A DNA stretch of 64,000 nucleotides. Origin: an uncultured Acidimicrobiaceae bacterium (GTDB lineage: Bacteria; Actinomycetota; Acidimicrobiia; Acidimicrobiales; Bog-793). The notes under the pieces were generated by a model. It was not told where the DNA came from, ran no database searches, and saw only the letters and a program-made list of their open reading frames with translations. A program made the translations under genes and the position numbers. The stretch lies in contig CAWDPZ010000011.1 of assembly GCA_963804265.1 (NCBI GenBank), positions 2,242-66,241 of the forward strand, written 5' to 3'. Below, piece by piece: positions 1-64,000 of the stretch. How positions within the stretch are numbered: the first letter of the stretch is position 1; the number at the start of each line of letters is the position of its first letter.

Positions 1-6
1 GCATCG

Positions 7-1950
7 TTGAACAACTCGCTGTTCATGGACCTCTGTGGGTACCACACCTTCGAGGCGAATTCCTATATCGACAGCCTGGGCTCCATCGTCGACCCCGACA
101 CCGGCAAGACTTACAGCGGCACGAATCCATACTACGGGCCCTTCTTCGGAAGCGAGCCGATCGTTAACCAGGGTGGCGGAACGCCAAACTCCGAGACCGA
201 CTTCGTGCTCGCGAAGGGCGCAAGCGGCAATCCTTCCAGCAGCGCCCTCACCTTCCAGAACCCTTGCAACCAGCCCTTCAACTTCAAGGCGGGCGAGACG
301 TTCAACGGGACCGTGTACACCAACGACCAGATATACACGGACACGAGCGGCGGTAACCCGACCTTCTCGGGAACACCCCCGCTCGCCTCCGGCGCCAAGA
401 ACAACCTGAGCTACTACTACCTGTGGAACTGGCCGGGGTCCAAGTCCAAGGTCGTGAGCGGCCAGACCGTCTACTACCCAGCGGGCTGGATCGACAATGC
501 CGGCGGTGACCCGCCGACGCTGTCGTACGCGAACGAGGGAGCGGCGAACCAGACTCTGCCGCAGTTCGACACCTCCATCCGCGCCTACGCGGACGGACAG
601 GCGGGGAACGGCTGTCTGTTCACGGGTCCCACGATGATCGAGTTCGTCAAGCCCGTCGGATCGGCGAACTCGACGATGAACGTGTGGAGCCCACTGACGC
701 GCGCGAATTCCGCCGTCGTTAACGGCACCACGTACACCTCGTCATCGAGCTGTGGAACCTACAGCCCCTCTAGTCCGTGGCAGACGGGACTCTCGCTTCC
801 CTCTGACGGGGTCATCTTCGTCCAGAGCGTCCCCGCCAGCTCGAGCGATCCGAACTACTGGGCCACGACGCCGACCGCGGAGGGAACCGACGGGTCGACC
901 AGCAACTCCAACAGCACCCTCACGGCCAACTCCGGCCCGTTCACCTCGGGCATGGTCGGTCAGCCGATCTACATCGGCGGTTCGACCATTGCTCGCACCA
1001 TCGCGACCTACAGCTCGACGAAGTCGATCACCTACACGGGGTCTACCCTCGGTACCCACTCGGGGCTCTACTACTGCGTGGGCACTGCACTGGCTTGTGC
1101 AGATGCGACTGTCGTCAACGGCACGCCACCGGTGGCAGACAGTTGCCTCGACCCGTACACCCCCAACTACTCCTCGAGCTGGGCGGCCTCCCCGAGCACG
1201 AGTCAGTGCCCGACCAGCACGATCGGTGAGGGGGATGTGATCGTCGAAGGCGAGCTGCACGGCGAAGTCACCCTGGCCACCGACTCGAACGCTGTCATGA
1301 GTCGAGACATCACCTACACGTGTGCCGACGGAAGCGGCGCGGCGTTGACCACTCTCCTGCCGGGGTGCGCCACGTCGGGAGCGGTCCCACCGGACTTGCT
1401 CGGGATAGCCGTCAACGACGACATCGTGCTCAGTCATCCGACCGACGACAACTCCAACCCAAATGGCAACGGCCCGTCGCCTGGATGGGTGACAGGCACG
1501 CCCGGATCGTGCGGCAGCCAGGACGGCACCACCCTCACAGCCGCTTTCTCCTCAACCGCGTCGGCATCCCAGCTGAACTCGTACATCGCTCCTACCTGCG
1601 ACATCCAGAACCCGACCCTTGACGCTGCCGTCGTCGCTCTCGGAGGCGCCCTCGGCGACGAGAATTACGACCAGCAGGACGCCTTCTACAGCGGTGGGAC
1701 CACCTCGGGCGGCGGGTTCTACATCAACGGCACGGACATAAGTTTCTTCCGTGGTCCCTTCGGCACCTTCAACGGCAGCGGCAACAACGTGACCGGGTAC
1801 AACAAGGATCTCACCTACGACGCCCGCCTCGGTTATGCGACCCCCCCGTATTTTCTCGGTGCGGTGTCCACGGTTTGGAACCTCACGAGCGTCGTCGTCT
1901 GCGGCACCGCCAACGCGTCGAATGCCGGGACCTGCACAGAGGTCAAGTAA
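7..1950 (+). CDS. Secreted-type Ser/Thr/Gly/Asn-rich protein of unknown function. The ORF is open at the window 5' edge, so it is probably N-terminally truncated here.
   Basis: Longest ORF in this region, with no stop between position 1 and 7 in frame. Its composition is not the Arg/Pro/Ala bias of shadow ORFs. It has repeated beta-strand-like motifs (GVIFVQS, GDVIVEGELHGEVTLATD, DITYTC, LGIAVNDDIVL) and paired Cys. I did not recognise a family. Confidence 0.5.
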   Translation: MNNSLFMDLCGYHTFEANSYIDSLGSIVDPDTGKTYSGTNPYYGPFFGSEPIVNQGGGTPNSETDFVLAKGASGNPSSSALTFQNPCNQPFNFKAGETFNGTVYTNDQIYTDTSGGNPTFSGTPPLASGAKNNLSYYYLWNWPGSKSKVVSGQTVYYPAGWIDNAGGDPPTLSYANEGAANQTLPQFDTSIRAYADGQAGNGCLFTGPTMIEFVKPVGSANSTMNVWSPLTRANSAVVNGTTYTSSSSCGTYSPSSPWQTGLSLPSDGVIFVQSVPASSSDPNYWATTPTAEGTDGSTSNSNSTLTANSGPFTSGMVGQPIYIGGSTIARTIATYSSTKSITYTGSTLGTHSGLYYCVGTALACADATVVNGTPPVADSCLDPYTPNYSSSWAASPSTSQCPTSTIGEGDVIVEGELHGEVTLATDSNAVMSRDITYTCADGSGAALTTLLPGCATSGAVPPDLLGIAVNDDIVLSHPTDDNSNPNGNGPSPGWVTGTPGSCGSQDGTTLTAAFSSTASASQLNSYIAPTCDIQNPTLDAAVVALGGALGDENYDQQDAFYSGGTTSGGGFYINGTDISFFRGPFGTFNGSGNNVTGYNKDLTYDARLGYATPPYFLGAVSTVWNLTSVVVCGTANASNAGTCTEVK

Positions 1951-2017
1951 CGCTTTAATAGAGGTTCTGACTCGGTACCGGGCCAAGGGTTTCGACGGCT
2001 CTAGAGTGGCCCGACAA

Positions 2018-3151
2018 ATGCGAGCTCTTCCCTACCTGCCTGTCGAGGAACTGGACGGCCGCCCGCATGTGATCGTGGACGGCTCTCCCCGCTCGGGGAC
2101 GGTGCTGACCCTTTCCCACTGGCCGCAGAGCCCGACGCCGGTCGGTCTCGCCCGCGATCTGTCGGCGGAGATCGTCTTCGCCTTCCTTCGCGCCTCACGA
2201 GCGGGCGACGGGCCCGGTACCGCGCAGGCCCGGGTCGGCCGGCACAGCTCCCGGCTCGAGCTGACCTCGGCGATCGCCGGTGCCCGTTGGGCCGAGGCCG
2301 TGACGAACGACCACTTCGACGAGGACGGGTTCGTGTCCCTTGTTGCGGTGACCGACCCGGACTTTGCCCTGAGCCACGAGGAGCTGCTCGTCGATGTGGC
2401 CTCGTGCGGTGATTTCGGGGTCGTGCGTTCGCGTCGGGCGGCTCAGATAGCGTTTGCGATCGGCCCGATTGCCGAGGAAGCGGGCGAGGCTCCGCCCGCG
2501 CCCGCCGACCGCCCCGGGAGCCTGACCGGGCCCCGTTACCGCGCAGCCCTCGAGCGGGCGGTCGAACTGGTCGAGCATCCCGAGCACTTCAGGCATCACT
2601 GGGAGGAACAGGACGCCGCCCTGGCGGCCTCGCAGGCAGCCCTCGGGACAGGCGCCGTGACGATCGACGAGGTGCCGGAGGTCGACCTCGCCGTCGTCAG
2701 GCGGGTCGCCGGGGGCGCTTGCGAGAGCGGAGGCCCCGAGGCGGGGCTCTGTGGCGGCCTCGCCTTGCACGAGGTGGCCCTCCACTCCGCGACGTCGGCG
2801 TCGCGGATCTTGGCCTTCAACGGGGGCCGCTGTGAGCTCTACTTCCGCTACGAGAGTTGGGTCCGTTACGTGAGCCGTATGGTGCCCCTACGGCCCGACC
2901 TCGAGCCCCTGGCCGAGCAGCTGAGCGCGGCGGAGCCTTCGGGATCCCGCTGGGTGGCCGACGGGGTCGGGTCGCTCGTGAGCCGCTTGCGACCCGCGTC
3001 CGGTGTCACCGAGCTCGCCCCGGCCGTCGTTCAGCTGATGGTCGTCGCCTACCTCAAGCAGCGCGCCCGGGGCGTGGGACCCGTTCCGCAGCGGCGGTGC
3101 CCTCGTCCCGGTGGGGGAGCGCCGGCCGCCCCGTTGAGGGAGCTCCGGTGA
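2018..3151 (+). CDS. Conserved hypothetical protein (actinobacterial DUF-type)
   Basis: Part of ORF 1835..3151. The first ATG is at 2018 (MRALPYLPVEELDGRPHVIVDGSPRSGTVLTLSHWP...), with an alternative GTG at 2006. Composition is ordinary and the gene is convergent with the pspAB-like gene. I am not certain of the family name. Confidence 0.5.
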   Translation: MRALPYLPVEELDGRPHVIVDGSPRSGTVLTLSHWPQSPTPVGLARDLSAEIVFAFLRASRAGDGPGTAQARVGRHSSRLELTSAIAGARWAEAVTNDHFDEDGFVSLVAVTDPDFALSHEELLVDVASCGDFGVVRSRRAAQIAFAIGPIAEEAGEAPPAPADRPGSLTGPRYRAALERAVELVEHPEHFRHHWEEQDAALAASQAALGTGAVTIDEVPEVDLAVVRRVAGGACESGGPEAGLCGGLALHEVALHSATSASRILAFNGGRCELYFRYESWVRYVSRMVPLRPDLEPLAEQLSAAEPSGSRWVADGVGSLVSRLRPASGVTELAPAVVQLMVVAYLKQRARGVGPVPQRRCPRPGGGAPAAPLRELR

Positions 3152-3167
3152 GGTCGGCTCGCAGCCC

Positions 3168-3775
3168 TCAGTGGACCGGAAGCCCCCAGAGGGGGAACCA
3201 GCGCTCCAGGTCGGGCTCCATGGACAAATCGGTGGCCAGGGTCACGTTCAAGAGACGCTCCCTGTCGGTGTCGCGCTTCTCGGCTGCCTGCAGCGGGACG
3301 AAGGGGTAGAAGCTGCCCCGTTTGTAGAGGTACACGAGGTAGGTCCCGGCCACGCTCGGAGCTCCGCCACCGGCCGTCGGATCGGCCGCCCCGCCCGGGA
3401 TCGGAGAGAAACCGAACACCGAGCACAGAAGCTGGGGCCCCACCCATGGTCCTGCAACGTCGTGTTCACGACGTGCACCTCGTTGATCAGGTCGCCGAAG
3501 TCGTCATCTGCGATGACGGCCCAGCGGTAGCCGTAGGAGTCGGACTCCTCGTGGATCTTTACGCCCTCGCCGAGATCGAGCAGCTGAGTCACCTCGCTGG
3601 CGGTCTGCGAGAAGTCCTGCCCGGTCGCAGGCTTGAAGCAGACCCCGGCCTGGCCCGTCGGGCGCAGGCCGAGCGACGCCTCGAGAGTGATCTGGGCGCC
3701 CGGCAGCCCGAAGAGATGGTCGAGATTGGGCTGGGCAGGCTTGGTCCGGCCCAGAAGCACGTCGAACAGCTTCAC
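3168..3775 (-). CDS. PspA-associated protein PspAB, reading frame broken near 3436
   Basis: The N-terminal part (MKLFDVLLGRTKPAQPNLDHLFGLPGAQITLEA...VVNTTLQDHGWGP) lies in ORF 3248..3775. The C-terminal part (QLLCSVFGFSPIPGG...YLVYLYKRGSFYPFVPL...ERWFPLWGLP) lies in ORF 3168..3443. They join if one C is added to the C-run near 3436. The gene is last in a pspA-pspAA-htpX-pspAB string. Confidence 0.7.
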
Positions 3776-4713
3776 GCCGCGCGGCCCATTTGCGCCTCGA
3801 GCTTCGTCAGCTGGTCCAGGCGCTTCTCGAGGGTCGGATGCGTCGAGAACAGGCTGGAGAGGCTGACGCCTTTCGCGAACGCCGGAGCGAAGAAGAAAGC
3901 GTTGAAGTGCTCCGCCGCCCGCAGGTCACGCGTCGGGATACGCGACATCTCCCCCGAGACCTTGACGAGCGCCTGGGCGAGCAGCCGGGGCTGGCCGATG
4001 AGGATCGCCCCGGAGCGGTCCGCCGCCAGCTCGCGGTAGCGAGAGAGTGTCCGGATGAGGACGAAGCTGATGGCATAGACCAGCGCCGAGAAGGCGAGCA
4101 TCCCGAGCTCGACGAGGGCGATCTGGCCGCCTCCTCCGCCACCCTGGTTCCTGTTGCCGCCGCCTCCCCCGAAGCCCCCGAAGAGGCCGGCGTAGGCGAG
4201 CACGCGGGTCAGCAGGCCGGCCAGGATCCCGAGGAAGCTGGCGATGGTCATCACGGCGACGTCGCGGTGTGCGACGTGGGACAGCTCGTGCGCGAGCACG
4301 GCCTCGAGCTCGGGCTCGTCGAGGCGGCGCAGGATGCCTGTCGTCACGCAGACGACGGCATGCTTCTGGTCGCGACCGGTGGCGAAGGCGTTCGGCATGT
4401 CGACGTTCGCGATCGCCACCTGGGGCTTGGGCATGTCGGCGAGCGCCACGAGCCGGTCGACCACCCCGTGCAGCTGGGGGGCCTGCTCGCGGGTGACGAT
4501 CTTGCCGCCCATGGAGTAGAGCGCGATGCGGTCCGAGTAGAAGTACTGCACGAAGAGCAGGACGAACGCGATGACGAGGATGAAGACGAGCTTCAGCCCG
4601 ACGAGGAAGAGCACGGTGACGAACAGGGCGTAGAGCAGTCCCAGCAGGAACACCGTCAATGTCATGCGGGCGGTGAGCCCGCGATCGGCCGGGAAGCGAG
4701 TGCGTGTCGACAA
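3772..4713 (-). CDS. htpX: M48-family zinc metalloprotease HtpX
   Basis: Carries the HEXXH motif (AHELSHVAHRD), N-terminal TM helices, a Gly-rich loop and a C-terminal FSTHPTLEKRL. Candidate starts are TTG at 4713 (GGAG about 11 nt upstream) or ATG at 4665. The upstream part of ORF 3772..5004 is out-of-frame overlap with pspAA. Confidence 0.85.
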   Translation of the reverse strand: MSTRTRFPADRGLTARMTLTVFLLGLLYALFVTVLFLVGLKLVFILVIAFVLLFVQYFYSDRIALYSMGGKIVTREQAPQLHGVVDRLVALADMPKPQVAIANVDMPNAFATGRDQKHAVVCVTTGILRRLDEPELEAVLAHELSHVAHRDVAVMTIASFLGILAGLLTRVLAYAGLFGGFGGGGGNRNQGGGGGGQIALVELGMLAFSALVYAISFVLIRTLSRYRELAADRSGAILIGQPRLLAQALVKVSGEMSRIPTRDLRAAEHFNAFFFAPAFAKGVSLSSLFSTHPTLEKRLDQLTKLEAQMGRAA

Positions 4714-4718
4714 GCGGA

Positions 4719-4997
4719 TCAGGACTCCCCGACGTCCTCGGAGTTCATGAGCTCGCGTAGCTCCGCGAGCGAGGCGCCCGGGTTCGGGACGGTCAGGTCC
4801 GATGGCACGAAGCGGTCGGGGCCGACCGGCTTGCCCTCGGTCCGCACCGTCTCGACCAGGTGCTTCAGCACCTCGTGGAACTTCGCCTCGTCGGAGGCCT
4901 CGAGGGCGGCCAGCAGCTGCTTGTCGAGGTCCTCCAGCCCGGCGACCTGGTTCTGGTCGAGCTCGAACTGGCCCTCTCCGAGGATGCGCACGATCAT
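4719..4997 (-). CDS. PspA-associated protein PspAA
   Basis: A 92-aa acidic helical protein (MIVRILGEGQFELDQNQVAGLEDLDKQLLAALE...) located immediately downstream of pspA. This is the typical PspAA position and size. Confidence 0.7.
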   Translation of the reverse strand: MIVRILGEGQFELDQNQVAGLEDLDKQLLAALEASDEAKFHEVLKHLVETVRTEGKPVGPDRFVPSDLTVPNPGASLAELRELMNSEDVGES

Positions 4998-5072
4998 GAA
5001 GCACCTCCGGTGTCGAGGCTGAACGGGTCCGCCGGAGTCCTAGGTGCGGGAGCAGGCGGTACGACCTCGCCG

Positions 5073-5840
5073 TCAGCCGGCTCGTCGGTTGACCGTCGAG
5101 GCTCCGCCGCCTGCGGCGAGCTCGCCGCTCGGGGCGTTCGCGGGCGCGTTCAGCTCGCTCTTCAGCTGGGCGAGCTGCAGCTCGACTGCCGAAGAGGCCG
5201 CCGTCTTGTCGAGCTCGGCCTGGAGGGGATCGGAGGACCCGGACAGGTCCGTGAGCGTCCCGGAGGCCAGGAGCTCGTCCACGGCGCCGGCGCGAGCCTG
5301 CATCTGGGCGATCTTGTCCTGGGCGCGCTGCATGGCCATGCCCGTGTCGCTCATCGACTCCGAGATGCCGGAGACCGCCTCGCCGATCTTCGTCTGGGCC
5401 TGAGCGGCGGTGTAGGAGGCTTTCAGGGTCTCCTTCTGGGTGCGGAAGGCCTCGACGCGCGCCTGGAGCTGCTGGGTGGTCGCTTCCAGCCGTTCCTGCT
5501 GCTGTGCGAGCTGGTCGTGCTGGGTCTTCAGACCCTCGAGCTGCGTGGCGATACCGGACCTGCGGGTCAGGGCCTGGGTGGCGAGGTCCTCACGGTTCTG
5601 CGCGAGCGCCTGGCGTGCCTGGTCCTGCAGCTTGGCCGCCGCCTGCTGCAGCTGTACGGCCTGGAGCTCGATGCGCTTCTTGGCGGTCGCGACATCGGCG
5701 AGCCCGCGCTTTACCTGCTGCAGCTGCTCGATCTGCTTCTCGTAGGAGAGATCGAGTGTTTCGCGGGGGTCCTCGGCTTTGTCGAGGACCTTGTTTGCCT
5801 TGGCCTGGACGATGTTCGTCAGGCGCTTCATTACACCCAT
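5073..5840 (-). CDS. pspA: PspA/IM30 family membrane-stress protein
   Basis: The N-terminus MKRLTNIVQAKANKVLDKAEDPRETLDLSYEKQIEQLQQVKRGLADV is followed by long coiled-coil Q/A/L-rich repeats typical of PspA/Vipp1. Confidence 0.9.
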   Translation of the reverse strand: MGVMKRLTNIVQAKANKVLDKAEDPRETLDLSYEKQIEQLQQVKRGLADVATAKKRIELQAVQLQQAAAKLQDQARQALAQNREDLATQALTRRSGIATQLEGLKTQHDQLAQQQERLEATTQQLQARVEAFRTQKETLKASYTAAQAQTKIGEAVSGISESMSDTGMAMQRAQDKIAQMQARAGAVDELLASGTLTDLSGSSDPLQAELDKTAASSAVELQLAQLKSELNAPANAPSGELAAGGGASTVNRRAG

Positions 5841-5920
5841 ATGTGCTCCCTTGACGTCTTCGGGCCAGCATAAAGCCTGCCGGAGGCTCCAACTGCATCG
5901 CGCCGGTAGCCTCTGGTCCC

Positions 5921-6791
5921 ATGGACGACCAGCTCTGCATCCTGACGGTGCACGCCCATCCTGACGACGAGTCCTCCAAGGGTGCCGGGACCATCGCGAA
6001 GTACCACGCCGCAGGTGTCCACACCGTTCTCGTGACCTGTACGGGCGGCGAGGAGGGCGACATATTGAACCCGGTCATGGACACCCCTGAGGTGCGGGCG
6101 AACATCGGCGCCGTCCGGCGGCCGTGAGCTCGACCAGGCCGTCGAGGTGATCGGCTACGACGAGCTGGTCCTGCTCGGCTACCGCGACTCGGGCATGGCC
6201 GGCACCGACGCCAACTCCGACCCGCGGGCCTTCGCCGCCCGGCCCCTGGAAGAGACCGTCGAGCGCCTCGTGGCCGAGATCCGTCGCGTACGCCCGCAGG
6301 TCGTCGTCACCTACGGCGACAATCACGAGCACTACCCGCACCCGGACCACATAAGGTCCCATGACATCTCGGTGGCGGCCTTCAGCGCAGCAGGGGATCC
6401 GGCGGCCTTCCCCGCCACGGGCGAGCCTTACCAGCCGGCCAAGCTCTACTACTCGGTCTGGTCTCGGGCACGGATCCTGGCCATGCACGCCAAGTACCTC
6501 GAGCTCGGCTTGGAGTCGCCTTTCGACGAAGGCTGGCTCGAGCGGCCCGGCAACGAGGACAAGATCACGACCTCGATCGACCTGACCGGTTTCGAGGACG
6601 TGCAACGCCTGGCGCTGCTCGCGCACGCCACGCAGGTCGATCCGACCTCGAAGTACTGGTTCGGGCTGCCGCCCGAGATCATGAAGACGATCCACCCCTA
6701 CGACGACTACATCCTGGCGCGCAGCTTCGTCGACTCGGAGCTGCCCGAGGACGACCTGTTCGCCGGGGTGCGACTGACGACGAGCCGGTAG
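5921..6791 (+). CDS. mca: Mycothiol S-conjugate amidase (LmbE/Mca family), frame broken near 6122
   Basis: Contains AHPDDES, TGGEEGDILNP and YPHPDHI metal/LmbE motifs, and ends in an Mca-like LFAGV. The ORFs 5921..6127 and 6147..6791 join (..GAVRRRELDQAVEVIGYDE..) if one C near 6122 is removed. Confidence 0.8.
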
Positions 6792-6861
6792 CATCCGCCC
6801 ACAACTTGGTGTAGGCAAAGGGTTGTGGTGGAAATGCCACCGGCACGCTGAGGAGGACGAC

Positions 6862-7249
6862 ATGGCCAAGTGGCTGACCCAGGAGTGGCTCGACGAGGGC
6901 AGGAAGCTCGCCGAGGGACAGCCGGAGCGCCCAGGAGCCTCCGCCAGGCTGCAGTACGTGGTCACCGGCGGGCCCGACGGCGACATCCGCTACTTCTGGG
7001 TGCTCGAGAACGGCAGGCTCCTCCAGTCCGAGCTCGGCGAGCTGCCTGATCCCGAGGTGACCCTCACCCAGAACTACGAGGACGCCATGCGCATCCAAAA
7101 AGGCGAGCTCGATGCCAACGCGGCCTTCATGCAGGGCCGGGTCAAGGTCACGGGCAACATGGCGAAGCTGCTCGCGATGCTGCCGATCACGAACTCGCCC
7201 GAGTACAAGCAGCTCCAGGTCGACACCCTCCGCGATAACCGAGTTCTGA
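6862..7249 (+). CDS. SCP2 sterol-carrier-like domain protein. The likely true stop is at 7247-7249, after a frame break near 7232.
   Basis: ATG at 6862 is preceded by GAGGAGGA. It has the SCP2 signature ...DANAAFMQGRVKVTGNMAKLLAML. The as-sequenced ORF runs on to 7356, but an alternative frame ends in ..ITEF-TGA directly before a hairpin at 7251-7272. Confidence 0.55.
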
Positions 7250-8303
7250 CAGCCGCCTGCAGGCGGGCGGCTCCTACCGGCCCCCTGGCAGAACAGGCAC
7301 CTGGCAAACAGGGCAGCCTGGCCAGACCGGCCGGCTCGTGTCCATGTGCGCAGTGAGGCATATCTCGAAGGGCGCGGTAGCCGACGAGCCTCACCTGGCC
7401 GGCACGCACCGCCTCTGCCAGAGGCCCCTGTCCGCCGAGCAACCTGTGGTCTGCGACACGGGCCCGCCAGTCGGGTGCCGCGGCACGCAGCTCCGAAGTG
7501 TCGAGCGCAGGCCGGAGGCAGATCTCGGTCACGCCCGGCTCGAGGCCGGCGAGCAGGTCCGACATTTGCTCCTCGGCGCGCGAGTCGTCGCCTGAGGCCG
7601 CTGCCCGGGCCTCCTCTTCGGTGTCGCCCGGCACGCTTTCACCGTCCCGAGCGCCGCTCGATGCCTCCCCCGACCTGCCGGTCGAGATGGCGCGGTCCGG
7701 AGAGATGACTCCCCGGTCGGCGGCCAGGGCCCGGAAGGGGAAGCCGGCGAGGCGCTGCGCGGCGGCGTCAGGAAGGCGCAGGGGCAGGCGGAATTCCTCC
7801 GCCAGGTCCAAGAAGACGTCGAAGAACTCCGGCTTGAGCTGGACAGCCTCGAGATGGGTGTCGAGATGGCTCACGTCGAAGCCCCAGTAGATGGCACGCT
7901 CGAGCTGGGCGCGGCACTCCCGGCGGACCTCGTCAAGATCGGCGTGGTCCCACAGGTCGGCGGCCGTCCTCGGGAACCCGCCGTCGCCGTCCAGCAACGA
8001 CGGAGCGTGCGTGATCGGTCCCCAGCGGTAAAGGTCGTGCTCGGCGTTCAAGGTGAGGCCGACGCCGACGTCCTCGCCGCGGTACTGGGCCGCGGCGCCG
8101 CGCGCCCAGGGGGTCGGCACCATCAAGGTTGCCGTCGTGGCTGTTCGGTCGCGGAGCGCTCCGTATATGGCGACGTTCCCGGCGTGGAACACCCCGAGCT
8201 CGGCGCAGCTCAGCACTAGCACGCGGTCGTCTTGGCCGTAACCCAGTCGCTCAAGCAGTGTCGTCACCGGACCGACGGTAGCCGGAGCGCAGAGAGCCGC
8301 CAA
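7074..8303 (-). CDS. YdjC/ChbG-family carbohydrate deacetylase. The 3' end is doubtful.
   Basis: LGYGQDDRVLVLSCAELGVFHAGNVAI...LMVPTPW...SHLDTHLEAV matches the YdjC fold motifs. The last ~90 codons (7074-7340) are antisense to the SCP2 gene and cross the 7251-7272 hairpin, so the native stop is probably lost or shifted. Alternative start: GTG at 8267. Confidence 0.55.
   Translation of the reverse strand: MAALCAPATVGPVTTLLERLGYGQDDRVLVLSCAELGVFHAGNVAIYGALRDRTATTATLMVPTPWARGAAAQYRGEDVGVGLTLNAEHDLYRWGPITHAPSLLDGDGGFPRTAADLWDHADLDEVRRECRAQLERAIYWGFDVSHLDTHLEAVQLKPEFFDVFLDLAEEFRLPLRLPDAAAQRLAGFPFRALAADRGVISPDRAISTGRSGEASSGARDGESVPGDTEEEARAAASGDDSRAEEQMSDLLAGLEPGVTEICLRPALDTSELRAAAPDWRARVADHRLLGGQGPLAEAVRAGQVRLVGYRALRDMPHCAHGHEPAGLARLPCLPGACSARGPVGAARLQAAVRTRLSRRVSTWSCLYSGEFVIGSIASSFAMLPVTLTRPCMKAALASSSPFWMRMASS
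7251..7272. terminator. GC-rich hairpin between convergent genes (possible bidirectional terminator)
   Basis: AGCCGCC-tgcaggcg-GGCGGCT, which includes the palindrome CCGCCTGCAGGCGG. There is no clear T-run. Confidence 0.35.
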
Positions 8304-8386
8304 CCGCTTCCGGCGCGGGTACCGGGCGCACGTTGACCCGGTGTCACGCCGGACCGCCGGGAGCAGGAACGTGGCAAACTGGCCCC

Positions 8387-9328
8387 ATGGAGTTATCAGG
8401 CATTTTGGCTTCCGATGCCCTCGTCGGCGGGATCATCGGCGGTGTCGTGGTCCTGGCGTTCGTGGTGATGGTCGTGCTTCGCACGTTGCTGACGGTGGTC
8501 ACCGAGTACCAGCGGGCGGTGTTCTTCCGCTTCGGCCGCATCCGTGCCGAGGCCAAGGGCCCGGGCCTCATCTTCCGCATTCCCAGCGGTCGACCGGGTC
8601 GTGAAGGTCAACCTCCGGGTCGAGGTCGTCGACATCCCCGCGCAATCTGCCATCACAGCCGACAACGTCACCTTGCAGGTCGACGCCGTCGTCTACTTCC
8701 GCGTCGCCGATCCCGTCAAGGCCATCGTCGGGGTGGACAACTTCCGGCTCGCCAGCCAGCGCATCGCCATGACGAGCCTCCGCTCCATCATCGGTCGCCA
8801 CGAGCTCGACAATCTCCTCGCCCACCGGGAGGACATCAACAACGAGCTCAAGGCTCAGATCGCCCTTTCGACCCAGGGCTTCGGCGTTGAAGTGCACGAG
8901 GTCCAGATCCGGGACATCTCCCTCCCGAGCGAGCTCGTGCGGGCGATGTCCCGCCAAGCCGAGGCCGAACGCGAGCGCCACGCCAAGGTCATCGCCGCCA
9001 CCGGTGAGCTCGAGGCTTCCCGGGAGCTGTCGGAGGCGGCGACGATGCTCGCCTCGTCACCGGGCTCGATGCAGCTGCGGTCGCTGCAGACCCTCGCCGA
9101 GGTCGCCACCGAGCACAACTCGACTCTGATCTTCCCCATACCGATCGAGCTGCTCGAGTTCATGCGACGCCCTGGCTCCACCGACGACGCCAGCCCCTTT
9201 GCCGTGCCACCTCCCGGCCGGTGGCTCCCGCCCCGCCGGCGGTGGTCCCTCCTGGTCCGGGTGCGGCGGCGGCGATCGGCACCGCTACGCCCGAGGCACC
9301 CTCAGAAGGCGCCAGCCCTTCCGCCTGA
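8387..9328 (+). CDS. SPFH/band-7 (stomatin-like) membrane protein, two frame breaks (~8585, ~9218)
   Basis: An N-terminal TM segment plus EYQRAVFFRFGRI...GPGLIFRIP sits in one frame. AVDRVVKVNLRVEVVDIPAQSAITADNV...RAMSRQAEAERERHAKVI sits in the next frame. A Pro/Ala-rich tail returns to the first frame and stops at 9326-9328, 1 nt before the convergent PAP2 stop. Confidence 0.75.
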
Positions 9329-9329
9329 G

Positions 9330-9911
9330 TCAGGCCCGGCCCAGTCTTGCCGGTCGCTCGAGCGGGGCGAGGCGCCTCGCCACCCGGCCCAGCACGAGGC
9401 CGATCGCAACGCCACCGGCCACGTCCGAGCCGTGGTGGATCTTGGTGTGCACGCGGCTGAGCGCAACGATAAGGGCGAGGGCGTAGTAGATGCCTTTGCG
9501 CTTCTCGCCTTCTGCAAGCAGGGTGGCGGCGCAGAAAGCGGCCGTGGCGTGGCCGCTCGGGAAGCTCGAGGTGATCGGCTGGCGGAACGGCAGTGGGTGG
9601 GCCTCGACGGGCCTCGGCCGCCGGCGTTTGAAGAGGGACTTGAGGCCGGCGTTGACCACGACTGACTCGATCCCGGTGGCGACGATGGCCCGTACCCCGG
9701 CCCGCGTGTCGCCCGGCCGGCCGCGAAGTATCCGCAGGAGCCCGAGCACCAGCCAGAGGAGCCCGAAATCGCCGAGCGCCGAGGCGGTGTAGAAGACCCG
9801 GTCCGCGACCGGGTTGCCCCGCAGGGGGGCGAAGACATCCTCGATCCGGGCGTCGAAGGCCCCCACCGCGCTCGACCGGCCTTCGTGGCTGAGGTCCGCA
9901 TCCGGGCCCAT
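9330..9911 (-). CDS. PAP2-family phosphatase (membrane)
   Basis: Contains the PAP2 motifs KSLFKRRRP, SFPSGHA and SRVHTKIHHGSDV. The ATG at 9911 overlaps (TGATG) the alternative-frame stop of the upstream nuclease gene. Confidence 0.75.
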   Translation of the reverse strand: MGPDADLSHEGRSSAVGAFDARIEDVFAPLRGNPVADRVFYTASALGDFGLLWLVLGLLRILRGRPGDTRAGVRAIVATGIESVVVNAGLKSLFKRRRPRPVEAHPLPFRQPITSSFPSGHATAAFCAATLLAEGEKRKGIYYALALIVALSRVHTKIHHGSDVAGGVAIGLVLGRVARRLAPLERPARLGRA

Positions 9912-10820
9912 CAGGCCGACAGCCCGACCACGTCCCGGACCTCGAGCGGCAGGCCCGCCACAGCCCGTCCCGCGACCGCCACCGCCGGCCCCGGCGCGGT
10001 AGCGGTCGCCAGCGCCGGGCCGGCCTGAGCCGGGTCTCCCGCCAAAGCTCGGGCAGTAGGCCTGGAAGGCGCAGTAGCGGCACAGCCCGGAGGGGTTCGG
10101 CCGGAAATCGTCCTGACTGCATGCCCTTTCGATGGCGGCCCAGACGCCGAGCGCACGCTGGCGGGTGCCCCGCATGGCCTGATCGGTGGGCGACGCGGAG
10201 ATGACGACACGGTCCCGGAGATAGATGAGGCGGACAGCCGCCGGCCTCCGGCCGAGCTCGGCTTCGCACATGAGGGCGTACATCTGGACGCCGCCGAGGC
10301 GCGATCTCGACTGCTCGTGGCGGGGGGCCCGGCCGGTCTTGTAGTCGACGACGACAAGGTTGCCGTCGTCCAGCTCGTCGAGGCGGTCGATTATCCCGCG
10401 GACGGTGACACCGTCGATGTCCGTGCTCAGGCTCATCTCGAGGCCAACGGCCCTGACGGCATCGGGGTCCTCGAGCTCGAAGTAGCGGTCCACCAGCTCT
10501 CGGGCATCGGCGAGGAAGGCGGCGCCCGCGGCCTCGTCGAGCCCGAGCCCGGCGAGCTCGTCCCCGTCCTGCAGCTCCTGCCAGGCACGCTCGAGGCTCG
10601 CCTGTGCGGCTGTCCTGCTCCTCGAGCCGTTTGCGTGCTCGGCGAAGAGAAGCTCGAGCGCCCGATGGACGAGCGTGCCCTTCAGGGCGGCCGGCGAAGG
10701 CGGCTCCGGCAGGTGCTCGACGACCGAGAAGCGGAACGCCAGCGGGCAATTCGTGAAGGCGGTGATCTTCGACGGCGAAAGGGTGCTCGGCAATTCCAGT
10801 TCGGTCGCTGTGGGGGCCAT
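9911..10820 (-). CDS. PD-(D/E)XK RecB/Cas4-like nuclease family protein, frame broken near 10036
   Basis: SPSKITAFTNCPLAFRF, GIIDRLD...VVDYKTG and a C-terminal Cys cluster (CRYCAFQAYCP) are present. After FGG the conserved reading continues in ORF 9911..10357, which stops at 9911-9913. Confidence 0.7.
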
Positions 10821-10830
10821 TGCGGCCAGG

Positions 10831-11679
10831 CTACGCCGGGGGTGGGTCAAGAGCCCGGATCACCGACTCGGCGACGACGGCGGGATGAACGAGCGGACCG
10901 AAATGGCCGAGCCCCTCGAGCACCTCCAGGCGCCCGAGAACGAGACGGTCCACCAAGAGCTCGAGGACGGCGGGCGTGAAGTCGTAGCTGGCGGCCCCGC
11001 CCGCCACAACGACGGGACATGCGATCTCCCCAAGGCGCGAGAAACCAGGGTGGCGGAAGCCGTTCTCGTATATCCGCGCCTCGTTCTCGCCCCTGCACAG
11101 GAGACGGACGGTGCCGTCGGGCAGGTCCTCGAATCCGAACTCGACGTAGGCGGCCAGGACCTCCGGGTCGAATGTCGAAAGGGGCGCCTTGGAGGAGTAG
11201 TTCGCATAGGCCTCCTCGCGGGAGCCGAAGACTTCACGCCGCTGTCTCGCCCCTTTGGCGAGCGGCTCGTACACCTCACGCGGCGGCGGGTCGGCGGACG
11301 GGAACACGACCGGCTCGAAGCAGTAGAGGCTCGAGAAGGTGCCCGGACGGGCCTGCTCGGCGAGAAGCAGTGCGGCACCCCCGCACGAGTGGCCGATGCC
11401 GACCGGAGCCTCGAGCCCGAGGGCGTCCACCGCCGCGAGGACGTCTCTCCCGAAGCCGACCCAGTCGAAGTCCAAGCCCGCGGGCACCCCTGACTCCCCC
11501 TGCCCACGAAGGTCCGGAGCGATGCAGCGCAGGCGGTCTCGCAGGCTTCGTGCCAGCGGGACGAAGACCCGCCCGTGAAAGCCAGTGGCGTGCACGAGCA
11601 GGGCCGGTGGTCCCTCACCGCCGAGATCGTGCACGGCCACGCTGACGCCGTCGGAGGTCGTCGCTCGAATTGGCGGCAT
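10831..11679 (-). CDS. Alpha/beta-fold hydrolase
   Basis: Has the nucleophile elbow GIGHSCGG, HATGFHG near the N-terminus and a C-terminal GLGHFGP. The ORF is intact. Confidence 0.8.
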   Translation of the reverse strand: MPPIRATTSDGVSVAVHDLGGEGPPALLVHATGFHGRVFVPLARSLRDRLRCIAPDLRGQGESGVPAGLDFDWVGFGRDVLAAVDALGLEAPVGIGHSCGGAALLLAEQARPGTFSSLYCFEPVVFPSADPPPREVYEPLAKGARQRREVFGSREEAYANYSSKAPLSTFDPEVLAAYVEFGFEDLPDGTVRLLCRGENEARIYENGFRHPGFSRLGEIACPVVVAGGAASYDFTPAVLELLVDRLVLGRLEVLEGLGHFGPLVHPAVVAESVIRALDPPPA

Positions 11680-11756
11680 CGCCGGAGAACCCTAACGGCT
11701 CGCTCTCGCCTCGGTGATGGCACTTGCGGTGCCCGAACGGCTAGAAATATCCAACC

Positions 11757-12362
11757 GTGCAGCACTTCCTCTCCTCCTGGGGCTACCTCGCGCTCGTCCT
11801 TTTGACTTTCGCCGAAGCTGCCTGTGTGCCCATACCCTCCGAGGTGACGCTCGGCTACGCCGGTTACCTGGCTTCGACGGGCCGGCTCGACATAGCTCTC
11901 GTGATCGTGCTCGCCGTCATAGGCGAGTTCCTGGGGTCCTTCGTGGGGTGGTCGATCGGCCGCTTCGGGGGCCGTCCCCTCGTGGAGAAGTTCGGTCGCT
12001 ACGTCCTTTTGACGCACGCCGACCTGGACAGGACAGAACGTTGGTTCCGAAAGCGCGGCGAGCCGGCGGTGTTCTTCGGGCGCATCCTGCCGGTGGTACG
12101 CACCTTCATCTCCATCCCGGCCGGGCTCGCCGAGATGGGCCTGGTGCGCTTCGGGGTGGCCACGGCAGCCGGCAGCGCCATCTGGTGCACGGCGATCGCC
12201 CTCGTCGGATACGAGCTGGGCGGGACGTGGAGCAAGATCACCAAGGGCTTCAGTGCCGCGGGCTACGTGCTTGTCGCCGTCGCCGTCGTCGTCGTAGCCG
12301 TCTTCATCGTCCACCGCTACTCGGTCGTGCGCCGCGAGCGCGAGGCCGCCGCCCGGCGCTAG
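11757..12362 (+). CDS. DedA-family membrane protein
   Basis: SWGYLALVLLTFAEAACVPIPSEV, GRILPVVRTFISIPAG. Confidence 0.85.
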   Translation: MQHFLSSWGYLALVLLTFAEAACVPIPSEVTLGYAGYLASTGRLDIALVIVLAVIGEFLGSFVGWSIGRFGGRPLVEKFGRYVLLTHADLDRTERWFRKRGEPAVFFGRILPVVRTFISIPAGLAEMGLVRFGVATAAGSAIWCTAIALVGYELGGTWSKITKGFSAAGYVLVAVAVVVVAVFIVHRYSVVRREREAAARR

Positions 12363-12384
12363 TCCGAGCCGGCCTGGAGTCCGT

Positions 12385-13458
12385 TCAGCCCTTGGGGCAG
12401 CGGGCGGTCGAGGCCTGGCCCGAGTTCGGGCTGACTTCGAGGCAGGACTCGTCGACGGCGACGAAGTCCTTGGCGGGGATCTCCTTCATCAGCTCTACGA
12501 GCCCGATCGGCCACTGGGGGAAGGCGCTCCCCTGGAAGTACCAGTCGCTGCCGTTGTCGGCGAGGATCAGCCCGTAGTGCTGCATGGCGGTTATGACTAC
12601 GGCCAACTGGGCGCAGTAAGGCGTGCCGGCCCTGCAGATGCGTGATGCGCTGAAGCCGGCGCTGAGCCGAAAGCGCGCTCCCATCGGCGGATAGGAGGCA
12701 CCGCACGAGCCCGCTTCGTGGCGCGCCGGCCAGATATAGGCGGAGTCGGTGCACTCGGTGGTGAAACGGATGGCGTGGTCGACCTTGCCGGAGAGCACCT
12801 CTTGGTACTTGAGCAGGCCGGGCGTGATCGGCAGTCCTGCCGCGTCAGCCGAGGTCCACGTCGCCGGGCGCAGCGCGTCCGAGCTCAGGTGCCAGATGGC
12901 GCCCGAGCCGGCGGTCGACCTGGTCCGCGAGACGTACTGGGCGTCGTACAGCTCGTAGAGGACGCAGGTGGCCGGGTCGACCATGAGGGCGTGCCGGTCT
13001 CCCGAGGCGTTCTTCCCGCCCTCGATGGGGGTGCTGGCGCTGAACGGGTAAGGGCCCGGGTCGCTCTCGGAGCCGTACAGGAACCTGATGTGGATGAAGG
13101 GCTGGGCCTTCGGGTTGACGACCGTCCAGGGGATCCCGTAGGGGTAGCCGCCGTAGTCGGGCCCGAAGTCGGGGTGCAGGTACGTCGCGGGGGTGCCCAT
13201 GTGGGCCATCCACGTCGAGCTCAACTTGTTGACCGGGAGATTGGATATGTCGGTGTTCCAGACATTGTCCGCTGGGAACATCTCGCACTTCGGGGCGCCG
13301 GGCACGATCGGGCCTCGGGGCGTCACCCTGGCCGAGGCGGCGACCGCCGCGCTCGGGCCGGTGGTGAACGGGATCGCCGCGAGCAGCATGGCGGGAACCG
13401 CGAGCGTCGCGATCCATCCGAGGCGCCCGGCGCGGCGCGACAGATGCCAGGTCTCCAT
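12385..13458 (-). CDS. Secreted conserved hypothetical protein
   Basis: It has a signal-peptide-like N-terminus (LGWIATLAVPAMLLAA), several Cys pairs and an intact 357-aa ORF. I did not recognise a family. Confidence 0.6.
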   Translation of the reverse strand: METWHLSRRAGRLGWIATLAVPAMLLAAIPFTTGPSAAVAASARVTPRGPIVPGAPKCEMFPADNVWNTDISNLPVNKLSSTWMAHMGTPATYLHPDFGPDYGGYPYGIPWTVVNPKAQPFIHIRFLYGSESDPGPYPFSASTPIEGGKNASGDRHALMVDPATCVLYELYDAQYVSRTRSTAGSGAIWHLSSDALRPATWTSADAAGLPITPGLLKYQEVLSGKVDHAIRFTTECTDSAYIWPARHEAGSCGASYPPMGARFRLSAGFSASRICRAGTPYCAQLAVVITAMQHYGLILADNGSDWYFQGSAFPQWPIGLVELMKEIPAKDFVAVDESCLEVSPNSGQASTARCPKG

Positions 13459-13551
13459 GTCCGGATTATCGGCGTCTTCTTTCGGGGGGTTGAGGGCATT
13501 TCTTGCGGGGCACGGTGCCAGGCCCTACGGTCGCCGACGAGGAGGGATGCG

Positions 13552-14349
13552 TTGACGCAAGAATTCGAGAGACCGGCCCAGCCAGCAGATCAGCCTCTCG
13601 GCCAGCTCCTCGAGGAGGCGGTCGAGCTCGCGCGGCGCGCCGGCGAGCTCACCCTCGGGTACTTCCGCTCGTCGAGCCTCGACATCGAGAAGAAGAGAGA
13701 CGGGACGCCGGTGACCCTCGCCGATCGCCGGGCAGAGCGGCTCATCCGTGAGGAGCTCGAGCTGCGCCACCCCGGCGACGGCATCGTCGGGGAGGAGGAG
13801 GGGGTCAAGACGAGCGAGACCGGTCGGCGATGGTTCGTCGACCCGATCGACGGGACGCTCGCGTTCACCCACGGAGTCGGGCTCTACGTCAACCTCCTCG
13901 CGATGGAGGACGAGGAGGGCATCGCTCTCGGGGTCATCAACGCGCCCGCGCTCGGCGAGACCGTCTACGCGGCCAGGGGCCTGGGCTGCTGGTGGAACGG
14001 CACCCGCGCGCACGTGAGCGAACGGGGGGAGCTGGCGGGAAGCTATCTGTCCACGAGCGCTTTCGACAACTGGGACGAGAACGCCATGGTTGCCCTGAAA
14101 AGAGCCGGCGTCCAGCTGCGGACCTGGGCCGACGGCTACGGCTACGCCCTCGTGGCCACCGGCAGGGTCGACGCCATGACCGACATGGAGGCCGAGACCT
14201 ACGATGTCGCTCCGATGCCCGTGATCCTCTCGGAGGCAGGTGGGCGCTTCACCGACCTGCGGGGTGCGCCGCGCTACGACGGCGGCTCCGCCCTCGCCAG
14301 CAACGGGCACCTGCATGAGGCCTTCTTGAGTCTGCTGGTGAGATCTTGA
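13552..14349 (+). CDS. Inositol-monophosphatase-family protein (HisN-like histidinol-phosphatase candidate)
   Basis: TTG at 13552 is preceded by GGAGGG. Motifs are [14 protein letters not shown] and a downstream [13 protein letters not shown]. The upstream 270 codons of ORF 12718..14349 are antisense to the previous gene. Confidence 0.7.
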
Positions 14350-16061
14350 CCGCCGGAGCGCGCGTCGTGCGAGCACCTCGTGGCGCGCAACGTTCCTGCC
14401 GGGGCTGGCCGCAGGAAGCAGCCCTGCGCATGTTGATGAACAACCTCGATCCCGACGTGGCCGAGCACCCTGACAGCCTCGTCGTCTACGGGGGCACGGG
14501 CCGGGCGGCGAGGTCATGGGACGCCTTCGAGGCCATCTGCCGCGAGCTCGCGAACCTCGGAGACGACGAGACCCTGCTCGTGCAGTCCGGCAAGCCGGTC
14601 GGAGTGGTGCGGACCCACGAGTGGGCGCCCCGCGTGCTCATCGCAAACTCCAACCTCGTGCCCGAGTGGGCGACGTGGGAGGAGTTCCGCCGGCTCGAGC
14701 ATCTCGGCCTCACCATGTACGGCCAGATGACGGCCGGTTCCTGGATCTACATCGGGAGCCAGGGCATCTTGCAGGGGACCTACGAGACCTTCGCAGCCGT
14801 CGCCCGCAAGCGTTTCGGGGGCTCTCTCCTCGGCACCTTGACACTCACGGCGGGACTGGGCGGGATGGGCGGCGCACAGCCTCTCGCCGTCACGATGAAC
14901 GGCGGCGTCGCTCTTTGCGTCGAGTGCGACGCGTCGCGCGTCCGGCGTCGCGTCGAGAGCCGCTACCTGGATGTGATGGCCGCTGACCTCGAGGACGCCC
15001 TGCGGCGTGCCGCCGAGGCCAAGGCGGCCCGCCGCCCGTTGTCGATCGGCCTCGAGGCCAACGCGGCCGACGTCGTTCCGAGGATGCTCTCCATGGGGCT
15101 GGAAGTCGACATCGTGACAGACCAGACATCCGCCCACGACCCCCTCGCCTATCTCCCCCTAGGCGTGCCGTTCGAGGACTGGGCCTTCCAGCGTGAGCGA
15201 GATCCAAAAGGCTTCACGGACCGTGCGCGGGCTTCGATGGCCGCTCACGTCGAGGCGATGGTCGGCTTCCTGGACGCCGGGGCGGAGGTCTTCGACTACG
15301 GGAACTCGATTCGCGCCGAGGCTCGCCTCGGCGGCTACGAGCGCGCCTTTGCCTTTCCCGGCTTCGTGCCCGCCTATATCAGGCCGTTGTTCTGCGAAGG
15401 AAAGGGCCCGTTTCGCTGGGCGGCGCTGTCCGGCGATCCGCGGGACATCGAGGCGACGGATCTGGCAATGCTCCGGATGTTCCCCGAGAACGAGTCCATG
15501 TCGCGTTGGATCCGCATGGCATCCGAACGGGTCGCGTTCCAGGGGCTCCCGGCCCGCATCTGCTGGCTCGGGCACGGCGAGCGCGACAGGGCCGGCCTCG
15601 AGTTCAATTCCATGGTCGCCGCCGGCGAGCTCGCGGCGCCGATCGTCATCGGCAGGGACCACCTCGACTCCGGGTCGGTGGCCTCGCCCTACCGGGAGAC
15701 CGAGGCCATGGCCGACGGCTCGGACGCGATCGCCGACTGGCCCTTGCTGAACGCGCTCGTGAACGCCTCCTCCGGCGCGTCGTGGGTCTCCATCCACCAC
15801 GGAGGTGGAGTCGGCATAGGCCGGTCCATCCACGCCGGCCAGGTCAGCGTCGCCGACGGCAGCGTGCTCGCCGCGCAAAAGCTCGAGCGAGTGCTGGCGA
15901 ACGACCCGCTCACAGGCGTGTTCCGTCATGTCGACGCCGGCTATCCCGAGGCGGTCCGTCATGCCGAGTCCCACGGGGTCGCCATCCCGATGGCCCAGGC
16001 GGGCGCGACGGCCCAGGAGGTCACGGGTGCCGAGCCCACAAACCCTGGAGGATCCGCGTGA
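14346..16061 (+). CDS. hutU: Urocanate hydratase
   Basis: [60 protein letters not shown] and HHGGGVGIG are all present. The ORF is intact. Confidence 0.92.
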
Positions 16062-17509
16062 GCTGGTTCGAATGCGTCCCCAACTTCTCCGAAGGCCGCG
16101 ACGAGGCCAAGATCGGTCTCATCGTGGCGGCGGGAGCCGACAGCCCGGGCGTGACCGTGCTCGACGCGGAGCAGAACTCGGATCACAACCGGTGCGTTGT
16201 CACCCTCGTCGGCGGGGGAGGGGACATCGTCGACGCCGTGTTTCACATGATGCAGGTAGCGACGGGTGTCATCGATCTCACCAGCCACCAAGGCGAGCAC
16301 CCTCGCATGGGCGCGACAGACGTGGTCCCTTTCGTGGCTTTGGGCGAAGCCACGACTGAACAGGCCGTCGAGCTGGCCGTCGCCCTTGGCAGGAGGGTGT
16401 GGGAGGAACTCGGTATTCCCGTCTACCTCTACGGCGATGCCGCCCGCGTGCCCGAACGCCGGGACCTGGCCAAAGTGCGCGCCGGGCAGTTCGAGGCGAT
16501 CCGCGACACCATCGCCACGGACCCGGCGCGGCTGCCTGACATCGGCGAGCCGAGGGTGCACCCGACCGCGGGCGTGGTCGCAATCGGGGCGCGGCCGCTG
16601 CTCATCGCCTACAACGCCTACCTGACCACGGCGGACGTGGCCGTGGCCAAGAAGGTGGCGAAAGCCGTCCGCGCCCGCGACGGCGGCCTCGCCGAGGTGA
16701 AAGCGCTCGGGTTCGACATCCGCGAGCGCCAGCAGGCGCAGGTCTCGATGAACCTGACCGACTACCGCAGGACCCCGATCCACCGGGCGCTCGAGGCGGT
16801 GCGGCGCGAGGCGGCCCGCTTCGGAGCCCAGGTGGAGGAGACCGAGGTCGTCGGCCTCGTGCCCGAGGACGCCTTGTTCGACGCCGCCGAGTACTACCTG
16901 CAGCTGAACAGCTTCGACCGCAGCACCGTCCTCGAGCGCAAGGTCCGCGGCTCGCAGCAGGCGCCGGAGTCGCTGGCCGAGTTCACCGCCGCCCTTGCGG
17001 CGCGTACCCCGACGCCCGGCGGGGGGAGCGCCGCCGCCGCCTCCGGTGCCATGGGAGCCGCGCTCGGCGAGATGGTGACCGCGTACTCGGCCAGTGCCGA
17101 CGATCCGGCGACCACCGAAGCCCGGGGACGTTTCGCGGCGGCCCGGGGCCGGTTCCTCGAGCTGGTGGGGGAGGACTCGCGGGCCTACGCCGACACCGTC
17201 GTCGCGCGCCGGGCGGCGAGGAGCGAGCCCGGGCCGGAGGCCGAGCGGGCCTGGACCGCCGCCATCCGGCATGCGGCGGACGTGCCTTTGGAGACGGCGC
17301 GGCTGGCATGGACCTGCGCGGGCGAGCTCGAGGCTATGGCCGAGGTGGTGAGGCCGTACATGAAGAGCGACTGGACCGTCGCCCTCGCCCTTTTGAGCAC
17401 GGCACTCCAGGGCGCCCTCGCCAACGTGAACATCAACCTCGACGAGCTCCACGATCGCGGGGCCGCGGTCGGCGACATCGAGGCGGCGGTTCGCGAGCTG
17501 GCCCGCTGA
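16058..17509 (+). CDS. ftcD: Bifunctional glutamate formimidoyltransferase / formimidoyl-THF cyclodeaminase
   Basis: GTG at 16058 overlaps the hutU stop (GTGA). The N-terminus [12 protein letters not shown] is the formiminotransferase signature. The C-terminal ~190 aa ([20 protein letters not shown]...) is a cyclodeaminase domain. Confidence 0.85.
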
Positions 17510-17519
17510 GGCGAGAAGG

Positions 17520-18761
17520 GTGAGACCGCCTGCAGGCTCGTTGCTCGTCAGCAGGATCGGGCTGCTCGTGACCAACCGGCCCGAGCTCGGCCCGGGCATG
17601 CTCGGCCTGCTCCGCAACGTCGACCTCGTGGTCGACAACGGCACCGTGGCCTGGATCGGACCGACGGGGACTGCGCCCGCAGCCGACGAGGTCCTCGACG
17701 CGGCCGGCCGGTGCGTGATCCCGGGCTTCGTCGACTCTCACACCCATCTCGTCTTCGCCGGCGACCGCGTCGAGGAGTTCACGGCGAGGATGGCGGGGGA
17801 GCGCTACGCGGCCGGCGGGATACTCTCCACGGTCTCGGCCACCCGCGCGGCCTCGCAGGCATCTCTCGGCGAGACGGCCTCGCGGCTGGCGGGAGAAGCC
17901 GAAGCTCAGGGCACGACGACGCTCGAGACGAAGTCGGGCTACGGCCTCACGGTCGAGGACGAGGCGCGATGTCTCGAGGTGGCGGGGACAACGGTGGAAG
18001 AGGTCACCTATCTCGGCGCTCATGTCGTGGCGCCCGAGTACCAGGGGAGGGAGGACGAATACGTCGCCCTCGTCACCGGCCCCATGCTCGACGCCTGCGC
18101 CCCGAAGGCGGCCTGGTGTGACGTCTTCTGCGAAGCCGGTGCCTTCGGTGCCGACGCCGCCAGAGAGATCCTCCAGGCCGGGCTGAGGCGGGGACTCGGG
18201 CTGCGGGTGCATGCCAACCAGCTCTCGTTCGGCCCTGGCGTCCGCCTCGCGGTCGAGATGGGTGCCGCCTCGGCCGACCATTGCACCCACCTCGACAGGG
18301 CCGACGTCGAGGCCCTCGCCGCCTCCGCGACGGTGGCGACCCTGTTGCCCGCGGCCGAGTTCTCCACCCGATCGCCTTACCCCGACGCGCGGAGGCTGCT
18401 CGACTCCGGAGTGACCGTTGCCCTCGCGACCGATTGCAATCCCGGGACCAGCTACACGACTTCGATGCCTTTCGTGGTGGCTCTCGCCGTCCGAGAGATG
18501 CACATGACGCCCGACGAGGCCCTTCTTGCCGCCACGGCCGGAGGGGCCCGGGCCCTCAAGCGGGCCGATCTCGGTGCGCTCGCCGTCGGGAGCCGTGGTG
18601 ACCTGGTCGTGCTCGAAGCACCGGAACCGGCCCATCTCGCCTACCGGCCCGGTGTCGACCTTGTCGCGACCGTCGTTCGTGCGGGCCGCGTGATCCACTC
18701 GAGAGGCGGCGGTTCGGGTCCCGGCCGGGTCGAATTGCCGGACCGCGCCGACGCGCCATAG
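17520..18761 (+). CDS. hutI: Imidazolonepropionase
   Basis: [25 protein letters not shown] and ATDCNPGTS motifs. Confidence 0.9.
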
Positions 18762-18795
18762 CTCGGGGGCGCTCCCCGCTTAAGCTGCGCGGACT

Positions 18796-19419
18796 GTGAT
18801 CGGCTCGAGAGCTCCCGTGGCCCCAACCGAGAAGCCGGCCAAGGGCGCGCACTCGCGCCGGCGGTCGAGACGACGCCTTCTCGAGTGGCTCGTCGTCGTG
18901 GCCGTCGCCGTGCTGGTGGCGGCGGGGTTGCGGGCCTTTGTGGTGCAGGCCTTCTACGTCCCCTCCGGCTCCATGCTCCCGACACTGCAGATCGGGGACC
19001 GCATCGTGGTGCTGAAGGTCGGCTACACGATCCATCGGGGCGACATCCTCGTCTTCCGCCGCACTCCGGCCGACACGTCCACGACCGACGCCGACCTCGT
19101 GAAGCGGGTGATCGGCCTGCCCGGCGAGACGATCTCGTCCCGCGGCGACACCGTGCTGATCAACGGCGCGCCGATCCAAGAGCCCTGGCTGCCTCCCTTG
19201 GGCACGCACTCGACATCGATGGGACCGGTGGACTGCTCCCAGAGCGCCTTCGACATCCCGAAGACCAAGATCCCGGCCAATCACTACTTCATGATGGGCG
19301 ACTGCCGCGGGGACTCCGCCGACAGCCGGTCGTGGGGCACCTTGCCGGCCTCCTACATCGTCGGCAAGGTCGAGGTGATCGTCTGGCGGTTCGGCCGTCC
19401 CTACTTCCACGGGTTCTGA
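18796..19419 (+). CDS. lepB: Signal peptidase I
   Basis: VPSGSMLPTL (catalytic Ser), KRVIGLPGE and GDCRGDSADSR boxes. Confidence 0.85.
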   Translation: MIGSRAPVAPTEKPAKGAHSRRRSRRRLLEWLVVVAVAVLVAAGLRAFVVQAFYVPSGSMLPTLQIGDRIVVLKVGYTIHRGDILVFRRTPADTSTTDADLVKRVIGLPGETISSRGDTVLINGAPIQEPWLPPLGTHSTSMGPVDCSQSAFDIPKTKIPANHYFMMGDCRGDSADSRSWGTLPASYIVGKVEVIVWRFGRPYFHGF

Positions 19420-19428
19420 CCTGAAGCT

Positions 19429-20145
19429 GTGAGCAGCCCGCCAACCCGGCAGAGGGCTCGTGCCGCCTCGGCCCGGCGCCGCCGCGCGCGGGCCGTGGTC
19501 CGCCGTCGCCGCCTGAGCCTGGCGCTCGTGTCGCTCGCCGTGCTGATCGTGGTCGTCAAGCTGGCATCGGGCGGGGGCACAGCGCCGAGACTGACCCCTT
19601 TGCAGGCGCGCCTCGTGACGCTCGCGACGGGCCAGATCGGCTACAGGACCGATCCCCCCGACACCTATTGCAACCGCTTCAGTGCCTACTGGCACGCGGG
19701 GGCGCTCGACTGCCCCGGCGCGAACCGGGACGAGGAGTGGTGCGCCGACTTCGCGGCCTGGGTGTGGCGCAAGGCCGGCCTCCCCTTCGTCTACGGCCAG
19801 GGCCGAGAGGACATAAACGCCGGCTCGGTCAGCTTCTACCTGTGGGGGGTCGCCCACCACTCGTGGCACCCCGTCGGGTCGGGCTACCTGCCCCATCCCG
19901 GCGACGTCGCCGTGTACGGGCTCGACCTCGGGACCTCGAGCGCCCAGCACGTGGCGGTTGTGACGAGCTTCACGCCCGGGTCGAGGGGCCCGAACGTGGT
20001 GAACGGCGACGGGGAGCGGACCGGCTTCAGCGTCGTCGAGACGGGCACGGACCAGTACCAAGCCGACCTGACGGGCAACGGCGCCGAGCTGGCCGGCTAC
20101 GTCTCGCCCCCGCCCTTGCCCGTGTCGCGGACCCAGGAGGGATGA
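19429..20145 (+). CDS. Membrane-anchored CHAP-domain (cysteine peptidase/amidase) protein
   Basis: An Arg-rich N-terminus is followed by a TM segment. The Cys motif is EEWCADFAAWVWRKAG and the His motif is PGDVAVYG...QHVAVVTS. Confidence 0.6.
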   Translation: MSSPPTRQRARAASARRRRARAVVRRRRLSLALVSLAVLIVVVKLASGGGTAPRLTPLQARLVTLATGQIGYRTDPPDTYCNRFSAYWHAGALDCPGANRDEEWCADFAAWVWRKAGLPFVYGQGREDINAGSVSFYLWGVAHHSWHPVGSGYLPHPGDVAVYGLDLGTSSAQHVAVVTSFTPGSRGPNVVNGDGERTGFSVVETGTDQYQADLTGNGAELAGYVSPPPLPVSRTQEG

Positions 20146-20195
20146 AAGGCCCAGCCACGGCCCGGGACCGGGCCCGGAGCCGTCCCTCCGGTCGT

Positions 20196-20447
20196 TCAGG
20201 CCCCGGCTTGCGGATCGCCGTCGCCGGCCAGCCCGTCCGCCAGCTCGCGCGCGGCGGCGAGAGCCTCGGCGAGCGGCCGTCCCGACAGCGCGGCGAGGTA
20301 GCAACTTATGGGCGCTGCCGTACGCTCAGATGCGTGCGCAGCTACTCCGGCGAGGTTGAGGAGGCACTCGACGTCGTCGCCTGTGACGGGCGCCAGGCCG
20401 AGTGCTGCAGCGTAGCGATCGAGCCAGCCCTGCGTATCGAGTGCCAT
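20196..20447 (-). CDS. Small DUF6457-like protein
   Basis: An 83-aa protein, MALDTQGWLDRYAAALGLAPVTGDDVECLLNLAGVAAHASERTAAP.... It resembles the small actinobacterial DUF6457 family, recalled from memory. Confidence 0.45.
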   Translation of the reverse strand: MALDTQGWLDRYAAALGLAPVTGDDVECLLNLAGVAAHASERTAAPISCYLAALSGRPLAEALAAARELADGLAGDGDPQAGA

Positions 20448-21990
20448 GGCTCCCGAGCGTAGTCAAACATGGCGGCTGCCTCCGTCGGCCCACGTGGTGA
20501 GGGTGCCACTCACGATGGACAAGAGTCCGAGCGACGTCCTGCGGGCAGCGGGCCGCGATGCCCACCCGTTCGCCCTGTTCGGCGCCTGGTCGCACGCGAG
20601 CGCGCTCGTCGGCTCCGACCCCCTCGTCGTCTCCGTCGAGGCGGGGGACCCGTTCTCGTTGCTCGACAGCCAGCCTGAGATCACTGCGACGCTGCCCGGG
20701 GCCACGGGCGGCGGGTGGGTCGGCTACCTCGGCTACGGACTGGGGCGGCTCGTTGAGCGCCTCCCGGATCCGCCGCCGCGGCCCGTTGCGGTACCGGGCT
20801 CGATTCTCGCCTTCTACGATCACCTGCTCGCGCGCGACCACGCAGGCGACTGGTGGTTCGAGGCCCTGTGGTCGAAAGAGCAGTCGGAGCGGCTCGAGGC
20901 GCGGCTTGCCGAATGGCGGCGCCGCGCCGGCGAGCCGGCGCCGGAGGCGGGCGGGTTCGAGCTCGGGACCTTTGTCATGAGCCCCGGCCAGGACCGGCAT
21001 CTGGCGTCGGTCTCGCGGGCGATCGAGCACATCCGTTCCGGCGACGTGTTCCAGGTCAACGTCTGCACCCGGCTCGAGGCCGGCTTCTCGGGAGATCCGG
21101 TCGAGCTCTTCTGCCAGGGCGCCGACCGGCTGGCGCCGCGATACGGGGCGTTCCTCGGCCACCCGTCCGTGGCCGTGGCGAGCTTCTCGCCCGAGCTCTT
21201 CTTGCGACAGCACGGCCGCCGCGTGCTGAGCTCGCCGATAAAGGGAACCGCGCCGCGTCACCACTCGCCCGAGAACCAAGGAGAACGCCTGCTCAGCTCG
21301 GACAAGGACCGCGCCGAGAACGTCATGATCGTCGACCTCGTGCGCAACGATCTCGGCCGGGTATGCCGTTACGGCACCGTCGCCGTGCCGGAGCTGTGCC
21401 GGCTCGAGGAGCATCCCGGCCTCTGGCATCTCGTCTCGGACGTGACGGGCGAGATGGGCGAGGGCGTCTCTGTGGCCGGCCTGCTCAGGGCCACGTTCCC
21501 GCCGGGGTCGGTCACCGGTGCTCCGAAGGTGCGGGCGATGGAGCTCGTGACCGAGCTCGAGGGAACAGCCCGCGAGGTCTACACGGGAGCGATCGGGATC
21601 GCGAGCCCGGTGACCGGCCTCGAGCTGAACGTGGCCATCCGCACCTTCGAGCTGGCAGGCAACAGGGCATGGCTCGGGGTCGGGGGCGGGATCGTCTCGG
21701 ACTCGGACCCTCGCCGGGAGCTCCAGGAGTGCCTCGACAAAGCGTCACCTCTTCTGGCGGCAGTCGGGGGCGCACTCGGCCCGGCGAAGCTGCGCGGCGA
21801 GGACGGCCGCGCCGCCGGCCGCCGCGGTCGCCAGCCTCGCCAGGGCGCATGCCGATCCCGCCCTGGGCGTGTTCGAGACTCTTCTCGTGCTCGATGGGCG
21901 ACTCGTCGATCTCGAGTCGCACCTCGGCCGGCTGGCAGCAAGCGTCTCGTGCCTGTACGGATCACAGCTCCCCGCTCGCCTCAGCGCTGA
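20446..21990 (+). CDS. pabB: Aminodeoxychorismate/anthranilate synthase component I. The 3' end is unresolved.
   Basis: FSPELF, SPIKGT, DKDRAENVMIVDLVRND, FPPGSVTGAPK and GGGIVSDSDP motifs. The Arg-rich tail after about 21800 looks out of frame. Confidence 0.75.
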   Translation: MAPERSQTWRLPPSAHVVRVPLTMDKSPSDVLRAAGRDAHPFALFGAWSHASALVGSDPLVVSVEAGDPFSLLDSQPEITATLPGATGGGWVGYLGYGLGRLVERLPDPPPRPVAVPGSILAFYDHLLARDHAGDWWFEALWSKEQSERLEARLAEWRRRAGEPAPEAGGFELGTFVMSPGQDRHLASVSRAIEHIRSGDVFQVNVCTRLEAGFSGDPVELFCQGADRLAPRYGAFLGHPSVAVASFSPELFLRQHGRRVLSSPIKGTAPRHHSPENQGERLLSSDKDRAENVMIVDLVRNDLGRVCRYGTVAVPELCRLEEHPGLWHLVSDVTGEMGEGVSVAGLLRATFPPGSVTGAPKVRAMELVTELEGTAREVYTGAIGIASPVTGLELNVAIRTFELAGNRAWLGVGGGIVSDSDPRRELQECLDKASPLLAAVGGALGPAKLRGEDGRAAGRRGRQPRQGACRSRPGRVRDSSRARWATRRSRVAPRPAGSKRLVPVRITAPRSPQR

Positions 21991-22602
21991 AGTCGCCGAG
22001 GCGGCGACTGGCAGGCCAGGACCCGAGCGACTCCGTGTCCGGGTCCGGCCCGGTGCGAGCCGCGGGCTTGTCTCCGAGATCTCAGTGGTGCCGGCTGCGG
22101 AGAGCTTCTCCGGCTCGCCCGGCTCGCCTGTGGTCCTGGTCCCGTTCGTCTTGGCAGGGGGCCTCGGAGGGCACAAGTGGCAGGACCGCAGCCTGCTGGC
22201 TGATCGGCGCCAAGCCCTCGGGCTCGGTAGCCATGAACAGCTTCTCCTGGTCGACGACGACCGCTACGTTCTCGAGACGAGCAGGCCAACGTCTTCGCAG
22301 CCTTCGGAGGCGTCGTGCGCACCCCGCCGCTGGACGGGCGCATCCTCGCGGGCACCACCCGCGAGCGGGTGATCAGGCTGACGCGGGCCAAGGGGCTCGT
22401 CGTTTCGGAGGAGCCCCTTTACCTCGAGGAGCTCGGCTCGGCGGAGGAGGCCTTCGTCACGAGCTCCATCAGAGGACTCTGCCCGGTCCGCTCGCTCGGT
22501 CGCGACCGCTCCTTTGAGGCCGGTCCGATCGGAGCCGTGCTCGCCGAGGACCTATGGAAAGCCTGGCACTCTGCTGACACGGGCCGGACGTGTCACCCGT
22601 GA
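21869..22602 (+). CDS. pabC: Class-IV aminotransferase-fold aminodeoxychorismate lyase, frame broken near 22285. The N-terminus probably lies further upstream.
   Basis: GVFETLLVLDGRLVDLESHLGRL is present. The reading continues as LETSRANVFAAFGGVVRTPPLDGRILAGTTRE in ORF 22315..22602. Homology (AHADPALGVFET) extends upstream of the GTG in the same frame. Confidence 0.65.
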
Positions 22603-22668
22603 TGTGTGCGGTCTGCCGGGATCAGAGGTGGCTTGGCATCGTCGCCGACAGCGGTGTACAACGGTGCC

Positions 22669-24039
22669 ATGGCCATTGCAACGGTGTACCCGTACACGGG
22701 TGAGACCCTCAAGTCCTTCGAGCCTCACGACGATGCGGAGGTCGAGCGGCGGATAGCGCTTGCCGACAGCGCCTACCGCTCGTACCGCAAGACGACTTTC
22801 GCCGAGCGGGCAAAGCTCTGCCGCGCGACTGGCCGACATCATCGAGGCGGACCAGCCCGAGCTCGCCAAGACGATGACGCTCGAGATGGGAAAGCCCGTC
22901 GTCCAGGCCCGCAACGAGATCGCGAAGTGCTTCGGCGTGCTGCGCTACTACGCCGATCACGGCGAGGAGATGCTAGAGACGAGCCCGTCGCCGGCACTGC
23001 CGCCAAGAAGGGGTCGTACATCAAGTACCAGCCGATCGGCCCGGTGCTGGCCGTGATGCCCTGGAACTTCCCGATGTGGCAGGTGATCAGGTTCGCGACC
23101 CCGGCCTTCATGGTCGGCAACGTCGCTCTTTTGAAGCATGCCTCGAACGTGCCCCAGGTGGCGCTCTACATCGAGGACGCGGCCCGGCGGGCCGGGTTCC
23201 CCGAGGGCGTCTTCCAGACGCTCCTCGTGGGCGGCGACCGGGTGAAGCCGATCCTGGAGGACGACCGTGTCGTCGCCGCCTCCGTGACCGGCAGCGAAGG
23301 CGCAGGGCGGTCGGTTGCCTCCATCGCCGGCAACGCCATCAAAAAGACGGTGCTCGAGCTCGGCGGGGCGGACCCGTTCATCGTCATGCCGTCGGCCGAC
23401 ATCGACCGGGCGGTCGAGATCGGCGTCTGGGCGCGCATCCAGAACAACGGCCAGAGCTGCATCGCCGCCAAGCGCTTCATCATCCACGAGTCGATCGCGG
23501 ACGAGTACATGGAGCGCTACGGAGAGGCCATGTCCAAGCTCGTCGTCGGCGATCCCCTCGACGAGGCGACCCAGGTCGGGCCGTTGGCGACAGCGCAGGG
23601 TCGTGACGAGGTGAACGAGCAGGTTGCCGACGCCCTGGCGAAGGGCGCCAAGTGCCTCTGCGGCGGCGAGACCGTGAGCGGTCAGGGATGGTTCGTCCAG
23701 CCGACCGCCTTGACCGAGCTCACGCCGGACATGCGCGTCTACCGCGAGGAGGTCTTCGGGCCGGTGGCGTCCTTCTTCCGGGCCGCCGACATCGACGAGG
23801 CGATCGCCCTCGCCAACGACACCGAGTTCGGGCTCAGCTCGAGCCTGTGGACCGAGGACGCTGCCGAGCAGAGGCGCTTTGCCGAGGACATCGAGGCGGG
23901 CCTGGTCTACTTCAACTCCATGTCCTTCTCGTACTTCGACCTGCCGTTCGGGGGCATCAAGCGCTCGGGCTACGGGCGCGAGCTCTCCTTCGCCGGGATT
24001 CGCGAGTTCACGAACACAAAGACCGTCTTCACCGACTGA
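22669..24039 (+). CDS. gabD: NAD(P)-dependent succinate-semialdehyde/aldehyde dehydrogenase, two hidden frame breaks (~22828, ~22979)
   Basis: MPWNFPMWQV, ELGGADP, NNGQSCIAAKR (catalytic Cys) and EEVFGPV motifs. Residues about 53-105 of the listed ORF are Arg-rich nonsense. The conserved segment (LADIIEADQPELAKTMTLEMGKPVVQARNEIAKCFGVLRYYADHGEEML) lies in ORF 22760..23056. Confidence 0.8.
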   Translation: MAIATVYPYTGETLKSFEPHDDAEVERRIALADSAYRSYRKTTFAERAKLCRATGRHHRGGPARARQDDDARDGKARRPGPQRDREVLRRAALLRRSRRGDARDEPVAGTAAKKGSYIKYQPIGPVLAVMPWNFPMWQVIRFATPAFMVGNVALLKHASNVPQVALYIEDAARRAGFPEGVFQTLLVGGDRVKPILEDDRVVAASVTGSEGAGRSVASIAGNAIKKTVLELGGADPFIVMPSADIDRAVEIGVWARIQNNGQSCIAAKRFIIHESIADEYMERYGEAMSKLVVGDPLDEATQVGPLATAQGRDEVNEQVADALAKGAKCLCGGETVSGQGWFVQPTALTELTPDMRVYREEVFGPVASFFRAADIDEAIALANDTEFGLSSSLWTEDAAEQRRFAEDIEAGLVYFNSMSFSYFDLPFGGIKRSGYGRELSFAGIREFTNTKTVFTD

Positions 24040-24217
24040 CCGGCGCCGTCGGGCGCACGGGCGGGAGCCTCACGGCCTCCGAGGCCCTCGGGCGCTGTAT
24101 CTGCGTGCGAGCAGGCGGGCTGTGCCTAGGTTGCCGGAGGTTCGCGCCAACAGTCGGAGTCTCGCCCTTTTGAAACTGACGCGAGCGGGCCCGGGTCGTG
24201 CCCAGCCGGCTGACACG

Positions 24218-24262
24218 AAAAAGCCCCCCACGGGACCGGCAGAGGGCCGGCCCCGTGGGGGG
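24218..24262 (-). terminator. Rho-independent terminator after the SBP gene (hairpin usable from both strands)
   Basis: CCCCCCACGGGaCCGGC-agag-GGCCGGcCCCGTGGGGGG. On the minus strand the stem is followed by CTTTTT. It lies 15 nt beyond the SBP stop. Confidence 0.65.
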
Positions 24263-24276
24263 ATGCTGCTGTCAGA

Positions 24277-25980
24277 TCACTTCGACGCGTTCCAGAGGAA
24301 GAACTGGCTGAGCGCCGTCGGGTAGATGCCCGTCACGTTCTTCTGGCTGGCGGCCAGGTAGTTGTAGAAGTACGGGAAGATGATGGGCGTCTGGTCGAGA
24401 AGGAGAGTCTCGATCTGCTTCGCGATCGCCCGCTGGCTGGAAAGGTCCGTCGCACCGACGTACTGCTTCGAGAGCTTGTCGTAGGTCGGGTCGGCGAAGT
24501 GGGCGGCATTCCAGGCACCGGACCCGGTCTTCGCGTTGTGGGTCTGCAACGGCGCCTCGAGGAACAGGTTCGGCGTCGAGCGGGCACCGTAGTCGACCAT
24601 GCTCATCTCGCCGTTGAGCCAGTCGGAGTTCCCGTAGCTCGAGCCGTAGTACTTGTTCGGCGGCTCGATCGTGAGGTTGATCGTGACACCGATCTCCGTA
24701 GCCCATGCCTTGACGAACTGGGCGAGCGTCGGCATCTCCTGGCGCTGCTCGGTGTAGAGCGGCGTCTTGAAGCCCCGGGCGTACCCGGCCTTGGCCGAGC
24801 AGCTGCTTGGCCAGCTTGAAGTTCTGAGCCCGCTGGGCCACCGGCGCCGTCGACGGGAAGACGGGGCGAAGGGGTTGTCGTTGCCGATGTCGGCGTATCC
24901 CTTGAACAGAGCCTTCACGAGACCGGGACGGTCGAGGCAAAGAGCCATCGCCTGGCGGACGTACTTGGACTTGAAGGGGCCGACGTCGCAGCGCATCGAC
25001 AGCTCGCGGTGCCCCGAGGCCTTCAGCTTGATGATGTTGTAGTTGCCGTTCAGCAGCTGCGGGCTGGAGGAGACGAAGAACTGGTCCAGGCAGTCGATCT
25101 GGTTGGCTTGGAGGGCGGCCGTCATCGGTCCCTCGGCGGCGTAGAAGCTCCACTGGATTTCCTTCGGGAGTGCCGCTGCGCCCCAGTAGTGCGGGTTGCG
25201 CACGAAGGTCGCGCCCACGTTCGGGGTGTAATTCTGCATCATGAAGTGCCCCGTGCCGACCCAGTCCGTCTGGTACTTGGTGTAGTCGTAGCCCTTCGGG
25301 ACGATGATCATCGTGTAGTTGTCGCACGAGACGGCATCGAGGAAGGCGCCGTCAGGAGCCTCGAGGTGGAAGGCGATCGTCGAGTTGTCAACCTTCACCA
25401 CGCCGTCGGGCACGAGCAGCCCGGAGAAGACCGAGAGCGCCGTCCCGGCGTTCTTCGGGTCGCACTGGCTCTTGAAGCTGTAGACGACGTCGTCGACCGT
25501 CATCGGGGTTCCGTCGTTGAACTTGACCCCTTGGCGGATCTTGAAGGTCCAGACCGTCGCCTTGGCGTTGGAGCTCCAGCTCGTCGCGATCCACGGCTTG
25601 TAGCCGAGCTGCTGGTCCGCGAGGACGAGGAACTCGCCGACGTTGCCGAGCAGTTCGAGGCCGCCTTGGTCGGCGATCGTGAGCGGGTTGATGGCTCCCG
25701 CCGGCACGATGATGCCGGCTCTGATGGTGGCGCCGGCCTTGGCCGCCGACCTCGGGGCCACCGCCGCCCTCTTCAGGCCCGGCATTCCCTTTGCCTCGAG
25801 CAGCCCGCCGAGCACCGGCAACGAGAGTCCGAAGGCCGTGCCTTTCCGGAGGAAGTCCCTCCGGGAGAGGTTGCCGGCGAGGAACTCGTCGATGACGTGC
25901 TCTTGGATCGGGCCACGACCACGCCGGAGACTGTCGATCTGCTCGTGGTTGACTTCCCTGCCCTTGTCGTTGACGTCCAT
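24277..25980 (-). CDS. ABC transporter substrate-binding protein, family 5 (peptide/nickel/opine type), Tat signal, two hidden frame breaks (~24864, ~24791)
   Basis: ATG at 25980 is preceded by GAGGGAGG. It has a twin-arginine signal (SRRDFLRKGTAFGL) and family-5 core motifs. The segment VFPSTAPVAQRAQNFKLAKQLLGQ is found only in ORF 24272..25327. Confidence 0.8.
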   Translation of the reverse strand: MDVNDKGREVNHEQIDSLRRGRGPIQEHVIDEFLAGNLSRRDFLRKGTAFGLSLPVLGGLLEAKGMPGLKRAAVAPRSAAKAGATIRAGIIVPAGAINPLTIADQGGLELLGNVGEFLVLADQQLGYKPWIATSWSSNAKATVWTFKIRQGVKFNDGTPMTVDDVVYSFKSQCDPKNAGTALSVFSGLLVPDGVVKVDNSTIAFHLEAPDGAFLDAVSCDNYTMIIVPKGYDYTKYQTDWVGTGHFMMQNYTPNVGATFVRNPHYWGAAALPKEIQWSFYAAEGPMTAALQANQIDCLDQFFVSSSPQLLNGNYNIIKLKASGHRELSMRCDVGPFKSKYVRQAMALCLDRPGLVKALFKGYADIGNDNPFAPSSRRRRRWPSGLRTSSWPSSCSAKAGYARGFKTPLYTEQRQEMPTLAQFVKAWATEIGVTINLTIEPPNKYYGSSYGNSDWLNGEMSMVDYGARSTPNLFLEAPLQTHNAKTGSGAWNAAHFADPTYDKLSKQYVGATDLSSQRAIAKQIETLLLDQTPIIFPYFYNYLAASQKNVTGIYPTALSQFFLWNASK

Positions 25981-26060
25981 GCGCCAACCTCCCTCTTGTC
26001 GTCCCTCGCCGATGCGAGACTTGTCTAAGATACTGGACAGACGTTCAGATAGACTGCTTC

Positions 26061-26073
26061 TGTTACAGTAACA
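26061..26073. promoter_or_regulatory. Perfect palindrome in the divergent SBP/IclR intergenic region (candidate operator)
   Basis: TGTTAC-a-GTAACA. Confidence 0.3.
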
Positions 26074-26130
26074 AGTCGGACGAGAATGCGCCAGAGGCGC
26101 AGTAGTTGCAGGTGATCCGAGCTCCCTTCC

Positions 26131-26980
26131 GTGCTGAAGCAGTTGCGAGGAGAGGAGGCACAATTGGAAAAGCTCGACATCCGGGCCGCTTCGACCGCTC
26201 CTGCGGTCGTGACGGCGATCAGGGTCATCGACGCCCTGGCGGCTCTTCAAGGCTCGGCCAGCCTCGACGAGCTGACGCATGCCATCGACGAGCCGCGCAG
26301 CTCTGTGCACCGCATCCTCAACACCCTCGTCGAGAGCGAGCTCCTGCAAAGACCGGGGCCGCGGGGCGGCTACCGCATGGGCCCGAAGGTGATGACCTGG
26401 GGCTCGTCGTTCCTGCGGGCCGTGAATCTCATCGACGAGTTCCGGGCCGTCGTGACGCCCATCGTCGACCGCATCGACGAGACGATGCAGCTCGCGGTTC
26501 TCGACTGGCCCGACGTCGTCTTCTTGTCGCACGTCGACTCGACGCGCCCGGTCAGGCTCGTCACCGAGGTCGGGCCGCCGTCTCCCGGCGCACGCGACGG
26601 CCGTCGGCAAGGCCCTGCTCGCTTTCTCCGGCACCTCGGCGGCCGACTGGTACCGCCACCACGAGATGCGGCGGCTCACGCCGCGCACCGCGACGACGGT
26701 CGAAGAGCTGGAACGTCAGCTCGCGAAGGCGCGGCGCCGGGGATGGGCCGAGGCGAGCCAGGAGTCCTCGGAGAACCTGACCTGCCTGGCGGCGCCGGTG
26801 CGTGCCTACGACGGCCGCGTCATAGCCGCGATGACGATCTGCGTCCCGGAGCCTTCCTTGAAGCTCTCGGATCGCCAAGCGCTCGGGCGCGAGCTCCTCG
26901 TCGGGTGCACCGAGCTCTCGCGCCAGCTCGGCGCAGAGGACGCTTCTCGATCCGGTCGTGACGCCGCAGCAACGGTCTAG
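26131..26980 (+). CDS. IclR-family transcriptional regulator, frame broken near 26575
   Basis: The HTH is SLDELTHAIDEPRSSVHRILNTLVESELL. The effector domain continues as RRLPAHATAVGKALLAFS...TICVP in ORF 26666..26980. Confidence 0.75.
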
Positions 26981-27090
26981 CCCGCAAAGGACGCTTCGCC
27001 GGGTCGCTCCTGTTGGCACACTGATCGCCTGATCGTTTCCCGGATTCGACCGCACGAGCGAGCGGTGGTTACACTCGTTTTCGAACCGCG

Positions 27091-27104
27091 TGGATGCACA
27101 TCCA
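27091..27104. promoter_or_regulatory. 14-bp perfect palindrome 30 nt upstream of the ADH start (candidate operator)
   Basis: TGGATG-ca-CATCCA. Confidence 0.3.
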
Positions 27105-27133
27105 GCCGGTGAGACATCACGGAGGTGCCGAGG

Positions 27134-28262
27134 ATGAGCACTGGTATCGAGACGCTCGCGGCTGTACTCGAAGCGCCGGGCAAGGACTTCGTCGTCGAGA
27201 CCGTGCAGCTCTCGGCGCCCGGGCCTACCGAGGTGCTCGTCCGTATCGAGGCGACCGGCGTGTGCCACAGCGACTGGAATGCCGCGACCGGTGCCTCGGC
27301 GACGCCGATGCCGGCGGTGCTCGGCCATGAAGGCGGCGGCATCGTGGAAAGCATCGGCTCGGCCGTCACTCGCGTCGCCGTCGGCGACAAGGTCGTGCTT
27401 TCCTGGCTACCGACCTGTGGCGTCTGTCCCGCCTGCATGAGAGGCGACCTGTCGCTGTGTGCCAACTCGATGACCGAGATGGGCAACGGCGCGCTGCCGA
27501 GCGGCGAGATCCGGCTCTCGAGGAACGGCTCGCCCCTCTACCACTACTCGTATCTTTCGACCTTCGCCCGCCATACCGTCGTGGACGAACGGTGCTGTGT
27601 CGTGTTACCCGCGGACGCGAACCTCGAGGTCGCCTGCCTGGTCGGCTGCGCGGTGACGACCGGTGTCGGCGCCGTGTTCAACAAGGCGAAGGTCGCGCCC
27701 GGGTCGTCCGTCGTCATCTTCGGAGGCGGGGGAGTGGGACTGTCGGCCGTCATGGCGGCGAGGTACGCGGGGGCGACGACCGTCGTTGTCGTCGATCCGG
27801 TCGCCTCCAAGCGTGAGCTCGCCACCGAGCTCGGGGCGACGGCGACCCTCGACGGGAAGGATGCGAACCTCGTCGAGGCTCTGCGTGGGCTGTGCGGTGG
27901 CGGCGCCGACTATGCCTTCGAAGCGGCGGGGCTGCCCTTTTTGGCCACGACTGCGTTCAACGCCGTCCGACCCGGCGGCATGGTCGTGCTCGTCGGAGTG
28001 CCGGCCGACGGAGAAGTGGTGTCCTTTCCCGGCAACGTGCTCGTCCGCTCCGAGAAGATCGTGACCGGGACCTTCTACGGCTCCGCCCGTCCCGCCCTCG
28101 ACATGGCCTTGATCATGCGCCTGTACGCGGACGGCAAGTTCCCCCTCGACCGCTTCGTCAGCGAGCGCTACCCGCTCGGAGGGAGTGAACGAGGCTTTCG
28201 CCGCCATGCTCGAAGGCCGAGTCGTGCGGGCTGTCCTCAAGCCATGGGAAGGAGACAGTTGA
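27134..28262 (+). CDS. Zn-dependent alcohol dehydrogenase, class-III / formaldehyde-dehydrogenase-like, frame broken near 28178
   Basis: GGAGG lies 8 nt before the ATG at 27134. Motifs are GVCHSD, GHEGGGIVESIG, the structural-Zn Cys cluster CGVCPACMRGDLSLC and GGGGVGLS. The native end (..RYPLEGVNEAFAAMLEGRVVRAVLKPWEGDS-TGA) is in another frame. Confidence 0.8.
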
Positions 28263-28756
28263 TGCTTATCGGTGAGTCTTTCGTCGGAGACGGCGTGAAC
28301 GCCGCTCATATCAACGTCGTGCTGGGGCGCCGGGACGGGCCTGTCGGCACGGCCTGGGCGAGCGCGCTCGCGACACCAAGCGCAGGGCACGCACCCTTTG
28401 TCGCCGTGGCCGCACCCGGCATACCTGTCGTTCCCCCCACCTTGTTCGTGAACAAGGCGGCCATCACCGGGACCGTGCACGGCAACATGACCTGGGGACC
28501 TGCCCAGGCGGGTGTCGCCCAAGGCGTCGGGCAGGCGCTCGACGAGTCCGTGATCGACGTCGGCGACGTGGACAACCTCGTCCTGATCGCCGCTGTCTGG
28601 GTGAACCCGAATGCGGACGACGAAGCCGAGGTCTTCCGCAACAACCAGGTCGCGACGCACGAGGCGTTGCAGAAGGCGGTGCAGGGACTTCCGAAGGCGG
28701 CCGACTTCATGGTTGCCGCCAAAGCTCCGTTCAACCCGTTCTTCAGGCCCGCCTGA
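28262..28756 (+). CDS. fae: Formaldehyde-activating enzyme (Fae) family protein
   Basis: The ATG overlaps the corrected ADH stop (TGATG) and follows GGAAGGAGA. The protein (IGESFVGDGVNAAHINVVLG...TLFVNKAAI...WGPAQAGVAQGV...LVLIAAVWVNPNADD...NPF) aligns along its whole length with Fae as I recall it from Methylorubrum extorquens. Confidence 0.8.
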   Translation: MLIGESFVGDGVNAAHINVVLGRRDGPVGTAWASALATPSAGHAPFVAVAAPGIPVVPPTLFVNKAAITGTVHGNMTWGPAQAGVAQGVGQALDESVIDVGDVDNLVLIAAVWVNPNADDEAEVFRNNQVATHEALQKAVQGLPKAADFMVAAKAPFNPFFRPA

Positions 28757-28892
28757 GAGCGACGGTCCACTTCGGATTGCCGGCGTGCCCTGGGAGCTCG
28801 GGTGTCGTTCGTGCACACCGGACGTGTCGGCGATCGCACGAGAGTCAGCCAAGGACAGGCGCTGAACGAGTAGGAAAAGGCAGGCGCTGAAC

Positions 28893-29670
28893 ATGGATAT
28901 CCGAGAGTTCTCGATGGACCTGTTCTCCCTCGCGAACAAGACGGCCATCGTCACCGGAGGCAATACCGGCCTCGGTCAGGCGTTCTCGCTCGCCCTTGCG
29001 AAGGCGGGAGCGAACCTGTTCATCCCGACTGTCATGGACGACGGAGGTGAGACAGGTCGCCTCGTCGAGCTCGAAGGGCGCAAGGCCGAGATCCTCGAGA
29101 TCGACATCACGGCCGACGGCGCTCCGAAGAAGATCGTCGAGCGGTGTGTCGCGGCTTTCGGTGCCGTGGACATCGTGGTGAACTCGGCCGGTATCTGCAA
29201 CATCGCGTCCGTGGACAGCTTCGACCGAAGCCAGTGGGACCCCATGATCGCCTTGAACCTCACGGCGGCGTTCGAGCTCAGCTACGAGGCCTCCAAGCTC
29301 ATGGTCGAGCAACGCTCGGGCAAGATCATCAACATCGCCTCCCTGTTCTCCTTCCTGGGCGGCCAGTGGTCACCGGCGTACTCGGCCACCAAGCACGGCC
29401 TCGTCGGCTTCACGAAGGCCTACTGCGACGAGCTCGCCCAGTACAACGTGCAGGTGAACGCGATCGCGCCCGGGTACTACGCCACTGCCATAACCGAGAC
29501 GACGCGCTCCAATCCCGAGACGAACCAGCGGGTGCTCGACCACATCCCCGCCGGGCAGATGGGGAGACGCGGCCGACCTGATGGGCGCCACGGTCTTCCT
29601 GGCCAGTCGCGCCTCGGACTACGTGAACGGCCACGTCCTGGTTGTCGACGGTGGCTACCTCGTCCGGTGA
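28893..29670 (+). CDS. Short-chain dehydrogenase/reductase (KduD/2-deoxy-D-gluconate 3-dehydrogenase-like), frame broken near 29557
   Basis: [12 protein letters not shown] and the YSATKHG catalytic motif. The native C-terminus ([40 protein letters not shown] at 29668) is in another frame. Alternative start: 28914. Confidence 0.75.
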
Positions 29671-29709
29671 CGCTGCCGGGGACATCGCTCGACGGAGGAG
29701 AATAGGTTC

Positions 29710-31169
29710 ATGGTGCAATCAGTTTCAGACCTGAGTCGCGAAGACATCCGACGGGGATTGGTCGAGCTCGTCGGCGAGGGCCAGGTGAACGTCGACGAGG
29801 ACGTGCTCCGTGCCTCGAGCGTCGACCGTTTCAAGAAGTACCAGGCGGTGAACGGCATCTTCCAAGGGCCCATTCCGGCGGCTGTCGTCGCCGCGAGGTC
29901 GACCGCGGACGTCGCAAAGGTCCTCCGTTTCGCCAACGAGCACAGGATCAACGTCGTGCCCCGTACCGGTATCACCTCCACAGAAGGCGGCCTCGAGACG
30001 GTCGTGGAGGACACGATCGTGCTCGACGGCTCACCGATGAGCACGATCGTTCGCATCGACCCTGTGAACATGATGGCGACGGCACAGTGCGGCGTGCCCC
30101 TCGAGGTCCTCGAGGACGCCGTCCGCCTGCAGGGGCTCACGACGGGCCACTCGCCCCAGTCCAAGCCCATCGCCCAGATGGGCGGCCTCACCGCGACGCG
30201 CTCGACCGGCCAGCTTTCGACCCTCTACGGCGGCATCGAGGACATGATCGTCGGGCTCGAGGCCGTCTTCCCGGACGGCACGATCTGCCGCGTGAAGAAC
30301 GTGCCGCGTCGAGCCGTAGGCCCGGACACGAGGCACATCGTCGTCGGCAACGAGGGCGCCCTCTGCTTCATCACCGAGGTCACAGTGAGGCTCTACCGGT
30401 ACAGGCCCGAGAACAACAAGGCTCGCGGGTTCCTCGTCGACAACATGGACGACGGCCTTGCTGTCATCCGCGAGGTCGTGACCGACGGCTTCCGACCCTC
30501 GGTGTGCCGCGTCTACTCCGAGGAGGACGCCCACCAGCATTTTGCGGACTTCCACAAGGACAAGTGCGTCCTGCTCTTCATCTGCGAAGGCCCCGAGGCC
30601 ATCGTGGCGGCCACCGTCGACGAGATCGACCGTGCCGTCGAAGGGCGTTGTTCACGAAGACGTCGATCCCGCCCGCATCGAGCGGTGGTTCAGCGACCTG
30701 AACTGGGGCATGGACAAGATCGTCGCCGAGCAGCAGTGGATGCTCGAAGGAGCACAACCTCGGGTACACGACCGAGATCTCGGCCAACTGGTCCGACATA
30801 GGCGAGATCTACAAAGCGGCCATCCACCGCATCCGCACCGAGTACCCCTATGTCGGGGACCTGACGATGCTCGGGGCCCATTCCTCGCACAGCTACCAGA
30901 CGGGCACGAACCTGTACTTCGTCTACGACTACAACATCAACTGCGAGCCGACCGAGGAGATCACGAAGTACCACATCCCACTCAACGCCATCATCGTCGA
31001 AGAAGCCTTGAGGCACGAGGGCTCGATGGTCCACCACCACGGCATCGGGAAGTACCGGACCGACTGGACCGAGCAGGAGCACGGCAGCGCCTATTACATG
31101 TTGGCCAAGCTGAAAGAGGCTTTCGACCCGAACGGCATCATGAACAAGGGCACGATCTTCAAGGCCTGA
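29710..31169 (+). CDS. FAD-linked oxidase (PCMH-type FAD_binding_4; alkyl-DHAP-synthase/GlcD-like), two frame breaks (~30640, ~30751)
   Basis: VVPRTGITSTEGG and GNEGALCFITEVT are in the first frame. VHEDVDPARIERWFSDLNWG is in the second. NLGYTTEISANW...GSMVHHHGIGKYR...FDPNGIMNKG is in the third. Confidence 0.7.
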
Positions 31170-31197
31170 GAGAGTCGTCCGCTGACTTGGGAAGGCA

Positions 31198-32630
31198 ATG
31201 GTGAAGCGATACCTGATCGGGATAGACAACGGCTCGCAGAGCACCAAGGTGTCGGTGTTCGACGAGCACGGCGCCGTCGTCTGCGAGGGTCGTCAAGCTC
31301 TCCGACCGAACGACACGCCCCGTCCCGGCGTGGTCGAGCACCCGGACGACGACCTCTGGTTCTCCATCGGTGAGGCGAGCCGGCGTGCCATGGCGGCGTT
31401 CCCGGGCGACCTCTCCGCCATCGTCGGCGTCGGGCTGTGCACGATCCGCTTTTGCCGTGCACTGCTCCGGGCGGACGGGACGCTGGCGAGCCCGGTGATG
31501 AGCTGGATGGACGCCCGCGTGTCGCGGCCTTATGAGCACAACGACCCGACCGTCCGCTACGTCACGACCTCGTCGGGGTACATAAGCCACCGGATGACCG
31601 GTCAGTTCAAGGACACCGCTGCCAACTACGCCGGCGTCTGGCCCATCAGCCAGGACAGGTGGGAGTGGCTGCGCGACGACGAGGGCTTCGCGAAGTTCCA
31701 GGTGCCGCGGGAGATGCTGTTCGAGCTCCTGATGCCGGGCGAGGTCCTGGGATCTGTCACCCCTGAGGCCGCCCGTCACACCGGCATCCCTGCCGGCCTG
31801 CCCGTCTTCGCCACGTCCAACGACAAGGCGGTCGAGGCGCTCGGGTGCGGGCTGCGCTCCTCGCGACACGCTGCTGGTCTCGTTGGGCACCTATACCGCG
31901 AGCATGACCGCGGGCCGGCGCAACGTGACGGACGCCACCAGCTTCTGGTCCAACTTCGCCTCGATCCCACGTCAGTACCTCTACGAGAGCCACGGCATCC
32001 GCCGGGGCATGTGGACGGTCAGCTGGTGGCGGGACCTGCTCGGCGAGGAGGCCGGTTCGGCGGCGCGCCGGCAGGGCGTGGCCGTCGAGAGGTACCTCGA
32101 CCTCGAGGCGGAGAAGGTGCCGGCGGGCTCGGACGGGCTCATGGTCGATCCTCGACTGGCTGGCGCCGACCGACGCCCCCTTCAAGAAGGGCTCGATCGT
32201 CGGTTTCGACGTGCGCCACGGCCGCTTCCACATCTACCGGGCGATCCTCGAGGGGATCGCTCTCACCATCTACCGGTGCGGGACGGCCATGGGCAAGGAG
32301 ACAGGCGAGAGCTACGACCGGATCGTCGTCTCCGGCGGCGGCTCGAATTCGGACGTGTTCATGCACATATTCGCCGACGTCTTCGGGATCCCGGCCCTCA
32401 GGAGCAAGATGAACAACGCCGCCGGCCTGGGCTCGGCGATCTGTGCGGCTGTCGGCCAAGGTCTCTACGGTTCGTGGGACGAGGCCATCGACGAGATGGT
32501 CTCCTGGGAGCCGCCGTTGCTCCCCGACGAGAAGAACCACGAGCTCTATCGGACGATGTCGGCCGTGTACGACGAGATCCCGGGCCTGACCGACAAGATC
32601 TTCGAGCGGTCGTACAAGATCTTCGGCTAA
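31198..32630 (+). CDS. FGGY-family carbohydrate kinase, two frame breaks (~31860, ~32152)
   Basis: IGIDNGSQSTKV is in the first frame. LVSLGTYTASM...GMWTVSWW is in the second. DWLAPTDAPFKKGSIVGF...VVSGGGSNSDVFMHIFADVFG is in the third. Confidence 0.75.
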
Positions 32631-34720
32631 GGTCGCGAACGGGAGCGTGCCACCGCCTGGGTCGCCCCGGCGTCGGCCACCTGCAGCCGGCGCAGCTCCC
32701 CGACCGGGATGTGGCAGCGCATCATGTGGTCGGGCTCGACCTCGACGAGGGGAGGCTCGGTCGACTCGCAGAGCCCGCTCGCGAGCCGCCGCGGGCAGCG
32801 CGTGTGGAAGACGCAGCCCGACGGCGAGTGTGCCGCGCTCGGGATCTCGCCCTTCAGCCGGATCCTCTCGCGGAGCGTCCCGTCGAGGCTCGGCACGGCC
32901 GAGAGCAGAGACTCGGTGTAGGGGTGATGCGGTCCGGCAAAGACCGTCTCGGCCGGTCCGTACTGCATGACGCGGCCCAGGTAGAGCACGGCGATGCGAT
33001 CGGACAGGTAGCGCACCACTCCGAGGTCGTGCGAGATGAAGACGTAGGTGACCCGCTCACGGCTCTGCAGGTCGGCGAGGAGGTTGAGGATGGCTGCCTG
33101 CACCGAGACGTCGAGGGCCGAGGTGGGCTCGTCGCAGACGAGCACGCGGGCGCCCCGGCGAACGCGCGTGCGATGGCGACTCGCTGCTTGAGTCCTCCCG
33201 AGAGCTGATAAGGGCGCAGCGGGAGATGGCGCTCCTCCATCCGAACCGAACGGATGACTTCCAGGAGGCGCCTCTCAGAGGCCTCGCCCGAGAGACCCGC
33301 CAGCTTCTTGAGCGCCCTCGTGACGATGTGCCGCACGCTGTGGCGCCTGTTCAACGCCGAGTCGGGGTTCTGGAAGACGATCTGCATCGCCTGCAGCTGC
33401 TAGCGGTCGCGCTTGGCGCACTGGGCGGCGAGCGGGACCCCCTCGAGCTCGATCACCGATCCCTCGTCCGGCACGGTGAGACCGAGCAGGACGCGGGCGA
33501 GCGTCGTCTTGCCGCAGCCCGATTCGCCCACCAGTCCGAGCGTCTCGCCCGCCTTCAGGTCGAGGTCGACCCCGACGACGGCCCGCACGTGCTCGCCGCG
33601 GACGTGGAAGGTCTTGGACACGCCGCGCAGGCGGATGACGGGCTCCTCGCTCGCGCCCGGGCTCCTCAGCTGGACCTCCTCCGGGGTCGCCCGGGGCAGT
33701 TCGGCCGCCCGGTCGTGGTAGTGGCACCGCGACGTCCGCGACGGGGAGACCTCGTACATGGGCGGAGTCTCTTCGACGGCAACGTTCGGTCGCGAGCGCG
33801 CAGCGCTTGGCGAAGACGCATCCGACGGGGACCTCCCCGGGTCCCGGGAGGAAGCCGGGAATCGTGTCGAGCCGCCCGTGGTCCTTGCGCTGCCCGCCGC
33901 GGGGGACGCATCGCAGCAGTCCGACGGTGTAGGGATGCCGGGGATTGTCGAAGATCTCACGTGCCGGGCCCTGTTCGACGAGCTCTCCCGCGTACATGAC
34001 GCCGACGCGGTCGCACATCTTCGCGATCACCGCCAGGTTGTGGCTGATGAACAGGACCGAGGTCTGGAACCTCTGACGAAGCGACGACACCAGGTCGAGC
34101 ACCTCGGCCTCGACGGTGGCGTCAAGGGCCGTCGTCGGCTCGTCGAGTATGAGCAGAGCGGGCTCCGAAGCGAGCGCCATGGCGATCATGACCCGCTGCA
34201 GCATCCCGCCCGAGAGCTGATGGGGATAGGCGTGCAGCACCCGTCCCGGATCCGCGATCTGCACCATGCGGAGCAGTTCCTCGGCCCTGGCCAGGGCATC
34301 AGCCCGCTTTGTGCCGGCCACCTCGTACACCTCGGCCACCTGGCGCCCGACTCGGATCGACGGGTTCAACGCCCGCCCCGGCTCCTGGTAGACCATCGAG
34401 ACGGTCCGCGCCCTGAATTTCCGCAGTTCGTCCTTGTTCATGGACGCCGGGTCCTTCCCGTTCACCGTCACCGAACCGGCGCTGAGGCGCCCGTTGCGGG
34501 GGAGATAGCGCGTGATGGCGAGGGCGGTCGTCGACTTGCCGCAGCCCGACTCGCCGACGAGGCCGAACGACTCCTGGCGGCCGATGGTGAACGAGACGTC
34601 GCGCAGGGCCAACCGGTCGTTGCCGCGCACGCGATATGTCACGTCGAGGTGGCTGACCTCCAGCGTCGGCGGGGTCGCTTCGACGGCGGAGACCAGGTCG
34701 GACGAGGTGGCAAGGGTCAT
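32627..34720 (-). CDS. Duplicated (two-NBD) peptide-type ABC transporter ATPase, two frame breaks (~33779, ~33149) and an in-frame TAG at 33400-33402
   Basis: Two Walker A motifs (GESGCGKST, GESGCGKTT), two signatures (LSGGMLQR, LSGGLKQR), two Walker B motifs (LILDEPT, LVCDEPT) and two oligopeptide-type C-terminal Cys motifs are spread over four listed ORFs. Confidence 0.75.
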
Positions 34721-35650
34721 TGGACGAGCACCGACTCGATCGCGTCACCGATGAGGTTGATGGCGATTATGAGCGACGCGATGGCAAGGGCGGGGAAGAG
34801 CGTCTCCCACCAGTAGCCCGCACCCAGGTACTGGTAGTTGTTGGCGATGTCCGCGCCCCAGTCCGGCGTCGGCAGCTGCACGCCGAAGCCGAGAAACGAA
34901 AGCGTCGCGATCGTGAAGATCGCGTACCCGAGGCGGACTGTGAACTCGACGATGATCGGGCCGAGCACGTTCGGGAGGATCTCCACGAACATGACGTGAA
35001 AGGCGCTCTCGTCACGAAGCCGGGCGGCGGCGAGATAGTCGAGCTCGCGCTCTTGCAGGACAGCCGCACGCACGGTCCTCGCGATGATGAGGGCGAAGAC
35101 GAAGCCGATCACCATGACGAGCGTGAGGGTGCTCGGGCCGACGGCGACGACGAAGAGGAAGGCCACGATGACGATGGGAAGGGACAGGGCGGCGTCCACG
35201 AGCCGGCCGACGATCATGTCGAAGACACCGCGCAGATAGCCCTGGGCGAGGCCGATCGTCGTGCCGACCACGGTGCCCGAGCAGCGTGGCGAGCGGGGCG
35301 ATCTCGAGGATGTCGCGGGAGCCGACGATCACCCGCGAGAGAATGTCCTCGCCGGCGTTGTTGGTACCGAACCAGTGGGCGGCCGAGGGGGCGAGATTGC
35401 CGCTCAAGATGTCCGGCGTGGTGGCGTTGAAGGGGACGAACGAGCCGCCGAAGATGGCGCAGACGATCCACCAGAGAAGGATCAACGTCCCGACGATGAA
35501 CGTCTTGGAGCGGAGGAGCTGGCGGAGCTGTTCCAGGCGAATCCGCCCCACCGAGACGTCCAGCGCCCCGGACGCTCCGACCGGCGAGGCCGCGGACAGC
35601 TGGTCTGCGAGACCAGCCGCGGGAGGACCGGCGGGCTCGACCGCCGTCAT
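34717..35650 (-). CDS. ABC transporter permease (DppC/OppC-like), frame broken near 35277
   Basis: The ATG at 35650 overlaps the corrected stop of the upstream permease (ATGA). Motifs are HWFGTNNAGEDILSRV and, in ORF 34717..35271, TVVGTTIGLAQGYLRG...LDYLAAARL. Confidence 0.75.
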
Positions 35651-36602
35651 TCCGCCGCCCCCAGCCTGACGCGGGGGTTCAACAGCGTGTAGAGGATGTC
35701 CGCGATCAGCGTCGCCACGACGTAGACGATGCCGATGAACAAGCACTCCCGCCTCGAGCATCGGGAAGTCCTTGTTGTTGGCGGCATTCAGGATGAGCGT
35801 GCCGACGCCCGGGTAGGTGAAGAGCCTCTCGACCACGACGAGGCCGCCGATCAGGTACCCGGTCTGGGTGGCGATGACGGTGATCGTCGGCAGCAGCGAG
35901 TTGCGCAGCACGTGCCGCCGGATCACGACCCAGCGGGGCAGCCCCTTCAGCGTCGCCGTGCGGACGTAGTCGGAGTCGAGCGCCTCGACGGTGCCGGCCC
36001 GGGCCATCCGGGCGATGTAGCCGTAGAGGATAATCACGAGGGGAATGGCGGGAAGGATCAGGTAGCGCACCTGGGTGATGAAGGTCGACCCCGCCGGCGC
36101 GTTGGCGGTGACGGGCAGCCACTTCAGGTCTATCGAGAACAGGACGATGAGGACGACGCCGGAGACGAACTCGGGCACCGTCGACAGTGAGAGGCTCGTC
36201 GTGCTGATGAGACGGTCCAGCCACCGTCCCCGGTTCAGGGCTGCGATGATCCCGCCCAGGATGGCCGTGGGCACGACGATGACAAAGGCAAGGGCCGCCA
36301 GCTTCAGCGATCTCCCCAGGTACGGCCACAAGAAGGAGCTGACCGGTGCCTGGTACTGGTATGAAGTCCCGAGCCTGCCCGCGCACGATCCCGGTGATCC
36401 AGCTCCAGTACTGCACGACGACTGGCCGGTCGACGCCGAGCCTGTGGTCGAGTATGTCCACCGAGTGCTGGGAGGCGAAAGGCCCGAGAATCGCCCGTCC
36501 CGGGTCGCCCGGGAGCACCTGGGCGGCGAAGAAGATGATCAGGCTCAAGAGCACGAGCGTCACCAACGCCAGGCCGACTCGCTTCACGACGTAAAGCAAC
36601 AT
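35647..36602 (-). CDS. ABC transporter permease (DppB/OppB-like), two frame breaks (~36371, ~35741)
   Basis: MLLYVVKRVGLALVTLVLLSLIIF...LPGDP is in the first frame. The core with the EAA-type loop (SDYVRTATLKGLP) is in ORF 35012..36331. The tail FIGIVYVVATLIADILYTLLNPRVR is in a third frame. Confidence 0.75.
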
Positions 36603-36859
36603 CCCGGGCTCCTCCTCCCTGAATCGTGTCCCGACGTCAGCCGACGTGGTGCCGAGACCGGAGGCTAATCAGACTCCGAAGCTAGCAGGGCGATCCCGCG
36701 TTTCGCCTGTCGAAGCGCGGTCTTGGGCGCGGACGCTACGACCGATAAGATGACAATTGCTATGTATATGGCCCGACTTCGTCACGTCGCCGGGCACAGC
36801 GCAGGTACCGAGCGGTTCGCGTCGCCACCGTCCAAGGCCAGATAGGCGGACGAGCGGAC
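36603..36859. promoter_or_regulatory. Divergent intergenic region between the ABC importer and the amidohydrolase operon, with an AT-rich core at 36744-36770
   Basis: A 257-nt non-coding gap contains GATAAGATGACAATTGCTATGTATATG, embedded in otherwise GC-rich sequence. I could not assign definite -35/-10 boxes. Confidence 0.3.
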
Positions 36860-38283
36860 ATGCCGGCGGTGGACCTCTCGATCGTCGGACGCATCGTTAC
36901 CGCGGCCGGTGAGCCGGACCGGGGCGAGGTCCTCGTCGGCGGCGGCCGCATCCTCGAGGTGAGAACAGGCCCACCGGCCGGGCGCCCCGGCGCGACACAC
37001 ATCGACGTAAAGGACGCCTACGTGTTCCCGGGCGCGATCGACTGCCACGTCCATTCCGGCAGCCATGCCGGGGAAGGCATCCGGGCGCTGACGGCCTCGG
37101 CGGCGGCCGGGGGCGTCACAACCGTGATCGACATGCCCTACGACGCCGCGGCCCCGGTGGTGAACCCCGAGGTGCTGGCTGCCAAGCGTCACAGAGTCGG
37201 CGAGGAGGCGCTCGTCGACGTAGCACTGCTCGGCACGGTCCGGCCCGGATCGGGCGGCAGCGACGTCGGGCCGCTCGCCGAGGCGGGCGTCGTCGGGTTC
37301 AAGCTGTCCTTGTTCGGGACAGATCCCCGGCGCTTCCCGCGCATCCCCGACGACCAATTCCTGGAGGTCCTCGCTGCCATCGGCGAGCACGGCAGCGTCG
37401 CCTGCGTCCATGCCGAGAACGAGGAGATCATCAAGCCTCTGCTCGAGCGGCTCCGGGCCTTCCCCGACGCCTCCCCGATCGACCACTGCCGGTCGCGCCC
37501 GCCGGTGAGCGAGACCCAGGCTGTGCTGACGGCACTCGAATACGCCAGAGACGCCAGGGCCCCCCTCCACCTGTGCCACCTCAGCCTCCCCCGTTCGGTC
37601 GACCTCGCCCGCTCATATGCGGAAGAGGGCCTGCAGGTGAGCACCGAGACCTGCCCGCACTATCTGAGCTTTTCCGAGGACGACATGGGGCGCGCCGGTG
37701 GCCGCCTCAAGATCAACCCGCCCCTGCGGGCGCCCGCCCAGGTGGCGGGCCTGTGGGAGCGGCTCGGAGCGGGCGCGATCGACGCCGTCGTCTCCGACCA
37801 CGCCCCATGGCCGTTGGCGGACAAGACGAAGCCTGCGATCTTCGACAACCACTCCGGTGCACCGGGCGTCGAGACGCTCGTCACGGTACTGGCGGGGGGG
37901 CTGCTCGACCGGGGCGAAAGCCTGTCTGCGCTCTCGCAGCTTCTTGGCGCCGGTCCGGCACGGATATTCGGGATCAGTCACGCAAAGGGATCTCTCGAAG
38001 CCGGCAAGGACGCCGACATCATGGTCTTTGACCCCTCGGCGCCTTTCCGGCTCGACGAGGTCCGGCCTGCATTCCAACGCGGGCTGGCAGCCTTATCACG
38101 GCTCGACGAGTCCGGCCTGCACTCGAACGCGGGCTGGAGCCCTTATCACGGATGGTGTTCCCGGGCAGGGTCGTTCTCACGATCTCGCGGGGCGAGGTGG
38201 TCTGGGACGGGTCCCGCCTCCGGGGATCGGCCGGGCGCGGCCGCGTCGTAGGGCGTCAGCCGGGTGCTTCAGAACGTGGCTGA
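36860..38283 (+). CDS. Cyclic amidohydrolase (allantoinase/hydantoinase/dihydroorotase superfamily), a candidate hydantoin-5-propionate hydrolase. It carries a 50/51-nt tandem duplication and a frame break near 38151.
   Basis: AIDCHVHSG, GFKLSL, VHAENEE and VSDHAPW metal-ligand motifs. The native tail (MVFPGRVVLTISRGEVVWDG...) is in another frame and ends at TGA 38281-38283. Confidence 0.75.
38049..38149. repeat. Imperfect tandem duplication (51 nt + 50 nt) inside the amidohydrolase gene
   Basis: Copy 1 (38049-38099) is GGCTCGACGAGGTCCGGCCTGCATTCCAACGCGGGCTGGCAGCCTTATCAC. Copy 2 (38100-38149) is GGCTCGACGAGTCCGGCCTGCACTCGAACGCGGGCTGGAGCCCTTATCAC. Confidence 0.9.
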
Positions 38284-39931
38284 TCCGGGCGTGCCGAGAG
38301 TCGTGACGGCCCAGCGCGGCAAGAAGCTGCGCTGCCGTGGCTGGCGCCAGGAAGGCCTCTTGAGGATGCTCGAGAACGTGCTCGAGGTGGGGGAGCGCCC
38401 CGAGGACCTCGTGGTCTACGCGGCCCGGGGCAAGGCGGCCCGGGACTGGGCCTCGTACACGGGGATCGTCGAGGCGCTGGGCAACCTCCGCGACGAGCAG
38501 ACCCTCATCGTGCAGTCCGGCAAGCCCATCGGCGTCTTCCCGACCTCGGCAGAGGCGCCGCTCGTCCTCATGGCCTGCGGGAACGTCGTGGGCCACTACG
38601 CCACCCCGGAGTACTTCGACGAGCTTTGCGACCGCGGCCTCATCATGTGGGGGGGTCTCACAGCCGGGGACTGGCAGTACATCGGCTTCCAGGGCGTTCT
38701 TCAGGGTGTCTACGAGCTCCTGCAGGCGGTCGGTCGGGAGCACTTCGGCGGGTCGCTCGCCGGGAGGTTCGTCCTCACCGCCGGTCTCGGCGGCATGGGA
38801 TCGGCGCAACCGCTCGCGATCGCGCTCGCGGGCGGGAGAGGGATCGTCGTCGAGGTCGACCCGGACAAGTGCGCCCGGTCCTTGCGGCGGGGTCACCTCT
38901 CCTCGGTGACCGCGGACCTCGACGAGGCACTGGCGGCTCTCGGTCGCGGGGGCGAAGGCAGCGTCGTCGGGCTCGTGGGCAACGCCGCGACCGTCTACGG
39001 CGAAGTCGCCGCCCGGGGCGTCGTGCCCGACATCGTGACCGACCTCACCGCCGCCCACGACGCCGTCTACGGCTACTGCCCGGTCGAGCTCTCGCTCGCG
39101 AGCTGGCGCACCCGTCGCGAGTCGGACCCGGCGGGCGTCGCCGCCATGGCCCGCCAATCCATGGCCCGGCAGGTGCAGGCCATGCTGGAGATGAAGGCGG
39201 CCGGCGCCGTCGTCTTCGAGGACGGCAACAACCTGCGGGTGCAGGCGGAGGCGGCCGGGGTCAAGGACGCCTTCACGATCGACGGGTTCGCCGAGCGTTA
39301 TCTGAGGCCGCTGTTCTGCCGCGGCATCGGCCCGTTCCGCTGGGTGGCGCTCAGCGGCGAGCTCTCGGACCTCGCCGAGCTCGACCGGCTCGTCCTGCAG
39401 ATGTCGTTCCGTCCCGAGGTGGACTCGTGGATCTCCCTCGCCGGGGAGAACGTGGTACCGCAGGGCTTGCCGGCCCGGAGCTGCTGGCTCGGTCATCTCG
39501 AGCGGTCCAGGTTCGCCGTGGCGGTGAACGCGCTCGTCTGCAACGGGCGGCTTTCCGGCCCGGTGGCCTTTACGAGGGACCACTTCGACTCCGGCGGCAT
39601 GACGCATCCTCACATCGGGACCGAGAACATGGCCGACGGGTCGGGTGCCATCTCGGACTGGCCGATCCTCGACGCCCTCCTGCTGTCCGCCTCGGGGGCC
39701 GACCTCGTGGCGGTCCACGCCGGCGGCGCCGGATACGCCGGCTACATGCAGTCGGCAGGCGTCACGATCGTGGCCGACGGCACCAGCTCGGCCGAGGAGC
39801 GACTCAGGCGTGGGCTCGACGCCGACAGCGGCCTCGGCGTCCTGCGCTACGCGGATGCCGGTTACAGCCAGGCGAAGTCCGCGGCCGGAGACGCCGGCCT
39901 CGGCCTCGGCCAAGAGGAGGAGACGCAATGA
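38264..39931 (+). CDS. Divergent urocanase-family hydratase (second paralogue), a candidate thiourocanate hydratase
   Basis: Full-length similarity to HutU (RCRGWRQEGLLRMLENVLE, GGMGSAQPLA, GPFRWVALSG) with altered conserved blocks (TDLTAAHDAV, TRDHFDSGGMTHPHIGTE, VHAGGAGYAGYM). The ORF is intact. Alternative GTG starts are at 38276, 38291 and 38303. Confidence 0.8.
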   Translation: MLQNVADPGVPRVVTAQRGKKLRCRGWRQEGLLRMLENVLEVGERPEDLVVYAARGKAARDWASYTGIVEALGNLRDEQTLIVQSGKPIGVFPTSAEAPLVLMACGNVVGHYATPEYFDELCDRGLIMWGGLTAGDWQYIGFQGVLQGVYELLQAVGREHFGGSLAGRFVLTAGLGGMGSAQPLAIALAGGRGIVVEVDPDKCARSLRRGHLSSVTADLDEALAALGRGGEGSVVGLVGNAATVYGEVAARGVVPDIVTDLTAAHDAVYGYCPVELSLASWRTRRESDPAGVAAMARQSMARQVQAMLEMKAAGAVVFEDGNNLRVQAEAAGVKDAFTIDGFAERYLRPLFCRGIGPFRWVALSGELSDLAELDRLVLQMSFRPEVDSWISLAGENVVPQGLPARSCWLGHLERSRFAVAVNALVCNGRLSGPVAFTRDHFDSGGMTHPHIGTENMADGSGAISDWPILDALLLSASGADLVAVHAGGAGYAGYMQSAGVTIVADGTSSAEERLRRGLDADSGLGVLRYADAGYSQAKSAAGDAGLGLGQEEETQ

Positions 39932-41013
39932 CGCGGGAGCTGACCATCGAGGACGCCCTCGACGCCGTGTGGGGCGGCTCGGTGCTCGCGAGCGGCGGGG
40001 GAGGCTGGGTCGATCACGGCATGATGATGGGCGAGCTGGCGACGAAGCTCGGGCGCCCTGTCCTCTCGCCCGTCGAGGCGCTCGACGACGACGACCTCGT
40101 CGTCACCGTCACCGCCATAGGCGCGCCGGCGGCGCCGAACAGGGAGATCCGCCCGCTCGACTACGTGCGGGCGCTCGAGCTCGTGGCCGATGAGCTCGAC
40201 AGGCCCGTGGTGGCCGTGATGACGGCGCAGAACGGCTCCTCGACGACCTTGAACGGCTGGATCCAGTCGGCGGTCCTCGGCGTGCTCGTGCTCGACGCGG
40301 CCGGCGACGTCCGGGCGCACCCGACCGGCAAGCTCGGCGCCATGGGACTTACGACCAGGCCCGGTTACGAGACGGTGCAAGCCGTCGCCGGGGGCAACCG
40401 CTCTCTCACGGGCGGCCTCGAGGTGGTCGTCCGCGGCCAGGTGATCGCGACCTCCGATGTGCTCCGCGACGTCTGCCAGCGCGCCGGCGGGTTCATCGCC
40501 GCCGCCCGGCACCCCGTCGAGGCCGCCTATGTCAAACAGCACGCCGCCCTCGGGGCGGTGGGGTACGCCCTTTCCCTCGGCTCGGCCATGCGGGCGGCGG
40601 CGGGCGCCGACGCGGTCATCGAGGCGGCGGTCGGGGCGACGGGCGGCCGTGTCGTCGCACGCGGACCCGTCCGGGAGGTGGAGCCGCTGCGGACCGCGGG
40701 CGGCTTCGACCACGGCGCCATCTCGGTCGACGGCCACGTCGTCCGCTACCTCAACGAGTACATGACGGTGGACGTCGACGGCGAGCGCATCTCCACCTAC
40801 CCGGACGTGATCGCCACGTTGTCGCTCGAGGACGGACGGCCCGTGTCGATCGCGGAGATGGCACCCGGACGCGAGATTGCGCTCTTTGTCGTCGACCGGT
40901 CCCAGCTTCCCCTTTCCTCGAGCACGCGCGATCGCTTCGCGCTCGAGGAGGTCGAACAGATCATGGGCGTCTCGCTCGTCGGCGACACCCGTGGCGAGGT
41001 GCGGCCGTCGTGA
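39928..41013 (+). CDS. DUF917-family protein (Pfam PF06032, hydantoinase-associated), a candidate thiohydantoin desulfurase
   Basis: The ATG at 39928 overlaps the upstream stop (ATGA). The protein (LTIEDALDAVWGGSVLASGGGGW...VTAIGAP...MTAQNGSSTT...DAAGDVRAHPTG) has the typical DUF917 layout. Only the last 361 codons of ORF 38626..41013 are genuine. Confidence 0.7.
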   Translation: MTRELTIEDALDAVWGGSVLASGGGGWVDHGMMMGELATKLGRPVLSPVEALDDDDLVVTVTAIGAPAAPNREIRPLDYVRALELVADELDRPVVAVMTAQNGSSTTLNGWIQSAVLGVLVLDAAGDVRAHPTGKLGAMGLTTRPGYETVQAVAGGNRSLTGGLEVVVRGQVIATSDVLRDVCQRAGGFIAAARHPVEAAYVKQHAALGAVGYALSLGSAMRAAAGADAVIEAAVGATGGRVVARGPVREVEPLRTAGGFDHGAISVDGHVVRYLNEYMTVDVDGERISTYPDVIATLSLEDGRPVSIAEMAPGREIALFVVDRSQLPLSSSTRDRFALEEVEQIMGVSLVGDTRGEVRPS

Positions 41014-42294
41014 GCGGGCCCGTCCAGCCGGACCTTGCCCGGCTCGCGGACGACCTCGAGGTGCTCTCGTCCTTCCGGGACCCGCAGGCCCCCGGCTGGA
41101 CGCGGCGCGTCTTCTCCAGCTCCGACCGGGCCGGACGCGAGTGGGTGGCGGCCAGGATGCAGGAGGCGGGCCTCAGCGTCAGGACGGACGCGGCCGCGAA
41201 CCTCATCGGCACCTTGCCCGGCACGGCCGGGGACCCGGGGGCGATCGTCACGGGCTCGCACACCGACACCGTGGACGGCGGCGGCCGCTTCGACGGCATC
41301 ATCGGGGTGCTCGGCGCCATCGAGATGGTCCGCTGCCTGCGCGAGACGGGAACCGAGCTCGCCCACGACCTGGTCGTCGTCGACTTCCTCGGCGAGGAGC
41401 CCAATGACTTCGGCTTGAGCTGCCTGGGCAGCCGGGCGATCGTGGGGGCGCTCGACGACGACCATCTCGCTCTCGTCGGTCCGGACGGGAGCACCCTCGC
41501 CGAGGCGATCGAGTCGGCCGGGGGCAGGCCTGCGGCATCGCGCAGGCGCGCTGGGGCGCCGACCTGCACTGTTATGTGGAGATGCACATCGAACAAGGTC
41601 CGGTGCTCGAGTCCGCTCGTGTCCCCATCGGCATCGTGTCGGGCGTCGCCGGCATCCACCGGTTGCTCGCGCACGTGGTCGGTCAGCCGGACCATGCCGG
41701 CACCACCCCGATGGAGCTCCGCCGGGACGCCCTTGCGGGCGCGGCCGAGGTGATCCTCGCGCGTCGAAGCGTCTCGCCGCCGGCGGCGTGGCGACGGTCG
41801 GCCGACTTGCCGTCCGACCCGGAGCCTTGAACGTCGTGCCCGCCGAGGCAGATCTGTGGGCCGAGGCGCGAAGCGCCGACGAGTCCTGGCTGAGCGAGTT
41901 CGGGCTCAAGCTGGCCGAGGAGCTCGAGGCCGTCGGCACCCGCCGGCAGCTGGGCACGTCTCTCAACTGGCTCTCGCGTCAGGCCCCGGTGCCTGTGACC
42001 GATTGGGTCGCGGCCGCGGTCGGCGAGGCGGCGGGACTGCAGGGACACGAAACGGTCAGCCTGCCGAGCGGCGCAGGGCACGACGCTTCCCACATGGCTC
42101 GCCTTGGTCCGATGGGCATGGTCTTCGTGCCCTCCCGGGCGGGCCGCAGCCATTGTCCGGAGGAGTGGACCGACGTCGAGGACATCGGCAAAGGCATCGC
42201 TGTACTTACAGGGACCGTTATAATCTGCGACAGGCGGGAGGGCCGCGCCACGGGCGGTGCATCGTGGGGAGGCGGTGCAACTGGCGGTGGATGA
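41010..42294 (+). CDS. M20-family N-carbamoyl-L-amino-acid / allantoate amidohydrolase, two frame breaks (~41535, ~41763)
   Basis: The GTG at 41010 overlaps the DUF917 stop (GTGA). Motifs TGSHTDTVDGGGRFDG, EMHIEQGPVLE, VGQPDHAGTTPM and LPSGAGHDASHM are spread over three frames. Confidence 0.75.
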
Positions 42295-43844
42295 GCGACT
42301 TGTCGAGCTGACTGGAGACGACCTGCAGGTCGAGGACGTCGTCGCAGTCGCCCGGGAGTGGGCGCGGGTGAACCTTTCGGATCAGGCGCTCCGTCGCATG
42401 CGCCGCGCCCGCGACGTGGTCGACGCCATCTTGGCAAGGGGCGAGACCGTCTACGGCCTCAACACGGGACTCGGCTCGTTCGCCCGTTTCAAGATCCCCG
42501 CAGAGCAGCTGGAGCAGTTCTCTTTTGACACCGTGGCTGACCTGACCTCCAGCTACGGGCGGCCTCTCCCGCGCGACGTGGTGCGGGCGATGATGGTCAC
42601 CCGGGCCAACGGCATGGCCAAAGCCGGCGTCGGCGTACGCTGCGAGCTGGCGCAACTGCTCGTGGACGTGCTCAACCGTGACGTCCACCCGGTGGTGAGA
42701 GAGGTGGGCTCGGTCGGGCAAGGCGACCTCTCCGAGATGTCCGACATCGGCAAGGTGCTCATCGGCATCGGCAACGCCGAAGTCGGTGGGGAGGTCATGA
42801 GCGGGAAGGCGGCCCTGGAGCGGGTGGGGCTGCGCCCGATCCAGCTCGCCCCGAAAGAGGCGCTCGCCCTCATCGGCGCCAACGGAGTGACCCTGGGCCG
42901 CGGCGCCCTCGTCCTGCACGACGTCGCCGATCTCGTCGACCTGCTGCAGGTGGCAGCCGCCTTGTCGCTGGAGGGCTTTGCCGGCAACCTCTCCATCATC
43001 CACCCGGGCACGAGCCTTCTCGGGCCTCAGCTCGGGCTTCCGCACGGCGGCCGAGCGGCTGCGCGAGGTGCTGGACGGCTCCTACCTCTGGGAGCCGGAT
43101 GCCGCCCGCAACCTGCAGGACCCGCTTTCTTTCCGCTGCGCCCCGAGAAGCCACGGTGCTCTGCACGACGCCCTCGGTTACGCGCGCCTCAGCCTCGAGG
43201 CCGAGCTCAACGCCGCCAACGACAATCCCCTCGTTCTCGTCGGCGAAGGCGTGATCGTCTCGGTCGGCAACTTCGACGTCGTCGGGCTCGGCATGGCCTT
43301 CGACCTGTTGCGCCTGGCGATCGCGAATGCGATCAAGGGCGCCAACGAACGTGTGCAGAAGCTGCTCTGGAACCACTTCAGCGGCCTTCCCAGCGCGCTC
43401 GCCTTCGCGCAGGGGCCGACGAACGGCCTGAAGCCGATGGGCCGGTGGTGCGCCGCCCTGGCCGCCGAGGCCCGCTCGCTCGGAAGGCCCGTGACGCTCG
43501 ACTACGGCGGGCAGGTGGCCGAAGGCGTCGAGGACGACGCGAGCATGGCGCCGCTCTCGGTGCGCCGCACCCACGAGCTCGTCTCCCTCGTCCACCGCAC
43601 GGTCGCGTACGAGCTCATCACAGCCGCTCAGGCGATCGACATGCGCGGTCGATGGCCGCTCGGGCGCGGGACCGCCGTCGCCTATCAGGCCGTACGCGAG
43701 TACGTGCCCATGCTCCACGACGTCCGCGGCTGGGACCCGGACATCGAGGGCCTGGTCGACGTCATCTCCCGAGGCGAGCTCGGCTCCCGTATCTCAGCCG
43801 AGATCGGCGGTCTCGGCAAGAGTCCCCATCTCGCGCTGTCCTGA
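42257..43844 (+). CDS. Histidine-ammonia-lyase-family lyase without the MIO-forming Ala-Ser-Gly (ergothionase candidate), frame broken near 43003
   Basis: HAL fold motifs are YGLNTGLG, NDNPLV, QDPLSFRC and GNFD. At the MIO position the sequence reads GSVGQGDLSEMS rather than GSVGASGDLAPL. The second half is in ORF 42978..43844. Alternative start: GTG at 42287. Confidence 0.8.
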
Positions 43845-43894
43845 GCAGAGCCGGATAGCGCCCGAGGCGGATCTCGAAGTTCCTGAGCCGAGCC

Positions 43895-45139
43895 TCACAG
43901 GTGCCCGATCCGGATGCCGCGCTCGGGCAGCCGGACATGGAATCCGAGCCACCCGATCACGAGGCCGGCGCCCAGCACCGCCTGGGAGATGGCGAAGGTG
44001 CCCCGCGCCCCGAAATGGCCGACGAGGGCGCCCGCCAGGAGCGGGCTCACCACTGTCGCAAGTGCCCAGACGAGGTTCAGGAGCCCCATCACGACACCGA
44101 GTCCCACACCGGCCCGGTTGGCCCCGGAAGCGCCGAGGGGATAGCCGACGGCCCAGAGGACCGAACGAATGGCAGAGGTGGCGCACAGCATCAACACGAC
44201 GCAGACCGGTGCGCTGCTGGCGGTGGCCGGCGAGACGACGAAGGCGAGGACGAGGCCGGCGCCGAGCACGGTCTTCAGCCGGACGGCGCGCATCCCGACG
44301 CGTTTGGTGGCCATGCTGCCGACGATGAAAAGCACGGCGGCGACCGAGAACGCCACCCCGATCGTGCCGTCCGACGCGCCCGATGCATGCAGCTCGAGCG
44401 GGGCCAGCAGCGTCACGAGAGCAGCGCTCGCGCCCGCGACGGCCACGGCGACACTCGCCCCGAGCACCCTCGGGTCACCGGAGGCGGAACGGATGCTGGC
44501 GAGAACGCCGATTGGCTCGAAGGAGCTGACACCTTCGAGATCGACGGCCGTCAACAGGAGCGTCACGACGGTCGTCAGGACGGCCGCGACGACGAGCGGG
44601 GCCGCGAGGCCGAAGTACTGGGCGAGGATTCCGGCGAAAGCCGGTCCGGCGATGCAGCCGAACCCGGAGGCCGTGATGGTTCCCGTCATCGTCGTCTCGT
44701 CGTCGCAGGCCCTTGTGAGCCAGGTCAGGGCCGATGTCCACACGATGCCGTAGCCGAGGCCGAAGACGAAACGGGTCATCGAGCAAGAACGCGAACGAGG
44801 GGGCGAACGCCTGGCCCAGGGTCGAGGCGACGAGGAGCCAGCCGGACCACAACGTCAGCACCCGGGCACCGAAACGATCGGAGAGGGCCCCCGCCGGCAG
44901 CGAGATGACGAGGGCCGCGACGCCGGTGGCGGCGAGGAGCTCTGCTACCTGCACGCTGCCGAGCTGGAACCGCTCCTGGTAGGCGGGCAGGAGCGGGGCG
45001 ATGGCGGACTGCAGGACCGAGCTCAAGAGCGCCAGCGCGTAGACGAGGAGACGCAGCCGGCCGACCCGGGGATCCCCGCCGGCCTCGCCCGCCGCCGCCG
45101 CCCTTCCGGGTCGGCCACGTTGTCAGGTGTCTCGATCAT
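43895..45139 (-). CDS. MFS transporter, two frame breaks (~45100, ~44781)
   Basis: About 12 predicted hydrophobic helices are spread over ORFs 44475..45026 and 43895..44779. The ATG at 45139 (MIETPDNVADP..) is in a third frame. There is an MFS loop-like motif LSDRFGAR. Confidence 0.7.
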
Positions 45140-45308
45140 CTGTCGTCTTCTCGTAATGTCCCAGCTCCATCTACCATCTAACGGACGCTGGACTCTTCCC
45201 ACTTCCAGTATTTTACGACAACTAAGGTCGCTACTAAACTGAATATTTGATGCCAGAACGATCGGTGTGGTCGATCGATAAAGGGGTCGGTCTCGCGAGC
45301 TGCGGGCC
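45140..45308. promoter_or_regulatory. AT-rich divergent promoter/operator region between the MFS and LysR genes
   Basis: This is locally the lowest GC in the window (..CAGTATTTTACGACAACTAAGGTCGCTACTAAACTGAATATTTGATGCC..). It contains T-N11-A-type half sites and lies between divergent genes. Confidence 0.4.
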
Positions 45309-46179
45309 TTGCTGGCGGTCGCCGACCTCGGCTCGTTTCGGCGGGCGGCCTCCGAGCTCGGCTACACCCAGTCTTCGATCTCGCATCAGGTCGCCGCTCT
45401 AGAACGCGCTCTCGGTACCGAACTGTTCACCCGACCGGGCGGACGGGGAGCGGTCAAGCTCACCGCTGCCGGCGCGGCCGCTTACCGACGGGCCGCGGCG
45501 CGCCCTCGGGGAGGTGGAGGCCATCGGCGCCGACGTCGAGTCGACCGCCCGGGGCGAGCGGACGCGTATCCGAGTCGGCGTCTCCCAGACCGCGGCCGCC
45601 GAGGTGATGCCGGCCGCCCTGCGCTCGTTTCGCGAGACCTACCCCGACGTCGAGGTGATCCTGAGCGAGATCGAGGAGATCCAGGCCATCATGAGCGGCC
45701 TCGGACGCGGGAGGCTGGACCTCGCCTTCGCCCTCAACCCCGAGCCCGACGAGCGTGTGGAGGCGATCCCGCTCCTCGAGGATCCGTGGGTGATCCTGAC
45801 CCGACGCGACAGCTCGCTGGGCGACGTCGAACATCCGAGCTTCGACCTCCTCGACGGGAGGCAGCTCGTCGCCTGGACGCGACGCTGGAGCAGCCAGCTC
45901 GAGCTGGAGGAAGCGTGGCGCCGGCGCGGAATCGCGCCGCGCATCGTCTATCGGACAGACGACAACCTCGCGTTGCAGCGCCTCGTGGCCGCCGGCCTCG
46001 GCCATGCCTGCATCGGGCGCATCGCGGCCCGGCGGGCGATCGACTCCTCGCTCACGTGGCTCGCGCCCCGCGAGCGCCTGACGACTCGCCAGATGGCGTT
46101 GTGCTACCCGCGGCACCGGGCCATCACGGGGCCCGTTTCTTCTCTGATCTCGGCGATCCGGGCCCACTCGGACGGCTGA
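45309..46179 (+). CDS. LysR-family transcriptional regulator, frame broken near 45495. The start is unresolved (probably another break near 45292).
   Basis: The HTH is LAVADLGSFRRAASELGYTQSSISHQVAALE. The substrate-binding domain is in ORF 45514..46179. In frame there is no start codon between the TAA at 45279 and the conserved LRALLAV. GTG 45265 and ATG 45250 lie in the neighbouring frame. Confidence 0.7.
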
Positions 46180-46298
46180 GCCCAACTGCGGTTTGCCGGG
46201 AGCTTCGGCCCGCAGGAGGACGAGCCGGGCCGAGGCGACGGGGATATGAAGTGGTGCCGGCCGAGCGTCGACAGGACTCGGGCCCGATCTGCTCGCAG

Positions 46299-47743
46299 TC
46301 AGTCGCCGAGCTCGGCCCGCCGCCGCGCGACATAGTCCTCGAGCTCCTCGCGGATGGAGTCGTCGAGCGGAGGCTGCTCGTACTCGTCCAGTGCCTTCTC
46401 GTAGATCGCCTTCGCCCGGGCGGCAGCGTCGAGAGCGCCCTGGCGTGACCAGCGTTCGAAGTTCATGGAGGACGAGAGCAGGGGGCGGTAGAAGCACTCA
46501 CGGAACCGGTCCATCGTGTGGGCGGCGCCGAAGAAGTGGCCGCCGTGGCCGACCTCGAGGTGGGCGTCGAAGGCAAGTGCGGCCTCGTCGATCTCGAGGG
46601 GGGTGAACTCCACCCGCAGCATCCTCAGCAGCTCGAGGTCGATGATGAACTTCTCGTAGCTGCTGACGAGGCCGCCTTCCAGCCAGCCGGCCGAGTGCAT
46701 GACCCAGTTCGTGCCCGCCAGGAACGTCGGCAACAAGGTCATGAGGGCCTCGTAGGCGGCCTGGGCGTCGGGAGTCTGGCTCGAGGTGAGGCACCCGCCG
46801 GTTCGAAACGGCAGGCCGTAATGTCTGGCGAGCTGCCCGGTGCAAAGAGCCCGATGGCCGATTCGGGCGTCCCGAAGCACGGCGAGCCCGACTGCATGTC
46901 GATGTTGGAAAGGAACGACCCGAAGATGACGGGGCATCCGGGCCTGATGAGCTGGGCGAGGGCGATCCCCGACAGCGCCTCTGCCAACTGCTGGGCGAGG
47001 GCCGCCGGGATCGTCACCGGGGACATCGCCCCCATGAGCAGAAAGGGCGTCAGGACAACCGGCTGGTTGGCGAGGTTGTACTCGAACTGCGCGTCGAGCA
47101 TCCGGTCGTCCCAGCGCAAGGGTGAATTGCAGTTGATGAGCGAGATCGTCGCAGGTGTCTCCTCGATCGTCTCGCGACCGCCGAAGAGGATCTCGGTCAT
47201 CCTGATCGTGTCGAGGGCGTTCGGCCCGGAGACGACGCTGCCCATGTAGATCTTGTCGGTCAAGGTCTGCAGGGCGAAGATCATGTCGAGGTGCCGCGAG
47301 TCGAGCGGGGCGTCGTTCGGCTCGCAGATCACGCCGCCGGCCGAGTCGAGCTCGGGGAAGCTCTGGGCGAGCATGGAGAACCGACGGAAGTCGGACATCG
47401 TTGCGTCCCTGCGGACGTCGCCTTCCCTCACGAACGGCGGCCCGTACACGCCGCCGAAGACCATGTGGTCGCCGCCGATGTGAACCGTGTTCGTGGGATT
47501 GCGCGCCTGCACGTCGAATTCCCGCGGCGCCTTCGCGACTTGCTCGAGCACGAAGTCGGGGTCGAGCCAGACCGTCTGGTCGTCCACTTTCTGCCCCGCC
47601 CGTCGGAACAGCTCGATCGCCTCCGGCTTGACGAACTGGACCCCGATCTCCGACACGATGCGCCGCCAGCCGCGGTCGAGCACCTCGATCGCGTCGGGGG
47701 AAAGCAGCTCGTAACGGGCCATCTTGTTGACGAACATCGCCAC
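46299..47743 (-). CDS. MttB-superfamily (trimethylamine methyltransferase family) corrinoid-dependent methyltransferase, non-pyrrolysine type (MtgB-like), frame broken near 46858
   Basis: The N-terminus YELLSPDAIEVLDRGWRRIVSEIGV is followed by LINCNSPLRWD and FLLMGAMSPVT. The reading continues as ALCTGQLARHYGLPFRTGG...HSAGWLEGGLVSSYEKFIIDLELL in ORF 46299..46937. There is no in-frame TAG. The start is ambiguous (47743, 47737 or 47722). Confidence 0.85.
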
Positions 47744-47765
47744 CTCACTTCACGCGGTCCCCGCC

Positions 47766-47812
47766 TTGACGCTCTTGGCCGGGCATTTTAGACTCACATA
47801 GTAGAACTATGT
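47766..47812 (+). promoter_or_regulatory. Putative promoter (-35 TTGACG, 17-nt spacer, -10 TAGACT) followed by a perfect palindrome overlapping the IclR start codon
   Basis: TTGACG lies at 47766-47771 and TAGACT at 47789-47794. ACATAGT-aga-ACTATGT at 47796-47812 contains the ATG at 47809. This implies a leaderless or near-leaderless transcript. Confidence 0.4.
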
Positions 47813-48625
47813 CTCGCAAAATGGAACAGAGCCAGCAACAGAGCCAGCTGAGTGCCGTGGCCCGGCCGACCGGGTCACAAGCCATCGACCGCGCCGCGGG
47901 CCTTCTGTGCCTGGTCGTCGATGCCTCCGACCCCGTGACGTTCACCGAGCTCGCCAAATCGAGCGGTCTGGCAAAGAGCACAACTTCTCGCATCTTGTTG
48001 GCTCTCGAGCGCAACGGGCTCGTGCGACGCGAGCCCGGCGGAGCCTTCAGGCCCGGCGACGCCTTCGTGCGCTATGCGCTCAGGTCCAACACCGAGACGG
48101 ATCTCGCCCGGCCTCGCCCGCCCGTACCTCGAGAGACTCGGCGAGCTGACCAGAGAGACGATCAATCTGGGCGTCGTCCACGGCGCCATGGTGGAACAGA
48201 TCGCTCAGATCGACAGCCACTACGTCCTCGGCGGGACCAACTGGCTGGGCCGCTCGGAGCCCTTGCACTGCACGGCTCTCGGCAAGGTGCTCGTTGCCTT
48301 CGGTGCCGCCGAGCTGCCGCCCGGTCGGCTGCTGCGCCTGGCGCCGAAGACGGTCACCCGCCGGTCTGTCCTCGAGGCCGAGCTGGCCGAGGTCCGCCGC
48401 CGCGGGTACGCCCTGGCCGACGAGGAGCTGGAGCCCGGGCTCGTCGCCGTCGCGGCGCCCGTGCGAGGGGAAGGTCGTGCCGCCTCAGCCGCCGTTTCGG
48501 TCTCGGGGCCTTCCACGCGCCTCGGGCCGACCCGATTGACCGAAGTAGCCGCGCAGTGCATGGCCGCAGCCGACGCCCTGTCTGCCGCGCTCGGCCACCG
48601 ACCACAGAGGAAGGGTGCAGCGTGA
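47809..48625 (+). CDS. IclR-family transcriptional regulator, frame broken near 48100
   Basis: The HTH is FTELAKSSGLAKSTTSRILLALERNGLV. The effector domain (LARPYLERLGELTRETINLGVV...VSVSGP) is in ORF 48074..48625. Confidence 0.7.
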
Positions 48626-49287
48626 ACAAGGACGAGCTTCTCAAGCAGATGTACGACGACACTCTTGTCGGCAACGCACCGGCTGTGCTCGAGCTCACCA
48701 ATGCCGGGCTCGCGATGGGGCTCAACCCCGAGACGCTGCTCTTCGAGGCGCTCATTCCCTCTCTCGAAGAAGTGGGAGCCCGCTTCGAGCGGGGCGACTT
48801 CTTCGTACCGGAGATGCTCATCGCCGGGCGGGCGATGGCAGGGGCCCTCGAGGTGCTGAGGCCGCTCCTGGCCGAGACCGGGGTCGAGCCGGTCGGCACT
48901 TTCGTCATGGGTACGGTCAAGGGCGACGTGCACGACATCGGGAAGAACCTCGTGAACATCATGCTCGAGGGTGCCGGTTTCCACGTCATCGACCTCGGCG
49001 TGCAGGTGGCGCCGGAGAAGTTCATCGAGGCCGTCAAGGAGCACAAGCCCGACATCGTCGGCTTCTCCGCCTTTTTGACCACGACGATGCCGATGTTCAA
49101 GGCGAACATCAACGCCCTCGAGAAGGCGGGACTGCGCGACCAGGTGATCGTGATGGTCGGCGGAGCGCCGGTCACCCAGGAGTACGCCGACGCGGTGGGG
49201 GCGGACGGCTACGCTTCGGACGCGTCGGCGGCGGTGAGCCGGGCCAAGGACCTAATGGCCCGCAGGGGCGCCGTCGCCCCTTCCTAG
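48622..49287 (+). CDS. Cobalamin-binding corrinoid protein (MtgC/MttC-like)
   Basis: The GTG at 48622 overlaps the IclR stop (GTGA) and follows GAGGAAGGG. It has an N-terminal four-helix cap, the B12 motif GDVHDIGKN (DxHxxG), then SAFLTTT and GGAP. Confidence 0.85.
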   Translation: MNKDELLKQMYDDTLVGNAPAVLELTNAGLAMGLNPETLLFEALIPSLEEVGARFERGDFFVPEMLIAGRAMAGALEVLRPLLAETGVEPVGTFVMGTVKGDVHDIGKNLVNIMLEGAGFHVIDLGVQVAPEKFIEAVKEHKPDIVGFSAFLTTTMPMFKANINALEKAGLRDQVIVMVGGAPVTQEYADAVGADGYASDASAAVSRAKDLMARRGAVAPS

Positions 49288-49309
49288 CGGGCTACGGTCG
49301 AGACCAGCC

Positions 49310-50172
49310 ATGCACACGGTTCTGCGCTCCGCCTCCCGGCAAGTCGTGATCGGCGACGACCAACCCTTTTGCATCATCGGCGAGCGCATCAACCCCACCG
49401 GCCGCAAGATCTTCCAGGAGCAGTTGCGCGCCGGCGACCTGTCGCGCATCGAGATCGACGTGGCCCAGCAGGTTGCCGGAGGCGCCATGGTGCTCGACGT
49501 GAACATGGGAGTCCCCCTCGGGGACGAGGTGGCCCTCATGATCCAGGCCGTGAAGCTGATCCAGAGCATCACGGATCTGCCGCTTTGCATCGACTCGTCG
49601 GTCATCGAGGCGCTCGAGGCCGGGCTTTCGACCTACGACGGCAAGGCCCTCGTCAACTCGGTCACCGCAGAGGACGAGCGGCTGGAGGCGATCCTGCCCG
49701 CTCGTCAAGCGATACGGGGCGGCGGTCATCGCGCTCCCCAACGACGAGAACGAGATCCCCGAGCAGCCGGAGCGGCGTCTCGAGCTTGCCCGCAAGATCG
49801 TCGAGGTCGCGACGGGCACTTACGGCATCGCCGAGGAGGACATCGTGCTCGACCCCTTGGCGATGCCCATCGGCGCGGACACCACGCCTCGTCGTGAGGA
49901 CATTGGAGACGATCTCTCTCGTCCACGACGAGCTCGGCCTGAACATGACACTCGGTGCTTCGAACGTGTCGTTCGGGATGCCCGACCGTGAGACGATCGG
50001 GGCCTCGTTCCTCTCCATGGCGATGCGCTCGGGACTCACGAGCGCCATCATGGACGCCCGCTCGCCTCATCTCGTGCGGGCTGTCAAAGCCGCCGACCTC
50101 GTGCTCGACCGGGACCCGTGGGGGGCCTCCTGGATCGCCGCCCACCGGTCCAAGCAAGCGGCGGGCCAATGA
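49310..50172 (+). CDS. Pterin-binding methyltransferase (methyl-corrinoid:tetrahydrofolate methyltransferase, MtgA/MetH-pterin-domain-like), two frame breaks (~49700, ~49887)
   Basis: IGERINPTG, LDVNMG and IDSS are in the first frame. LVKRYGAAVIALPNDE...DPLAMPIG is in the second. GASNVSFGMPDR is in the third. Confidence 0.75.
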
Positions 50173-52085
50173 CGGGCCAACCGGCGCCGCAGGCTCACGA
50201 TCTGGCCGAGCCGGCCGGGAGCCGAGCTCGGTCACGAGGGCGACCCGGCATCTGACGGGCGGGGCCGTTTCGACCTCCTCTTCGAGCCCCCTGGCCGAAA
50301 AGTACGGGTTCCTCCGGGCGTGATGCTCTTCGACGCGGCGAGCTGGAACGGCATCGCCATCGACTCGACCTGCGGGGGACACGGCACCTGCCGCAAGTGC
50401 AAGGTCAAGATCCTCGACTCGGCCACGCCGATATCGCCCCTCGACACCCGGGCGTTCTCGGTCGACGAGCTCCGCGACGGCTGGCGGCTCGCGTGCCGCG
50501 TGCAGGTGGCGACCGATCTCCGCGTCGAGGTGCCCCCGCTCGTGACGCGCCCGAAGGCGGCGACGGTCGGCGTCGGGCGCAAGGTGATCCTGCGCCCGGC
50601 GGTCCAGAAGCGGTACGTGGAGCTGACCGAGCCGACGTTGTCAGACCAGACGACCGATCTCGAGCGCCTCTTCTCGAGCTTCGACGACCTGGAGCTGCGA
50701 GTCGACCTGGAGGTCTTGCGAACGCTCGGCGCCGTGCTGCGGGAGAACGACTACAAGGTCACCGCGGTCCTCGTCGACGACGTCCTGGTCGCGGTCGAGC
50801 CCGGCGACACCACAGAGCGCGTCTTCGCGATCGCCTTCGATCTCGGGACGACGACGGTGGTCGCGACCCTGCTCGACCTGTCGACGGGGGCTCCGCTCGC
50901 CGTGCAGTCGATGCTCAACAAGCAGCAGCCTTTCGGGGCGGACGTCATCACCCGTATCAGCACGATCATGACCGACGACCGGGCGCTCGACCGGCTCTGC
51001 CGGCTCGCCCACGAGACGCTGGACGAGCTGGCGCAGGCGGTTTGCGAGGCCGCCGGCGTGCTCCCGTCCGAGGTCTACGAAGTCGCCCTCGCCGGGAACG
51101 CCACCATGACCCACATCGTCCTCGGTATCGACCCGGAGCCCTTGGGAGTGGCGCCTTTCATCATGGCGACGCGGCTGTTCCCCGAGGTCCTCGCGCATCA
51201 CGTCGGCGTGAAGGTGCACGAGCGGGCCCGAGCGGTGATCTTCCCTTCCTTCGGCGCCTATGTCGGCGGCGACATTGTCGCAGGACTTCTCGCCTCGGGC
51301 ATGGACCGCGACTCGCGCATCCGGCTCTTCATCGACGTGGGCACCAACTGCGAGCTCGTGCTCGGCAACACCGACCGCCTTCTCGCGACGGCCGCGCCGG
51401 CCGGGCCGGCCTTCGAGGGCGCGGCGATCCGCTGCGGCATGCGGGCCGCGCCGGGCGCCATCGAGGTGGTGAAGATGACCACCGACGGCTTGGAGCTCGG
51501 CGTCATCGCGCGACGTCGAGCCGGTGGGACTGTGCGGGTCCGGGCTCGTCGACGCCGTCGCCGAGCTCGTCCGGTTGCAGCTCATAGACAGCTCCGGGCG
51601 CTTTGTGCCCGAGGAGGACGCCGCGCAGCTCGCGCCCGGCCTCGCCGTCAGGCTGACCATGGTCGGCAAGGAGCGGGTCTTCGTCCTCCACTGGCGAGGC
51701 GAGGCGGCGAATTCGATCTACCTGTCGCAACGCGACGTCCGCGAGCTCCAGTTCGCCAAGGCTGCCATCGCCGCCGGCTGGAATGTCCTCCTCGAGGAGG
51801 CCGGACTCAAGGCCGAGGACGTGCAGCAGGTCCTGCTCGCCGGCTCGTTCGGCAGCTATCTCTCGCCTGCAAGTGCCGTCAGGCTCGGTCTCGTCCCTGA
51901 CCTGCCGCTGCTGCGGATCGTGAGCGCCGGGAACGTGGCCGGCGAAGGGGCGAAGATGGCGCTGCTTGTCCATGAGAGAGCGCGCCGGGGCCATGGCTCT
52001 GCTCGACGAGGTCGAGTACGTCGAGCTGTCCGACCGGGCCGACTTCAATGACCGCTTTGTCGACCAGCTGCCCTTCCCCGTCTGA
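50169..52085 (+). CDS. RamA-type corrinoid reductive activase (2Fe-2S ferredoxin + ASKHA/DUF4445 domain), three frame breaks (50172-50250, ~51510, ~51968)
   Basis: The ATG at 50169 overlaps the upstream stop (ATGA). Motifs are FEPPGRKVRVPPG...CGGHGTCRKCKV (2Fe-2S), FDLGTTTVV and IDVGTNCELV, then LCGSGLVDAV...LLAGSFGSY in another frame. The tail ends at TGA 52083-52085. Confidence 0.75.
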
Positions 52086-52737
52086 GCCGGGCGGCGCCGC
52101 CCCGCCGGTGGACGCGTCGGTCATCGCCTGCGGCGCGCTCGGGCCGTCGATCCGCCAGATAGCCGCCCGTCGCGGGTGGCCGGTCGAGCTGCACTGCCTG
52201 CCGCCCCTGTTGCACAACCGCCCCCGCGAGATCGCGCCGCGCGTCGAGCTGCTCGCCCGGCGACTTCTGTCGGCGGGCAGATCCGTGGTGCTCGCCTACG
52301 CCGACTGCGGTACCTACGGGGCCCTCGACGGGGTATGCGAACGACTCGGGATCCGCAGGCTCGCCGGACTGCACTGCTATGACGTGTTCGCGGGTGCCGA
52401 CAAGATGCGCGACCTGTTCGACGACGAGCCCGGGACCTATGTCCTCACCGACTTCCTCGTGCGCAGCTTCCGCCGGACCGTCCTGAGCGAGCTGGGCCTC
52501 GACCGGCACCCCGAGCTGTGGGGCGACTACTTCGGCAGCTACACCCGGGTCGTCTGGCTCGCCCAGGATCGCACCCCTGCCCTCGAGGAGGAGGCCAAGG
52601 CCGTGGCCGCCCTCTTCGACCTCCCCCTCACCATTGCCGACGCCGGCGTTGTCCGCCTCGAGGCCGCTCTGTCGGAGCTGCTCGGCCCGGGTCGCGCGAC
52701 CCGGCAGGCCAAGCGGGTGCCGGTCAGTCCCCTTTGA
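52048..52737 (+). CDS. DUF1638-domain protein (commonly linked to corrinoid methyltransferase systems)
   Basis: SVIACGALGPSIRQI...LLHNRPREI...YADCGTYGALD...LHCYDVF are typical DUF1638 blocks. An alternative GTG start at 52108 avoids overlap with the corrected activase end. Confidence 0.65.
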   Translation: MTALSTSCPSPSEPGGAAPPVDASVIACGALGPSIRQIAARRGWPVELHCLPPLLHNRPREIAPRVELLARRLLSAGRSVVLAYADCGTYGALDGVCERLGIRRLAGLHCYDVFAGADKMRDLFDDEPGTYVLTDFLVRSFRRTVLSELGLDRHPELWGDYFGSYTRVVWLAQDRTPALEEEAKAVAALFDLPLTIADAGVVRLEAALSELLGPGRATRQAKRVPVSPL

Positions 52738-53458
52738 CGACGGCCGCGAATCGGGCGGCGAACTCCCGCCAGTTGCGGAACAAGCGGTCCTCGGCCGTTC
52801 GCACCTCGGCCACCGCGAGCGCCAGGCGGCGTCGGCGGGAAGCGGGAGCGTCGGCTTCCGCGTCGGCCCAGGCCTGCAGGACCGCAGCGCCGGCCTCGGG
52901 GTGGAACTGCACTCCCCAGGCACGATGTCCGATGCGGTAGGCCTGAACTCTGCAGAGCGCGCTCGAGGCCAGCAGCACGGCTGCGCCGGGAAGCCGGGTG
53001 ATGTCGTCTTCGTGCGCCTGCACGGCCTGTACCGGCGAGGTGACGCCGGCAAAGAGCGGGTCCGCCCGCGCCGCGTCGTTGAGGTCGATCCTGCCCAGCC
53101 CCAGCTCGCCACCTGAGGGGCTCGGCTCCACGAGCCCTCCGCAGGCCGCCGCGAGGAGTTGAGCTCCGAGGCAGATGCCCAGCACGGGCAGCCCGCGGGC
53201 GGTCGTGTCGGCAAGCATCGTCCTCACCCCTACGAGCCAAGGCGCCTTCGCGTCGTCGTGGGCGCCCATCGAGCCGCCGAGGACGAGCAGGCCGTCGTGG
53301 ACGACGGAGTTGGGGATGGCGTCTCCCGCGTAGGGCCGGCAGACGTCGACGTCGACTCCCGAAGCGGCTAGCCACGGCCGGAACATCTCGGGCCCGGCGT
53401 CGCTCTCGTGCTGAACGACGAGCACACGTGCAGAGGTTTTCCCGTCCAAGGCAAGCAT
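52724..53458 (-). CDS. Class-I glutamine amidotransferase-like protein
   Basis: GICLGAQLL (nucleophile Cys) and WGVQFHPE. The ORF is intact. Confidence 0.8.
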   Translation of the reverse strand: MLALDGKTSARVLVVQHESDAGPEMFRPWLAASGVDVDVCRPYAGDAIPNSVVHDGLLVLGGSMGAHDDAKAPWLVGVRTMLADTTARGLPVLGICLGAQLLAAACGGLVEPSPSGGELGLGRIDLNDAARADPLFAGVTSPVQAVQAHEDDITRLPGAAVLLASSALCRVQAYRIGHRAWGVQFHPEAGAAVLQAWADAEADAPASRRRRLALAVAEVRTAEDRLFRNWREFAARFAAVVKGD

Positions 53459-53576
53459 CGTAGGAGCGGGCTCGTCGTCATGCGGTCGCCTTCAGGTCAC
53501 GAGTCCGGCCCGGCGTCGGGCAGACAGCGGCCGACGGCGGTATTTTCGCGAACCACGATCGAGGAGGGGGCCACTC

Positions 53577-54362
53577 ATGGGCGACAGCGAGTCGGACATC
53601 ATCGGGACCGCGGACGATCCTTTGGTCGAGGCCCGGCAGCTCATCGAGAGTGCTTCCAGGGCGGGGCTCCCGCTGCGGCTCCTCGGAGGCTTGGCGGTCC
53701 GCGTCCTCTGCCCCGACTTCCCGCCGCGGCTACGGCGCGATCAGGACATCGACTTCGGCTGCCTCTCCAAGGGCCGCCAGGATGTCGTGTCCTTTCTGGA
53801 GGAGGCCGGCTGCGAGCCGGACCGCCGCTTCAACTCGCTCAACGGCGACCGCCAGATGTACTTCAACGCTCCTTCCGGGCGTCCCATCGACGTCATGGTC
53901 GACCGTCTCGTGATGTGCCACGAGCTCGACTTCCGCCCCAGTTTCGCTGCCCTTCCCCTCACCTTGGACGTCGTCGACCTCCTCCTCACCAAGCTGCAGA
54001 TAATCGAGGTCAACGAGAAGGACGTCCGGGACATCTTGCAGCTCCTCTCCGCCTTCCCCGTCGCCGGCGACAGCCCGGGCGAGGCGGGTCCCGAGATCGA
54101 CCGGGCGCGCTTTTGCAAGCTCCTCGGAGGCGACTGGGGCTGGTGGCGGACGGTCACGAGCAACCTCAACAAGCTGCCGTTGCTGGTCGGCGAGCACCCC
54201 GATCTCCTGCCCGCCGCGCCTGTGCCCCATGACGCGCTCCGCAGCGCCGAGCGCCTGGTCGATCTCGCCGACGCGACACCGAAGTCAATGCAGTGGAAGA
54301 TCCGCGCGAAGGTCGGGGACCGGGTGCGCTGGTACGAGCTGCCCGAGGAGGTCGCCCACTGA
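53577..54362 (+). CDS. Hypothetical protein, possibly with a nucleotidyltransferase fold
   Basis: An intact 261-aa ORF. LRLLGGLAVRVLCPDFPPRLRRDQDIDFG resembles the G-x-a...D-x-D core of uncharacterised nucleotidyltransferases. This is a weak call. Confidence 0.4.
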   Translation: MGDSESDIIGTADDPLVEARQLIESASRAGLPLRLLGGLAVRVLCPDFPPRLRRDQDIDFGCLSKGRQDVVSFLEEAGCEPDRRFNSLNGDRQMYFNAPSGRPIDVMVDRLVMCHELDFRPSFAALPLTLDVVDLLLTKLQIIEVNEKDVRDILQLLSAFPVAGDSPGEAGPEIDRARFCKLLGGDWGWWRTVTSNLNKLPLLVGEHPDLLPAAPVPHDALRSAERLVDLADATPKSMQWKIRAKVGDRVRWYELPEEVAH

Positions 54363-54494
54363 GGCGAAGCCTTGACGCTGCCTGTTCCCGGTGGTACGCA
54401 TTTCCCGTCACAGTCGGTGACTGGGGCAGGGGGAAGCCGGACCAGAAGGATCGGCCGCCGGTCTATCAGCAGTCCTTGGGGGTGAGGGCGGCAC

Positions 54495-55436
54495 ATGAAG
54501 ATCTTCTTCGCGACCGACATCCACGGTTCGGAGGTGTGCTGGAAGAAGTTCCTCAACTCCGCCGCGTTCTACAAGGCCGACATGGTCATCCTCGGCGGCG
54601 ACGTCACCGGCAAGATCATGGTGCCCGTCATCGTCAGGCCCGGATCGTTCGAGGTCGACCCTGTCGGGTGAGACCCATGTCGTCGAGACCGAGGAAGAGA
54701 TCCGCAACATCGAGCAGAAGATCCGCAACCGCGGCTACTACCCGACGCGGATAACGCCAGACGAGCTCGGTGAGCTGAACGAGGAGGACGGCTCCATCGA
54801 CCGGCGCTTCACGACCGAGATGGTGCACACGTTGGACCGCTGGCTCGACATGGCCGACGCCAAGCTCCGCGGGCGGCGAGATCCCCTGCATCGTCAACGG
54901 CGGGAACGACGACACCTTCGAGATCGACGGTGTCATCGAGGCTTCGCCCTGCGTGACCTTCGCCGAGGGAAAGGTCGTGGATCTCGACGGCTTCTACCTG
55001 GCATCCATGGGGTACACGAACCCGACGCCGTGGGACACCTTCCGCGAGGCGCCGGAGGTGGACCTCGCCAAGAGGATCGAGGAAGTCGTCTGCCAGATCC
55101 CGGACATGGAAAGGGCGATCTTCAACTTCCACGCTCCGCCGTTCGACACCGGTCTCGACGACGCCCCGGCCCTCGACGCGAGCCTGCGCCCGATGCACGG
55201 GGGCGCGGTGATGAAGGCGGTGGGGTCGACGGCCGTCCGCGAGGCGATATCTGACCCACCAGCCGATGCTCTCGGTGCACGGGCACATCCACGAGAGCCG
55301 CGGCATCAAAAAGCTCGGGCGGACGCTCGCCATCAACCCGGGCAGCGTCTACACCGACGGCGTCCTGCAGGGCGCTGTCATCGACCTGAACGAGAAGAAG
55401 GGAAAGGTGACGAGGCACATCCTCGTCAACGGCTGA
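54495..55436 (+). CDS. Calcineurin-like metallophosphoesterase, three frame breaks (~54659, ~54874, ~55256)
   Basis: MKIFFATDIHGSE and ILGGDVTGK are in frame 0. CIVNGGNDD, NFHAPP and SVHGHIHES follow in successive frames. The first fragment is too short to appear in the ORF track. Confidence 0.7.
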
Positions 55437-55499
55437 GGCGGGGCACGTCCTCGTCACGAGGCTGAACAGGGATATTCGCTCGAATCAAGGAGGGGGGAC

Positions 55500-57146
55500 A
55501 TGGCGACCGTAGAGGAGGCGGCGGGGGCCGTAGGGGGCAAGGCGGCAGGGTCGGAGGCACCGACGCTGTTCCTGCGAAAGGCGACGGGGCTGGTGCGGGG
55601 GTGGTCGGTGCGGGACGCCATCGTCTACGCCTGCCTGTCGACGAACATCATCACGCTCGGTATCTACGAGTTCTCGTTCAACTCGTTCATCCCGAAGGGC
55701 CAGCTGCTCACCGCCGTCCTCATATCTGGAGTCTGGGTGAGCTTCCTCGTCATCGCCTACACGGGCCTCGTCGTGACGATCCCCCGCGCCGGCGGCGACT
55801 ACGTCTGGCAGAGCCGTATTCTCGCCGGCCCGGTCGGGTTCGTGTTCGCGGCGACAGGCTGGTGGTTCATATTGTGGCTGTGGGCGCCGATCTACGGCTC
55901 GGTGCTCAACGTCGAGCTGATCCAGCCGGTGCTGTACACGCTCAACGCGAAGGGAGCCGCCAGCTATTTCGGCACCCACAACGGCACTTTCACCATCTGC
56001 CTCATCACCATCGCCCTCGCCGGCGTGCTCGTCTCGCTCGGCATGAACGGCTACGCCCGCATCCAGAAGTGGTGCTTCGCCGGGGGCATGGTCGGCTTCC
56101 TCGTCATCGTCGTTCTCCTGCTGGCGTACTCGCACGGGAGCTTCGTGAGCTCGGTGAACGCCGAGGCTCACAAGATCTTCGGCGTGTCGAATGCCTACGG
56201 GACGACGCAGGCCTCGGCGGCGAAGATCGGCTACTCGACGCCGGGCTTCGGCCTGAACTCATTCGGGGCGAGCATGCTCCTCGTCCCGATGCTGATGTTC
56301 TACCTGCTCTGGCCGAACTGGGGCACCACCCTCTACGGCGAGGTGCGCGGCGCGAGCGACTTCAAGCGTGTCTTCACCGGCATGTTCAGCGGACTGTGGC
56401 TGACCGTGATCCTCTCGGTCGTGTTCCTGCTGCTGGTGGACAAGACCTTCGGCTGGAGCTTCTACAACAACGCCAACGCGACGTTCTGGGCGGGGAAGGG
56501 CTCGATCCCCATCTGGCCGTACCCGGCGATGCTGGCCGCGTGGCTGGTGCACAACGAAGCCTTCCAGGTCATCTTGCTACTCGTCATGAGCCTGTGGTTC
56601 TTCGGTTGGGTGGGCTCTTTGTTCCTGTCCTCGACAAGGGTGATCTTCGCGGCCGCATTCGACCGTGTGCTCCCGGACTCGGCGGCCACCGTCTCGGAGA
56701 AGCGCAAGGTGCCGATGGCTTCGCTGGTGCTGATGCTGCTACCGGCTGCCGGCCTGAGCGCCGTCTATGCGTACTGGATCAAGTTCCAGACCTACACCCT
56801 CGACGCGACGCTCGTCATCGCGGTGACCTACCTCGTGAGCGCGTTCGCCGTCGTCATCCTGCCGTGGCGAAAGCCCGAGCTGTGGAAGGCGTCGGCGGCG
56901 AGCAAGTTCAAGATCTTCGGGGTGCCGATCGTGCCGGTCGCCGGCCTCGTGACGATGGGTCTCATCATCTACAACCTGTACGAGTGGCTGTCCAACAGCG
57001 CCTACGGCGTCAACAACCACGGCTCGCTCGTCTTCATGGCCCTTCTCTACGCCCTGGCGATCGTCGTCTACGTGGCGGCCCGTCTGATCCGAAAGCGCCA
57101 GGGCATCGACCTCGGGCTCATCAACAAGGAGATCCCCGTCGAGTAG
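55500..57146 (+). CDS. APC-superfamily amino-acid/amine permease
   Basis: An intact 548-aa ORF with about 12-14 hydrophobic helices and an IPRAGGDYVW motif. Confidence 0.85.
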   Translation: MATVEEAAGAVGGKAAGSEAPTLFLRKATGLVRGWSVRDAIVYACLSTNIITLGIYEFSFNSFIPKGQLLTAVLISGVWVSFLVIAYTGLVVTIPRAGGDYVWQSRILAGPVGFVFAATGWWFILWLWAPIYGSVLNVELIQPVLYTLNAKGAASYFGTHNGTFTICLITIALAGVLVSLGMNGYARIQKWCFAGGMVGFLVIVVLLLAYSHGSFVSSVNAEAHKIFGVSNAYGTTQASAAKIGYSTPGFGLNSFGASMLLVPMLMFYLLWPNWGTTLYGEVRGASDFKRVFTGMFSGLWLTVILSVVFLLLVDKTFGWSFYNNANATFWAGKGSIPIWPYPAMLAAWLVHNEAFQVILLLVMSLWFFGWVGSLFLSSTRVIFAAAFDRVLPDSAATVSEKRKVPMASLVLMLLPAAGLSAVYAYWIKFQTYTLDATLVIAVTYLVSAFAVVILPWRKPELWKASAASKFKIFGVPIVPVAGLVTMGLIIYNLYEWLSNSAYGVNNHGSLVFMALLYALAIVVYVAARLIRKRQGIDLGLINKEIPVE

Positions 57147-57230
57147 TCGGTCTCCTCGCTCGGCGTCCGCCGGCAGTCTGCGGACCCCGAGCCTCTCGGA
57201 TGGGATTTGACCAGCTGGGGGACACAGCAA

Positions 57231-57263
57231 GGGCGACCGGCTCGTTCGTCGATCCGGTCGCCC
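57231..57263. terminator. Perfect 10-bp stem hairpin between convergent permease and amt genes
   Basis: GGGCGACCGG-13 nt loop-CCGGTCGCCC, followed by TTGGCTATTGG. There is no clean T-run. Confidence 0.4.
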
Positions 57264-57293
57264 TTGGCTATTGGAGTGCTTCGAGGCGTCAGC

Positions 57294-58514
57294 TCAGGTG
57301 AAGACGTAGGCGTCCGGCTCTTCGAGCTCGGTGTCCAGTCCCGCGAGCTCGACGGCGTCGGGCACCCGGACGGGCTCGAAGTGGTCGAGGACCTTGAGGA
57401 TGATCCAGGTGAGGACGAAGGCGTAGACGGCCACCAGCAACGCCGCGGCCACCTGCTTGCCGAAGAGAGCAGGGTGACCGGCGACGAGGCCGTTGCTGCC
57501 GGCCGAGTTGACCGACTCGTAGGCGAACACCCCGACGAGGATGGAGCCGAGAAGCCCGCCGACTCCGTGTGCTGCCCAGACGTCGAGGGCGTCGTCCCAG
57601 TGCTGGTGTCGGACGAGGGCCACGGCCGAGTAGCAGATCGACCCCGCCAGCAGGCCGATGGCGAACGACGCCCAGGTGGGCACGAAACCGGCGCACGGTG
57701 TGACGCAGGCCAGGCCGGCGACCGCCCCCGTGAAGGCCCCTACGATGCTCGGCTTGCCCGAGCGCCACCATGAGATCGCGAGCCAGGTGCACATCGCGAC
57801 CGAGGCCGCGATGTCCGTGTTGACGAAGGCGATCGCGGCCACGCCGTTGGCGGCCAGGGCCGAGCCGCCATTGAAGCCGAACCAGCCGAACCACAAAAGG
57901 CCTGTGCCGAGACCGACGAAGGCGACGTTGTGCGGGACCATCTTCTCGCCGGGGGCGAACTTGCGGGAGCCGACCACCCATACCGAGGCGAGGGCCGCGA
58001 AACCGGCGCTCGTGTGCACGACCATGCCGCCGGCGAAGTCCTCCACGCCCCACTTCATGAGGAAGCCGCCGCCCCAGATCCAGTGCACGATCGGCACGTA
58101 GACGAGCAGGCTCCATATGACGAGGAACTTGAGATAGCTCTTGAAGTTGATGCGGTCGGCGAAAGCTCCCGTGATGAGCGCCGGGGTGATGATCGCGAAC
58201 ATCTCCTGGAAGATGAAGTGCGCGAGCGCCGGGATGTGCGGGGCGTACGGGCCCGGTTTCACGCCGACGCTGTGCAGTCCCGCCCACGAGAGATTGCCGA
58301 TCACACCGCCGAGGTTCCCGGAGAAAGCCAGCGAGTAGCCGACCAGCACCCAGAGCACCGTGACGACGCCCATCGAGATGAAGCTCTGCAGCATGATGGT
58401 GAGGAAGTTCTTCCTGCGCACCAGCCCGCCATAGAAGAAGGCCAGGCCCGGAGTCATCACCATGACGAGAGCGGCGCTTACGAGTACGAAACCGGTGTCA
58501 CCGTCGTTGATCAC
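57294..58514 (-). CDS. amt: Ammonium transporter (Amt family)
   Basis: DFAGGMVVHTSAGFAALA, WFGWFGFNGGS and VHGVGGLLGS. The ORF is intact. Confidence 0.92.
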   Translation of the reverse strand: MINDGDTGFVLVSAALVMVMTPGLAFFYGGLVRRKNFLTIMLQSFISMGVVTVLWVLVGYSLAFSGNLGGVIGNLSWAGLHSVGVKPGPYAPHIPALAHFIFQEMFAIITPALITGAFADRINFKSYLKFLVIWSLLVYVPIVHWIWGGGFLMKWGVEDFAGGMVVHTSAGFAALASVWVVGSRKFAPGEKMVPHNVAFVGLGTGLLWFGWFGFNGGSALAANGVAAIAFVNTDIAASVAMCTWLAISWWRSGKPSIVGAFTGAVAGLACVTPCAGFVPTWASFAIGLLAGSICYSAVALVRHQHWDDALDVWAAHGVGGLLGSILVGVFAYESVNSAGSNGLVAGHPALFGKQVAAALLVAVYAFVLTWIILKVLDHFEPVRVPDAVELAGLDTELEEPDAYVFT

Positions 58515-58551
58515 CCGGGCCTCCTTTTAGACCATCGAGCGCCCTACAGCC

Positions 58552-59046
58552 TCACCGTGCGCGAAACCTATTATGACGTCTGACGACGCGCGGAACGCAA
58601 TTCGGTTCGGCCGTCCTCACGCGCGGCCGTGCGAATGGGCACGGTGAACAGGGAGCGCGACGCACCGGCCGGTCACGAACCTGATGGAGCCCGAGCGGGC
58701 GTCCGGTGGCCGGGTTCAGCCCGTGGCTGCGGCACCAGGTGCCGAAGGCCTTGTAGCGGTACGGCGGAGCGTTGCGCCACGAGACCTTGAACCCGACACG
58801 GTCGCTCAGGGCCTGGAACATGAGATGCATGCAGATGGCAGCGAAGGCCAGGCTGGCGAAGCCGAACCCGGCCACCGCGTAGGCGGCCAACCTGGACCAA
58901 CCCTGGCCCACGAGGAAGAGGATCAGCCAGACGGGCGCGGACCAGATCCCTATCGTCGTCGACGGCCCGGTGAGCAGGTGAAGACGCGCCGCCTTGCGCC
59001 CGATCCGGGGCGACCACCTCGCAAGGAAGGGGGCTCTTGAGGGCAT
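58552..59046 (-). CDS. Hypothetical small membrane protein (weak call; the C-terminal Arg-rich tail may be out of frame)
   Basis: Part of ORF 58552..59172. It has two hydrophobic segments (WSAPVWLILFLVGQGW, AAYAVAGFGFASLAFAAICMHL). I did not recognise a family. Confidence 0.3.
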   Translation of the reverse strand: MPSRAPFLARWSPRIGRKAARLHLLTGPSTTIGIWSAPVWLILFLVGQGWSRLAAYAVAGFGFASLAFAAICMHLMFQALSDRVGFKVSWRNAPPYRYKAFGTWCRSHGLNPATGRPLGLHQVRDRPVRRAPCSPCPFARPRVRTAEPNCVPRVVRRHNRFRAR

Positions 59047-59216
59047 TCGTCTACTTCCTGAGAGGACCTCGGGCCTAAGCAGCATCGAGGAGGCCCTCGT
59101 CGGGCCCCCGCGGCGCAGGTGAAGCTCAGCACGATTTTGCCATGTCCGGCAAGGGGTGAACACAGGTAACATCCGCGGGACTTCCGGGTTCAGGGGGCCG
59201 AAGGAGGTGCGCAGCG

Positions 59217-60869
59217 TTGCGGGATCGGTACGACTTCATCATCGTCGGGGGCGGTTCGGCAGGTTGTGCCCTCGCCAACCGGCTCACGGCGCACGAATCC
59301 AACCAGGTTCTCGTCCTCGAGGCCGGTCGCCCCGACTACCGCTGGGACCTGCTCGTTCACATGCCTGCGGCGCTCACCATGCCGATCGGCAACCGCCTCT
59401 ACGACTGGAAGTACGAGTCAGAGCCGGAGCCGCACATGGGCGGCCGGCGGATCTATCACGCCCGGGGGAGGATCCTCGGGGGCTCGAGCAGCATCAACGG
59501 GATGATCTTCCAGCGCGGCAACCCGCTCGATTACGAGCGGTGGGCGGCCGACCCGGGGATGGGGGAGTGGGACTACGCGCACTGCCTGCCGTACTTCAAG
59601 CGTATGGAGACCTGCCTCGCCGGCGCCGACGACTACAGGGGGGGCGACGGGCCTCTCCTGCTGGAGCGGGGGCCGGCCACGAACCCGCTCTTCCGGGCGT
59701 TCTTCGAGGCGGTGCAGCAAGCCGGCTACGAGCTCACGAGCGACGTGAACGGCTACCGCCAGGAGGGCTTCGCCGCTTTCGACAGGACCATCAATCGGGG
59801 CAGGCGCTGGAGCGCAGCCCGTGCCTATCTGCACCCGGTGATGTCGCGGCCGAACCTCGACGTCGTCTGCCGGAGCTTCGTCTCGCGGATCGTCTTTGCA
59901 AGGCGGCGGGCGGTCGGCGTCGAGCTGGGGGCACCGGGAGGTCGCGTCGTGCGGGCGGGAGAGGTCATCTTGTGCGGGGGCGCCTTCAATTCGCCCCAGC
60001 TCCTGCAGCTCTCGGGCGTGGGCAATGCCCGTGAGCTCGAGGCCCTGGGCGCAGAGGTGGTGCTGGACCTTCCCGGCGTCGGTGAGAACCTCCAGGACCA
60101 CCTCGAGGTCTACATCCAGCACTCGTGCACCAAGCCGGTCTCGCTCGCGCCTGCGCTCAAGTGGCGCAACCGGCCGTGGATCGGCTTGCAATGGTTGTTG
60201 CGCAGGGGCCCGGGGGCGACGAACCACTTCGAGGCAGGCGGCTTCGCCCGGAGCAACGACGATGTCCGCTACCCGAATCTGATGTTCCACTTCCTCCCGA
60301 TCGCCGTCCGTTACGACGGCTCGGCTCCGGCCGGCGGCCACGGCTACCAGGTTCACATCGGCCCGATGTACTCGGATTCGAGGGGGTCCGTGAAGATCAC
60401 CTCGCTCGATGCGAGGGTCCACCCGGCGTTGCGCTTCAACTATCTGTCCACCGACCAGGACCGCAGCGAGTGGGTCGAAGCGGTCCACGTGGCCCGGAAC
60501 ATCCTTCAACAGAGCGCCTTTGCCGAGTTCGAGGGCGGGGAGATCTCGCCCGGGCCGAGCGTCTCGAGCGACAGCGAGATCCTCGACTGGGTCGGACGCG
60601 ACGGCGAGACGGCGCTCCATCCTTCGTGCACCTGCAAGATGGGGACAGATGAGCTGTCCGTGGTCGACCCCTCCACCATGTCGGTTCACGGCCTCGAAGG
60701 GCTTCGCGTCGTCGACGCGTCCGTCATGCCGTACGTCACCAACGGCAACATCTACGCACCCGTGATGATGGTGGCCGAGAAGGCGGCCGACCTCATCTTG
60801 GGCAACACGCCGCTCGCTCCGGCCACGGTCGGCTTCTACCGTCGCGACACCGCCGGAGGCCCCTCTTAG
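59217..60869 (+). CDS. betA: GMC-family oxidoreductase, choline dehydrogenase-like
   Basis: The TTG start follows GGAGG. Motifs are [27 protein letters not shown], a C-terminal HPSCTCKMG and DASVMP. The ORF is intact. Confidence 0.8.
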
Positions 60870-60926
60870 GGCCCGTCCCGCCCGTTGGGCCGCCCCGGCC
60901 GGGCCGACCCGCCCGGCTGTGCGGTT

Positions 60927-61911
60927 CTAGGCCGTGCCGCTCCGCTGGCGGATGGCGGCGACGAGAGCGGGGATGACCACGCTCAGGTCGCCGATCACCG
61001 CGTAGTCGGCAGCGCGAGATGATGGGCGCGTCCGCGTCGGTGTTGACGGCGATCACGTGCTTGGCGCTCTGGCAGCCCGCCAGGTGCTGGATGGCGCCGC
61101 TGATCCCACAGGCCATGTAGAGATCCGGGGCGATGCGCGTGCCGGTCTGGCCCACCTGGTGAGCGTGCGAGCGCCAGCCGGCGCTCGTGACCGCCCGCGA
61201 GACTCCGACGGCCGCGCCGAGCAGACCCGCGAGCTCTTCTATCGGGGCGAAGCCGTCGGCGCTGCCGACGCCCCGACCGCCGCCGATGACGACACGCGCC
61301 TCGGCGAGGGTGATGCCAGAGCTCTGCTTGGTCCAGTCCGAGACCCTGACGGCGAGATCCTCCGCCTCGAGAGCGGGTCGGTAGGTCTGCAAGCTGGTCG
61401 TGGCGGGGCTCGGCGCCGGTTCCGGCGCGACCCCGTCGAAGGCGACGGTCAGCAACGCGGGTGAGGCCTCCAAGACGGCGTCCTCGACGAGGCTTCCGGC
61501 CCAGCGCTGCCGGCTGAGCACAACGGTCGTCGCGTCCGACCTTTGGGCCGTGAAGCAGTTGGCCACCATCGGGAGCTCGAGCAGGGCACCGAGGTGGGCC
61601 ATGACCTCGTTGCCGCGGTCGGTGCCTGCGGCGACCGTCGCCGTCGCGGGAAGGCTCGAGCCGAGCCCGGCGAGGGCCCGCGCCCACGCGACCGGCGCGT
61701 ACGAGGCGAGCTCGTCCGAGACGATCGAGTAGGCCGCCGACACCCCGAACGAACAGAGGCTCGCAAGCACAGAAGCGCCCGGCTCGCCGACAACGGCTGC
61801 CGCCAGCTCCTCGCCCGAGGACTCCGCCAAGGCCCTGGAGAAGCTGAGCGCCCGCAGCGAAGCGTCGATCGGCTCGCTGCCGTCGTCCTCGAGGAGGCAA
61901 AGCACGGTCAT
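60927..61911 (-). CDS. etfA: Electron-transfer flavoprotein alpha subunit, frame broken near 61011
   Basis: VIGGGRG, GQTGTRIAPDLYMACGISGAIQHLAG and IAVNTDADAPI. The native tail (SRADYAVIGDLSVVIPALVAAIRQ..-TAG at 60927) is in another frame. Confidence 0.8.
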
Positions 61912-62675
61912 GGCAGGACGCCCAGCTCAGCGAGCAGCTCGACGAGGGCCGGCACCGCATCTACACCGGTGCCGAGGATCTCGGCACGCTGGCGCTCCAC
62001 CACCGGGACCCGGAGGGCCTGCTTGCGCACGGGGTCCCCGCTCCATTGCGGCACGCTCTGTTCGACGGGGGCCTTCTTGGCCCGCATGCGCCCCGGCAAA
62101 GAGGGATAGCGGGGAAGGTTGATGCCTTCTTTGACCGAGACGACGGCGGGCAGTCCGAGCTCGAACAGCTCGTCGCCGCCACGGAACTCCCGCCGCGCGC
62201 GCAGGGCCGGCCCGGCGACCTCGAGGTGCTTGATGCCGGTCGCACACGGGCGCCCGAGGGCGCGCGCCACGCGGATGGCGACCTGGTAGTCGCCGGTGTC
62301 GGCGGCCTCGTTGCCGAACAGGATCAGCTCATGGGCCCCGTTGGCGGCTTCGTCCGCCCTGACGGCCTCGACGATGGCACGGGCCGTCGCCATCGGCCCC
62401 CATTCGCGTCCGTCGGTCTCGAGCAGGAGCAGCCTGCCGGCCCCGATCGCAGCCGCGTCACGGAGCTGCTCGATCGCCTCGGGCGGCCCGAGGGTGAGCA
62501 CCGAGACGGTGCCTGCGTGGGTCTCGATCAACCGGACGGCCTCTTCGACGGCGCACTCCTCGTGCGGGCTTATCGTGAACCCGAGCAGGTGCGTGTCGAT
62601 CTCCTGCGCGTCCGGGGTCACAGCGACCCTGGCGCCGACCATCGGGACCCGTTTCACGCACACGAGGACGTTCAC
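61908..62675 (-). CDS. etfB: Electron-transfer flavoprotein beta subunit
   Basis: MNVLVCVKRVP and LILFGNEAADTGDYQV. It is intact and has a 4-nt overlap with etfA. Confidence 0.88.
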   Translation of the reverse strand: MNVLVCVKRVPMVGARVAVTPDAQEIDTHLLGFTISPHEECAVEEAVRLIETHAGTVSVLTLGPPEAIEQLRDAAAIGAGRLLLLETDGREWGPMATARAIVEAVRADEAANGAHELILFGNEAADTGDYQVAIRVARALGRPCATGIKHLEVAGPALRARREFRGGDELFELGLPAVVSVKEGINLPRYPSLPGRMRAKKAPVEQSVPQWSGDPVRKQALRVPVVERQRAEILGTGVDAVPALVELLAELGVLP

Positions 62676-62679
62676 CGCG

Positions 62680-64000
62680 TCAAGACCTCACTCTCTCGTT
62701 GTCCGGGTCGAACAAGGGGGTGGCGCCGACCACGGCAACCGTCACCGCGTAGCGCTCGCCCAGGTAGTCGACCGCAAGGCTCGAGCCCTGCTTGGCGAAG
62801 GACGTGGGCAGGTAGGCGAGCAGGATGTGCTTTGCGACCGAAGGCCCGGACCCGGCGCTCGTCACATAGGAGGGCCGGCCCTTGTCGTCGACGAGGCGGT
62901 CTCCCGCGGGGGTGAGGACGGGCTCCCCGCCGAGCATGTAGCGCGCCGTCCCGTCCCCCGAGCGCGGGTCGTCCACCGTCAAGGTGCACAGCTGCGCCAC
63001 GGGCTCGTTTGCGCGCTGGCTCAAATAGGCCTGCTTGCCGATGAAGTCGTCCTTCTTCACAGAAGGGCGCGCCATGCCCGCTTCGACGATGTTGTACTCG
63101 GAGTTGAGCTCGCTGCCGAAGGCCCGGTAGCCCTTTTCGAGGCGGCCCGTCGTTGCATAGACACCGATGCCGACGGGGACGAGGCCGCGGCCTTCACCCG
63201 CTTCGTAGAGCCTGTCGAAGGCGCGGGCCCCTTCCTCCATGGGCACGTAGATCTCCCAGCCCAGCTCACCCACATAAGAGATGCGGGATGCCAGCGCCCT
63301 TATGTCGCCGAGCTCGACCGGCCTGCAGGTCCCGAACGGGAAGCCTGCGTTGGAGACGTCGTCGTCGGTGCACGCCTCCATCACCTCCCGGGCCCGGGGA
63401 CCCCACAGGCCGAAGGTGGTCCAGGCCGAGGTGAGGTCGGTCACCTGGGCGGAGCCGTCGTCGGGAAGCTGGTCGCGGATCCAGCGCTTGTCGCTCATGC
63501 CCGTTGCCCCGCCGGTGACGATGCGGAAGTGCTGCGGGCCGAGCCGCATCACCGTCAAGTCGGAGCGGAACCCGCCGCTTTCGTCCAAGAGGGGCGTGTA
63601 GACGACCCGGCCGACAGCCACGTCCATCTGGGCGACAGCGAGACGCTGCAGTCCCGCCAGGGCGCCCGGGCCTGTGACGTCCAGCACGACGAAAGCGGAG
63701 AGGTCGACGATCCCGCAGCCGTCGCGCATGGCGAGGTGCTCGGCGTTGATGATCGGCGACCACCACCGCGACTCCCACTCTCCCGCACGCGGCATCACCT
63801 TGTCGCGGTAGCGGTCGAGGAGAGGCTCGTTGCTCGCGTACCAAAAGGGCCGCTCCCAGCCCGCCGTCTCGTGAAAGACGGCTCCGAGCTCGAGCTCCCG
63901 TGCGTAGACGGGGCTGAGGCGCGTCGGGCGGGCGGACTCCCACTGCTCGGCGGGGTGAACGATCCCGTACATCTTGTTGAAGCCCTCGCGCGCCCGGGCG
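62680..64000 (-). CDS. Dimethylglycine/sarcosine dehydrogenase-family protein. The C-terminal GcvT-like folate-binding part is present. The N-terminal FAD domain lies beyond the window.
   Basis: The ORF is open at the window edge. Aminomethyltransferase-fold blocks are IVDLSAF, YTPLLDESGG, RISYVGELGWEIY and GYRAFGSEL. Confidence 0.8.
   Translation of the reverse strand, partial: ARAREGFNKMYGIVHPAEQWESARPTRLSPVYARELELGAVFHETAGWERPFWYASNEPLLDRYRDKVMPRAGEWESRWWSPIINAEHLAMRDGCGIVDLSAFVVLDVTGPGALAGLQRLAVAQMDVAVGRVVYTPLLDESGGFRSDLTVMRLGPQHFRIVTGGATGMSDKRWIRDQLPDDGSAQVTDLTSAWTTFGLWGPRAREVMEACTDDDVSNAGFPFGTCRPVELGDIRALASRISYVGELGWEIYVPMEEGARAFDRLYEAGEGRGLVPVGIGVYATTGRLEKGYRAFGSELNSEYNIVEAGMARPSVKKDDFIGKQAYLSQRANEPVAQLCTLTVDDPRSGDGTARYMLGGEPVLTPAGDRLVDDKGRPSYVTSAGSGPSVAKHILLAYLPTSFAKQGSSLAVDYLGERYAVTVAVVGATPLFDPDNERVRS

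What the first reader, a model, noticed from the sequence alone, without database searches (positions are those of the whole stretch)
27134..28756. Fae homologue translationally coupled to a class-III-like Zn-ADH in a mycothiol organism
Once the frame break near 28178 is corrected, the ADH stop and the fae ATG overlap (TGATG), with GGAAGGAGA just upstream. In the six-frame track the two appear as one 543-aa fusion ORF. Canonical Fae condenses formaldehyde with tetrahydromethanopterin. No H4MPT-pathway gene is visible here, and actinobacteria normally oxidise formaldehyde as the mycothiol adduct through a class-III ADH. An Fae-fold protein paired with such an ADH could therefore be a formaldehyde-activating enzyme for a different carrier, thiol or folate. 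That would parallel Gfa for glutathione. The many methyl-releasing enzymes nearby would generate formaldehyde.
Basis: inference. Interest (0 to 1): 0.6.

Follow-up and report, generated by a model that had tools for sequence, protein, structure and literature searches.

The report
Fae–alcohol dehydrogenase pair without methanopterin
A peat-soil actinobacterium carries a conserved, overlapping gene pair for a zinc alcohol dehydrogenase and a formaldehyde-activating-enzyme (Fae) homologue, although it and its relatives lack the methanopterin cofactor pathway that Fae normally serves, so this widespread, unstudied Fae branch probably loads formaldehyde onto another carrier, most likely folate.

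Summary
The 543-aa ORF is an assembly artefact. One extra G at 28178/28179 fuses a 375-aa Zn-ADH (27134-28262) to a 164-aa Fae (28262-28756). Five relatives lack that G and keep an invariant GGAAGGAGA...TGATG junction.

- No Mch, Ftr/FhcD or RFAP synthase was found in this genome, in 21 other Fae-carrying Acidimicrobiales, or in five cultured carriers. One actinobacterium with a full H4MPT island served as positive control.
- The organism probably makes mycothiol. It already has a separate true MscR, and the Fae-linked ADH misses the cut-offs of every class-III-type family.
- This ADH orthogroup was found only beside Fae (2 of 151 genomes).
- The Fae branch has at least 531 loci, including Streptomyces, Nocardioides, Cryobacterium, Meiothermus and Myxococcota. 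It more often follows a 2OG oxygenase or sits in a betaine-type transporter operon.
- It keeps catalytic His22 and Gln88 but changes a fixed set of other residues.

Best reading: Fae captures formaldehyde on a non-H4MPT acceptor, most likely tetrahydrofolate rather than mycothiol, with the ADH as its dedicated partner. No enzyme assay exists.

The parts
27134..28262 (+). Zn-dependent medium-chain alcohol dehydrogenase, 375 aa once one extra base is removed. It has catalytic Zn ligands C/H/C, four structural-Zn Cys, GGGGVG and an Asp for NAD. It belongs to an orthogroup found only next to Fae.
28178..28179 (+). Site of the single extra G (GG here, G in five relatives) that shifts the ADH frame into the Fae frame and creates the 543-aa pseudo-fusion.
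28247..28255 (+). Shine-Dalgarno-like GGAAGGAGA inside the end of the ADH gene, 6 nt before the Fae ATG. Invariant in all six sequences aligned.
28260..28264 (+). TGATG stop/start overlap of ADH and Fae.
   Evidence: gene calls in relatives
28262..28756 (+). Fae homologue, 164 aa, intact. It belongs to the H4MPT-less actinobacterial branch with the signature TWG[PA]AQAG / AAVWVNP.
26131..26980 (+). IclR-family regulator directly upstream. It is frame-broken in the window near 26571 and intact (271 aa) in relatives.
28914..29670 (+). KduD-like short-chain dehydrogenase, one frame break here.
29710..31169 (+). FAD-linked oxidase (FAD_binding_4 + FAD-oxidase_C). Its nearest solved relative is alkyl-DHAP synthase. 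Two frame breaks here.
31201..32630 (+). FGGY-family kinase with no equivalog assignment. Two frame breaks here.
32627..36602 (-). Opp/Dpp-type ABC importer: a fused double ATPase and two permeases. Several frame breaks here.
24277..25980 (-). Family-5 solute-binding protein of the importer, divergent from the IclR gene.
22669..24039 (+). Aldehyde dehydrogenase (716 bits against the succinic-semialdehyde dehydrogenase model, cut-off 730). It stays with the gene set in the shuffled locus L006.

Best explanation
Two separate genes form a dedicated two-enzyme module inside an IclR-controlled catabolic island for an imported, still unknown substrate.

The Fae homologue belongs to a large branch of the Fae family that lives in organisms without tetrahydromethanopterin. 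It keeps the catalytic histidine and the pterin-site glutamine of canonical Fae but has a re-fitted pocket. I infer that it condenses free formaldehyde with a different N5/N10 carrier, most likely tetrahydrofolate, giving 5,10-methylene-THF. That product would enter the FolD/Fhs route present in this genome.

The NAD-type Zn-ADH is an orthogroup found only next to Fae. It is its obligate partner, most likely the step that makes formaldehyde, by oxidising methanol or a hydroxymethyl group released from the imported substrate. Less likely, it oxidises a hydroxymethyl adduct made by Fae. Tight translational coupling would keep the scavenger in step with the formaldehyde source.

Shown: gene structure, conservation of the pair, absence of H4MPT markers, distinctness from MscR, and the residue pattern. 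Inferred: formaldehyde as substrate, THF as acceptor, and the direction of the ADH step.
For: - Separate genes with a conserved junction.
- The pair is kept in both orders with overlaps or gaps of 20 nt or less in 13 of 101 loci. 13 of 14 ADH-linked Fae fall in one starred clade.
- Among 151 Acidimicrobiales, the ADH orthogroup appears only in the two genomes where it abuts Fae (85% and 64% identity). All other best hits are 45% or less.
- H4MPT markers: Mch in 0 of 22 Fae-positive Acidimicrobiales, Ftr in 0 of 151, RFAP synthase in 0 of 5. Mch and RFAP synthase were in 0 of 5 cultured carriers.
- Positive control: G296 has Fae (234.6 bits) within an Mpt_N/FTR/FhcA/Mch island.
- His22 and Gln88 are invariant. 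Subfamily-specific changes are D24N, three F-to-W, Q-to-H and HW-to-NP.
- Other contexts of the branch fit capture of a reactive C1 or aldehyde. A 2OG/Fe oxygenase lies directly upstream in 20 loci. In 36 loci an enolase-superfamily (MR_MLE) gene directly follows Fae, typically within an OpuA-type (betaine-type) importer / aldehyde dehydrogenase / Fe-ADH operon; the OpuAC binding-protein gene lies directly upstream of Fae in 16 of them.
- THF-centred C1 genes lie on the same contig: a GCV_T-domain dehydrogenase, MttB, RACo, and Fhs 3 kb past the window. FolD is elsewhere.
- The branch occurs outside mycothiol producers, in Meiothermus and Myxococcota.
- Spontaneous formaldehyde-THF condensation is too slow in vivo, and no enzyme for it is known (PMC7073904).
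Against: - No folate enzyme is a recurrent neighbour of Fae in 101 loci.
- Fhs is not enriched among Fae-positive Acidimicrobiales (6 of 22 against 40 of 151).
- Context A, the commonest, has no obvious formaldehyde-producing enzyme within six genes. Its enolase-superfamily member resembles acid-sugar dehydratases. Formaldehyde may therefore not be the substrate at all.
- The own genome is only 65% complete.
- No biochemical data exist for any member. Even the Fae2 and Fae3 paralogues of methylotrophs have no known role (PMC5023235).
Confidence: 0.45

Rival explanations
1. The Fae homologue speeds formation of S-hydroxymethyl-mycothiol (or another thiol hemithioacetal), and the adjacent Zn-ADH oxidises that adduct. 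This would be a Gfa/GSH-FDH-like pair built from different folds.
For: The ADH orthogroup exists only beside Fae, as expected if it uses Fae's product. The ADH's nearest named families are the Rxyl_3153/NDMA, class III and MscR models. The organism probably makes mycothiol: MshA- and MshC-like genes are near cut-off, and MscR is present.
Against: - All three family scores are far below cut-off. By solved structures the ADH is as close to class I as to class III enzymes.
- A true MscR is encoded elsewhere in G000 (two broken pieces, 322 + 322 bits) and in G129 (599 bits).
- Most members of the Fae branch have no adjacent ADH. Some sit in Meiothermus and Myxococcota, which are not known to make mycothiol (established knowledge).
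- The pterin-site residues His22 and Gln88 are retained.
Confidence: 0.15
2. The Fae-fold protein has drifted to a non-formaldehyde role. It might be a hydro-lyase or cyclase on another aldehyde or imine intermediate of these catabolic operons, or a small-molecule binding or chaperone subunit. The ADH would then simply be a pathway dehydrogenase acting on the same metabolite.
For: The branch sits in at least three different catabolic contexts, rich in alcohol and aldehyde dehydrogenases, that lack a clear formaldehyde source. A coherent set of substitutions at otherwise conserved positions is present. Fae paralogues in methylotrophs show no C1 phenotype (PMC5023235).
Against: The protein passes the NCBIfam equivalog-domain cut-off for Fae. 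It keeps the acid catalyst His22, Gln88 and the GE..G.G, NK and GPAQ motifs. The 2OG-oxygenase pairing in 20 loci is a classic setting for formaldehyde release by oxidative demethylation, though that is an inference.
Confidence: 0.25
3. Canonical function after all. The organism obtains or makes H4MPT (or a close analogue) by genes missed here, and Fae feeds an H4MPT route.
For: The own genome is only 65% complete. The Mpt_N search had a silent control.
Against: Sixteen of the Fae-positive Acidimicrobiales are at least 90% complete and none has Mch or Ftr. A closed one-contig genome (G150) and a complete Streptomyces chromosome lack Mch and RFAP synthase. The same searches found a full island in G296.
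Confidence: 0.05
4. The 543-aa ORF is a genuine ADH-Fae fusion protein in this strain.
For: The frame is open as assembled. One 446-aa ADH-Fae protein exists in the database (P0124).
Against: - A single extra G in a GG run is absent from all five relatives.
- The 28 residues before Fae are out-of-frame ADH sequence.
- There is about one frame break per kb in neighbouring genes. Same-population short-read contigs have 1-base indels at other breaks.
- Longer Fae proteins are mostly singletons (one, P0127, has 5 member sequences) that mirror whatever gene lies next door.
Confidence: 0.05

Closest known systems
Formaldehyde-activating enzyme Fae of Methylorubrum extorquens AM1 (PDB 1Y5Y/1Y60; EC 4.2.1.147)
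   Same: Same family and length: 99 bits, E 2e-27 over residues 3-161, and above the Pfam and TIGR03126 cut-offs. The catalytic His22, Gln88, and the GE..G.G, NK and GPAQ motifs are kept.
   Different: The host lacks Mch, Ftr/FhcD and RFAP synthase. The gene is not in an H4MPT island but is coupled to a Zn-ADH. Systematic substitutions are present: D24N, F-to-W at three sites, Q-to-H, HW-to-NP. The Pfam score is 164 bits against 235 for the canonical-type Fae of the H4MPT-positive actinobacterium G296.
Gfa plus GSH-dependent formaldehyde dehydrogenase (class III ADH) of Paracoccus denitrificans
   Different: Gfa is an unrelated fold; only Fae was found in the Pfam scan. The ADH here scores 284 against a cut-off of 544 for the class III model. 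Gfa's own catalytic role is dispensable in vivo (PMC8879981).
MscR / mycothiol-dependent formaldehyde dehydrogenase (TIGR03451)
   Same: Same MDR Zn-ADH architecture, about 36-37% identity. Present in the same genomes.
   Different: It is a separate gene elsewhere: G000 C25:71325-72396, G129 599 bits, G150 639 bits. The Fae-linked ADH scores 236-267 bits, has CHSDWN instead of CHTDLHY, and has a substrate-loop insertion of about 11 residues.
Archaeal Fae-Hps bifunctional enzyme
   Same: Fae physically or genetically tied to the enzyme that makes or uses free formaldehyde.
   Different: The partner here is a Zn-ADH rather than hexulose-phosphate synthase. It is not a fusion, and there is no H4MPT. 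NF009833 scores 110.6 against a cut-off of 274.
Fae2/Fae3 paralogues of proteobacterial methylotrophs
   Same: Fae homologues with no demonstrated role. Fae3 was proposed to shuttle C1 units to or from H4F (PMC5023235).
   Different: Those occur alongside canonical Fae and a complete H4MPT pathway. This branch is the only Fae in H4MPT-less genomes.

Membership tests
Fae (PF08714 / TIGR03126 one_C_fae) | Profile score above the curated cut-offs over the whole domain | tested here: met
   PF08714 163.8 bits (cut-off 27), profile positions 1-152 of 159. TIGR03126 142.7 bits (cut-off 118.05).
Fae (PF08714 / TIGR03126 one_C_fae) | Acid catalyst His22 and pterin-site Gln88 (M. extorquens numbering; roles recalled from the abstract of Acharya et al. 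2005, paper not readable here) | tested here: met
   H16 and Q82 align with them and are invariant in 15-17 subfamily sequences.
Fae (PF08714 / TIGR03126 one_C_fae) | Host makes and uses tetrahydromethanopterin (Mch, Ftr/FhcD, RFAP synthase present) | tested here: not met
   None found in G000 (65% complete), in 21 other Fae-positive Acidimicrobiales, or in 5 cultured carriers. A positive control island was found in G296. The Mpt_N search was uninformative on the first five genomes because its control was silent.
Fae (PF08714 / TIGR03126 one_C_fae) | Catalyses formaldehyde + H4MPT to methylene-H4MPT | not testable with these tools
   Needs an enzyme assay.
Class III ADH / S-(hydroxymethyl)glutathione dehydrogenase (TIGR02818) | Equivalog score above cut-off | tested here: not met
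   283.9 bits for the intact orthologue against a cut-off of 543.95. PDB hits to class I and class III enzymes are equally good, 236-245 bits.
MscR / S-(hydroxymethyl)mycothiol dehydrogenase (TIGR03451) | Equivalog score above cut-off; the single such gene of the genome | tested here: not met
   262.4 bits against a cut-off of 512.9. Separate genes reach 599 and 639 bits in G129 and G150. In G000 the gene is in two pieces of 322 bits each.
Rxyl_3153 / NDMA-dependent (nicotinoprotein) ADH subfamily (TIGR03989) | Subfamily score above cut-off | tested here: not met
   318.6 bits against a cut-off of 440. This is the best-scoring named model but is still below threshold. Mycofactocin genes were not searched.
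Medium-chain Zn-dependent dehydrogenase (PF08240 + PF00107) | Both domains, catalytic Zn ligands Cys/His/Cys, four structural-Zn Cys, GxGGxG and an acidic residue for NAD | tested here: met
   Both domains score above cut-off. C44, H65, C172, C95, C98, C101, C109, G197-G202 are invariant and D221 nearly invariant in alignment A3.
Gfa (glutathione-dependent formaldehyde-activating enzyme, PF04828) | GFA domain | tested here: not met
   The Pfam scan of the 164-aa protein returns Fae only. Any resemblance is functional analogy, not homology.

The most novel reading that the evidence does not exclude
This Fae branch is the missing enzyme that condenses free formaldehyde with tetrahydrofolate. With its obligate Zn-ADH partner it forms a compact methanol/formaldehyde-to-methylene-THF module that needs neither methanopterin nor a thiol. 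The evidence does not exclude a variant in which the ADH directly oxidises a Fae-made hydroxymethyl adduct.
Probability: 0.3. Interest if true: 0.8.

Novelty: new variant of a known kind. Interest (0 to 1): 0.6.

Why it matters
Fae is treated as a marker of methanopterin-linked C1 metabolism, and databases name these proteins 'formaldehyde-activating enzyme' or '5,6,7,8-tetrahydromethanopterin hydro-lyase'. Here a branch with at least 531 loci sits in genomes where the cofactor's pathway was not found. It includes culturable Streptomyces, Nocardioides, Cryobacterium and Actinomadura. So the annotation is probably wrong in substance, and metagenomic inferences of H4MPT-dependent methylotrophy drawn from fae hits in Actinomycetota would be misleading.

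If the acceptor is THF, this would be the first enzyme for a reaction that is too slow spontaneously to support growth. Synthetic-methylotrophy work has had to do without such an enzyme (PMC7073904). The question can be tested directly with existing strains and assays.

The Fae-dependent ADH orthogroup adds a second uncharacterised enzyme with a clear genetic partner.

Tried and rejected
- Complex prediction of ADH (A3) with Fae (A4): score 0.00, no verdict. This is not evidence either way.
- Structure paper of Fae (doi 10.1074/jbc.M412320200) and the original Fae paper (PMC111405): not held. Cofactor-contact residues could therefore not be mapped.
- Literature searches for actinobacterial or Acidimicrobiia Fae: nothing relevant.
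- Mpt_N (MtdA/B) search on five genomes: the control rang nowhere, so it is uninformative. The model does work, since it hit G296's island.
- Fhs co-occurrence with Fae: no enrichment, 6 of 22 against 40 of 151.
- Search for the 2OG oxygenase partner in the own genome: no hit.
- Read laying: the best runs hold at most 40% of the words and are contigs, not the source reads.
- Natural ADH-Fae fusion: only one singleton (P0124), rejected as a likely frame-error product.
- My first ORF caller missed Fae in 45 of 102 loci. It was redone with Fae anchored.
- The idea that the FAD oxidase/SDR/FGGY trio degrades a glyceryl (methyl) ether, releasing methanol for the ADH, fits the alkyl-DHAP-synthase similarity. 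It has no further support and is left as speculation.
Full report
**What is in the sequence**

ORF 27125-28756 is open for 543 aa. It contains an MDR Zn-ADH (ADH_N + ADH_zinc_N) followed by a full Fae domain (PF08714 160-164 bits; TIGR03126 142.7 against a cut-off of 118.05). The stretch between them (GGSERGFRRHARRPSRAGCPQAMGRRQL) is out-of-frame ADH. Read one base further on from 28179, it becomes EGVNEAFAAMLEGRVVRAVLKPWEGDS*.

A nucleotide alignment with five relatives shows exactly one extra base in the window, a G at 28178/28179. The segment GGGAAGGAGACA(G/C)TTGATG is invariant. So the ADH (27134-28262, 375 aa after correction) ends in a TGA that overlaps the ATG of the 164-aa Fae (28262-28756). 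The sequence GGAAGGAGA lies 6 nt upstream of that ATG. In relatives the two genes are called separately, as 375/378 aa and 164 aa with a one-base overlap.

**Why the fusion is an artefact**

- Against intact orthologues from contig L002, almost every gene between 20.4 and 38.3 kb is split into two or three frames: pabB, IclR, SDR, FAD oxidase, FGGY kinase, the ABC ATPase, both permeases and the amidohydrolase.
- Short-read contigs of the same population, about 97-98% identical and from three to four independent peat or wetland runs, differ from the window by 1-base indels. The sites are 22828, 22974, 24795, 24865, 26571, 30640 and 30745.
- The nearest named relatives are long-read 'MFD' MAGs. 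Some of their contigs show the same kind of breaks in other genes (L042).
- Longer Fae-containing proteins in the 5.8-billion-protein set are mostly singletons (one, P0127, has 5 member sequences) that mirror the neighbouring gene: ADH-Fae, Fae-MR_MLE, 2OG-Fae and HIBADH-Fae.

The row for 28178 itself was not printed. The verdict on that base therefore rests on the orthologue alignment.

**Organism and cofactors**

The window is contig C11 of a 3.54-Mb, 65%-complete MAG of peat Acidimicrobiaceae.

| Marker | Where searched | Result |
|---|---|---|
| Fae | 151 Acidimicrobiales species genomes | 22 positive, 16 of them at least 90% complete |
| Mch | same 151 | 1 positive (G107), which is Fae-negative |
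| Ftr/FhcD | same 151 | 0 |
| RFAP synthase | G000 + four Fae-positive relatives, one a closed contig | 0 of 5 |
| Mch, RFAP synthase | Streptomyces sp. NBC_01092, Nocardioides szechwanensis, Cryobacterium mannosilyticum, Actinomadura alba, Meiothermus granaticius | 0 of 5 each |
| Fae / Mch | 401 Actinomycetota | 12 / 2; only G296 has both |

In G296, Fae scores 234.6 bits. It sits in a textbook island with an Mpt_N dehydrogenase, a pterin-binding protein, a CitG-like gene, FhcA-like and FTR genes, and Mch. That island is the positive control: the searches do find the pathway when it exists. It also shows that canonical-type Fae scores far higher than the H4MPT-less branch (122-177 bits).

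Mycothiol is probably made here.
- MshA-like genes (387-415 bits, cut-off 462) and MshC-like genes (399-419 bits, cut-off 485) stand well clear of their paralogues in four relatives. They occur as broken copies in G000.
- A true MscR equivalog is present in G129 (599 bits) and G150 (639 bits). In G000 it lies at C25:71325-72396 as two pieces of 322 bits each.

**The ADH**

It has every MDR hallmark but belongs to no named equivalog. The intact orthologue scores 319/440 for TIGR03989, 284/544 for class III and 262/513 for MscR. It is equally distant from class I and class III structures. Compared with MscR it carries CHSDWN instead of CHTDLHY, and it has a longer substrate loop.

In the 151-genome sample its orthogroup occurs in only two genomes, G000 (85% identity) and G129 (64%). 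In both it abuts Fae. Every other best hit is 45% identity or less. The ADH therefore looks dependent on Fae, while the reverse is not true.

**The Fae branch**

Patterns specific to the branch found at least 531 loci among species-representative genomes. They include Streptomyces, Nocardioides, Marmoricola, Actinomadura, Cryobacterium, Subtercola, Nanopelagicaceae, Rubrobacterales, Gaiellaceae, Thermoleophilia, Meiothermus and Myxococcota.

Neighbour clustering over 101 loci gives three recurrent settings.

| Context | Arrangement | Loci |
|---|---|---|
| A | IclR; OpuA-type ABC importer; Fae; enolase-superfamily (MR_MLE) enzyme; aldehyde dehydrogenase; HIBADH-like; Fe-ADH | MR_MLE directly after Fae in 36; OpuAC directly before Fae in 16 |
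| B | HxD-type 2OG/Fe oxygenase directly upstream of Fae | 20, mostly Acidimicrobiales and Myxococcota |
| C | Zn-ADH adjacent to Fae, in either order | 13 |

Thirteen of 14 ADH-linked Fae (the window included) fall in one well-supported clade.

Within context C, the closest relatives keep the whole island: family-5 binding protein, IclR, ADH, Fae, KduD-like SDR, alkyl-DHAP-synthase-like FAD oxidase, FGGY kinase, Opp-type ABC importer and aldehyde dehydrogenase. A 74%-identity relative has the same genes shuffled, with the order Fae then ADH.

**Residues**

The window protein was aligned with M. extorquens Fae and with the canonical-type Fae of G296. The branch keeps His22 and Gln88 (H16 and Q82 here, invariant). 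It also keeps the GE..G.G, NK and GPAQ motifs.

It differs consistently at six places:
- D24 becomes N.
- F becomes W at three sites, including TWGPAQ for (L/M)FGPAQ and VWV for VFI.
- Q becomes H five residues before the conserved GPAQ.
- IHWEA becomes VNPxA.

The roles of His22 (acid catalyst) and Gln88 (cofactor site) are recalled from the abstract of the 2005 structure paper, which I could not read here.

**Interpretation**

Keeping the catalytic and pterin-site residues, while the cofactor's pathway is missing and the branch spreads across hosts with different thiols, favours a universal N5/N10 carrier. I take that carrier to be THF. The pocket substitutions would be the re-fit.

The genomic setting fits. 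The same contig carries MttB and RACo corrinoid-methyltransferase genes, a GMC oxidoreductase, ETF, and a GCV_T-domain (THF-binding) demethylating dehydrogenase. Formate-THF ligase lies 3 kb past the window, and FolD is elsewhere in the genome.

Several points count against this reading.
- No folate gene is a recurrent Fae neighbour.
- Fhs is not enriched in Fae-positive genomes.
- Context A shows no obvious formaldehyde source.

The thiol model is weakened by the separate MscR, the failed family tests and the branch's taxonomic spread. The strict ADH-needs-Fae pattern keeps an adduct-oxidising role for the ADH alive.

My probabilities for the Fae substrate and acceptor:

| Reading | Probability |
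|---|---|
| Non-H4MPT formaldehyde capture, all acceptors | about 0.65 |
| – THF as acceptor | about 0.4-0.45 |
| – thiol as acceptor | about 0.15 |
| Non-formaldehyde role | about 0.25 |
| Hidden H4MPT | about 0.05 |

A genuine ADH-Fae fusion is a separate question about gene structure; I put it at about 0.05.

**Comparison with what is known, and novelty**

By profile and motif the protein is a member of the Fae family. It fails the family's physiological premise, which is an H4MPT-using host. The pairing works like Fae-Hps or Gfa/GSH-FDH, in that an activator is tied to a formaldehyde enzyme. It is not a member of either system.

The full-text library held nothing on actinobacterial Fae. 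Fae2 and Fae3 of methylotrophs remain functionless. No enzyme is known for the formaldehyde-THF condensation.

I class the pair as a new variant of a known kind, of moderate to high interest. Culturable carriers and an existing E. coli selection strain make the question directly testable.

Noticed in passing
L021-L039, L088, L093, L094, L097, L106, L114, L119, L121 (for example L030:8955-9746 upstream of Fae at 9733-10230): In 20 loci, mostly Acidimicrobiales and Myxococcota, Fae directly follows a 230-310-aa 2OG/Fe(II) oxygenase. It is HalD/PhyH-like with an HxD motif, so a hydroxylase rather than a halogenase. It may be an oxidative demethylase that releases formaldehyde. Its only PDB hit is weak (Halogenase B, 23 bits).
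   Followed up: partly
L087:1456-11294 (Cryobacterium mannosilyticum) and about 35 similar loci (Subtercola, Nocardioides, Streptomyces, Nanopelagicaceae, Actinomadura, Meiothermus): The commonest setting of this Fae branch is: IclR; OpuA-type (betaine-type) ABC importer; Fae; acid-sugar-dehydratase-like enolase-superfamily enzyme; aldehyde dehydrogenase; HIBADH-like dehydrogenase; Fe-ADH. In some Streptosporangiaceae a urocanase follows. The pathway is unknown.
   Followed up: partly
L130 (G296:C4:406000-425900): An actinobacterium in the phylum sample carries a complete H4MPT-type island: an Mpt_N dehydrogenase, a pterin-binding DUF6513 protein, canonical-type Fae (234.6 bits), CitG-like, FhcA-like, FTR, and Mch (read in two frames). 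It also has a second, divergent Fae (93 bits) elsewhere. This is rare for the phylum: 2 of 401 genomes have Mch.
   Followed up: partly
G000:C25:71325-72396 (outside the window): The genome's true mycothiol-dependent formaldehyde dehydrogenase (MscR) is split into two frames, each scoring 322 bits. This is another sign of indel errors across the assembly.
   Followed up: no
window 46742-63999 and G000:C11:69216-70898: A THF- and corrinoid-centred methyl-group island lies here: non-Pyl MttB (broken), RACo/RamA-like activase, DUF1638, a GMC (choline-dehydrogenase-like) oxidoreductase, ETF, and a FAO_M + GCV_T dehydrogenase that runs off the window end. Formate-THF ligase lies 3 kb further on.
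   Followed up: partly
window 29710-31169; L002:11536-12993: By sequence, the FAD-linked oxidase of the island is closest to eukaryotic alkyl-dihydroxyacetone-phosphate synthase (4BBY, 157 bits), not to glycolate or D-lactate oxidases (103 bits or less). It travels with a KduD-like SDR and an FGGY kinase. That trio would fit phosphorylation, oxidation and ether exchange of a glyceryl-ether-like substrate.
   Followed up: partly
P0127, P0131 (HIBADH-Fae), P0125, P0126 (Fae-MR_MLE), P0128, P0132 (2OG-Fae), P0124 (ADH-Fae): Database proteins that fuse Fae to its neighbour exist for each context. All are singletons except P0127, which has 5 member sequences and might be a genuine HIBADH-Fae fusion.
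   Followed up: no
G107 (Acidimicrobiales sample): One Acidimicrobiales genome has two full-length Mch genes (342 and 339 bits) but no Fae and no Ftr hit. The genome is 89% complete with 3% contamination, so contamination is possible.
   Followed up: no
window 22000-37000: Frame breaks are dense here, about one per kb. Same-population short-read contigs carry 1-base indels at seven of the break sites, so the breaks look like local consensus errors (perhaps low coverage or strain mixing) rather than pseudogenes.
   Followed up: partly

Follow-up and report, generated by a model that had tools for sequence, protein, structure and literature searches.

Among the closest described counterparts of the locus considered here is the five-step pathway of ergothioneine catabolism, which has been reconstituted in vitro (Beliaeva, Leisinger & Seebeck, ACS Chem Biol 2021, cited in bioRxiv 10.1101/2025.07.28.667264). 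The names ErtD and ErtE, attached to the NCBIfam models NF058538 and NF058540, come from Burkholderia sp. HME13, and a plasmid of Burkholderia sp. JSH-S8 (CP110394, locus L030) provides the Burkholderia reference used below. The reconstitution study reportedly laid its emphasis on Firmicutes and Proteobacteria, and the structure 7NED is presumed to stem from it. Related chemistry is known from the sulfur-free betaine lyases Swoo_3913 and SO_3299, the histidine-betaine and N(pi)-methyl-histidine-betaine trimethylammonia-lyases. Their residue 384 is a neutral Asn or Gln, and they are periplasmic partners of respiratory flavocytochrome reductases (bioRxiv 10.1101/2025.08.13.670108; 10.64898/2026.04.22.720169).

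The window, a stretch of 64,000 nucleotides on contig CAWDPZ010000011.1, contains an operon which is likely to serve the catabolism of ergothioneine, or of a very close 2-thioimidazole histidine betaine, in an uncultured, mycothiol-using Acidimicrobiaceae bacterium of peat or bog. The pathway itself is already known, and the cluster is most likely a divergent representative of it. We infer the catalytic steps, the substrate, transport and regulation from homology and context.

Layout and conservation of the operon

Five co-directional genes occupy positions 36860-43844 in the order ErtD-hydratase-DUF917-ErtE-lyase (Table 1), and open reading frame and family searches bear out the gene families named in a preliminary description of this DNA. 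The same description held the genes to be coupled by start/stop overlaps. This is so for the urocanase paralogue and DUF917 (ATGA, 39928-39931), for DUF917 and M20 (GTGA, 41010-41013), and for M20 and the lyase, where the M20 stop codon (42292-42294) gives an overlap of 38 nt with a lyase start at GTG 42257, or of 20 nt with one at GTG 42275, the position at which the start is called in close relatives. At the first junction the coupling is conditional: the amidohydrolase and hydratase genes overlap by 20 nt only if the latter begins at GTG 38264, and with a start at the alternative in-frame GTG, 38291, the two would stand 7 nt apart.

Intact and in identical order, the five genes are found again in no fewer than 15 independent MAG loci of uncultured Acidimicrobiales from bog and other environmental metagenomes, so the arrangement is not due to chance; Dormibacteraeota also carry the operon. 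The genes are under purifying selection, substitutions relative to 98%-identical contigs being almost all synonymous. The lyase differs from contig L002 by 22 synonymous changes and one non-synonymous change, and DUF917 from its 98%-identical counterpart by 13 and three. The M20 gene, with eight non-synonymous and three synonymous differences from L002, counts against this, albeit in small numbers.

Table 1. Features of the operon and its flanks (positions in the window)
Feature	Position	Strand	Basis and remarks
Opp/Dpp-type ABC transporter: two permeases and a fused double ATPase	32647..36622	-	divergent from operon; tblastn against L004; Pfam
Intergenic region, candidate promoter/operator	36623..36859		between divergent ABC-transporter genes and operon; conserved blocks
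Cyclic amidohydrolase, candidate hydantoin-5-propionate amidohydrolase (ErtD-like)	36860..38283	+	Pfam Amidohydro_1; NCBIfam ErtD NF058538
Imperfect 51/50-nt tandem duplication within amidohydrolase gene	38041..38151	+	TRF
Urocanase paralogue, candidate NAD-dependent thiourocanate hydratase	38264..39931	+	intact, 555 aa; NCBIfam
DUF917 / S-Me-THD-like, candidate thiohydantoin desulfurase	39928..41013	+	intact, 361 aa; Pfam, NCBIfam
M20 carbamoylase, candidate N-carbamoyl-L-glutamate amidohydrolase (ErtE)	41010..42294	+	NCBIfam NF058540
MIO-less HAL-family lyase, candidate ergothioneine trimethylamine-lyase (ergothionase-like)	42257 (or 42275)..43844	+	Pfam Lyase_aromatic; PDB match
MFS transporter, candidate substrate importer, frame-broken	43895..45102	-	Pfam MFS_1 in L001 and L004 orthologues; tblastn
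LysR-family regulator, divergent from MFS	45250..46179	+	HTH_1 and LysR_substrate; tblastn 45250-46176

Upstream, the ABC transporter was recovered in eight frame pieces, with no binding-protein gene adjacent to it. It holds an equal position in at least 14 loci, a distant version (36-39%) standing there in L018, and its functional link to the operon is conserved by position only. A 12-locus alignment of the intergenic region contains conserved blocks at 36656-36689 and 36740-36789, which include the AT-rich near-palindrome ATGACAATTGCTAT; no sigma-70 consensus was found in this region. Downstream, the MFS gene adjoins the lyase in most Acidimicrobiales loci; that of the window was recovered in two pieces, its orthologues in L001 and L004 being intact. 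A conserved block containing a dyad (45210-45249) lies immediately 5' of the LysR ATG. Also downstream is an MttB-family module, whose MttB is a glycine-betaine-type, non-pyrrolysine methyltransferase and adjoins the operon in only four of about 20 related loci. Elsewhere in the window are a mycothiol conjugate amidase (Mca) gene at 5887-6793 and, as previously described, a standard hutU-ftcD-hutI set (14346-18761), all three products of which score above curated cut-offs.

Family assignments and the predicted route

The HMM and structure comparison places an ergothioneine-pathway enzyme first, as best curated model or solved structure, for each of the five products, in agreement with the earlier proposal that they match the five-step pathway. 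The lyase would act first, removing trimethylamine to give thiourocanate. It reads SVG-QGDL where the HAL type has SVGASGDL, a one-residue deletion that it shares with T. denticola ergothionase and with the lyase encoded in the Burkholderia reference cluster. The reported absence of the MIO tripeptide is thus confirmed and, because MIO cannot form, the protein is not a histidine ammonia-lyase; it would need no MIO, since trimethylammonium leaves readily enough unaided. The top PDB match is T. denticola ergothionase (6s7j, 262 bits; next HAL-type chain 212), and by plain identity neither this enzyme nor P. putida HAL is the closer (32% to each). The catalytic Tyr54 is kept as Tyr66, which is predicted to take the beta-proton, and an S-x-N motif is shared. 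At the thiolate-binding position, Lys384, Arg is present in 118 of 120 homologues of the lyase (40 of 40 sampled). The HAL residue here is Val, and in every lyase clustered with a hydratase and desulfurase the position is cationic or ionisable (K, R, H), Y also being listed among the cluster-linked clades.

Thiourocanate would then be hydrated by the urocanase paralogue to 3-(5-oxo-2-thioxoimidazolidin-4-yl)propionate. This protein scores 751 bits with the NCBIfam thiourocanate hydratase model (cut-off 930), 682 with the S-methyl form and 630 with hutU. The true hutU of the window, as an internal control, gives the opposite order (hutU 880, thiourocanate hydratase 643), which substantiates the suggestion that the operon encodes a paralogous, specialised pathway and not the housekeeping one. 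The top PDB match is 7NED (633 bits, versus 538 for urocanases), which itself lies above the thiourocanate hydratase cut-off and shares with the paralogue 48 of 118 discriminating positions, including WGGLTA..WQY, MTHP and GYAGYM.SAG.

The DUF917 protein is predicted to remove sulfur as H2S, leaving hydantoin-5-propionate. The link between DUF917 and desulfurases, previously drawn from a Pfam renaming, is real: PF06032 and PF20906, both now named S-Me-THD-like, are matched above their gathering scores, and the best NCBIfam match is NF058529, thiohydantoin desulfurase (388 bits, cut-off 440, versus 269 for the S-methyl variant). The cyclic amidohydrolase, in whose translation the metal-ligand motifs HxH, FK, H, H and DH are readable, would open the ring to N-carbamoyl-L-glutamate, and the M20 hydrolase would convert this to glutamate, CO2 and NH3. 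After frame repair, the former scores 420 bits with the ErtD model (cut-off 600) versus 320 for allantoinase, and the latter 526.9 bits with the ErtE model, above its cut-off of 520; these two models beat those for allantoinase and allantoate hydrolase by about 100-135 bits. Uptake of the substrate is probably the task of the adjacent MFS protein, and control of the operon probably that of the LysR protein.

Of the four curated equivalog cut-offs, therefore, three are missed and only that for ErtE is passed. Because of this, and of the Arg in place of Lys384, membership as judged from the sequences is that of a divergent relative and not an equivalog.

Frame breaks and competing readings

Frame breaks affect three of the five operon genes, the hydratase and DUF917 being intact. 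Relative to L001 and L002, the M20 gene has lost one nucleotide at 41534 and gained one each at 41763 and 41771, so that it lies in three reading frames. In the lyase gene single nucleotides are inserted at 43033 and again at 43816, 43820 and 43841, the last three of these rewriting the final nine or so residues. Two lesions break the amidohydrolase frame near its 3' end: a tandem duplication and, close to 38151, the loss of one base following TATCACGG. The copies span 38049-38099 (51 nt) and 38100-38149 (50 nt; TRF period 50, 2.2 copies, 89% match), and the window has no second repeat of this kind; the orthologues in L004 and L007, intact at 456-457 aa, have a single copy.

These breaks might signify that the operon, although an ergothioneine operon by descent, is now a set of decaying pseudogenes, three genes being truly frameshifted and the pathway non-functional. 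This is unlikely, despite seven frame-disrupting lesions, indels that fall outside long homopolymers, and an imperfect 51-nt duplication which does not resemble the usual single-base consensus error and may be a true lesion. The operon's breaks are not cluster-specific: single-base indels occur window-wide at about 1.3 per kb, frames hop throughout, and comparison with L001 shows at least 17 such indels within coding sequence in the 41-54 kb interval. Almost all neighbouring genes (ABC transporter, MFS, MttB, IclR, methyltransferase, RACo, Amt and Mca) have 1-nt indels of this type, and fragmentation of the same sort is seen in long-read-style MAG contigs from relatives (L003, L009, L025). Neither third-position-only substitutions, of which the 22:1 ratio in the lyase is an example, nor the sharp GC3 frame signal would survive genome-wide decay at such a density. 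Since the indels are window-wide and absent from 98%-identical contigs, where the genes are intact, and substitutions are almost all synonymous, the breaks are probably consensus errors of an indel-prone assembly and not pathway decay.

A lower probability still attaches to the idea that the operon performs the same reaction types on a different though related compound, for example S-methyl-ergothioneine, selenoneine or some other 2-substituted histidine betaine. Scores under the ergothioneine-pathway cut-offs, the close second place of the S-methyl thiourocanate hydratase model and the loss of the thiolate-binding Lys384 would fit such a role, and the linkage of several MIO-less lyase clades (K, R, H or Y) to such clusters suggests substrate diversity. 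Set against this, the desulfurase clearly favours the thiohydantoin over the S-methyl model, ErtE is above its cut-off, Arg retains the positive charge needed for the thiolate, and the closest structure, 7NED, is a proven member of the thiourocanate hydratase family. It is highly improbable that the genes simply serve the use of histidine (Hut), a sulfur-free histidine betaine, allantoin or hydantoin: housekeeping relatives exist for all five families, and public homologues are labelled 'histidine ammonia-lyase', 'DUF917 family protein' or 'hypothetical protein' (Burkholderia and Deinococcus counterparts 'urocanate hydratase', 'Zn-dependent hydrolase' or 'amidohydrolase family protein'), but the lyase is unable to form MIO, canonical hut genes are present elsewhere in the window, a pathway free of sulfur would have no use for a desulfurase-family gene, position 384 is Arg and not the Asn or Gln of the sulfur-free betaine lyases (bioRxiv 10.1101/2025.08.13.670108), and the ErtD and ErtE models outscore their allantoin-pathway rivals.

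Comparison with known systems

The ergothioneine reading is best seen beside the systems that it resembles. Canonical Hut (hutH, hutU, hutI, ftcD) is homologous in its first two steps, a lyase followed by an NAD-dependent hydratase, but continues with HutI and FtcD where the window cluster has a desulfurase, hydantoinase and carbamoylase, and the window lyase is MIO-less. The S-methyl-ergothioneine-type enzymes (NF058531, NF058532) belong to the same urocanase-like and DUF917 families and are the second-best matches. Swoo_3913 and SO_3299 are MIO-less members of the HAL family which release trimethylamine, as the window lyase is predicted to do; the latter differs in its Arg at 384 and in its partners, a hydratase, desulfurase and hydrolases. 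T. denticola ergothionase shares with the window lyase the HAL fold, the lack of MIO (G-EGD versus G-QGD) and Tyr54, and has 26 derived positions in common with the window clade against HAL. Its Lys384 is, however, essential for thiolate binding, whilst the window clade has Arg.

As in the reconstituted pathway, the window has one enzyme family per step, and discriminating motifs of the active site are common to its hydratase and 7NED, although the former is 56% identical to the latter and falls under the equivalog cut-off that 7NED passes. On the Burkholderia plasmid, likewise, a single locus encodes the five enzyme families together with a LysR protein and MFS transporter(s), which implies an identical reaction sequence. 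The novelty claimed for the partners in the preliminary description is thus overstated: an MFS and a LysR gene are both found there, though not orthologous to those of the window. The two loci differ in other respects. All four curated cut-offs, most of which the window products miss, are exceeded by their Burkholderia counterparts, identities being 35% for ErtD, 55% for the hydratase, 45% for the desulfurase, 46% for ErtE and 32% for the lyase. The Burkholderia genes form two divergent units (ErtE<-ErtD and LysR->DUF917->hydratase->MFS->lyase), in contrast to the single five-gene operon of the window, and the Burkholderia lyase has Lys at 384 and, by eye, a signal-peptide-like N-terminus, whereas that of the window has Arg and no such N-terminus.

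Gene content and integrity of the operon

The preliminary description placed five plus-strand genes between 36860 and 43844, and these are confirmed by their open reading frames and by the Pfam families of their products. Two start/stop overlaps that it reported are both present: an ATGA shared by the hydratase and DUF917 genes (39928-39931) and a GTGA shared by the DUF917 and M20 genes (41010-41013). Coupling by overlap, which it proposed for all five genes, holds at these junctions and between the M20 and lyase genes, where the M20 stop codon (42292-42294) reaches 20 or 38 nt into the lyase gene depending on the choice of GTG start. At the amidohydrolase/hydratase junction it requires GTG 38264 to be the hydratase start. 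Consensus scans, which are weakly informative, found no plus-strand terminator-like site inside the operon and no sigma-70 promoter.

Coordinates of the operon, its neighbours and representative frame breaks
Feature	Position	Strand	Remarks
Amidohydrolase (ErtD-like)	36860-38283	+	Pfam Amidohydro_1
Urocanase paralogue (hydratase)	38264-39931	+	three urocanase domains (Pfam)
DUF917 protein	39928-41013	+	Pfam S-Me-THD_N and S-Me-THD_C, formerly DUF917
M20 hydrolase (ErtE-like)	41010-42294	+	Pfam Peptidase_M20/M28
HAL-family lyase	42257-43844	+	Pfam Lyase_aromatic (PF00221), matched in both halves
MttB-family gene	46299-47743	-	no internal stop
Corrinoid-dependent methyltransferase module, complete	46299-53458		MttB (-), IclR, MtgC-like corrinoid protein, methyl-THF:corrinoid methyltransferase, RACo reductive activator, DUF1638, GATase (-)
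Opp/Dpp-type permease and ATPase genes	32647-36622	-	divergent from the operon, conserved in most relatives
Canonical hutU-ftcD-hutI	14346-18761		no hutH
Frame-breaking indels, examples	6125, 8580, 22978, 26581, 32647-36622, 44781, 46848, 48107		many unrelated genes
Frame-breaking indels, further examples	49696, 49886, 51511, 51965		unrelated genes

Of the five genes, those for the hydratase and the DUF917 protein alone have unbroken reading frames. The amidohydrolase gene contains an imperfect 51/50-nt tandem duplication at 38049-38149 (TRF 38041-38151, 89% match), and no further tandem repeat of that score occurs in the 64-kb window; the first copy of the duplication differs from the second by four substitutions and one extra base, and an additional base is lost after 'TATCACGG'. 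Relatives lack the duplication and have a single copy reading '...LDE..LHSNAGWSPYHGM(A/V)FPGRV...'. Two short-read metagenome contigs, L001 and L002, are 98% identical to the window and carry the genes intact. Comparison with them shows that the M20 gene lacks 1 nt at 41534 and has 1 nt inserted at both 41763 and 41771, and that the lyase gene has a 1-nt insertion at 43033 with three further ones near the gene end. Across 41-54 kb the same comparison identifies at least 17 single-base indels in coding sequence; wherever an intact contig of 97-98% identity permits counting, the rate is about 1.3 indels per kb.

Disruption of this kind extends across the whole window. A GC3-based frame model shows frame hops within many unrelated genes; the ABC transporter, MFS, MttB, IclR, methyltransferase, RACo and Amt genes are recovered in pieces by tblastn, and the mycothiol amidase gene gives a full-length match only after frame repair near 6125. 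Relative to L002, the lyase gene has 22 synonymous and 1 non-synonymous substitutions and the DUF917 gene 13 and 3, with third positions accounting for 26 of 29 differences. Long-read-style MAG contigs of three relatives (L003, L009 and L025) are fragmented alike. Because the indels are window-wide, the substitutions mostly synonymous and the relatives' contigs similarly broken, the frame breaks look like consensus errors of an indel-prone (long-read-type) assembly rather than gene decay. The 51-nt duplication is the sole lesion that could be real, being either an assembly stutter or a true duplication.

Proposed assignment of the pathway enzymes

Curated NCBIfam models cover four of the five pathway steps, there being none for ergothionase. 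Their cut-offs are 600 and 650 bits for ErtD (NF058538 and NF058539), 930 for thiourocanate hydratase (NF058530), 440 for thiohydantoin desulfurase (NF058529) and 520 for ErtE (NF058540). Each of the four window proteins has the matching pathway model as its top match, and the links drawn earlier from the urocanase paralogue to thiourocanate hydratase and from DUF917 to the desulfurase are borne out by these profiles. Throughout, catalytic activities, substrate and regulation are predictions from sequence.

The frame-repaired amidohydrolase scores 420 and 415 bits with the two ErtD models, under both cut-offs, and 100 bits lower (320) with allantoinase. By eye, its repaired translation contains the motifs DCHVH, GFKLS, VHAEN, HLCHLS and SDHAP, which would supply the cyclic-amidohydrolase metal ligands HxH, carboxylated Lys, His, His and Asp. 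The urocanase paralogue gives 751 bits with the thiourocanate hydratase model, 682 with the S-methyl form and 630 with hutU, and so misses the cut-off. The window's own hutU (14346-16061), used as an internal control, ranks the models in reverse (hutU 880, S-methyl 680, thio 643), which strengthens the call of a thiourocanate hydratase and upholds the earlier separation of the paralogue from the housekeeping gene. Among solved structures, 7NED comes closest (633 bits, versus at most 538 for urocanases in the PDB); it scores 1007 bits with the thiourocanate hydratase model and so clears the cut-off, as does the Burkholderia hydratase at 1043. Of 118 discriminating positions, at which 7NED departs from a residue common to two urocanases, the paralogue resembles 7NED at 48 and urocanase at 30; the 7NED-like positions cluster in 'MWGGLTAG.WQYIG', 'GMTHP' and 'GGAGYAGYMQSAG'.

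Both domains of the DUF917 protein score above their gathering cut-offs of 27 (PF20906 76.7, PF06032 56.0 bits). The protein reaches 388 bits with the thiohydantoin desulfurase model versus 269 with the S-methyl form, short of the curated cut-off, as are its counterparts from the intact relative L007 (393) and Deinococcus (395); that of Burkholderia passes at 603. The gene adjoins one of thiourocanate-hydratase type in the window and in all related loci. A PDB sequence search with the DUF917 protein gave nothing useful. The M20 hydrolase, once three 1-nt indels are removed, scores 526.9 bits with ErtE and is the only window protein of the four to reach its curated cut-off. Since the intact L007 orthologues score the same as the window proteins (hydratase 742 bits, ErtE a borderline 519.7), the sub-threshold values reflect divergence of the clade and not damage to the genes. 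A text search of the literature returned no relevant paper on 7NED, S-methyl thiourocanate, ErtE or hydantoin-5-propionate.

The lyase gene is the only HAL-family gene that tblastn finds in the 64 kb. Its product has ergothionase from T. denticola as best solved structure in the PDB (6s7j, 262 bits; runner-up 212); the structure and homologue searches used an early frame repair about nine residues off, with no effect on the outcome. The MIO-forming Ala-Ser-Gly is absent, the window and all 120 homologues reading 'SVG-QGDL', with a one-residue deletion as in ergothionase ('G-QGD' versus 'G-EGD'). The catalytic tyrosine (Tyr54 in T. denticola) is likewise kept in 120 of 120 homologues. Assignment as the histidine ammonia-lyase HutH was rejected on the missing tripeptide and on a score of 364 bits with TIGR01225, where 539 are needed. 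T. denticola ergothionase matches HAL models only, and below cut-off (365/524; window clade 369/524). The two clades have 26 conserved positions in common that are unlike P. putida HAL, including 'S-x-N' versus 'N-G-T' in HAL. In overall identity the lyase is equally distant from ergothionase and HAL (32% to each).

According to two preprints, Lys384 of T. denticola ergothionase binds the thiolate and is essential, and the position is Asn or Gln in sulfur-free histidine betaine lyases (10.1101/2025.08.13.670108; 10.64898/2026.04.22.720169). By alignment of sequences alone, the window lyase and 118 of 120 homologues have Arg there, departing from strict conservation of the lysine. Lys occurs in 39 of 40 members of the T. 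denticola clade and in the in-cluster Burkholderia lyase, Arg in the in-cluster Deinococcus lyase and His in those of Dormibacteraeota; elsewhere, HAL has Val, and second MIO-less paralogues encoded outside the operon have Tyr. At position 384, residues that are cationic or ionisable go together with a location next to hydratase and desulfurase genes, a pattern which would suit a thiolate-bearing substrate. The arginine of the window lyase keeps the charge of lysine and may serve in its place.

Additional MIO-less HAL-family paralogues ('SVGAS-DL') lie beside related clusters at four loci (L020 5441-6745, L022 4654-6048, L028 2509-4008 and L026 10321-11832). In these proteins the residue aligned with Lys384 is Tyr or His, and they point to substrate diversity among trimethylamine-lyase-like enzymes.

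Neighbouring genes and candidate regulatory sites

The standard hutU/ftcD/hutI set noted earlier is indeed found elsewhere in the window. Downstream of the operon, a complete corrinoid module adjoins it in only four loci (the window, L001, L010 and L021). In other loci only RACo and GATase remain, suggesting that the module has been partly lost from them. The MttB-family gene has no pyrrolysine codon, since it contains no internal stop, and its product is of the glycine-betaine type (4yyc 439, MtgB 2qne 379 bits versus 128 for true trimethylamine MttB). On these grounds, together with its own IclR and its absence from most related loci, the idea that it consumes trimethylamine released by the lyase was rejected, and the genes are treated as a neighbouring quaternary-amine module outside the pathway. 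In a literature text search pairing ergothioneine with MttB, none of the 15 matching papers mentions ergothioneine.

Further along, 57294-64000 holds an ammonium transporter gene (-), a choline dehydrogenase BetA above cut-off and, by eye only, ETF alpha/beta-like genes (-); a GcvT-like C-terminal part of a dimethylglycine/sarcosine-type dehydrogenase runs off the window end. Overall, the neighbourhood looks like a quaternary-amine utilisation island.

On the other side of the operon, no binding-protein gene adjoins the Opp/Dpp-type genes, a distant version of which (36-39%) occupies the same position in the relative L018. About 7 kb from them, a long reading frame at 24277-26028 (-) resembles a family-5 solute-binding protein by eye. 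Non-coding blocks upstream of the operon (36656-36689 and 36740-36789) and of LysR (45151-45249) are conserved across 11-12 species-level loci and are AT-rich in a setting of 68-72% GC. One of the former contains the near-palindrome ATGACAATTGCTAT, and the latter has a dyad, ACGAC-N7-GTCGC, immediately before the start of LysR; these blocks are candidate regulatory sites. Rfam detected no RNA family in the whole 64-kb window. The segment 1-2031 has a lower G+C content (63%) and lacks a coherent reading frame (17 stops in the best one); its part from 1086 to 2031 is called non-coding, and there is no Rfam match.

The Arg-type lyase and the sub-threshold hydratase and desulfurase might instead constitute a variant pathway for a different histidine betaine with a 2-chalcogen group (selenoneine or S-methyl-ergothioneine, for example), perhaps coupled in the window's sub-lineage to an MtgB-type module passing betaine N-methyl groups to tetrahydrofolate. 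This we consider very improbable. Interpretation as an ergothioneine pathway, as originally put forward, is supported by the four best-matching NCBIfam models and by 6s7j as best lyase structure.

Distribution and comparison with the Burkholderia cluster

The closest proteins and loci all come from MAGs of uncultured Acidimicrobiaceae or Acidimicrobiales, whose names include SPRUCE, bog_808 and the series MFD, presumably denoting the SPRUCE peat experiment, Stordalen Mire and the Microflora Danica survey. A mycothiol conjugate amidase scoring above its cut-off agrees with the mycothiol-using actinobacterial host proposed at the outset. More distant relatives are Solirubrobacteraceae, Gaiellaceae and 'Actinomycetes' MAGs. 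At least 15 loci share the arrangement of ABC transporter (-), ErtD-hydratase-DUF917-ErtE-lyase (+), MFS (-) and LysR (+). Dormibacteraeota keep the core order with an inserted IclR gene, and their clusters also carry a second amidohydrolase and a pyridine-nucleotide disulfide oxidoreductase. Public labels of the homologues are generic ('histidine ammonia-lyase', 'DUF917 family protein').

To our knowledge, the breakdown of ergothioneine was until now linked to a handful of cultured Proteobacteria, Firmicutes and spirochaetes. According to a survey from 2026, ergothionase is restricted to few genera (PMC13405746). The present loci place a complete candidate pathway in abundant uncultured soil and peat lineages: Acidimicrobiaceae, Solirubrobacteraceae, Gaiellaceae and Dormibacteraeota. 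If active, it would make fungal and actinobacterial ergothioneine a source of carbon, nitrogen and sulfur in peat and would release trimethylamine and H2S locally. A whole clade would then have been missed by the curated models, and the Lys-to-Arg change would offer a simple test of what a thiolate-binding residue requires.

A number of parallels can be drawn with the cluster on the Burkholderia sp. JSH-S8 plasmid CP110394, which is arranged as ErtE<-ErtD, then LysR->DUF917->hydratase->MFS->MIO-less lyase. All four of its proteins for which a model exists exceed the curated cut-offs (ErtD at 695 bits). Both clusters have the same enzymes and the same kinds of partner, LysR and MFS, so the enzyme set and partner kinds of the window are those of a known cluster. 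The suggestion that such partners were undescribed goes too far. The MFS and LysR proteins of the window have no detectable orthology to those of Burkholderia. The window differs in its single-operon order, in protein identities of 32-55% and in its Arg-type lyase. The operon thus appears to be a divergent member of a known, curated pathway in new uncultured hosts, and it leaves the known chemistry of ergothioneine breakdown unchanged.

Follow-up and report, generated by a model that had tools for sequence, protein, structure and literature searches.

Genetic evidence shows that the aerobe Ruegeria pomeroyi DSS-3 needs MtgC and MtgD to use betaine, and betaine induces its MtgB, RamA, a DUF1638 protein and a MetF paralogue (PMC12478193). 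In split B12 methyltransferase systems, DUF1638 proteins act as the partners of activases resembling RamA (PMC12478193). In D. hafniense, MtgB, MtgC and MtgA (2QNE, 9YCE) form a three-component transfer system to tetrahydrofolate, and the F356L variant of this MtgB has a Km that is several hundred-fold higher (PMC13080624). MtpB, MtcB, MtyB and MthB of Eubacterium limosum belong, by description, to the same superfamily and to a corrinoid/tetrahydrofolate relay, and R312 is kept in all of them (PMC13080624); this organism differs from the one studied here in being an anaerobic acetogen, in the other genomic partners and in the substrates, which are proline betaine, carnitine, gamma-butyrobetaine and phosphocholine. 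MtcB and MtyB are 53% identical and have different preferred substrates (PMC8604678); therefore, identity alone cannot fix the substrate. The pyrrolysine-containing trimethylamine methyltransferase of Methanosarcina barkeri, MttB (7XCL), shares the TIM-barrel family PF06253.

We analyzed a window of 64,000 nucleotides, i.e., the whole stretch of DNA under study, whose source lineage is Acidimicrobiales, as expected from the actinobacterial host proposed in a first-pass annotation. Our main reading, to which we assign a probability of roughly 0.7, is that the locus at 46299-52737 is an MtgB/MtgC/MtgD-type corrinoid methyltransferase system of aerobic Acidimicrobiales, that glycine betaine is its most likely substrate, and that the copy can be treated as intact. 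A Pfam profile search of the window recovered all six gene families of the module that had been proposed there, in the same order: the MTTB match on the minus strand (46299-47743) and, on the plus strand, HTH_IclR, B12-binding_2 with B12-binding, Pterin_bind, Fer2 with RACo_linker, Raco_middle and RACo_C_ter, and DUF1638. The features of the module, and of a second block in the window, are the following.

46299..47737, minus strand: MttB-superfamily non-pyrrolysine methyltransferase, MtgB-like (PF06253; 479 codons once repaired)
46788..46790, minus strand: CTC codon, Leu317, aligned to pyrrolysine 334 of M. barkeri MttB
47738..47820, no strand: divergent regulatory region between mttB and iclR
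47821..48625, plus strand: IclR-family regulator (alternative start 47809)
48622..49287, plus strand: corrinoid (B12-binding) protein, MtgC-like, 221 aa, intact (B12-binding_2 plus B12-binding)
49310..50172, plus strand: pterin-binding methyl-corrinoid:tetrahydrofolate methyltransferase, MtgD/MtgA-like (286 aa repaired; Pterin_bind partial in the window)
50169..52085, plus strand: RACo-type ATP-dependent reductive activase of corrinoid proteins (637 aa repaired)
52108..52737, plus strand: DUF1638 protein, 209 aa, intact (PF07796; alternative start 52048)
59217..60869, plus strand: choline dehydrogenase BetA (TIGR01810 betA, 818.8 bits, cut-off 732)
60793..62675, minus strand: ETF alpha (to 61911) and beta (61908-62675) (Pfam ETF, ETF_alpha)
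62680..64000, minus strand: C-terminal part of a DAO-FAO_M-GCV_T dimethylglycine/sarcosine-dehydrogenase-family gene (GCV_T plus GCV_T_C), continuing past the window end

The R. pomeroyi families, i.e., the MttB-family, B12-binding, pterin-binding, RACo/RamA-like and DUF1638 proteins (PMC12478193), are all present here, and the two systems further resemble each other in the aerobic host, in the link to genes of choline, dimethylglycine and sarcosine catabolism and, among relatives of the window, in an MTHFR paralogue. The suggestion that such systems come mostly from anaerobes is outdated, given that MtgBCD, RamA and DUF1638 operate in this aerobe (PMC12478193). Conversely, the genes are scattered in R. 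pomeroyi, whereas here they form a compact divergent operon with an IclR gene, the host is an actinobacterium, and the locus has no MTHFR and no MtgE/split methionine synthase partner that we could see. The DxHxxG motif of the corrinoid protein lies within GDVHDIGKN, which had been singled out earlier and maps to 48922-48948. The best NCBIfam models for this protein are those of glycine-betaine-specific MtgC (NF047996 / NF047995), matched below their cut-offs (212.6 bits vs 370; 163.6 vs 310), which is a difference from D. hafniense MtgC; NCBIfam contains no MtgB model. The intact orthologue of the pterin-binding gene scores above the cut-off of NF005719 (296.5 bits vs 259), and the RACo-type activase, composed of an N-terminal 2Fe-2S ferredoxin domain and an ASKHA part, has AcsV as its top NCBIfam model (430 bits, below cut-off).

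Related species were sampled as 80 loci from a GTDB scan, i.e., those among the matches listed. In these listed loci, MttB is co-located with IclR in 76, MtgC in 74, MtgD in 73, RACo in 67 and DUF1638, placed after RACo, in 63; the MtgBCD-type gene set with its reactivation components (DxHxxG corrinoid protein, pterin-binding protein, RACo and DUF1638) is thus present in the window and recurs, component by component, in 63-76 of 80. The neighbors of the module among the same matches listed are MTHFR (49), ETFa (30), ETFb (26), a DMGDH-like gene (18) and a BetA-like GMC gene (14); the window, unlike the 49 relatives, has no MTHFR at the module. The matches listed include at least three distinct arrangements that link DMGDH to the module, a variety that speaks for functional coupling. 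Among the closest Acidimicrobiales there, the order is MTHFR-DUF1638-RACo-MtgD-MtgC-IclR / MttB-DMGDH-ETFb-ETFa-GMC, so that in these listed sister-species modules DMGDH-ETFb-ETFa-BetA directly follows MttB. The window contains orthologues of this block at 62-78% identity, located at 59.2-64 kb, i.e., 6.5-11 kb from the module and not adjacent to it, where betA, ETF and a DMGDH-family gene had indeed been noted: BetA shares 78% identity with the GMC gene that flanks the module in sister species, the ETF genes are orthologous to those beside MttB, and the DMGDH-like gene is 74% identical to the 843-aa gene directly after MttB. The link to downstream betaine catabolism is, accordingly, found in both the relatives and the window. 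Judged from the sequence, glycine betaine is the best-supported substrate, because of the MTHFR, DMGDH, ETF and BetA neighbors in the relatives and the same block in the window.

The divergent regulatory region contains, on the plus strand, a promoter-like element, TTGACG-17-TAGACT (47766-47794), and directly 3' of it a palindrome, ACATAGT-AGA-ACTATGT (47796-47812); a scan gave 1 site against 0.1 expected. This palindrome is probably the IclR operator. The same promoter, as TTGACC/TAGGAT, and GTTCyA-type repeats precede MttB in the majority of the 80 loci among the matches listed.

The MttB-family enzyme itself was compared through its intact 479-aa orthologue, P0001, to which the window protein is 99% identical. 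P0001 belongs to PF06253, and the two fragments in the window together cover this profile over its full length (positions 24-320, E 3.5e-109, and 320-500, 1.6e-73, in two frames). The annotated lack of an in-frame TAG is borne out: Leu317 aligns to X334 of 7XCL, which places the enzyme in the non-pyrrolysine branch, and leucine occupies this position in 77 of the 78 orthologues that were aligned from the 80 loci among the matches listed. In a full-length alignment, P0001 is 41% identical to the proven MtgB of D. hafniense and shares with it leucine at the pyrrolysine position as well as Y97 (Y98 here), R312 and H348; the carboxylate-binding residues are kept in 78/78 (R312) and 77/78 (H348) of the orthologues among the matches listed. 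Of the four residues that experiments have shown to bind betaine in MtgB, one is not kept, as the aromatic pair Y97/F356 is represented by Y98 alone and F356 is replaced by glycine in P0001 and in 78/78 orthologues among the matches listed; an invariant tryptophan, W352, lies four residues before this glycine. Further differences from the D. hafniense system are the aerobic host and another regulator. The Y98/R312/L317/H348/W352/G356 signature is invariant or has one exception at each position in the 78 aligned orthologues among the matches listed, including those that adjoin DMGDH. The closest solved structure, a putative trimethylamine methyltransferase of Sinorhizobium meliloti (4YYC; 443 bits, 46% identity), has the GWLEGG segment in common and glycine at the F356 position; this likeness has no bearing on the substrate.

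The first-pass annotation was correct in gene families, order, motif and distances, but not in taking the genes as intact, since four of the six are not intact open reading frames in the window. The genes for MttB, IclR, the pterin-binding protein and RACo are disrupted by single-base indels, which the first reading overlooked; only the genes for the corrinoid protein and DUF1638 are intact. In MttB, alignment and frame analysis point to a 1-nt deletion at 46844, resulting in overlapping ORFs 46739-47743 and 46299-46937. In IclR, a 1-nt insertion near 48112 puts HTH_IclR and the effector domain in different frames and accounts for a false 492-aa "IclR-B12" fusion in the ORF list (intact orthologues have 263-267 aa, with HTH_IclR plus IclR_C), and there is also an in-frame 12-nt duplication near 47825-47836. 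The pterin-binding gene is interrupted by single inserted nucleotides at 49696 and 49890, and the RACo gene has indels at 50221, 50251/50253, 51511 and 51964. If these frameshifts were real, a stretch of about 34 kb (21.8-55.3 kb) that includes the module and the ergothioneine-type cluster next to it would be turning into pseudogenes in this strain. The distribution of the indels favors such decay: there are about 25 frameshift candidates within this stretch vs 3 in the other 30 kb, and 10 of 16 genes are broken inside, compared to 10 of 10 tested ORFs that are full-length in the clean flanks, a contrast that errors spread at a uniform rate would not give; the ratio of indels to neutral substitutions is high, yet possible. 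However, an accessory region covered locally at low depth, or by mixed strains, would account for this clustering just as well, and ten short-read metagenome contigs, assembled independently and 95.6-98.7% identical at the DNA level, lack the indels and have every module gene intact. In comparison with the related contigs, the genes contain no nonsense codons and no large deletions; dN/dS is 0.02-0.26 across genes, with third-position-biased substitutions, and is no higher in broken than in intact genes, and the bias persists against the closest contig (98.7% identical), with mismatches of 16:11:67 over the codon positions. The indels are mainly single-base, non-homopolymer insertions, unlike slippage products and contrary to the usual deletion bias of bacteria. 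We consider real decay unlikely; on this sequence evidence the frameshifts are most likely consensus errors, and for this reason the system is treated as intact.

Different functions of an intact system have to be weighed against betaine demethylation. R. pomeroyi cannot make methionine without the same four components (PMC12478193), and MtgC, MtgD, RACo and DUF1638 might double here as a split methionine synthase, in the Ruegeria/Phaeobacter style, making the module primarily biosynthetic. In related Actinomycetes among the matches listed, a 344-aa core-MetE-like gene (14-17 loci) or MetH (9) indeed lies within 10 kb; however, relatives with a full-length MetH beside the module need no split enzyme, the window contains no homocysteine-binding (S-methyl_trans) gene, MetH or core-MetE, and a dedicated MttB-family gene with an IclR regulator indicates catabolism, such that this role is rather improbable. 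A further set of proposals arises from the neighboring ergothioneine-type cluster, whose LysR gene had been reported about 120 nt away; the measured distance is 119 nt from the LysR stop (46179) to the MttB stop (46299), and the two genes are convergent (tail-to-tail) and, therefore, share no promoter. The adjacency had been taken as a hint that the methyltransferase acts on hercynine or ergothioneine, or scavenges trimethylamine. The module adjoins the cluster in the window, in L001-L006, in L087/L088 and in several peat contigs, and L091 (lyase 73%) presents a second, differently arranged juxtaposition, in which the ergothionase-like lyase is 2.5 kb away from an MttB paralogue (62% identical) that comes with an IclR gene of its own. 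An alpha-N-trimethyl amino-acid betaine such as hercynine or ergothioneine, or another betaine, could also be accommodated if the change of F356 to glycine widens the pocket while the carboxylate-binding arginine and histidine are retained, and identity to proven MtgB is just 41%. Conversely, no ergothioneine-type cluster occurs within 10 kb of the module in any of the 80 related species among the matches listed, and these same-signature orthologues are paired with DMGDH, ETF, BetA and MTHFR. The adjacency is restricted to a single shallow clade, in which lyase identity is 80% or more, and varies even among its members; each cluster is found without the other, L089/L090 having kept the ergothioneine-type cluster and lost MttB through MtgD, and the lyase-cluster contigs with long flanks and lyase of 77% identity or less contain no MttB gene, with the single exception of L091. 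The paralogue of L091 has a different pocket (Y97 and H348 both replaced by Q), hence little bearing on the window protein, and a literature search returned no paper connecting MttB with ergothioneine. Across lineages, the module and the cluster are neither co-located nor co-oriented as a functional unit would be, and the adjacency looks like a lineage-specific accident. We regard a substrate other than glycine betaine for the window enzyme as highly unlikely, and it is just as hard, if not slightly harder, to credit that the entire Y98/R312/H348/W352/G356 actinobacterial clade demethylates a bulkier alpha-N-trimethyl amino-acid betaine, e.g., hercynine, in which case the juxtapositions in the window clade and in the L091 paralogue would be real and would represent corrinoid-dependent histidine-betaine catabolism in aerobic soil bacteria. 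Scavenging of trimethylamine released by the neighboring ergothionase-like lyase is barely conceivable: the adjacency, which is not conserved, and the family name, derived from the trimethylamine methyltransferase, are all that favor it, whereas leucine stands in place of Pyl334, the carboxylate-binding arginine and histidine are both retained, the former (Arg312) at the site of Tyr329 in M. barkeri MttB, the match to the structure of that enzyme is 132 bits, the score against the pyrrolysine-type equivalog model TIGR02369 is 268.9 bits vs a cut-off of 525, and characterized non-pyrrolysine members all use quaternary amines (PMC13080624, PMC12155760). Thus, of the earlier interpretation, the betaine-type architecture and glycine betaine as the parsimonious substrate agree with our results, whereas the substrate idea drawn from the ergothioneine adjacency does not.

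What the sequences show directly is the content and order of the genes, their conservation, the identity of the residues and the genomic contexts; for the glycine betaine system, we infer which substrate is used, which way the methyl group flows and that IclR is the regulator. The MttB-family enzyme would transfer one methyl group from a carboxylate-bearing quaternary amine, with glycine betaine as the likeliest donor and dimethylglycine as the released product, to the Co(I) corrinoid of the B12-binding protein, from which the pterin-binding enzyme would pass it to tetrahydrofolate. The RACo-type 2Fe-2S/ASKHA protein, together with DUF1638, would re-reduce corrinoid that has been oxidized to Co(II), and IclR may control the divergent promoters via the conserved mttB-iclR operator. 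BetA, presumably an upstream pathway step encoded outside the operon, would supply betaine from choline, and further demethylation could then fall to the DMGDH-like enzyme, which would pass its electrons to ETF. The module is a typical representative of a type described only recently, matching by gene families the aerobic system of R. pomeroyi reported in 2025. Its host is a soil or peat member of the Acidimicrobiales, in which the module most likely removes a methyl group from glycine betaine and delivers it to folate in a B12-dependent manner.

Searching the open reading frames (ORFs) with Pfam, we confirmed at 46299-52737 all six gene families named by the first-pass annotation, in the order it gave; that annotation was correct as to content, but it overlooked that the reading frames are broken. 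The module reads as follows:

46299-46937, minus strand: MTTB, profile positions 320-500
46739-47743, minus strand: MTTB, profile positions 24-320
plus strand, in this order: HTH_IclR; B12-binding_2 and B12-binding (GDVHDIGKN motif at 48922-48948); Pterin_bind; Fer2 and three RACo domains; DUF1638

MTTB is thus split over two overlapping ORFs in different frames, the IclR HTH and B12 domains are joined in one spurious 492-aa ORF, and Pterin_bind and RACo_C_ter give only partial matches in the window. On a GC3 frame plot, frame switches fall within MttB, IclR, the pterin-binding gene and RACo as well as within the neighbouring LysR. After repair, MttB shares 99% identity with P0001, an orthologue of 479 aa that is intact in Acidimicrobiales metagenome bins. 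In the six contigs that carry P0001 (L001-L006), all genes are intact (MttB 479, IclR 263-267, corrinoid protein 221, pterin-binding protein 286, RACo 637 and DUF1638 209-229 aa). These contigs are 95.6% identical to window positions 38086-57754, where the window differs from them by 30 single-base insertions, 18 single-base deletions and one in-frame 12-nt duplication. The last is a tandem repeat at 47825-47836 that adds four residues (QQSQ) to the IclR N-terminus. The majority of the indels insert a base different from those on either side, which is not the pattern of homopolymer slippage; for MttB, slippage in a G run was ruled out, the alignment revealing a non-homopolymer deletion.

Projected on the intact frames of L001-L006, substitutions fall at codon positions 1:2:3 as 132:89:492, the window genes contain no nonsense codons, and dN/dS is 0.02-0.26 in most genes, being no higher in the broken genes than in the intact ones. 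Three nearer contigs (L125, L094 and L123, with 98.7%, 98.1% and 97.4% identity) are likewise free of the coding indels seen in the window; for L125, the mismatches are still distributed over codon positions as 16:11:67. A Viterbi model of the reading frame, calibrated with known indels that it places within a few bases, yields ~25 single-base frameshift candidates in 21.8-55.3 kb (~34 kb) and three in the remaining ~30 kb. Together with ten ORFs tested by Pfam outside this stretch, all full-length, the model ruled out frameshifts across the whole window, a picture produced by an over-fragmenting GC3 segmentation. Programmed frameshifting was rejected: the sites vary in sequence, are spread over many unrelated genes, and no relative has them. 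It is very likely that the indels are consensus errors arising where the assembly is poorly supported or mixes strains, positions 21800-55300 probably being a locally poor consensus; real recent decay, the other explanation of the broken frames, is unlikely. Also affected in this stretch are the ergothioneine-type cluster, an ABC transporter gene, an MFS gene and a Metallophos gene. Reading frames at ~21.8-55.3 kb need correction before they are trusted.

At the system level, the mechanism, that of a methyl-transfer module, is close to certain. The pterin-binding protein clears the NCBIfam model of methyl-THF:corrinoid methyltransferase, the activase resembles RACo/AcsV and carries a 2Fe-2S domain at its N-terminus, and the top NCBIfam model for the corrinoid protein is "glycine betaine-specific corrinoid protein MtgC", with a score under the cut-off. 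NCBIfam contains no MtgB, MtpB, MtcB or MtyB model. The closest solved relative of MttB is the uncharacterised Sinorhizobium meliloti protein 4YYC (46% identity), and MtgB, the glycine betaine methyltransferase of Desulfitobacterium hafniense, is among the best solved relatives (41%). Glycine betaine binding in MtgB involves Y97, R312, H348 and F356, as established by mutagenesis and a betaine-bound structure (PMC13080624); three of these four residues are kept in the module's MttB, and F356 is replaced by Gly. It should be noted that R312 and, less so, H348 also recur in enzymes that act on other quaternary amines with a carboxylate or acidic group, whereas the aromatic pair does not (PMC13080624). 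Therefore, the pocket points to a betaine-like substrate with an acidic group and does not on its own single out glycine betaine.

The genomic context of relatives narrows this choice. Scanning one genome per GTDB species, we found at least 80 loci with an MttB at 81-90% identity, of which 80 were sampled (L007-L086); the carriers among them belong to Acidimicrobiales, Streptosporangiaceae, Micromonosporaceae and other groups, and include the cultured Asanoa iriomotensis. Neighbour families were defined by clustering and Pfam.

Gene families near MttB in the 80 listed loci
IclR: 76/80
MtgC: 74/80
MtgD: 73/80
RACo: 67/80
DUF1638: 63/80
MTHFR-like: 49/80
ETF alpha: 30/80
ETF beta: 26/80
DAO-FAO_M-GCV_T, dimethylglycine-dehydrogenase-like (DMGDH): 18/80
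GMC/BetA-like: 14/80
core-MetE-like methionine synthase, 344 aa, within 10 kb, Actinomycetes (e.g., L057 16174-17208): 14-17/80
MetH, full-length, within 10 kb of the module, Actinomycetes relatives (e.g., L052 16454-20095): 9/80
any of seven ergothioneine-side genes: 0/80

Among the matches listed, the closest Acidimicrobiales have the order AAperm-Metallophos-MTHFR-DUF1638-RACo-MtgD-MtgC-IclR, followed beyond IclR by MttB-DMGDH-ETFb-ETFa-GMC. In other lineages, DMGDH-ETF is attached at the opposite end or in reversed orientation, and this repeated joining in varied arrangements is good evidence that the module and DMGDH-ETF are functionally coupled. Across 78 aligned orthologues, the residues of the pocket signature (Y98/R312/L317/H348/W352/G356) are invariant or vary in a single case, so that the context evidence carries over to the window's MttB. 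The window itself has the orthologous block at 59.2-64 kb (GMC 78%, DMGDH 74%, ETFb 69%, ETFa 62% identity), and its GMC clears the betA equivalog cut-off. We found no MTHFR anywhere in the window, and this lineage has none at the module locus; where 49 of the 80 listed relatives have the MTHFR paralogue, this lineage has a glutamine-amidotransferase-like gene (52724-53458), convergent with DUF1638. The MetE-like and MetH neighbours hint that betaine-derived methyl groups and the synthesis of methionine are linked. Across Acidimicrobiia and Actinomycetes, MttB and MtgC of the 80 loci are each 81-90% identical, the adjacent IclR just 50-78%; such conservation between classes is unusual and suggests that the module spread horizontally or is under very strong constraint. 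The join to DMGDH-ETF and MTHFR in relatives supports glycine betaine, which the first-pass annotation had favoured, as the substrate, with a probability of about 0.7.

The same annotation had raised, from the proximity of a putative ergothioneine locus, the alternative that hercynine or ergothioneine, or the released methylamine, could be the substrate. Besides the module, the window holds:

36860-46179: ergothioneine-type cluster with ErtD-like amidohydrolase, thiourocanate-hydratase-like and thiohydantoin-desulfurase-like genes, M20 peptidase, HAL-family (ergothionase-like) lyase, MFS transporter and LysR (45250-46179, plus strand)
14346-18761: a classical histidine-utilisation set, distinct from the genes of thiourocanate type at 38 kb, with urocanate hydratase, formiminotransferase-cyclodeaminase and imidazolonepropionase-like amidohydrolase, all full-length

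At 36860-45139, the highest-scoring NCBIfam models, each matched short of its cut-off, are those for ErtD, thiourocanate hydratase and thiohydantoin desulfurase. The adjacency at first seemed unique to the window's species, an idea dropped when a search from the lyase side found a sister clade and L091. In the sister lineage, whose lyase is 82% and whose MttB is 91% identical, the module and the cluster adjoin as in the window, MTHFR is kept, and a cysteine-dioxygenase-like CDO_I gene is inserted between LysR and MttB (L087 13994-14737; L088 14029-15012, with a rhodanese fusion in L088), an insert matching no NCBIfam model. Another lineage (lyase 85%) has the cluster and LysR, with RACo as the sole remnant and MttB through MtgD lost; at 13073-16657 of its contigs L089/L090, LysR is followed directly by the lone RACo, then GATase and Amt, an arrangement suggestive of a deletion that removed MttB, IclR, MtgC and MtgD and left an orphan activase. 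Among peat contigs with a lyase at least 80% identical, MttB is present in some and absent in others, and among those at 77% or below with enough flank, it occurs in L091 alone. The window-type adjacency is therefore that of one shallow clade, and is polymorphic there. LysR and MttB (stop at 46299) are, moreover, arranged tail-to-tail. The two gene sets each being found alone, this one-clade adjacency and the tail-to-tail arrangement argue against coupling for the window's enzyme, and our literature search found no published link between MttB and ergothioneine. Hercynine or ergothioneine is accordingly an improbable substrate, and trimethylamine a still less probable one: MttB is a non-pyrrolysine enzyme, with Leu317 (CTC, 46788-46790) aligned to the pyrrolysine X334 of Methanosarcina barkeri MttB, and is distant from Pyl-MttB (132 bits).

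L091 (lyase 73%) is a separate lead from the window's enzyme. Its MttB paralogue (13374-17192, with its own IclR) is 62% identical to P0001, has Q in place of both Y97 and H348, and has the ergothionase-type cluster on one side and a second HAL-like lyase on the other, with no corrinoid protein or activase within 10 kb; its substrate may be a different betaine.

The 83-nt mttB-iclR intergenic region contains a promoter-like element, TTGACG-17-TAGACT, and two bases downstream of it a palindrome, ACATAGT-AGA-ACTATGT, which overlaps an upstream alternative iclR start codon (47809). Most of the 80 listed loci conserve both the promoter hexamers and repeats of the GTTCyA type. This fits a predicted IclR operator that would control both transcription units.

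The component set equals that of aerobic Ruegeria pomeroyi, whose betaine demethylation involves an MttB-family protein, MtgC, MtgD, a RamA-like activase, DUF1638 and a MetF paralogue, MtgC and MtgD additionally serving a split methionine synthase (PMC12478193). In Stordalen Mire peat, non-Pyl mttB is expressed by Proteobacteria, and methylated-amine demethylation genes by Actinobacteria (PMC10805028). Given these precedents, the module is a new, uncharacterised actinobacterial example of an already known system. If MtgB/MtgC/MtgD-type methyl transfer from glycine betaine to tetrahydrofolate is the correct reading, B12-dependent, oxygen-independent betaine demethylation would be widespread in peat and soil Actinomycetota, from Acidimicrobiales to Streptosporangiaceae and Micromonosporaceae, including cultured A. 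iriomotensis; this would help annotation and the budgeting of carbon and nitrogen, but would not surprise a specialist. The route would then extend beyond marine Alphaproteobacteria and anaerobes, the sole groups with a demonstration so far, and would imply cobalamin demand and a flow of methyl groups into folate in these soils.
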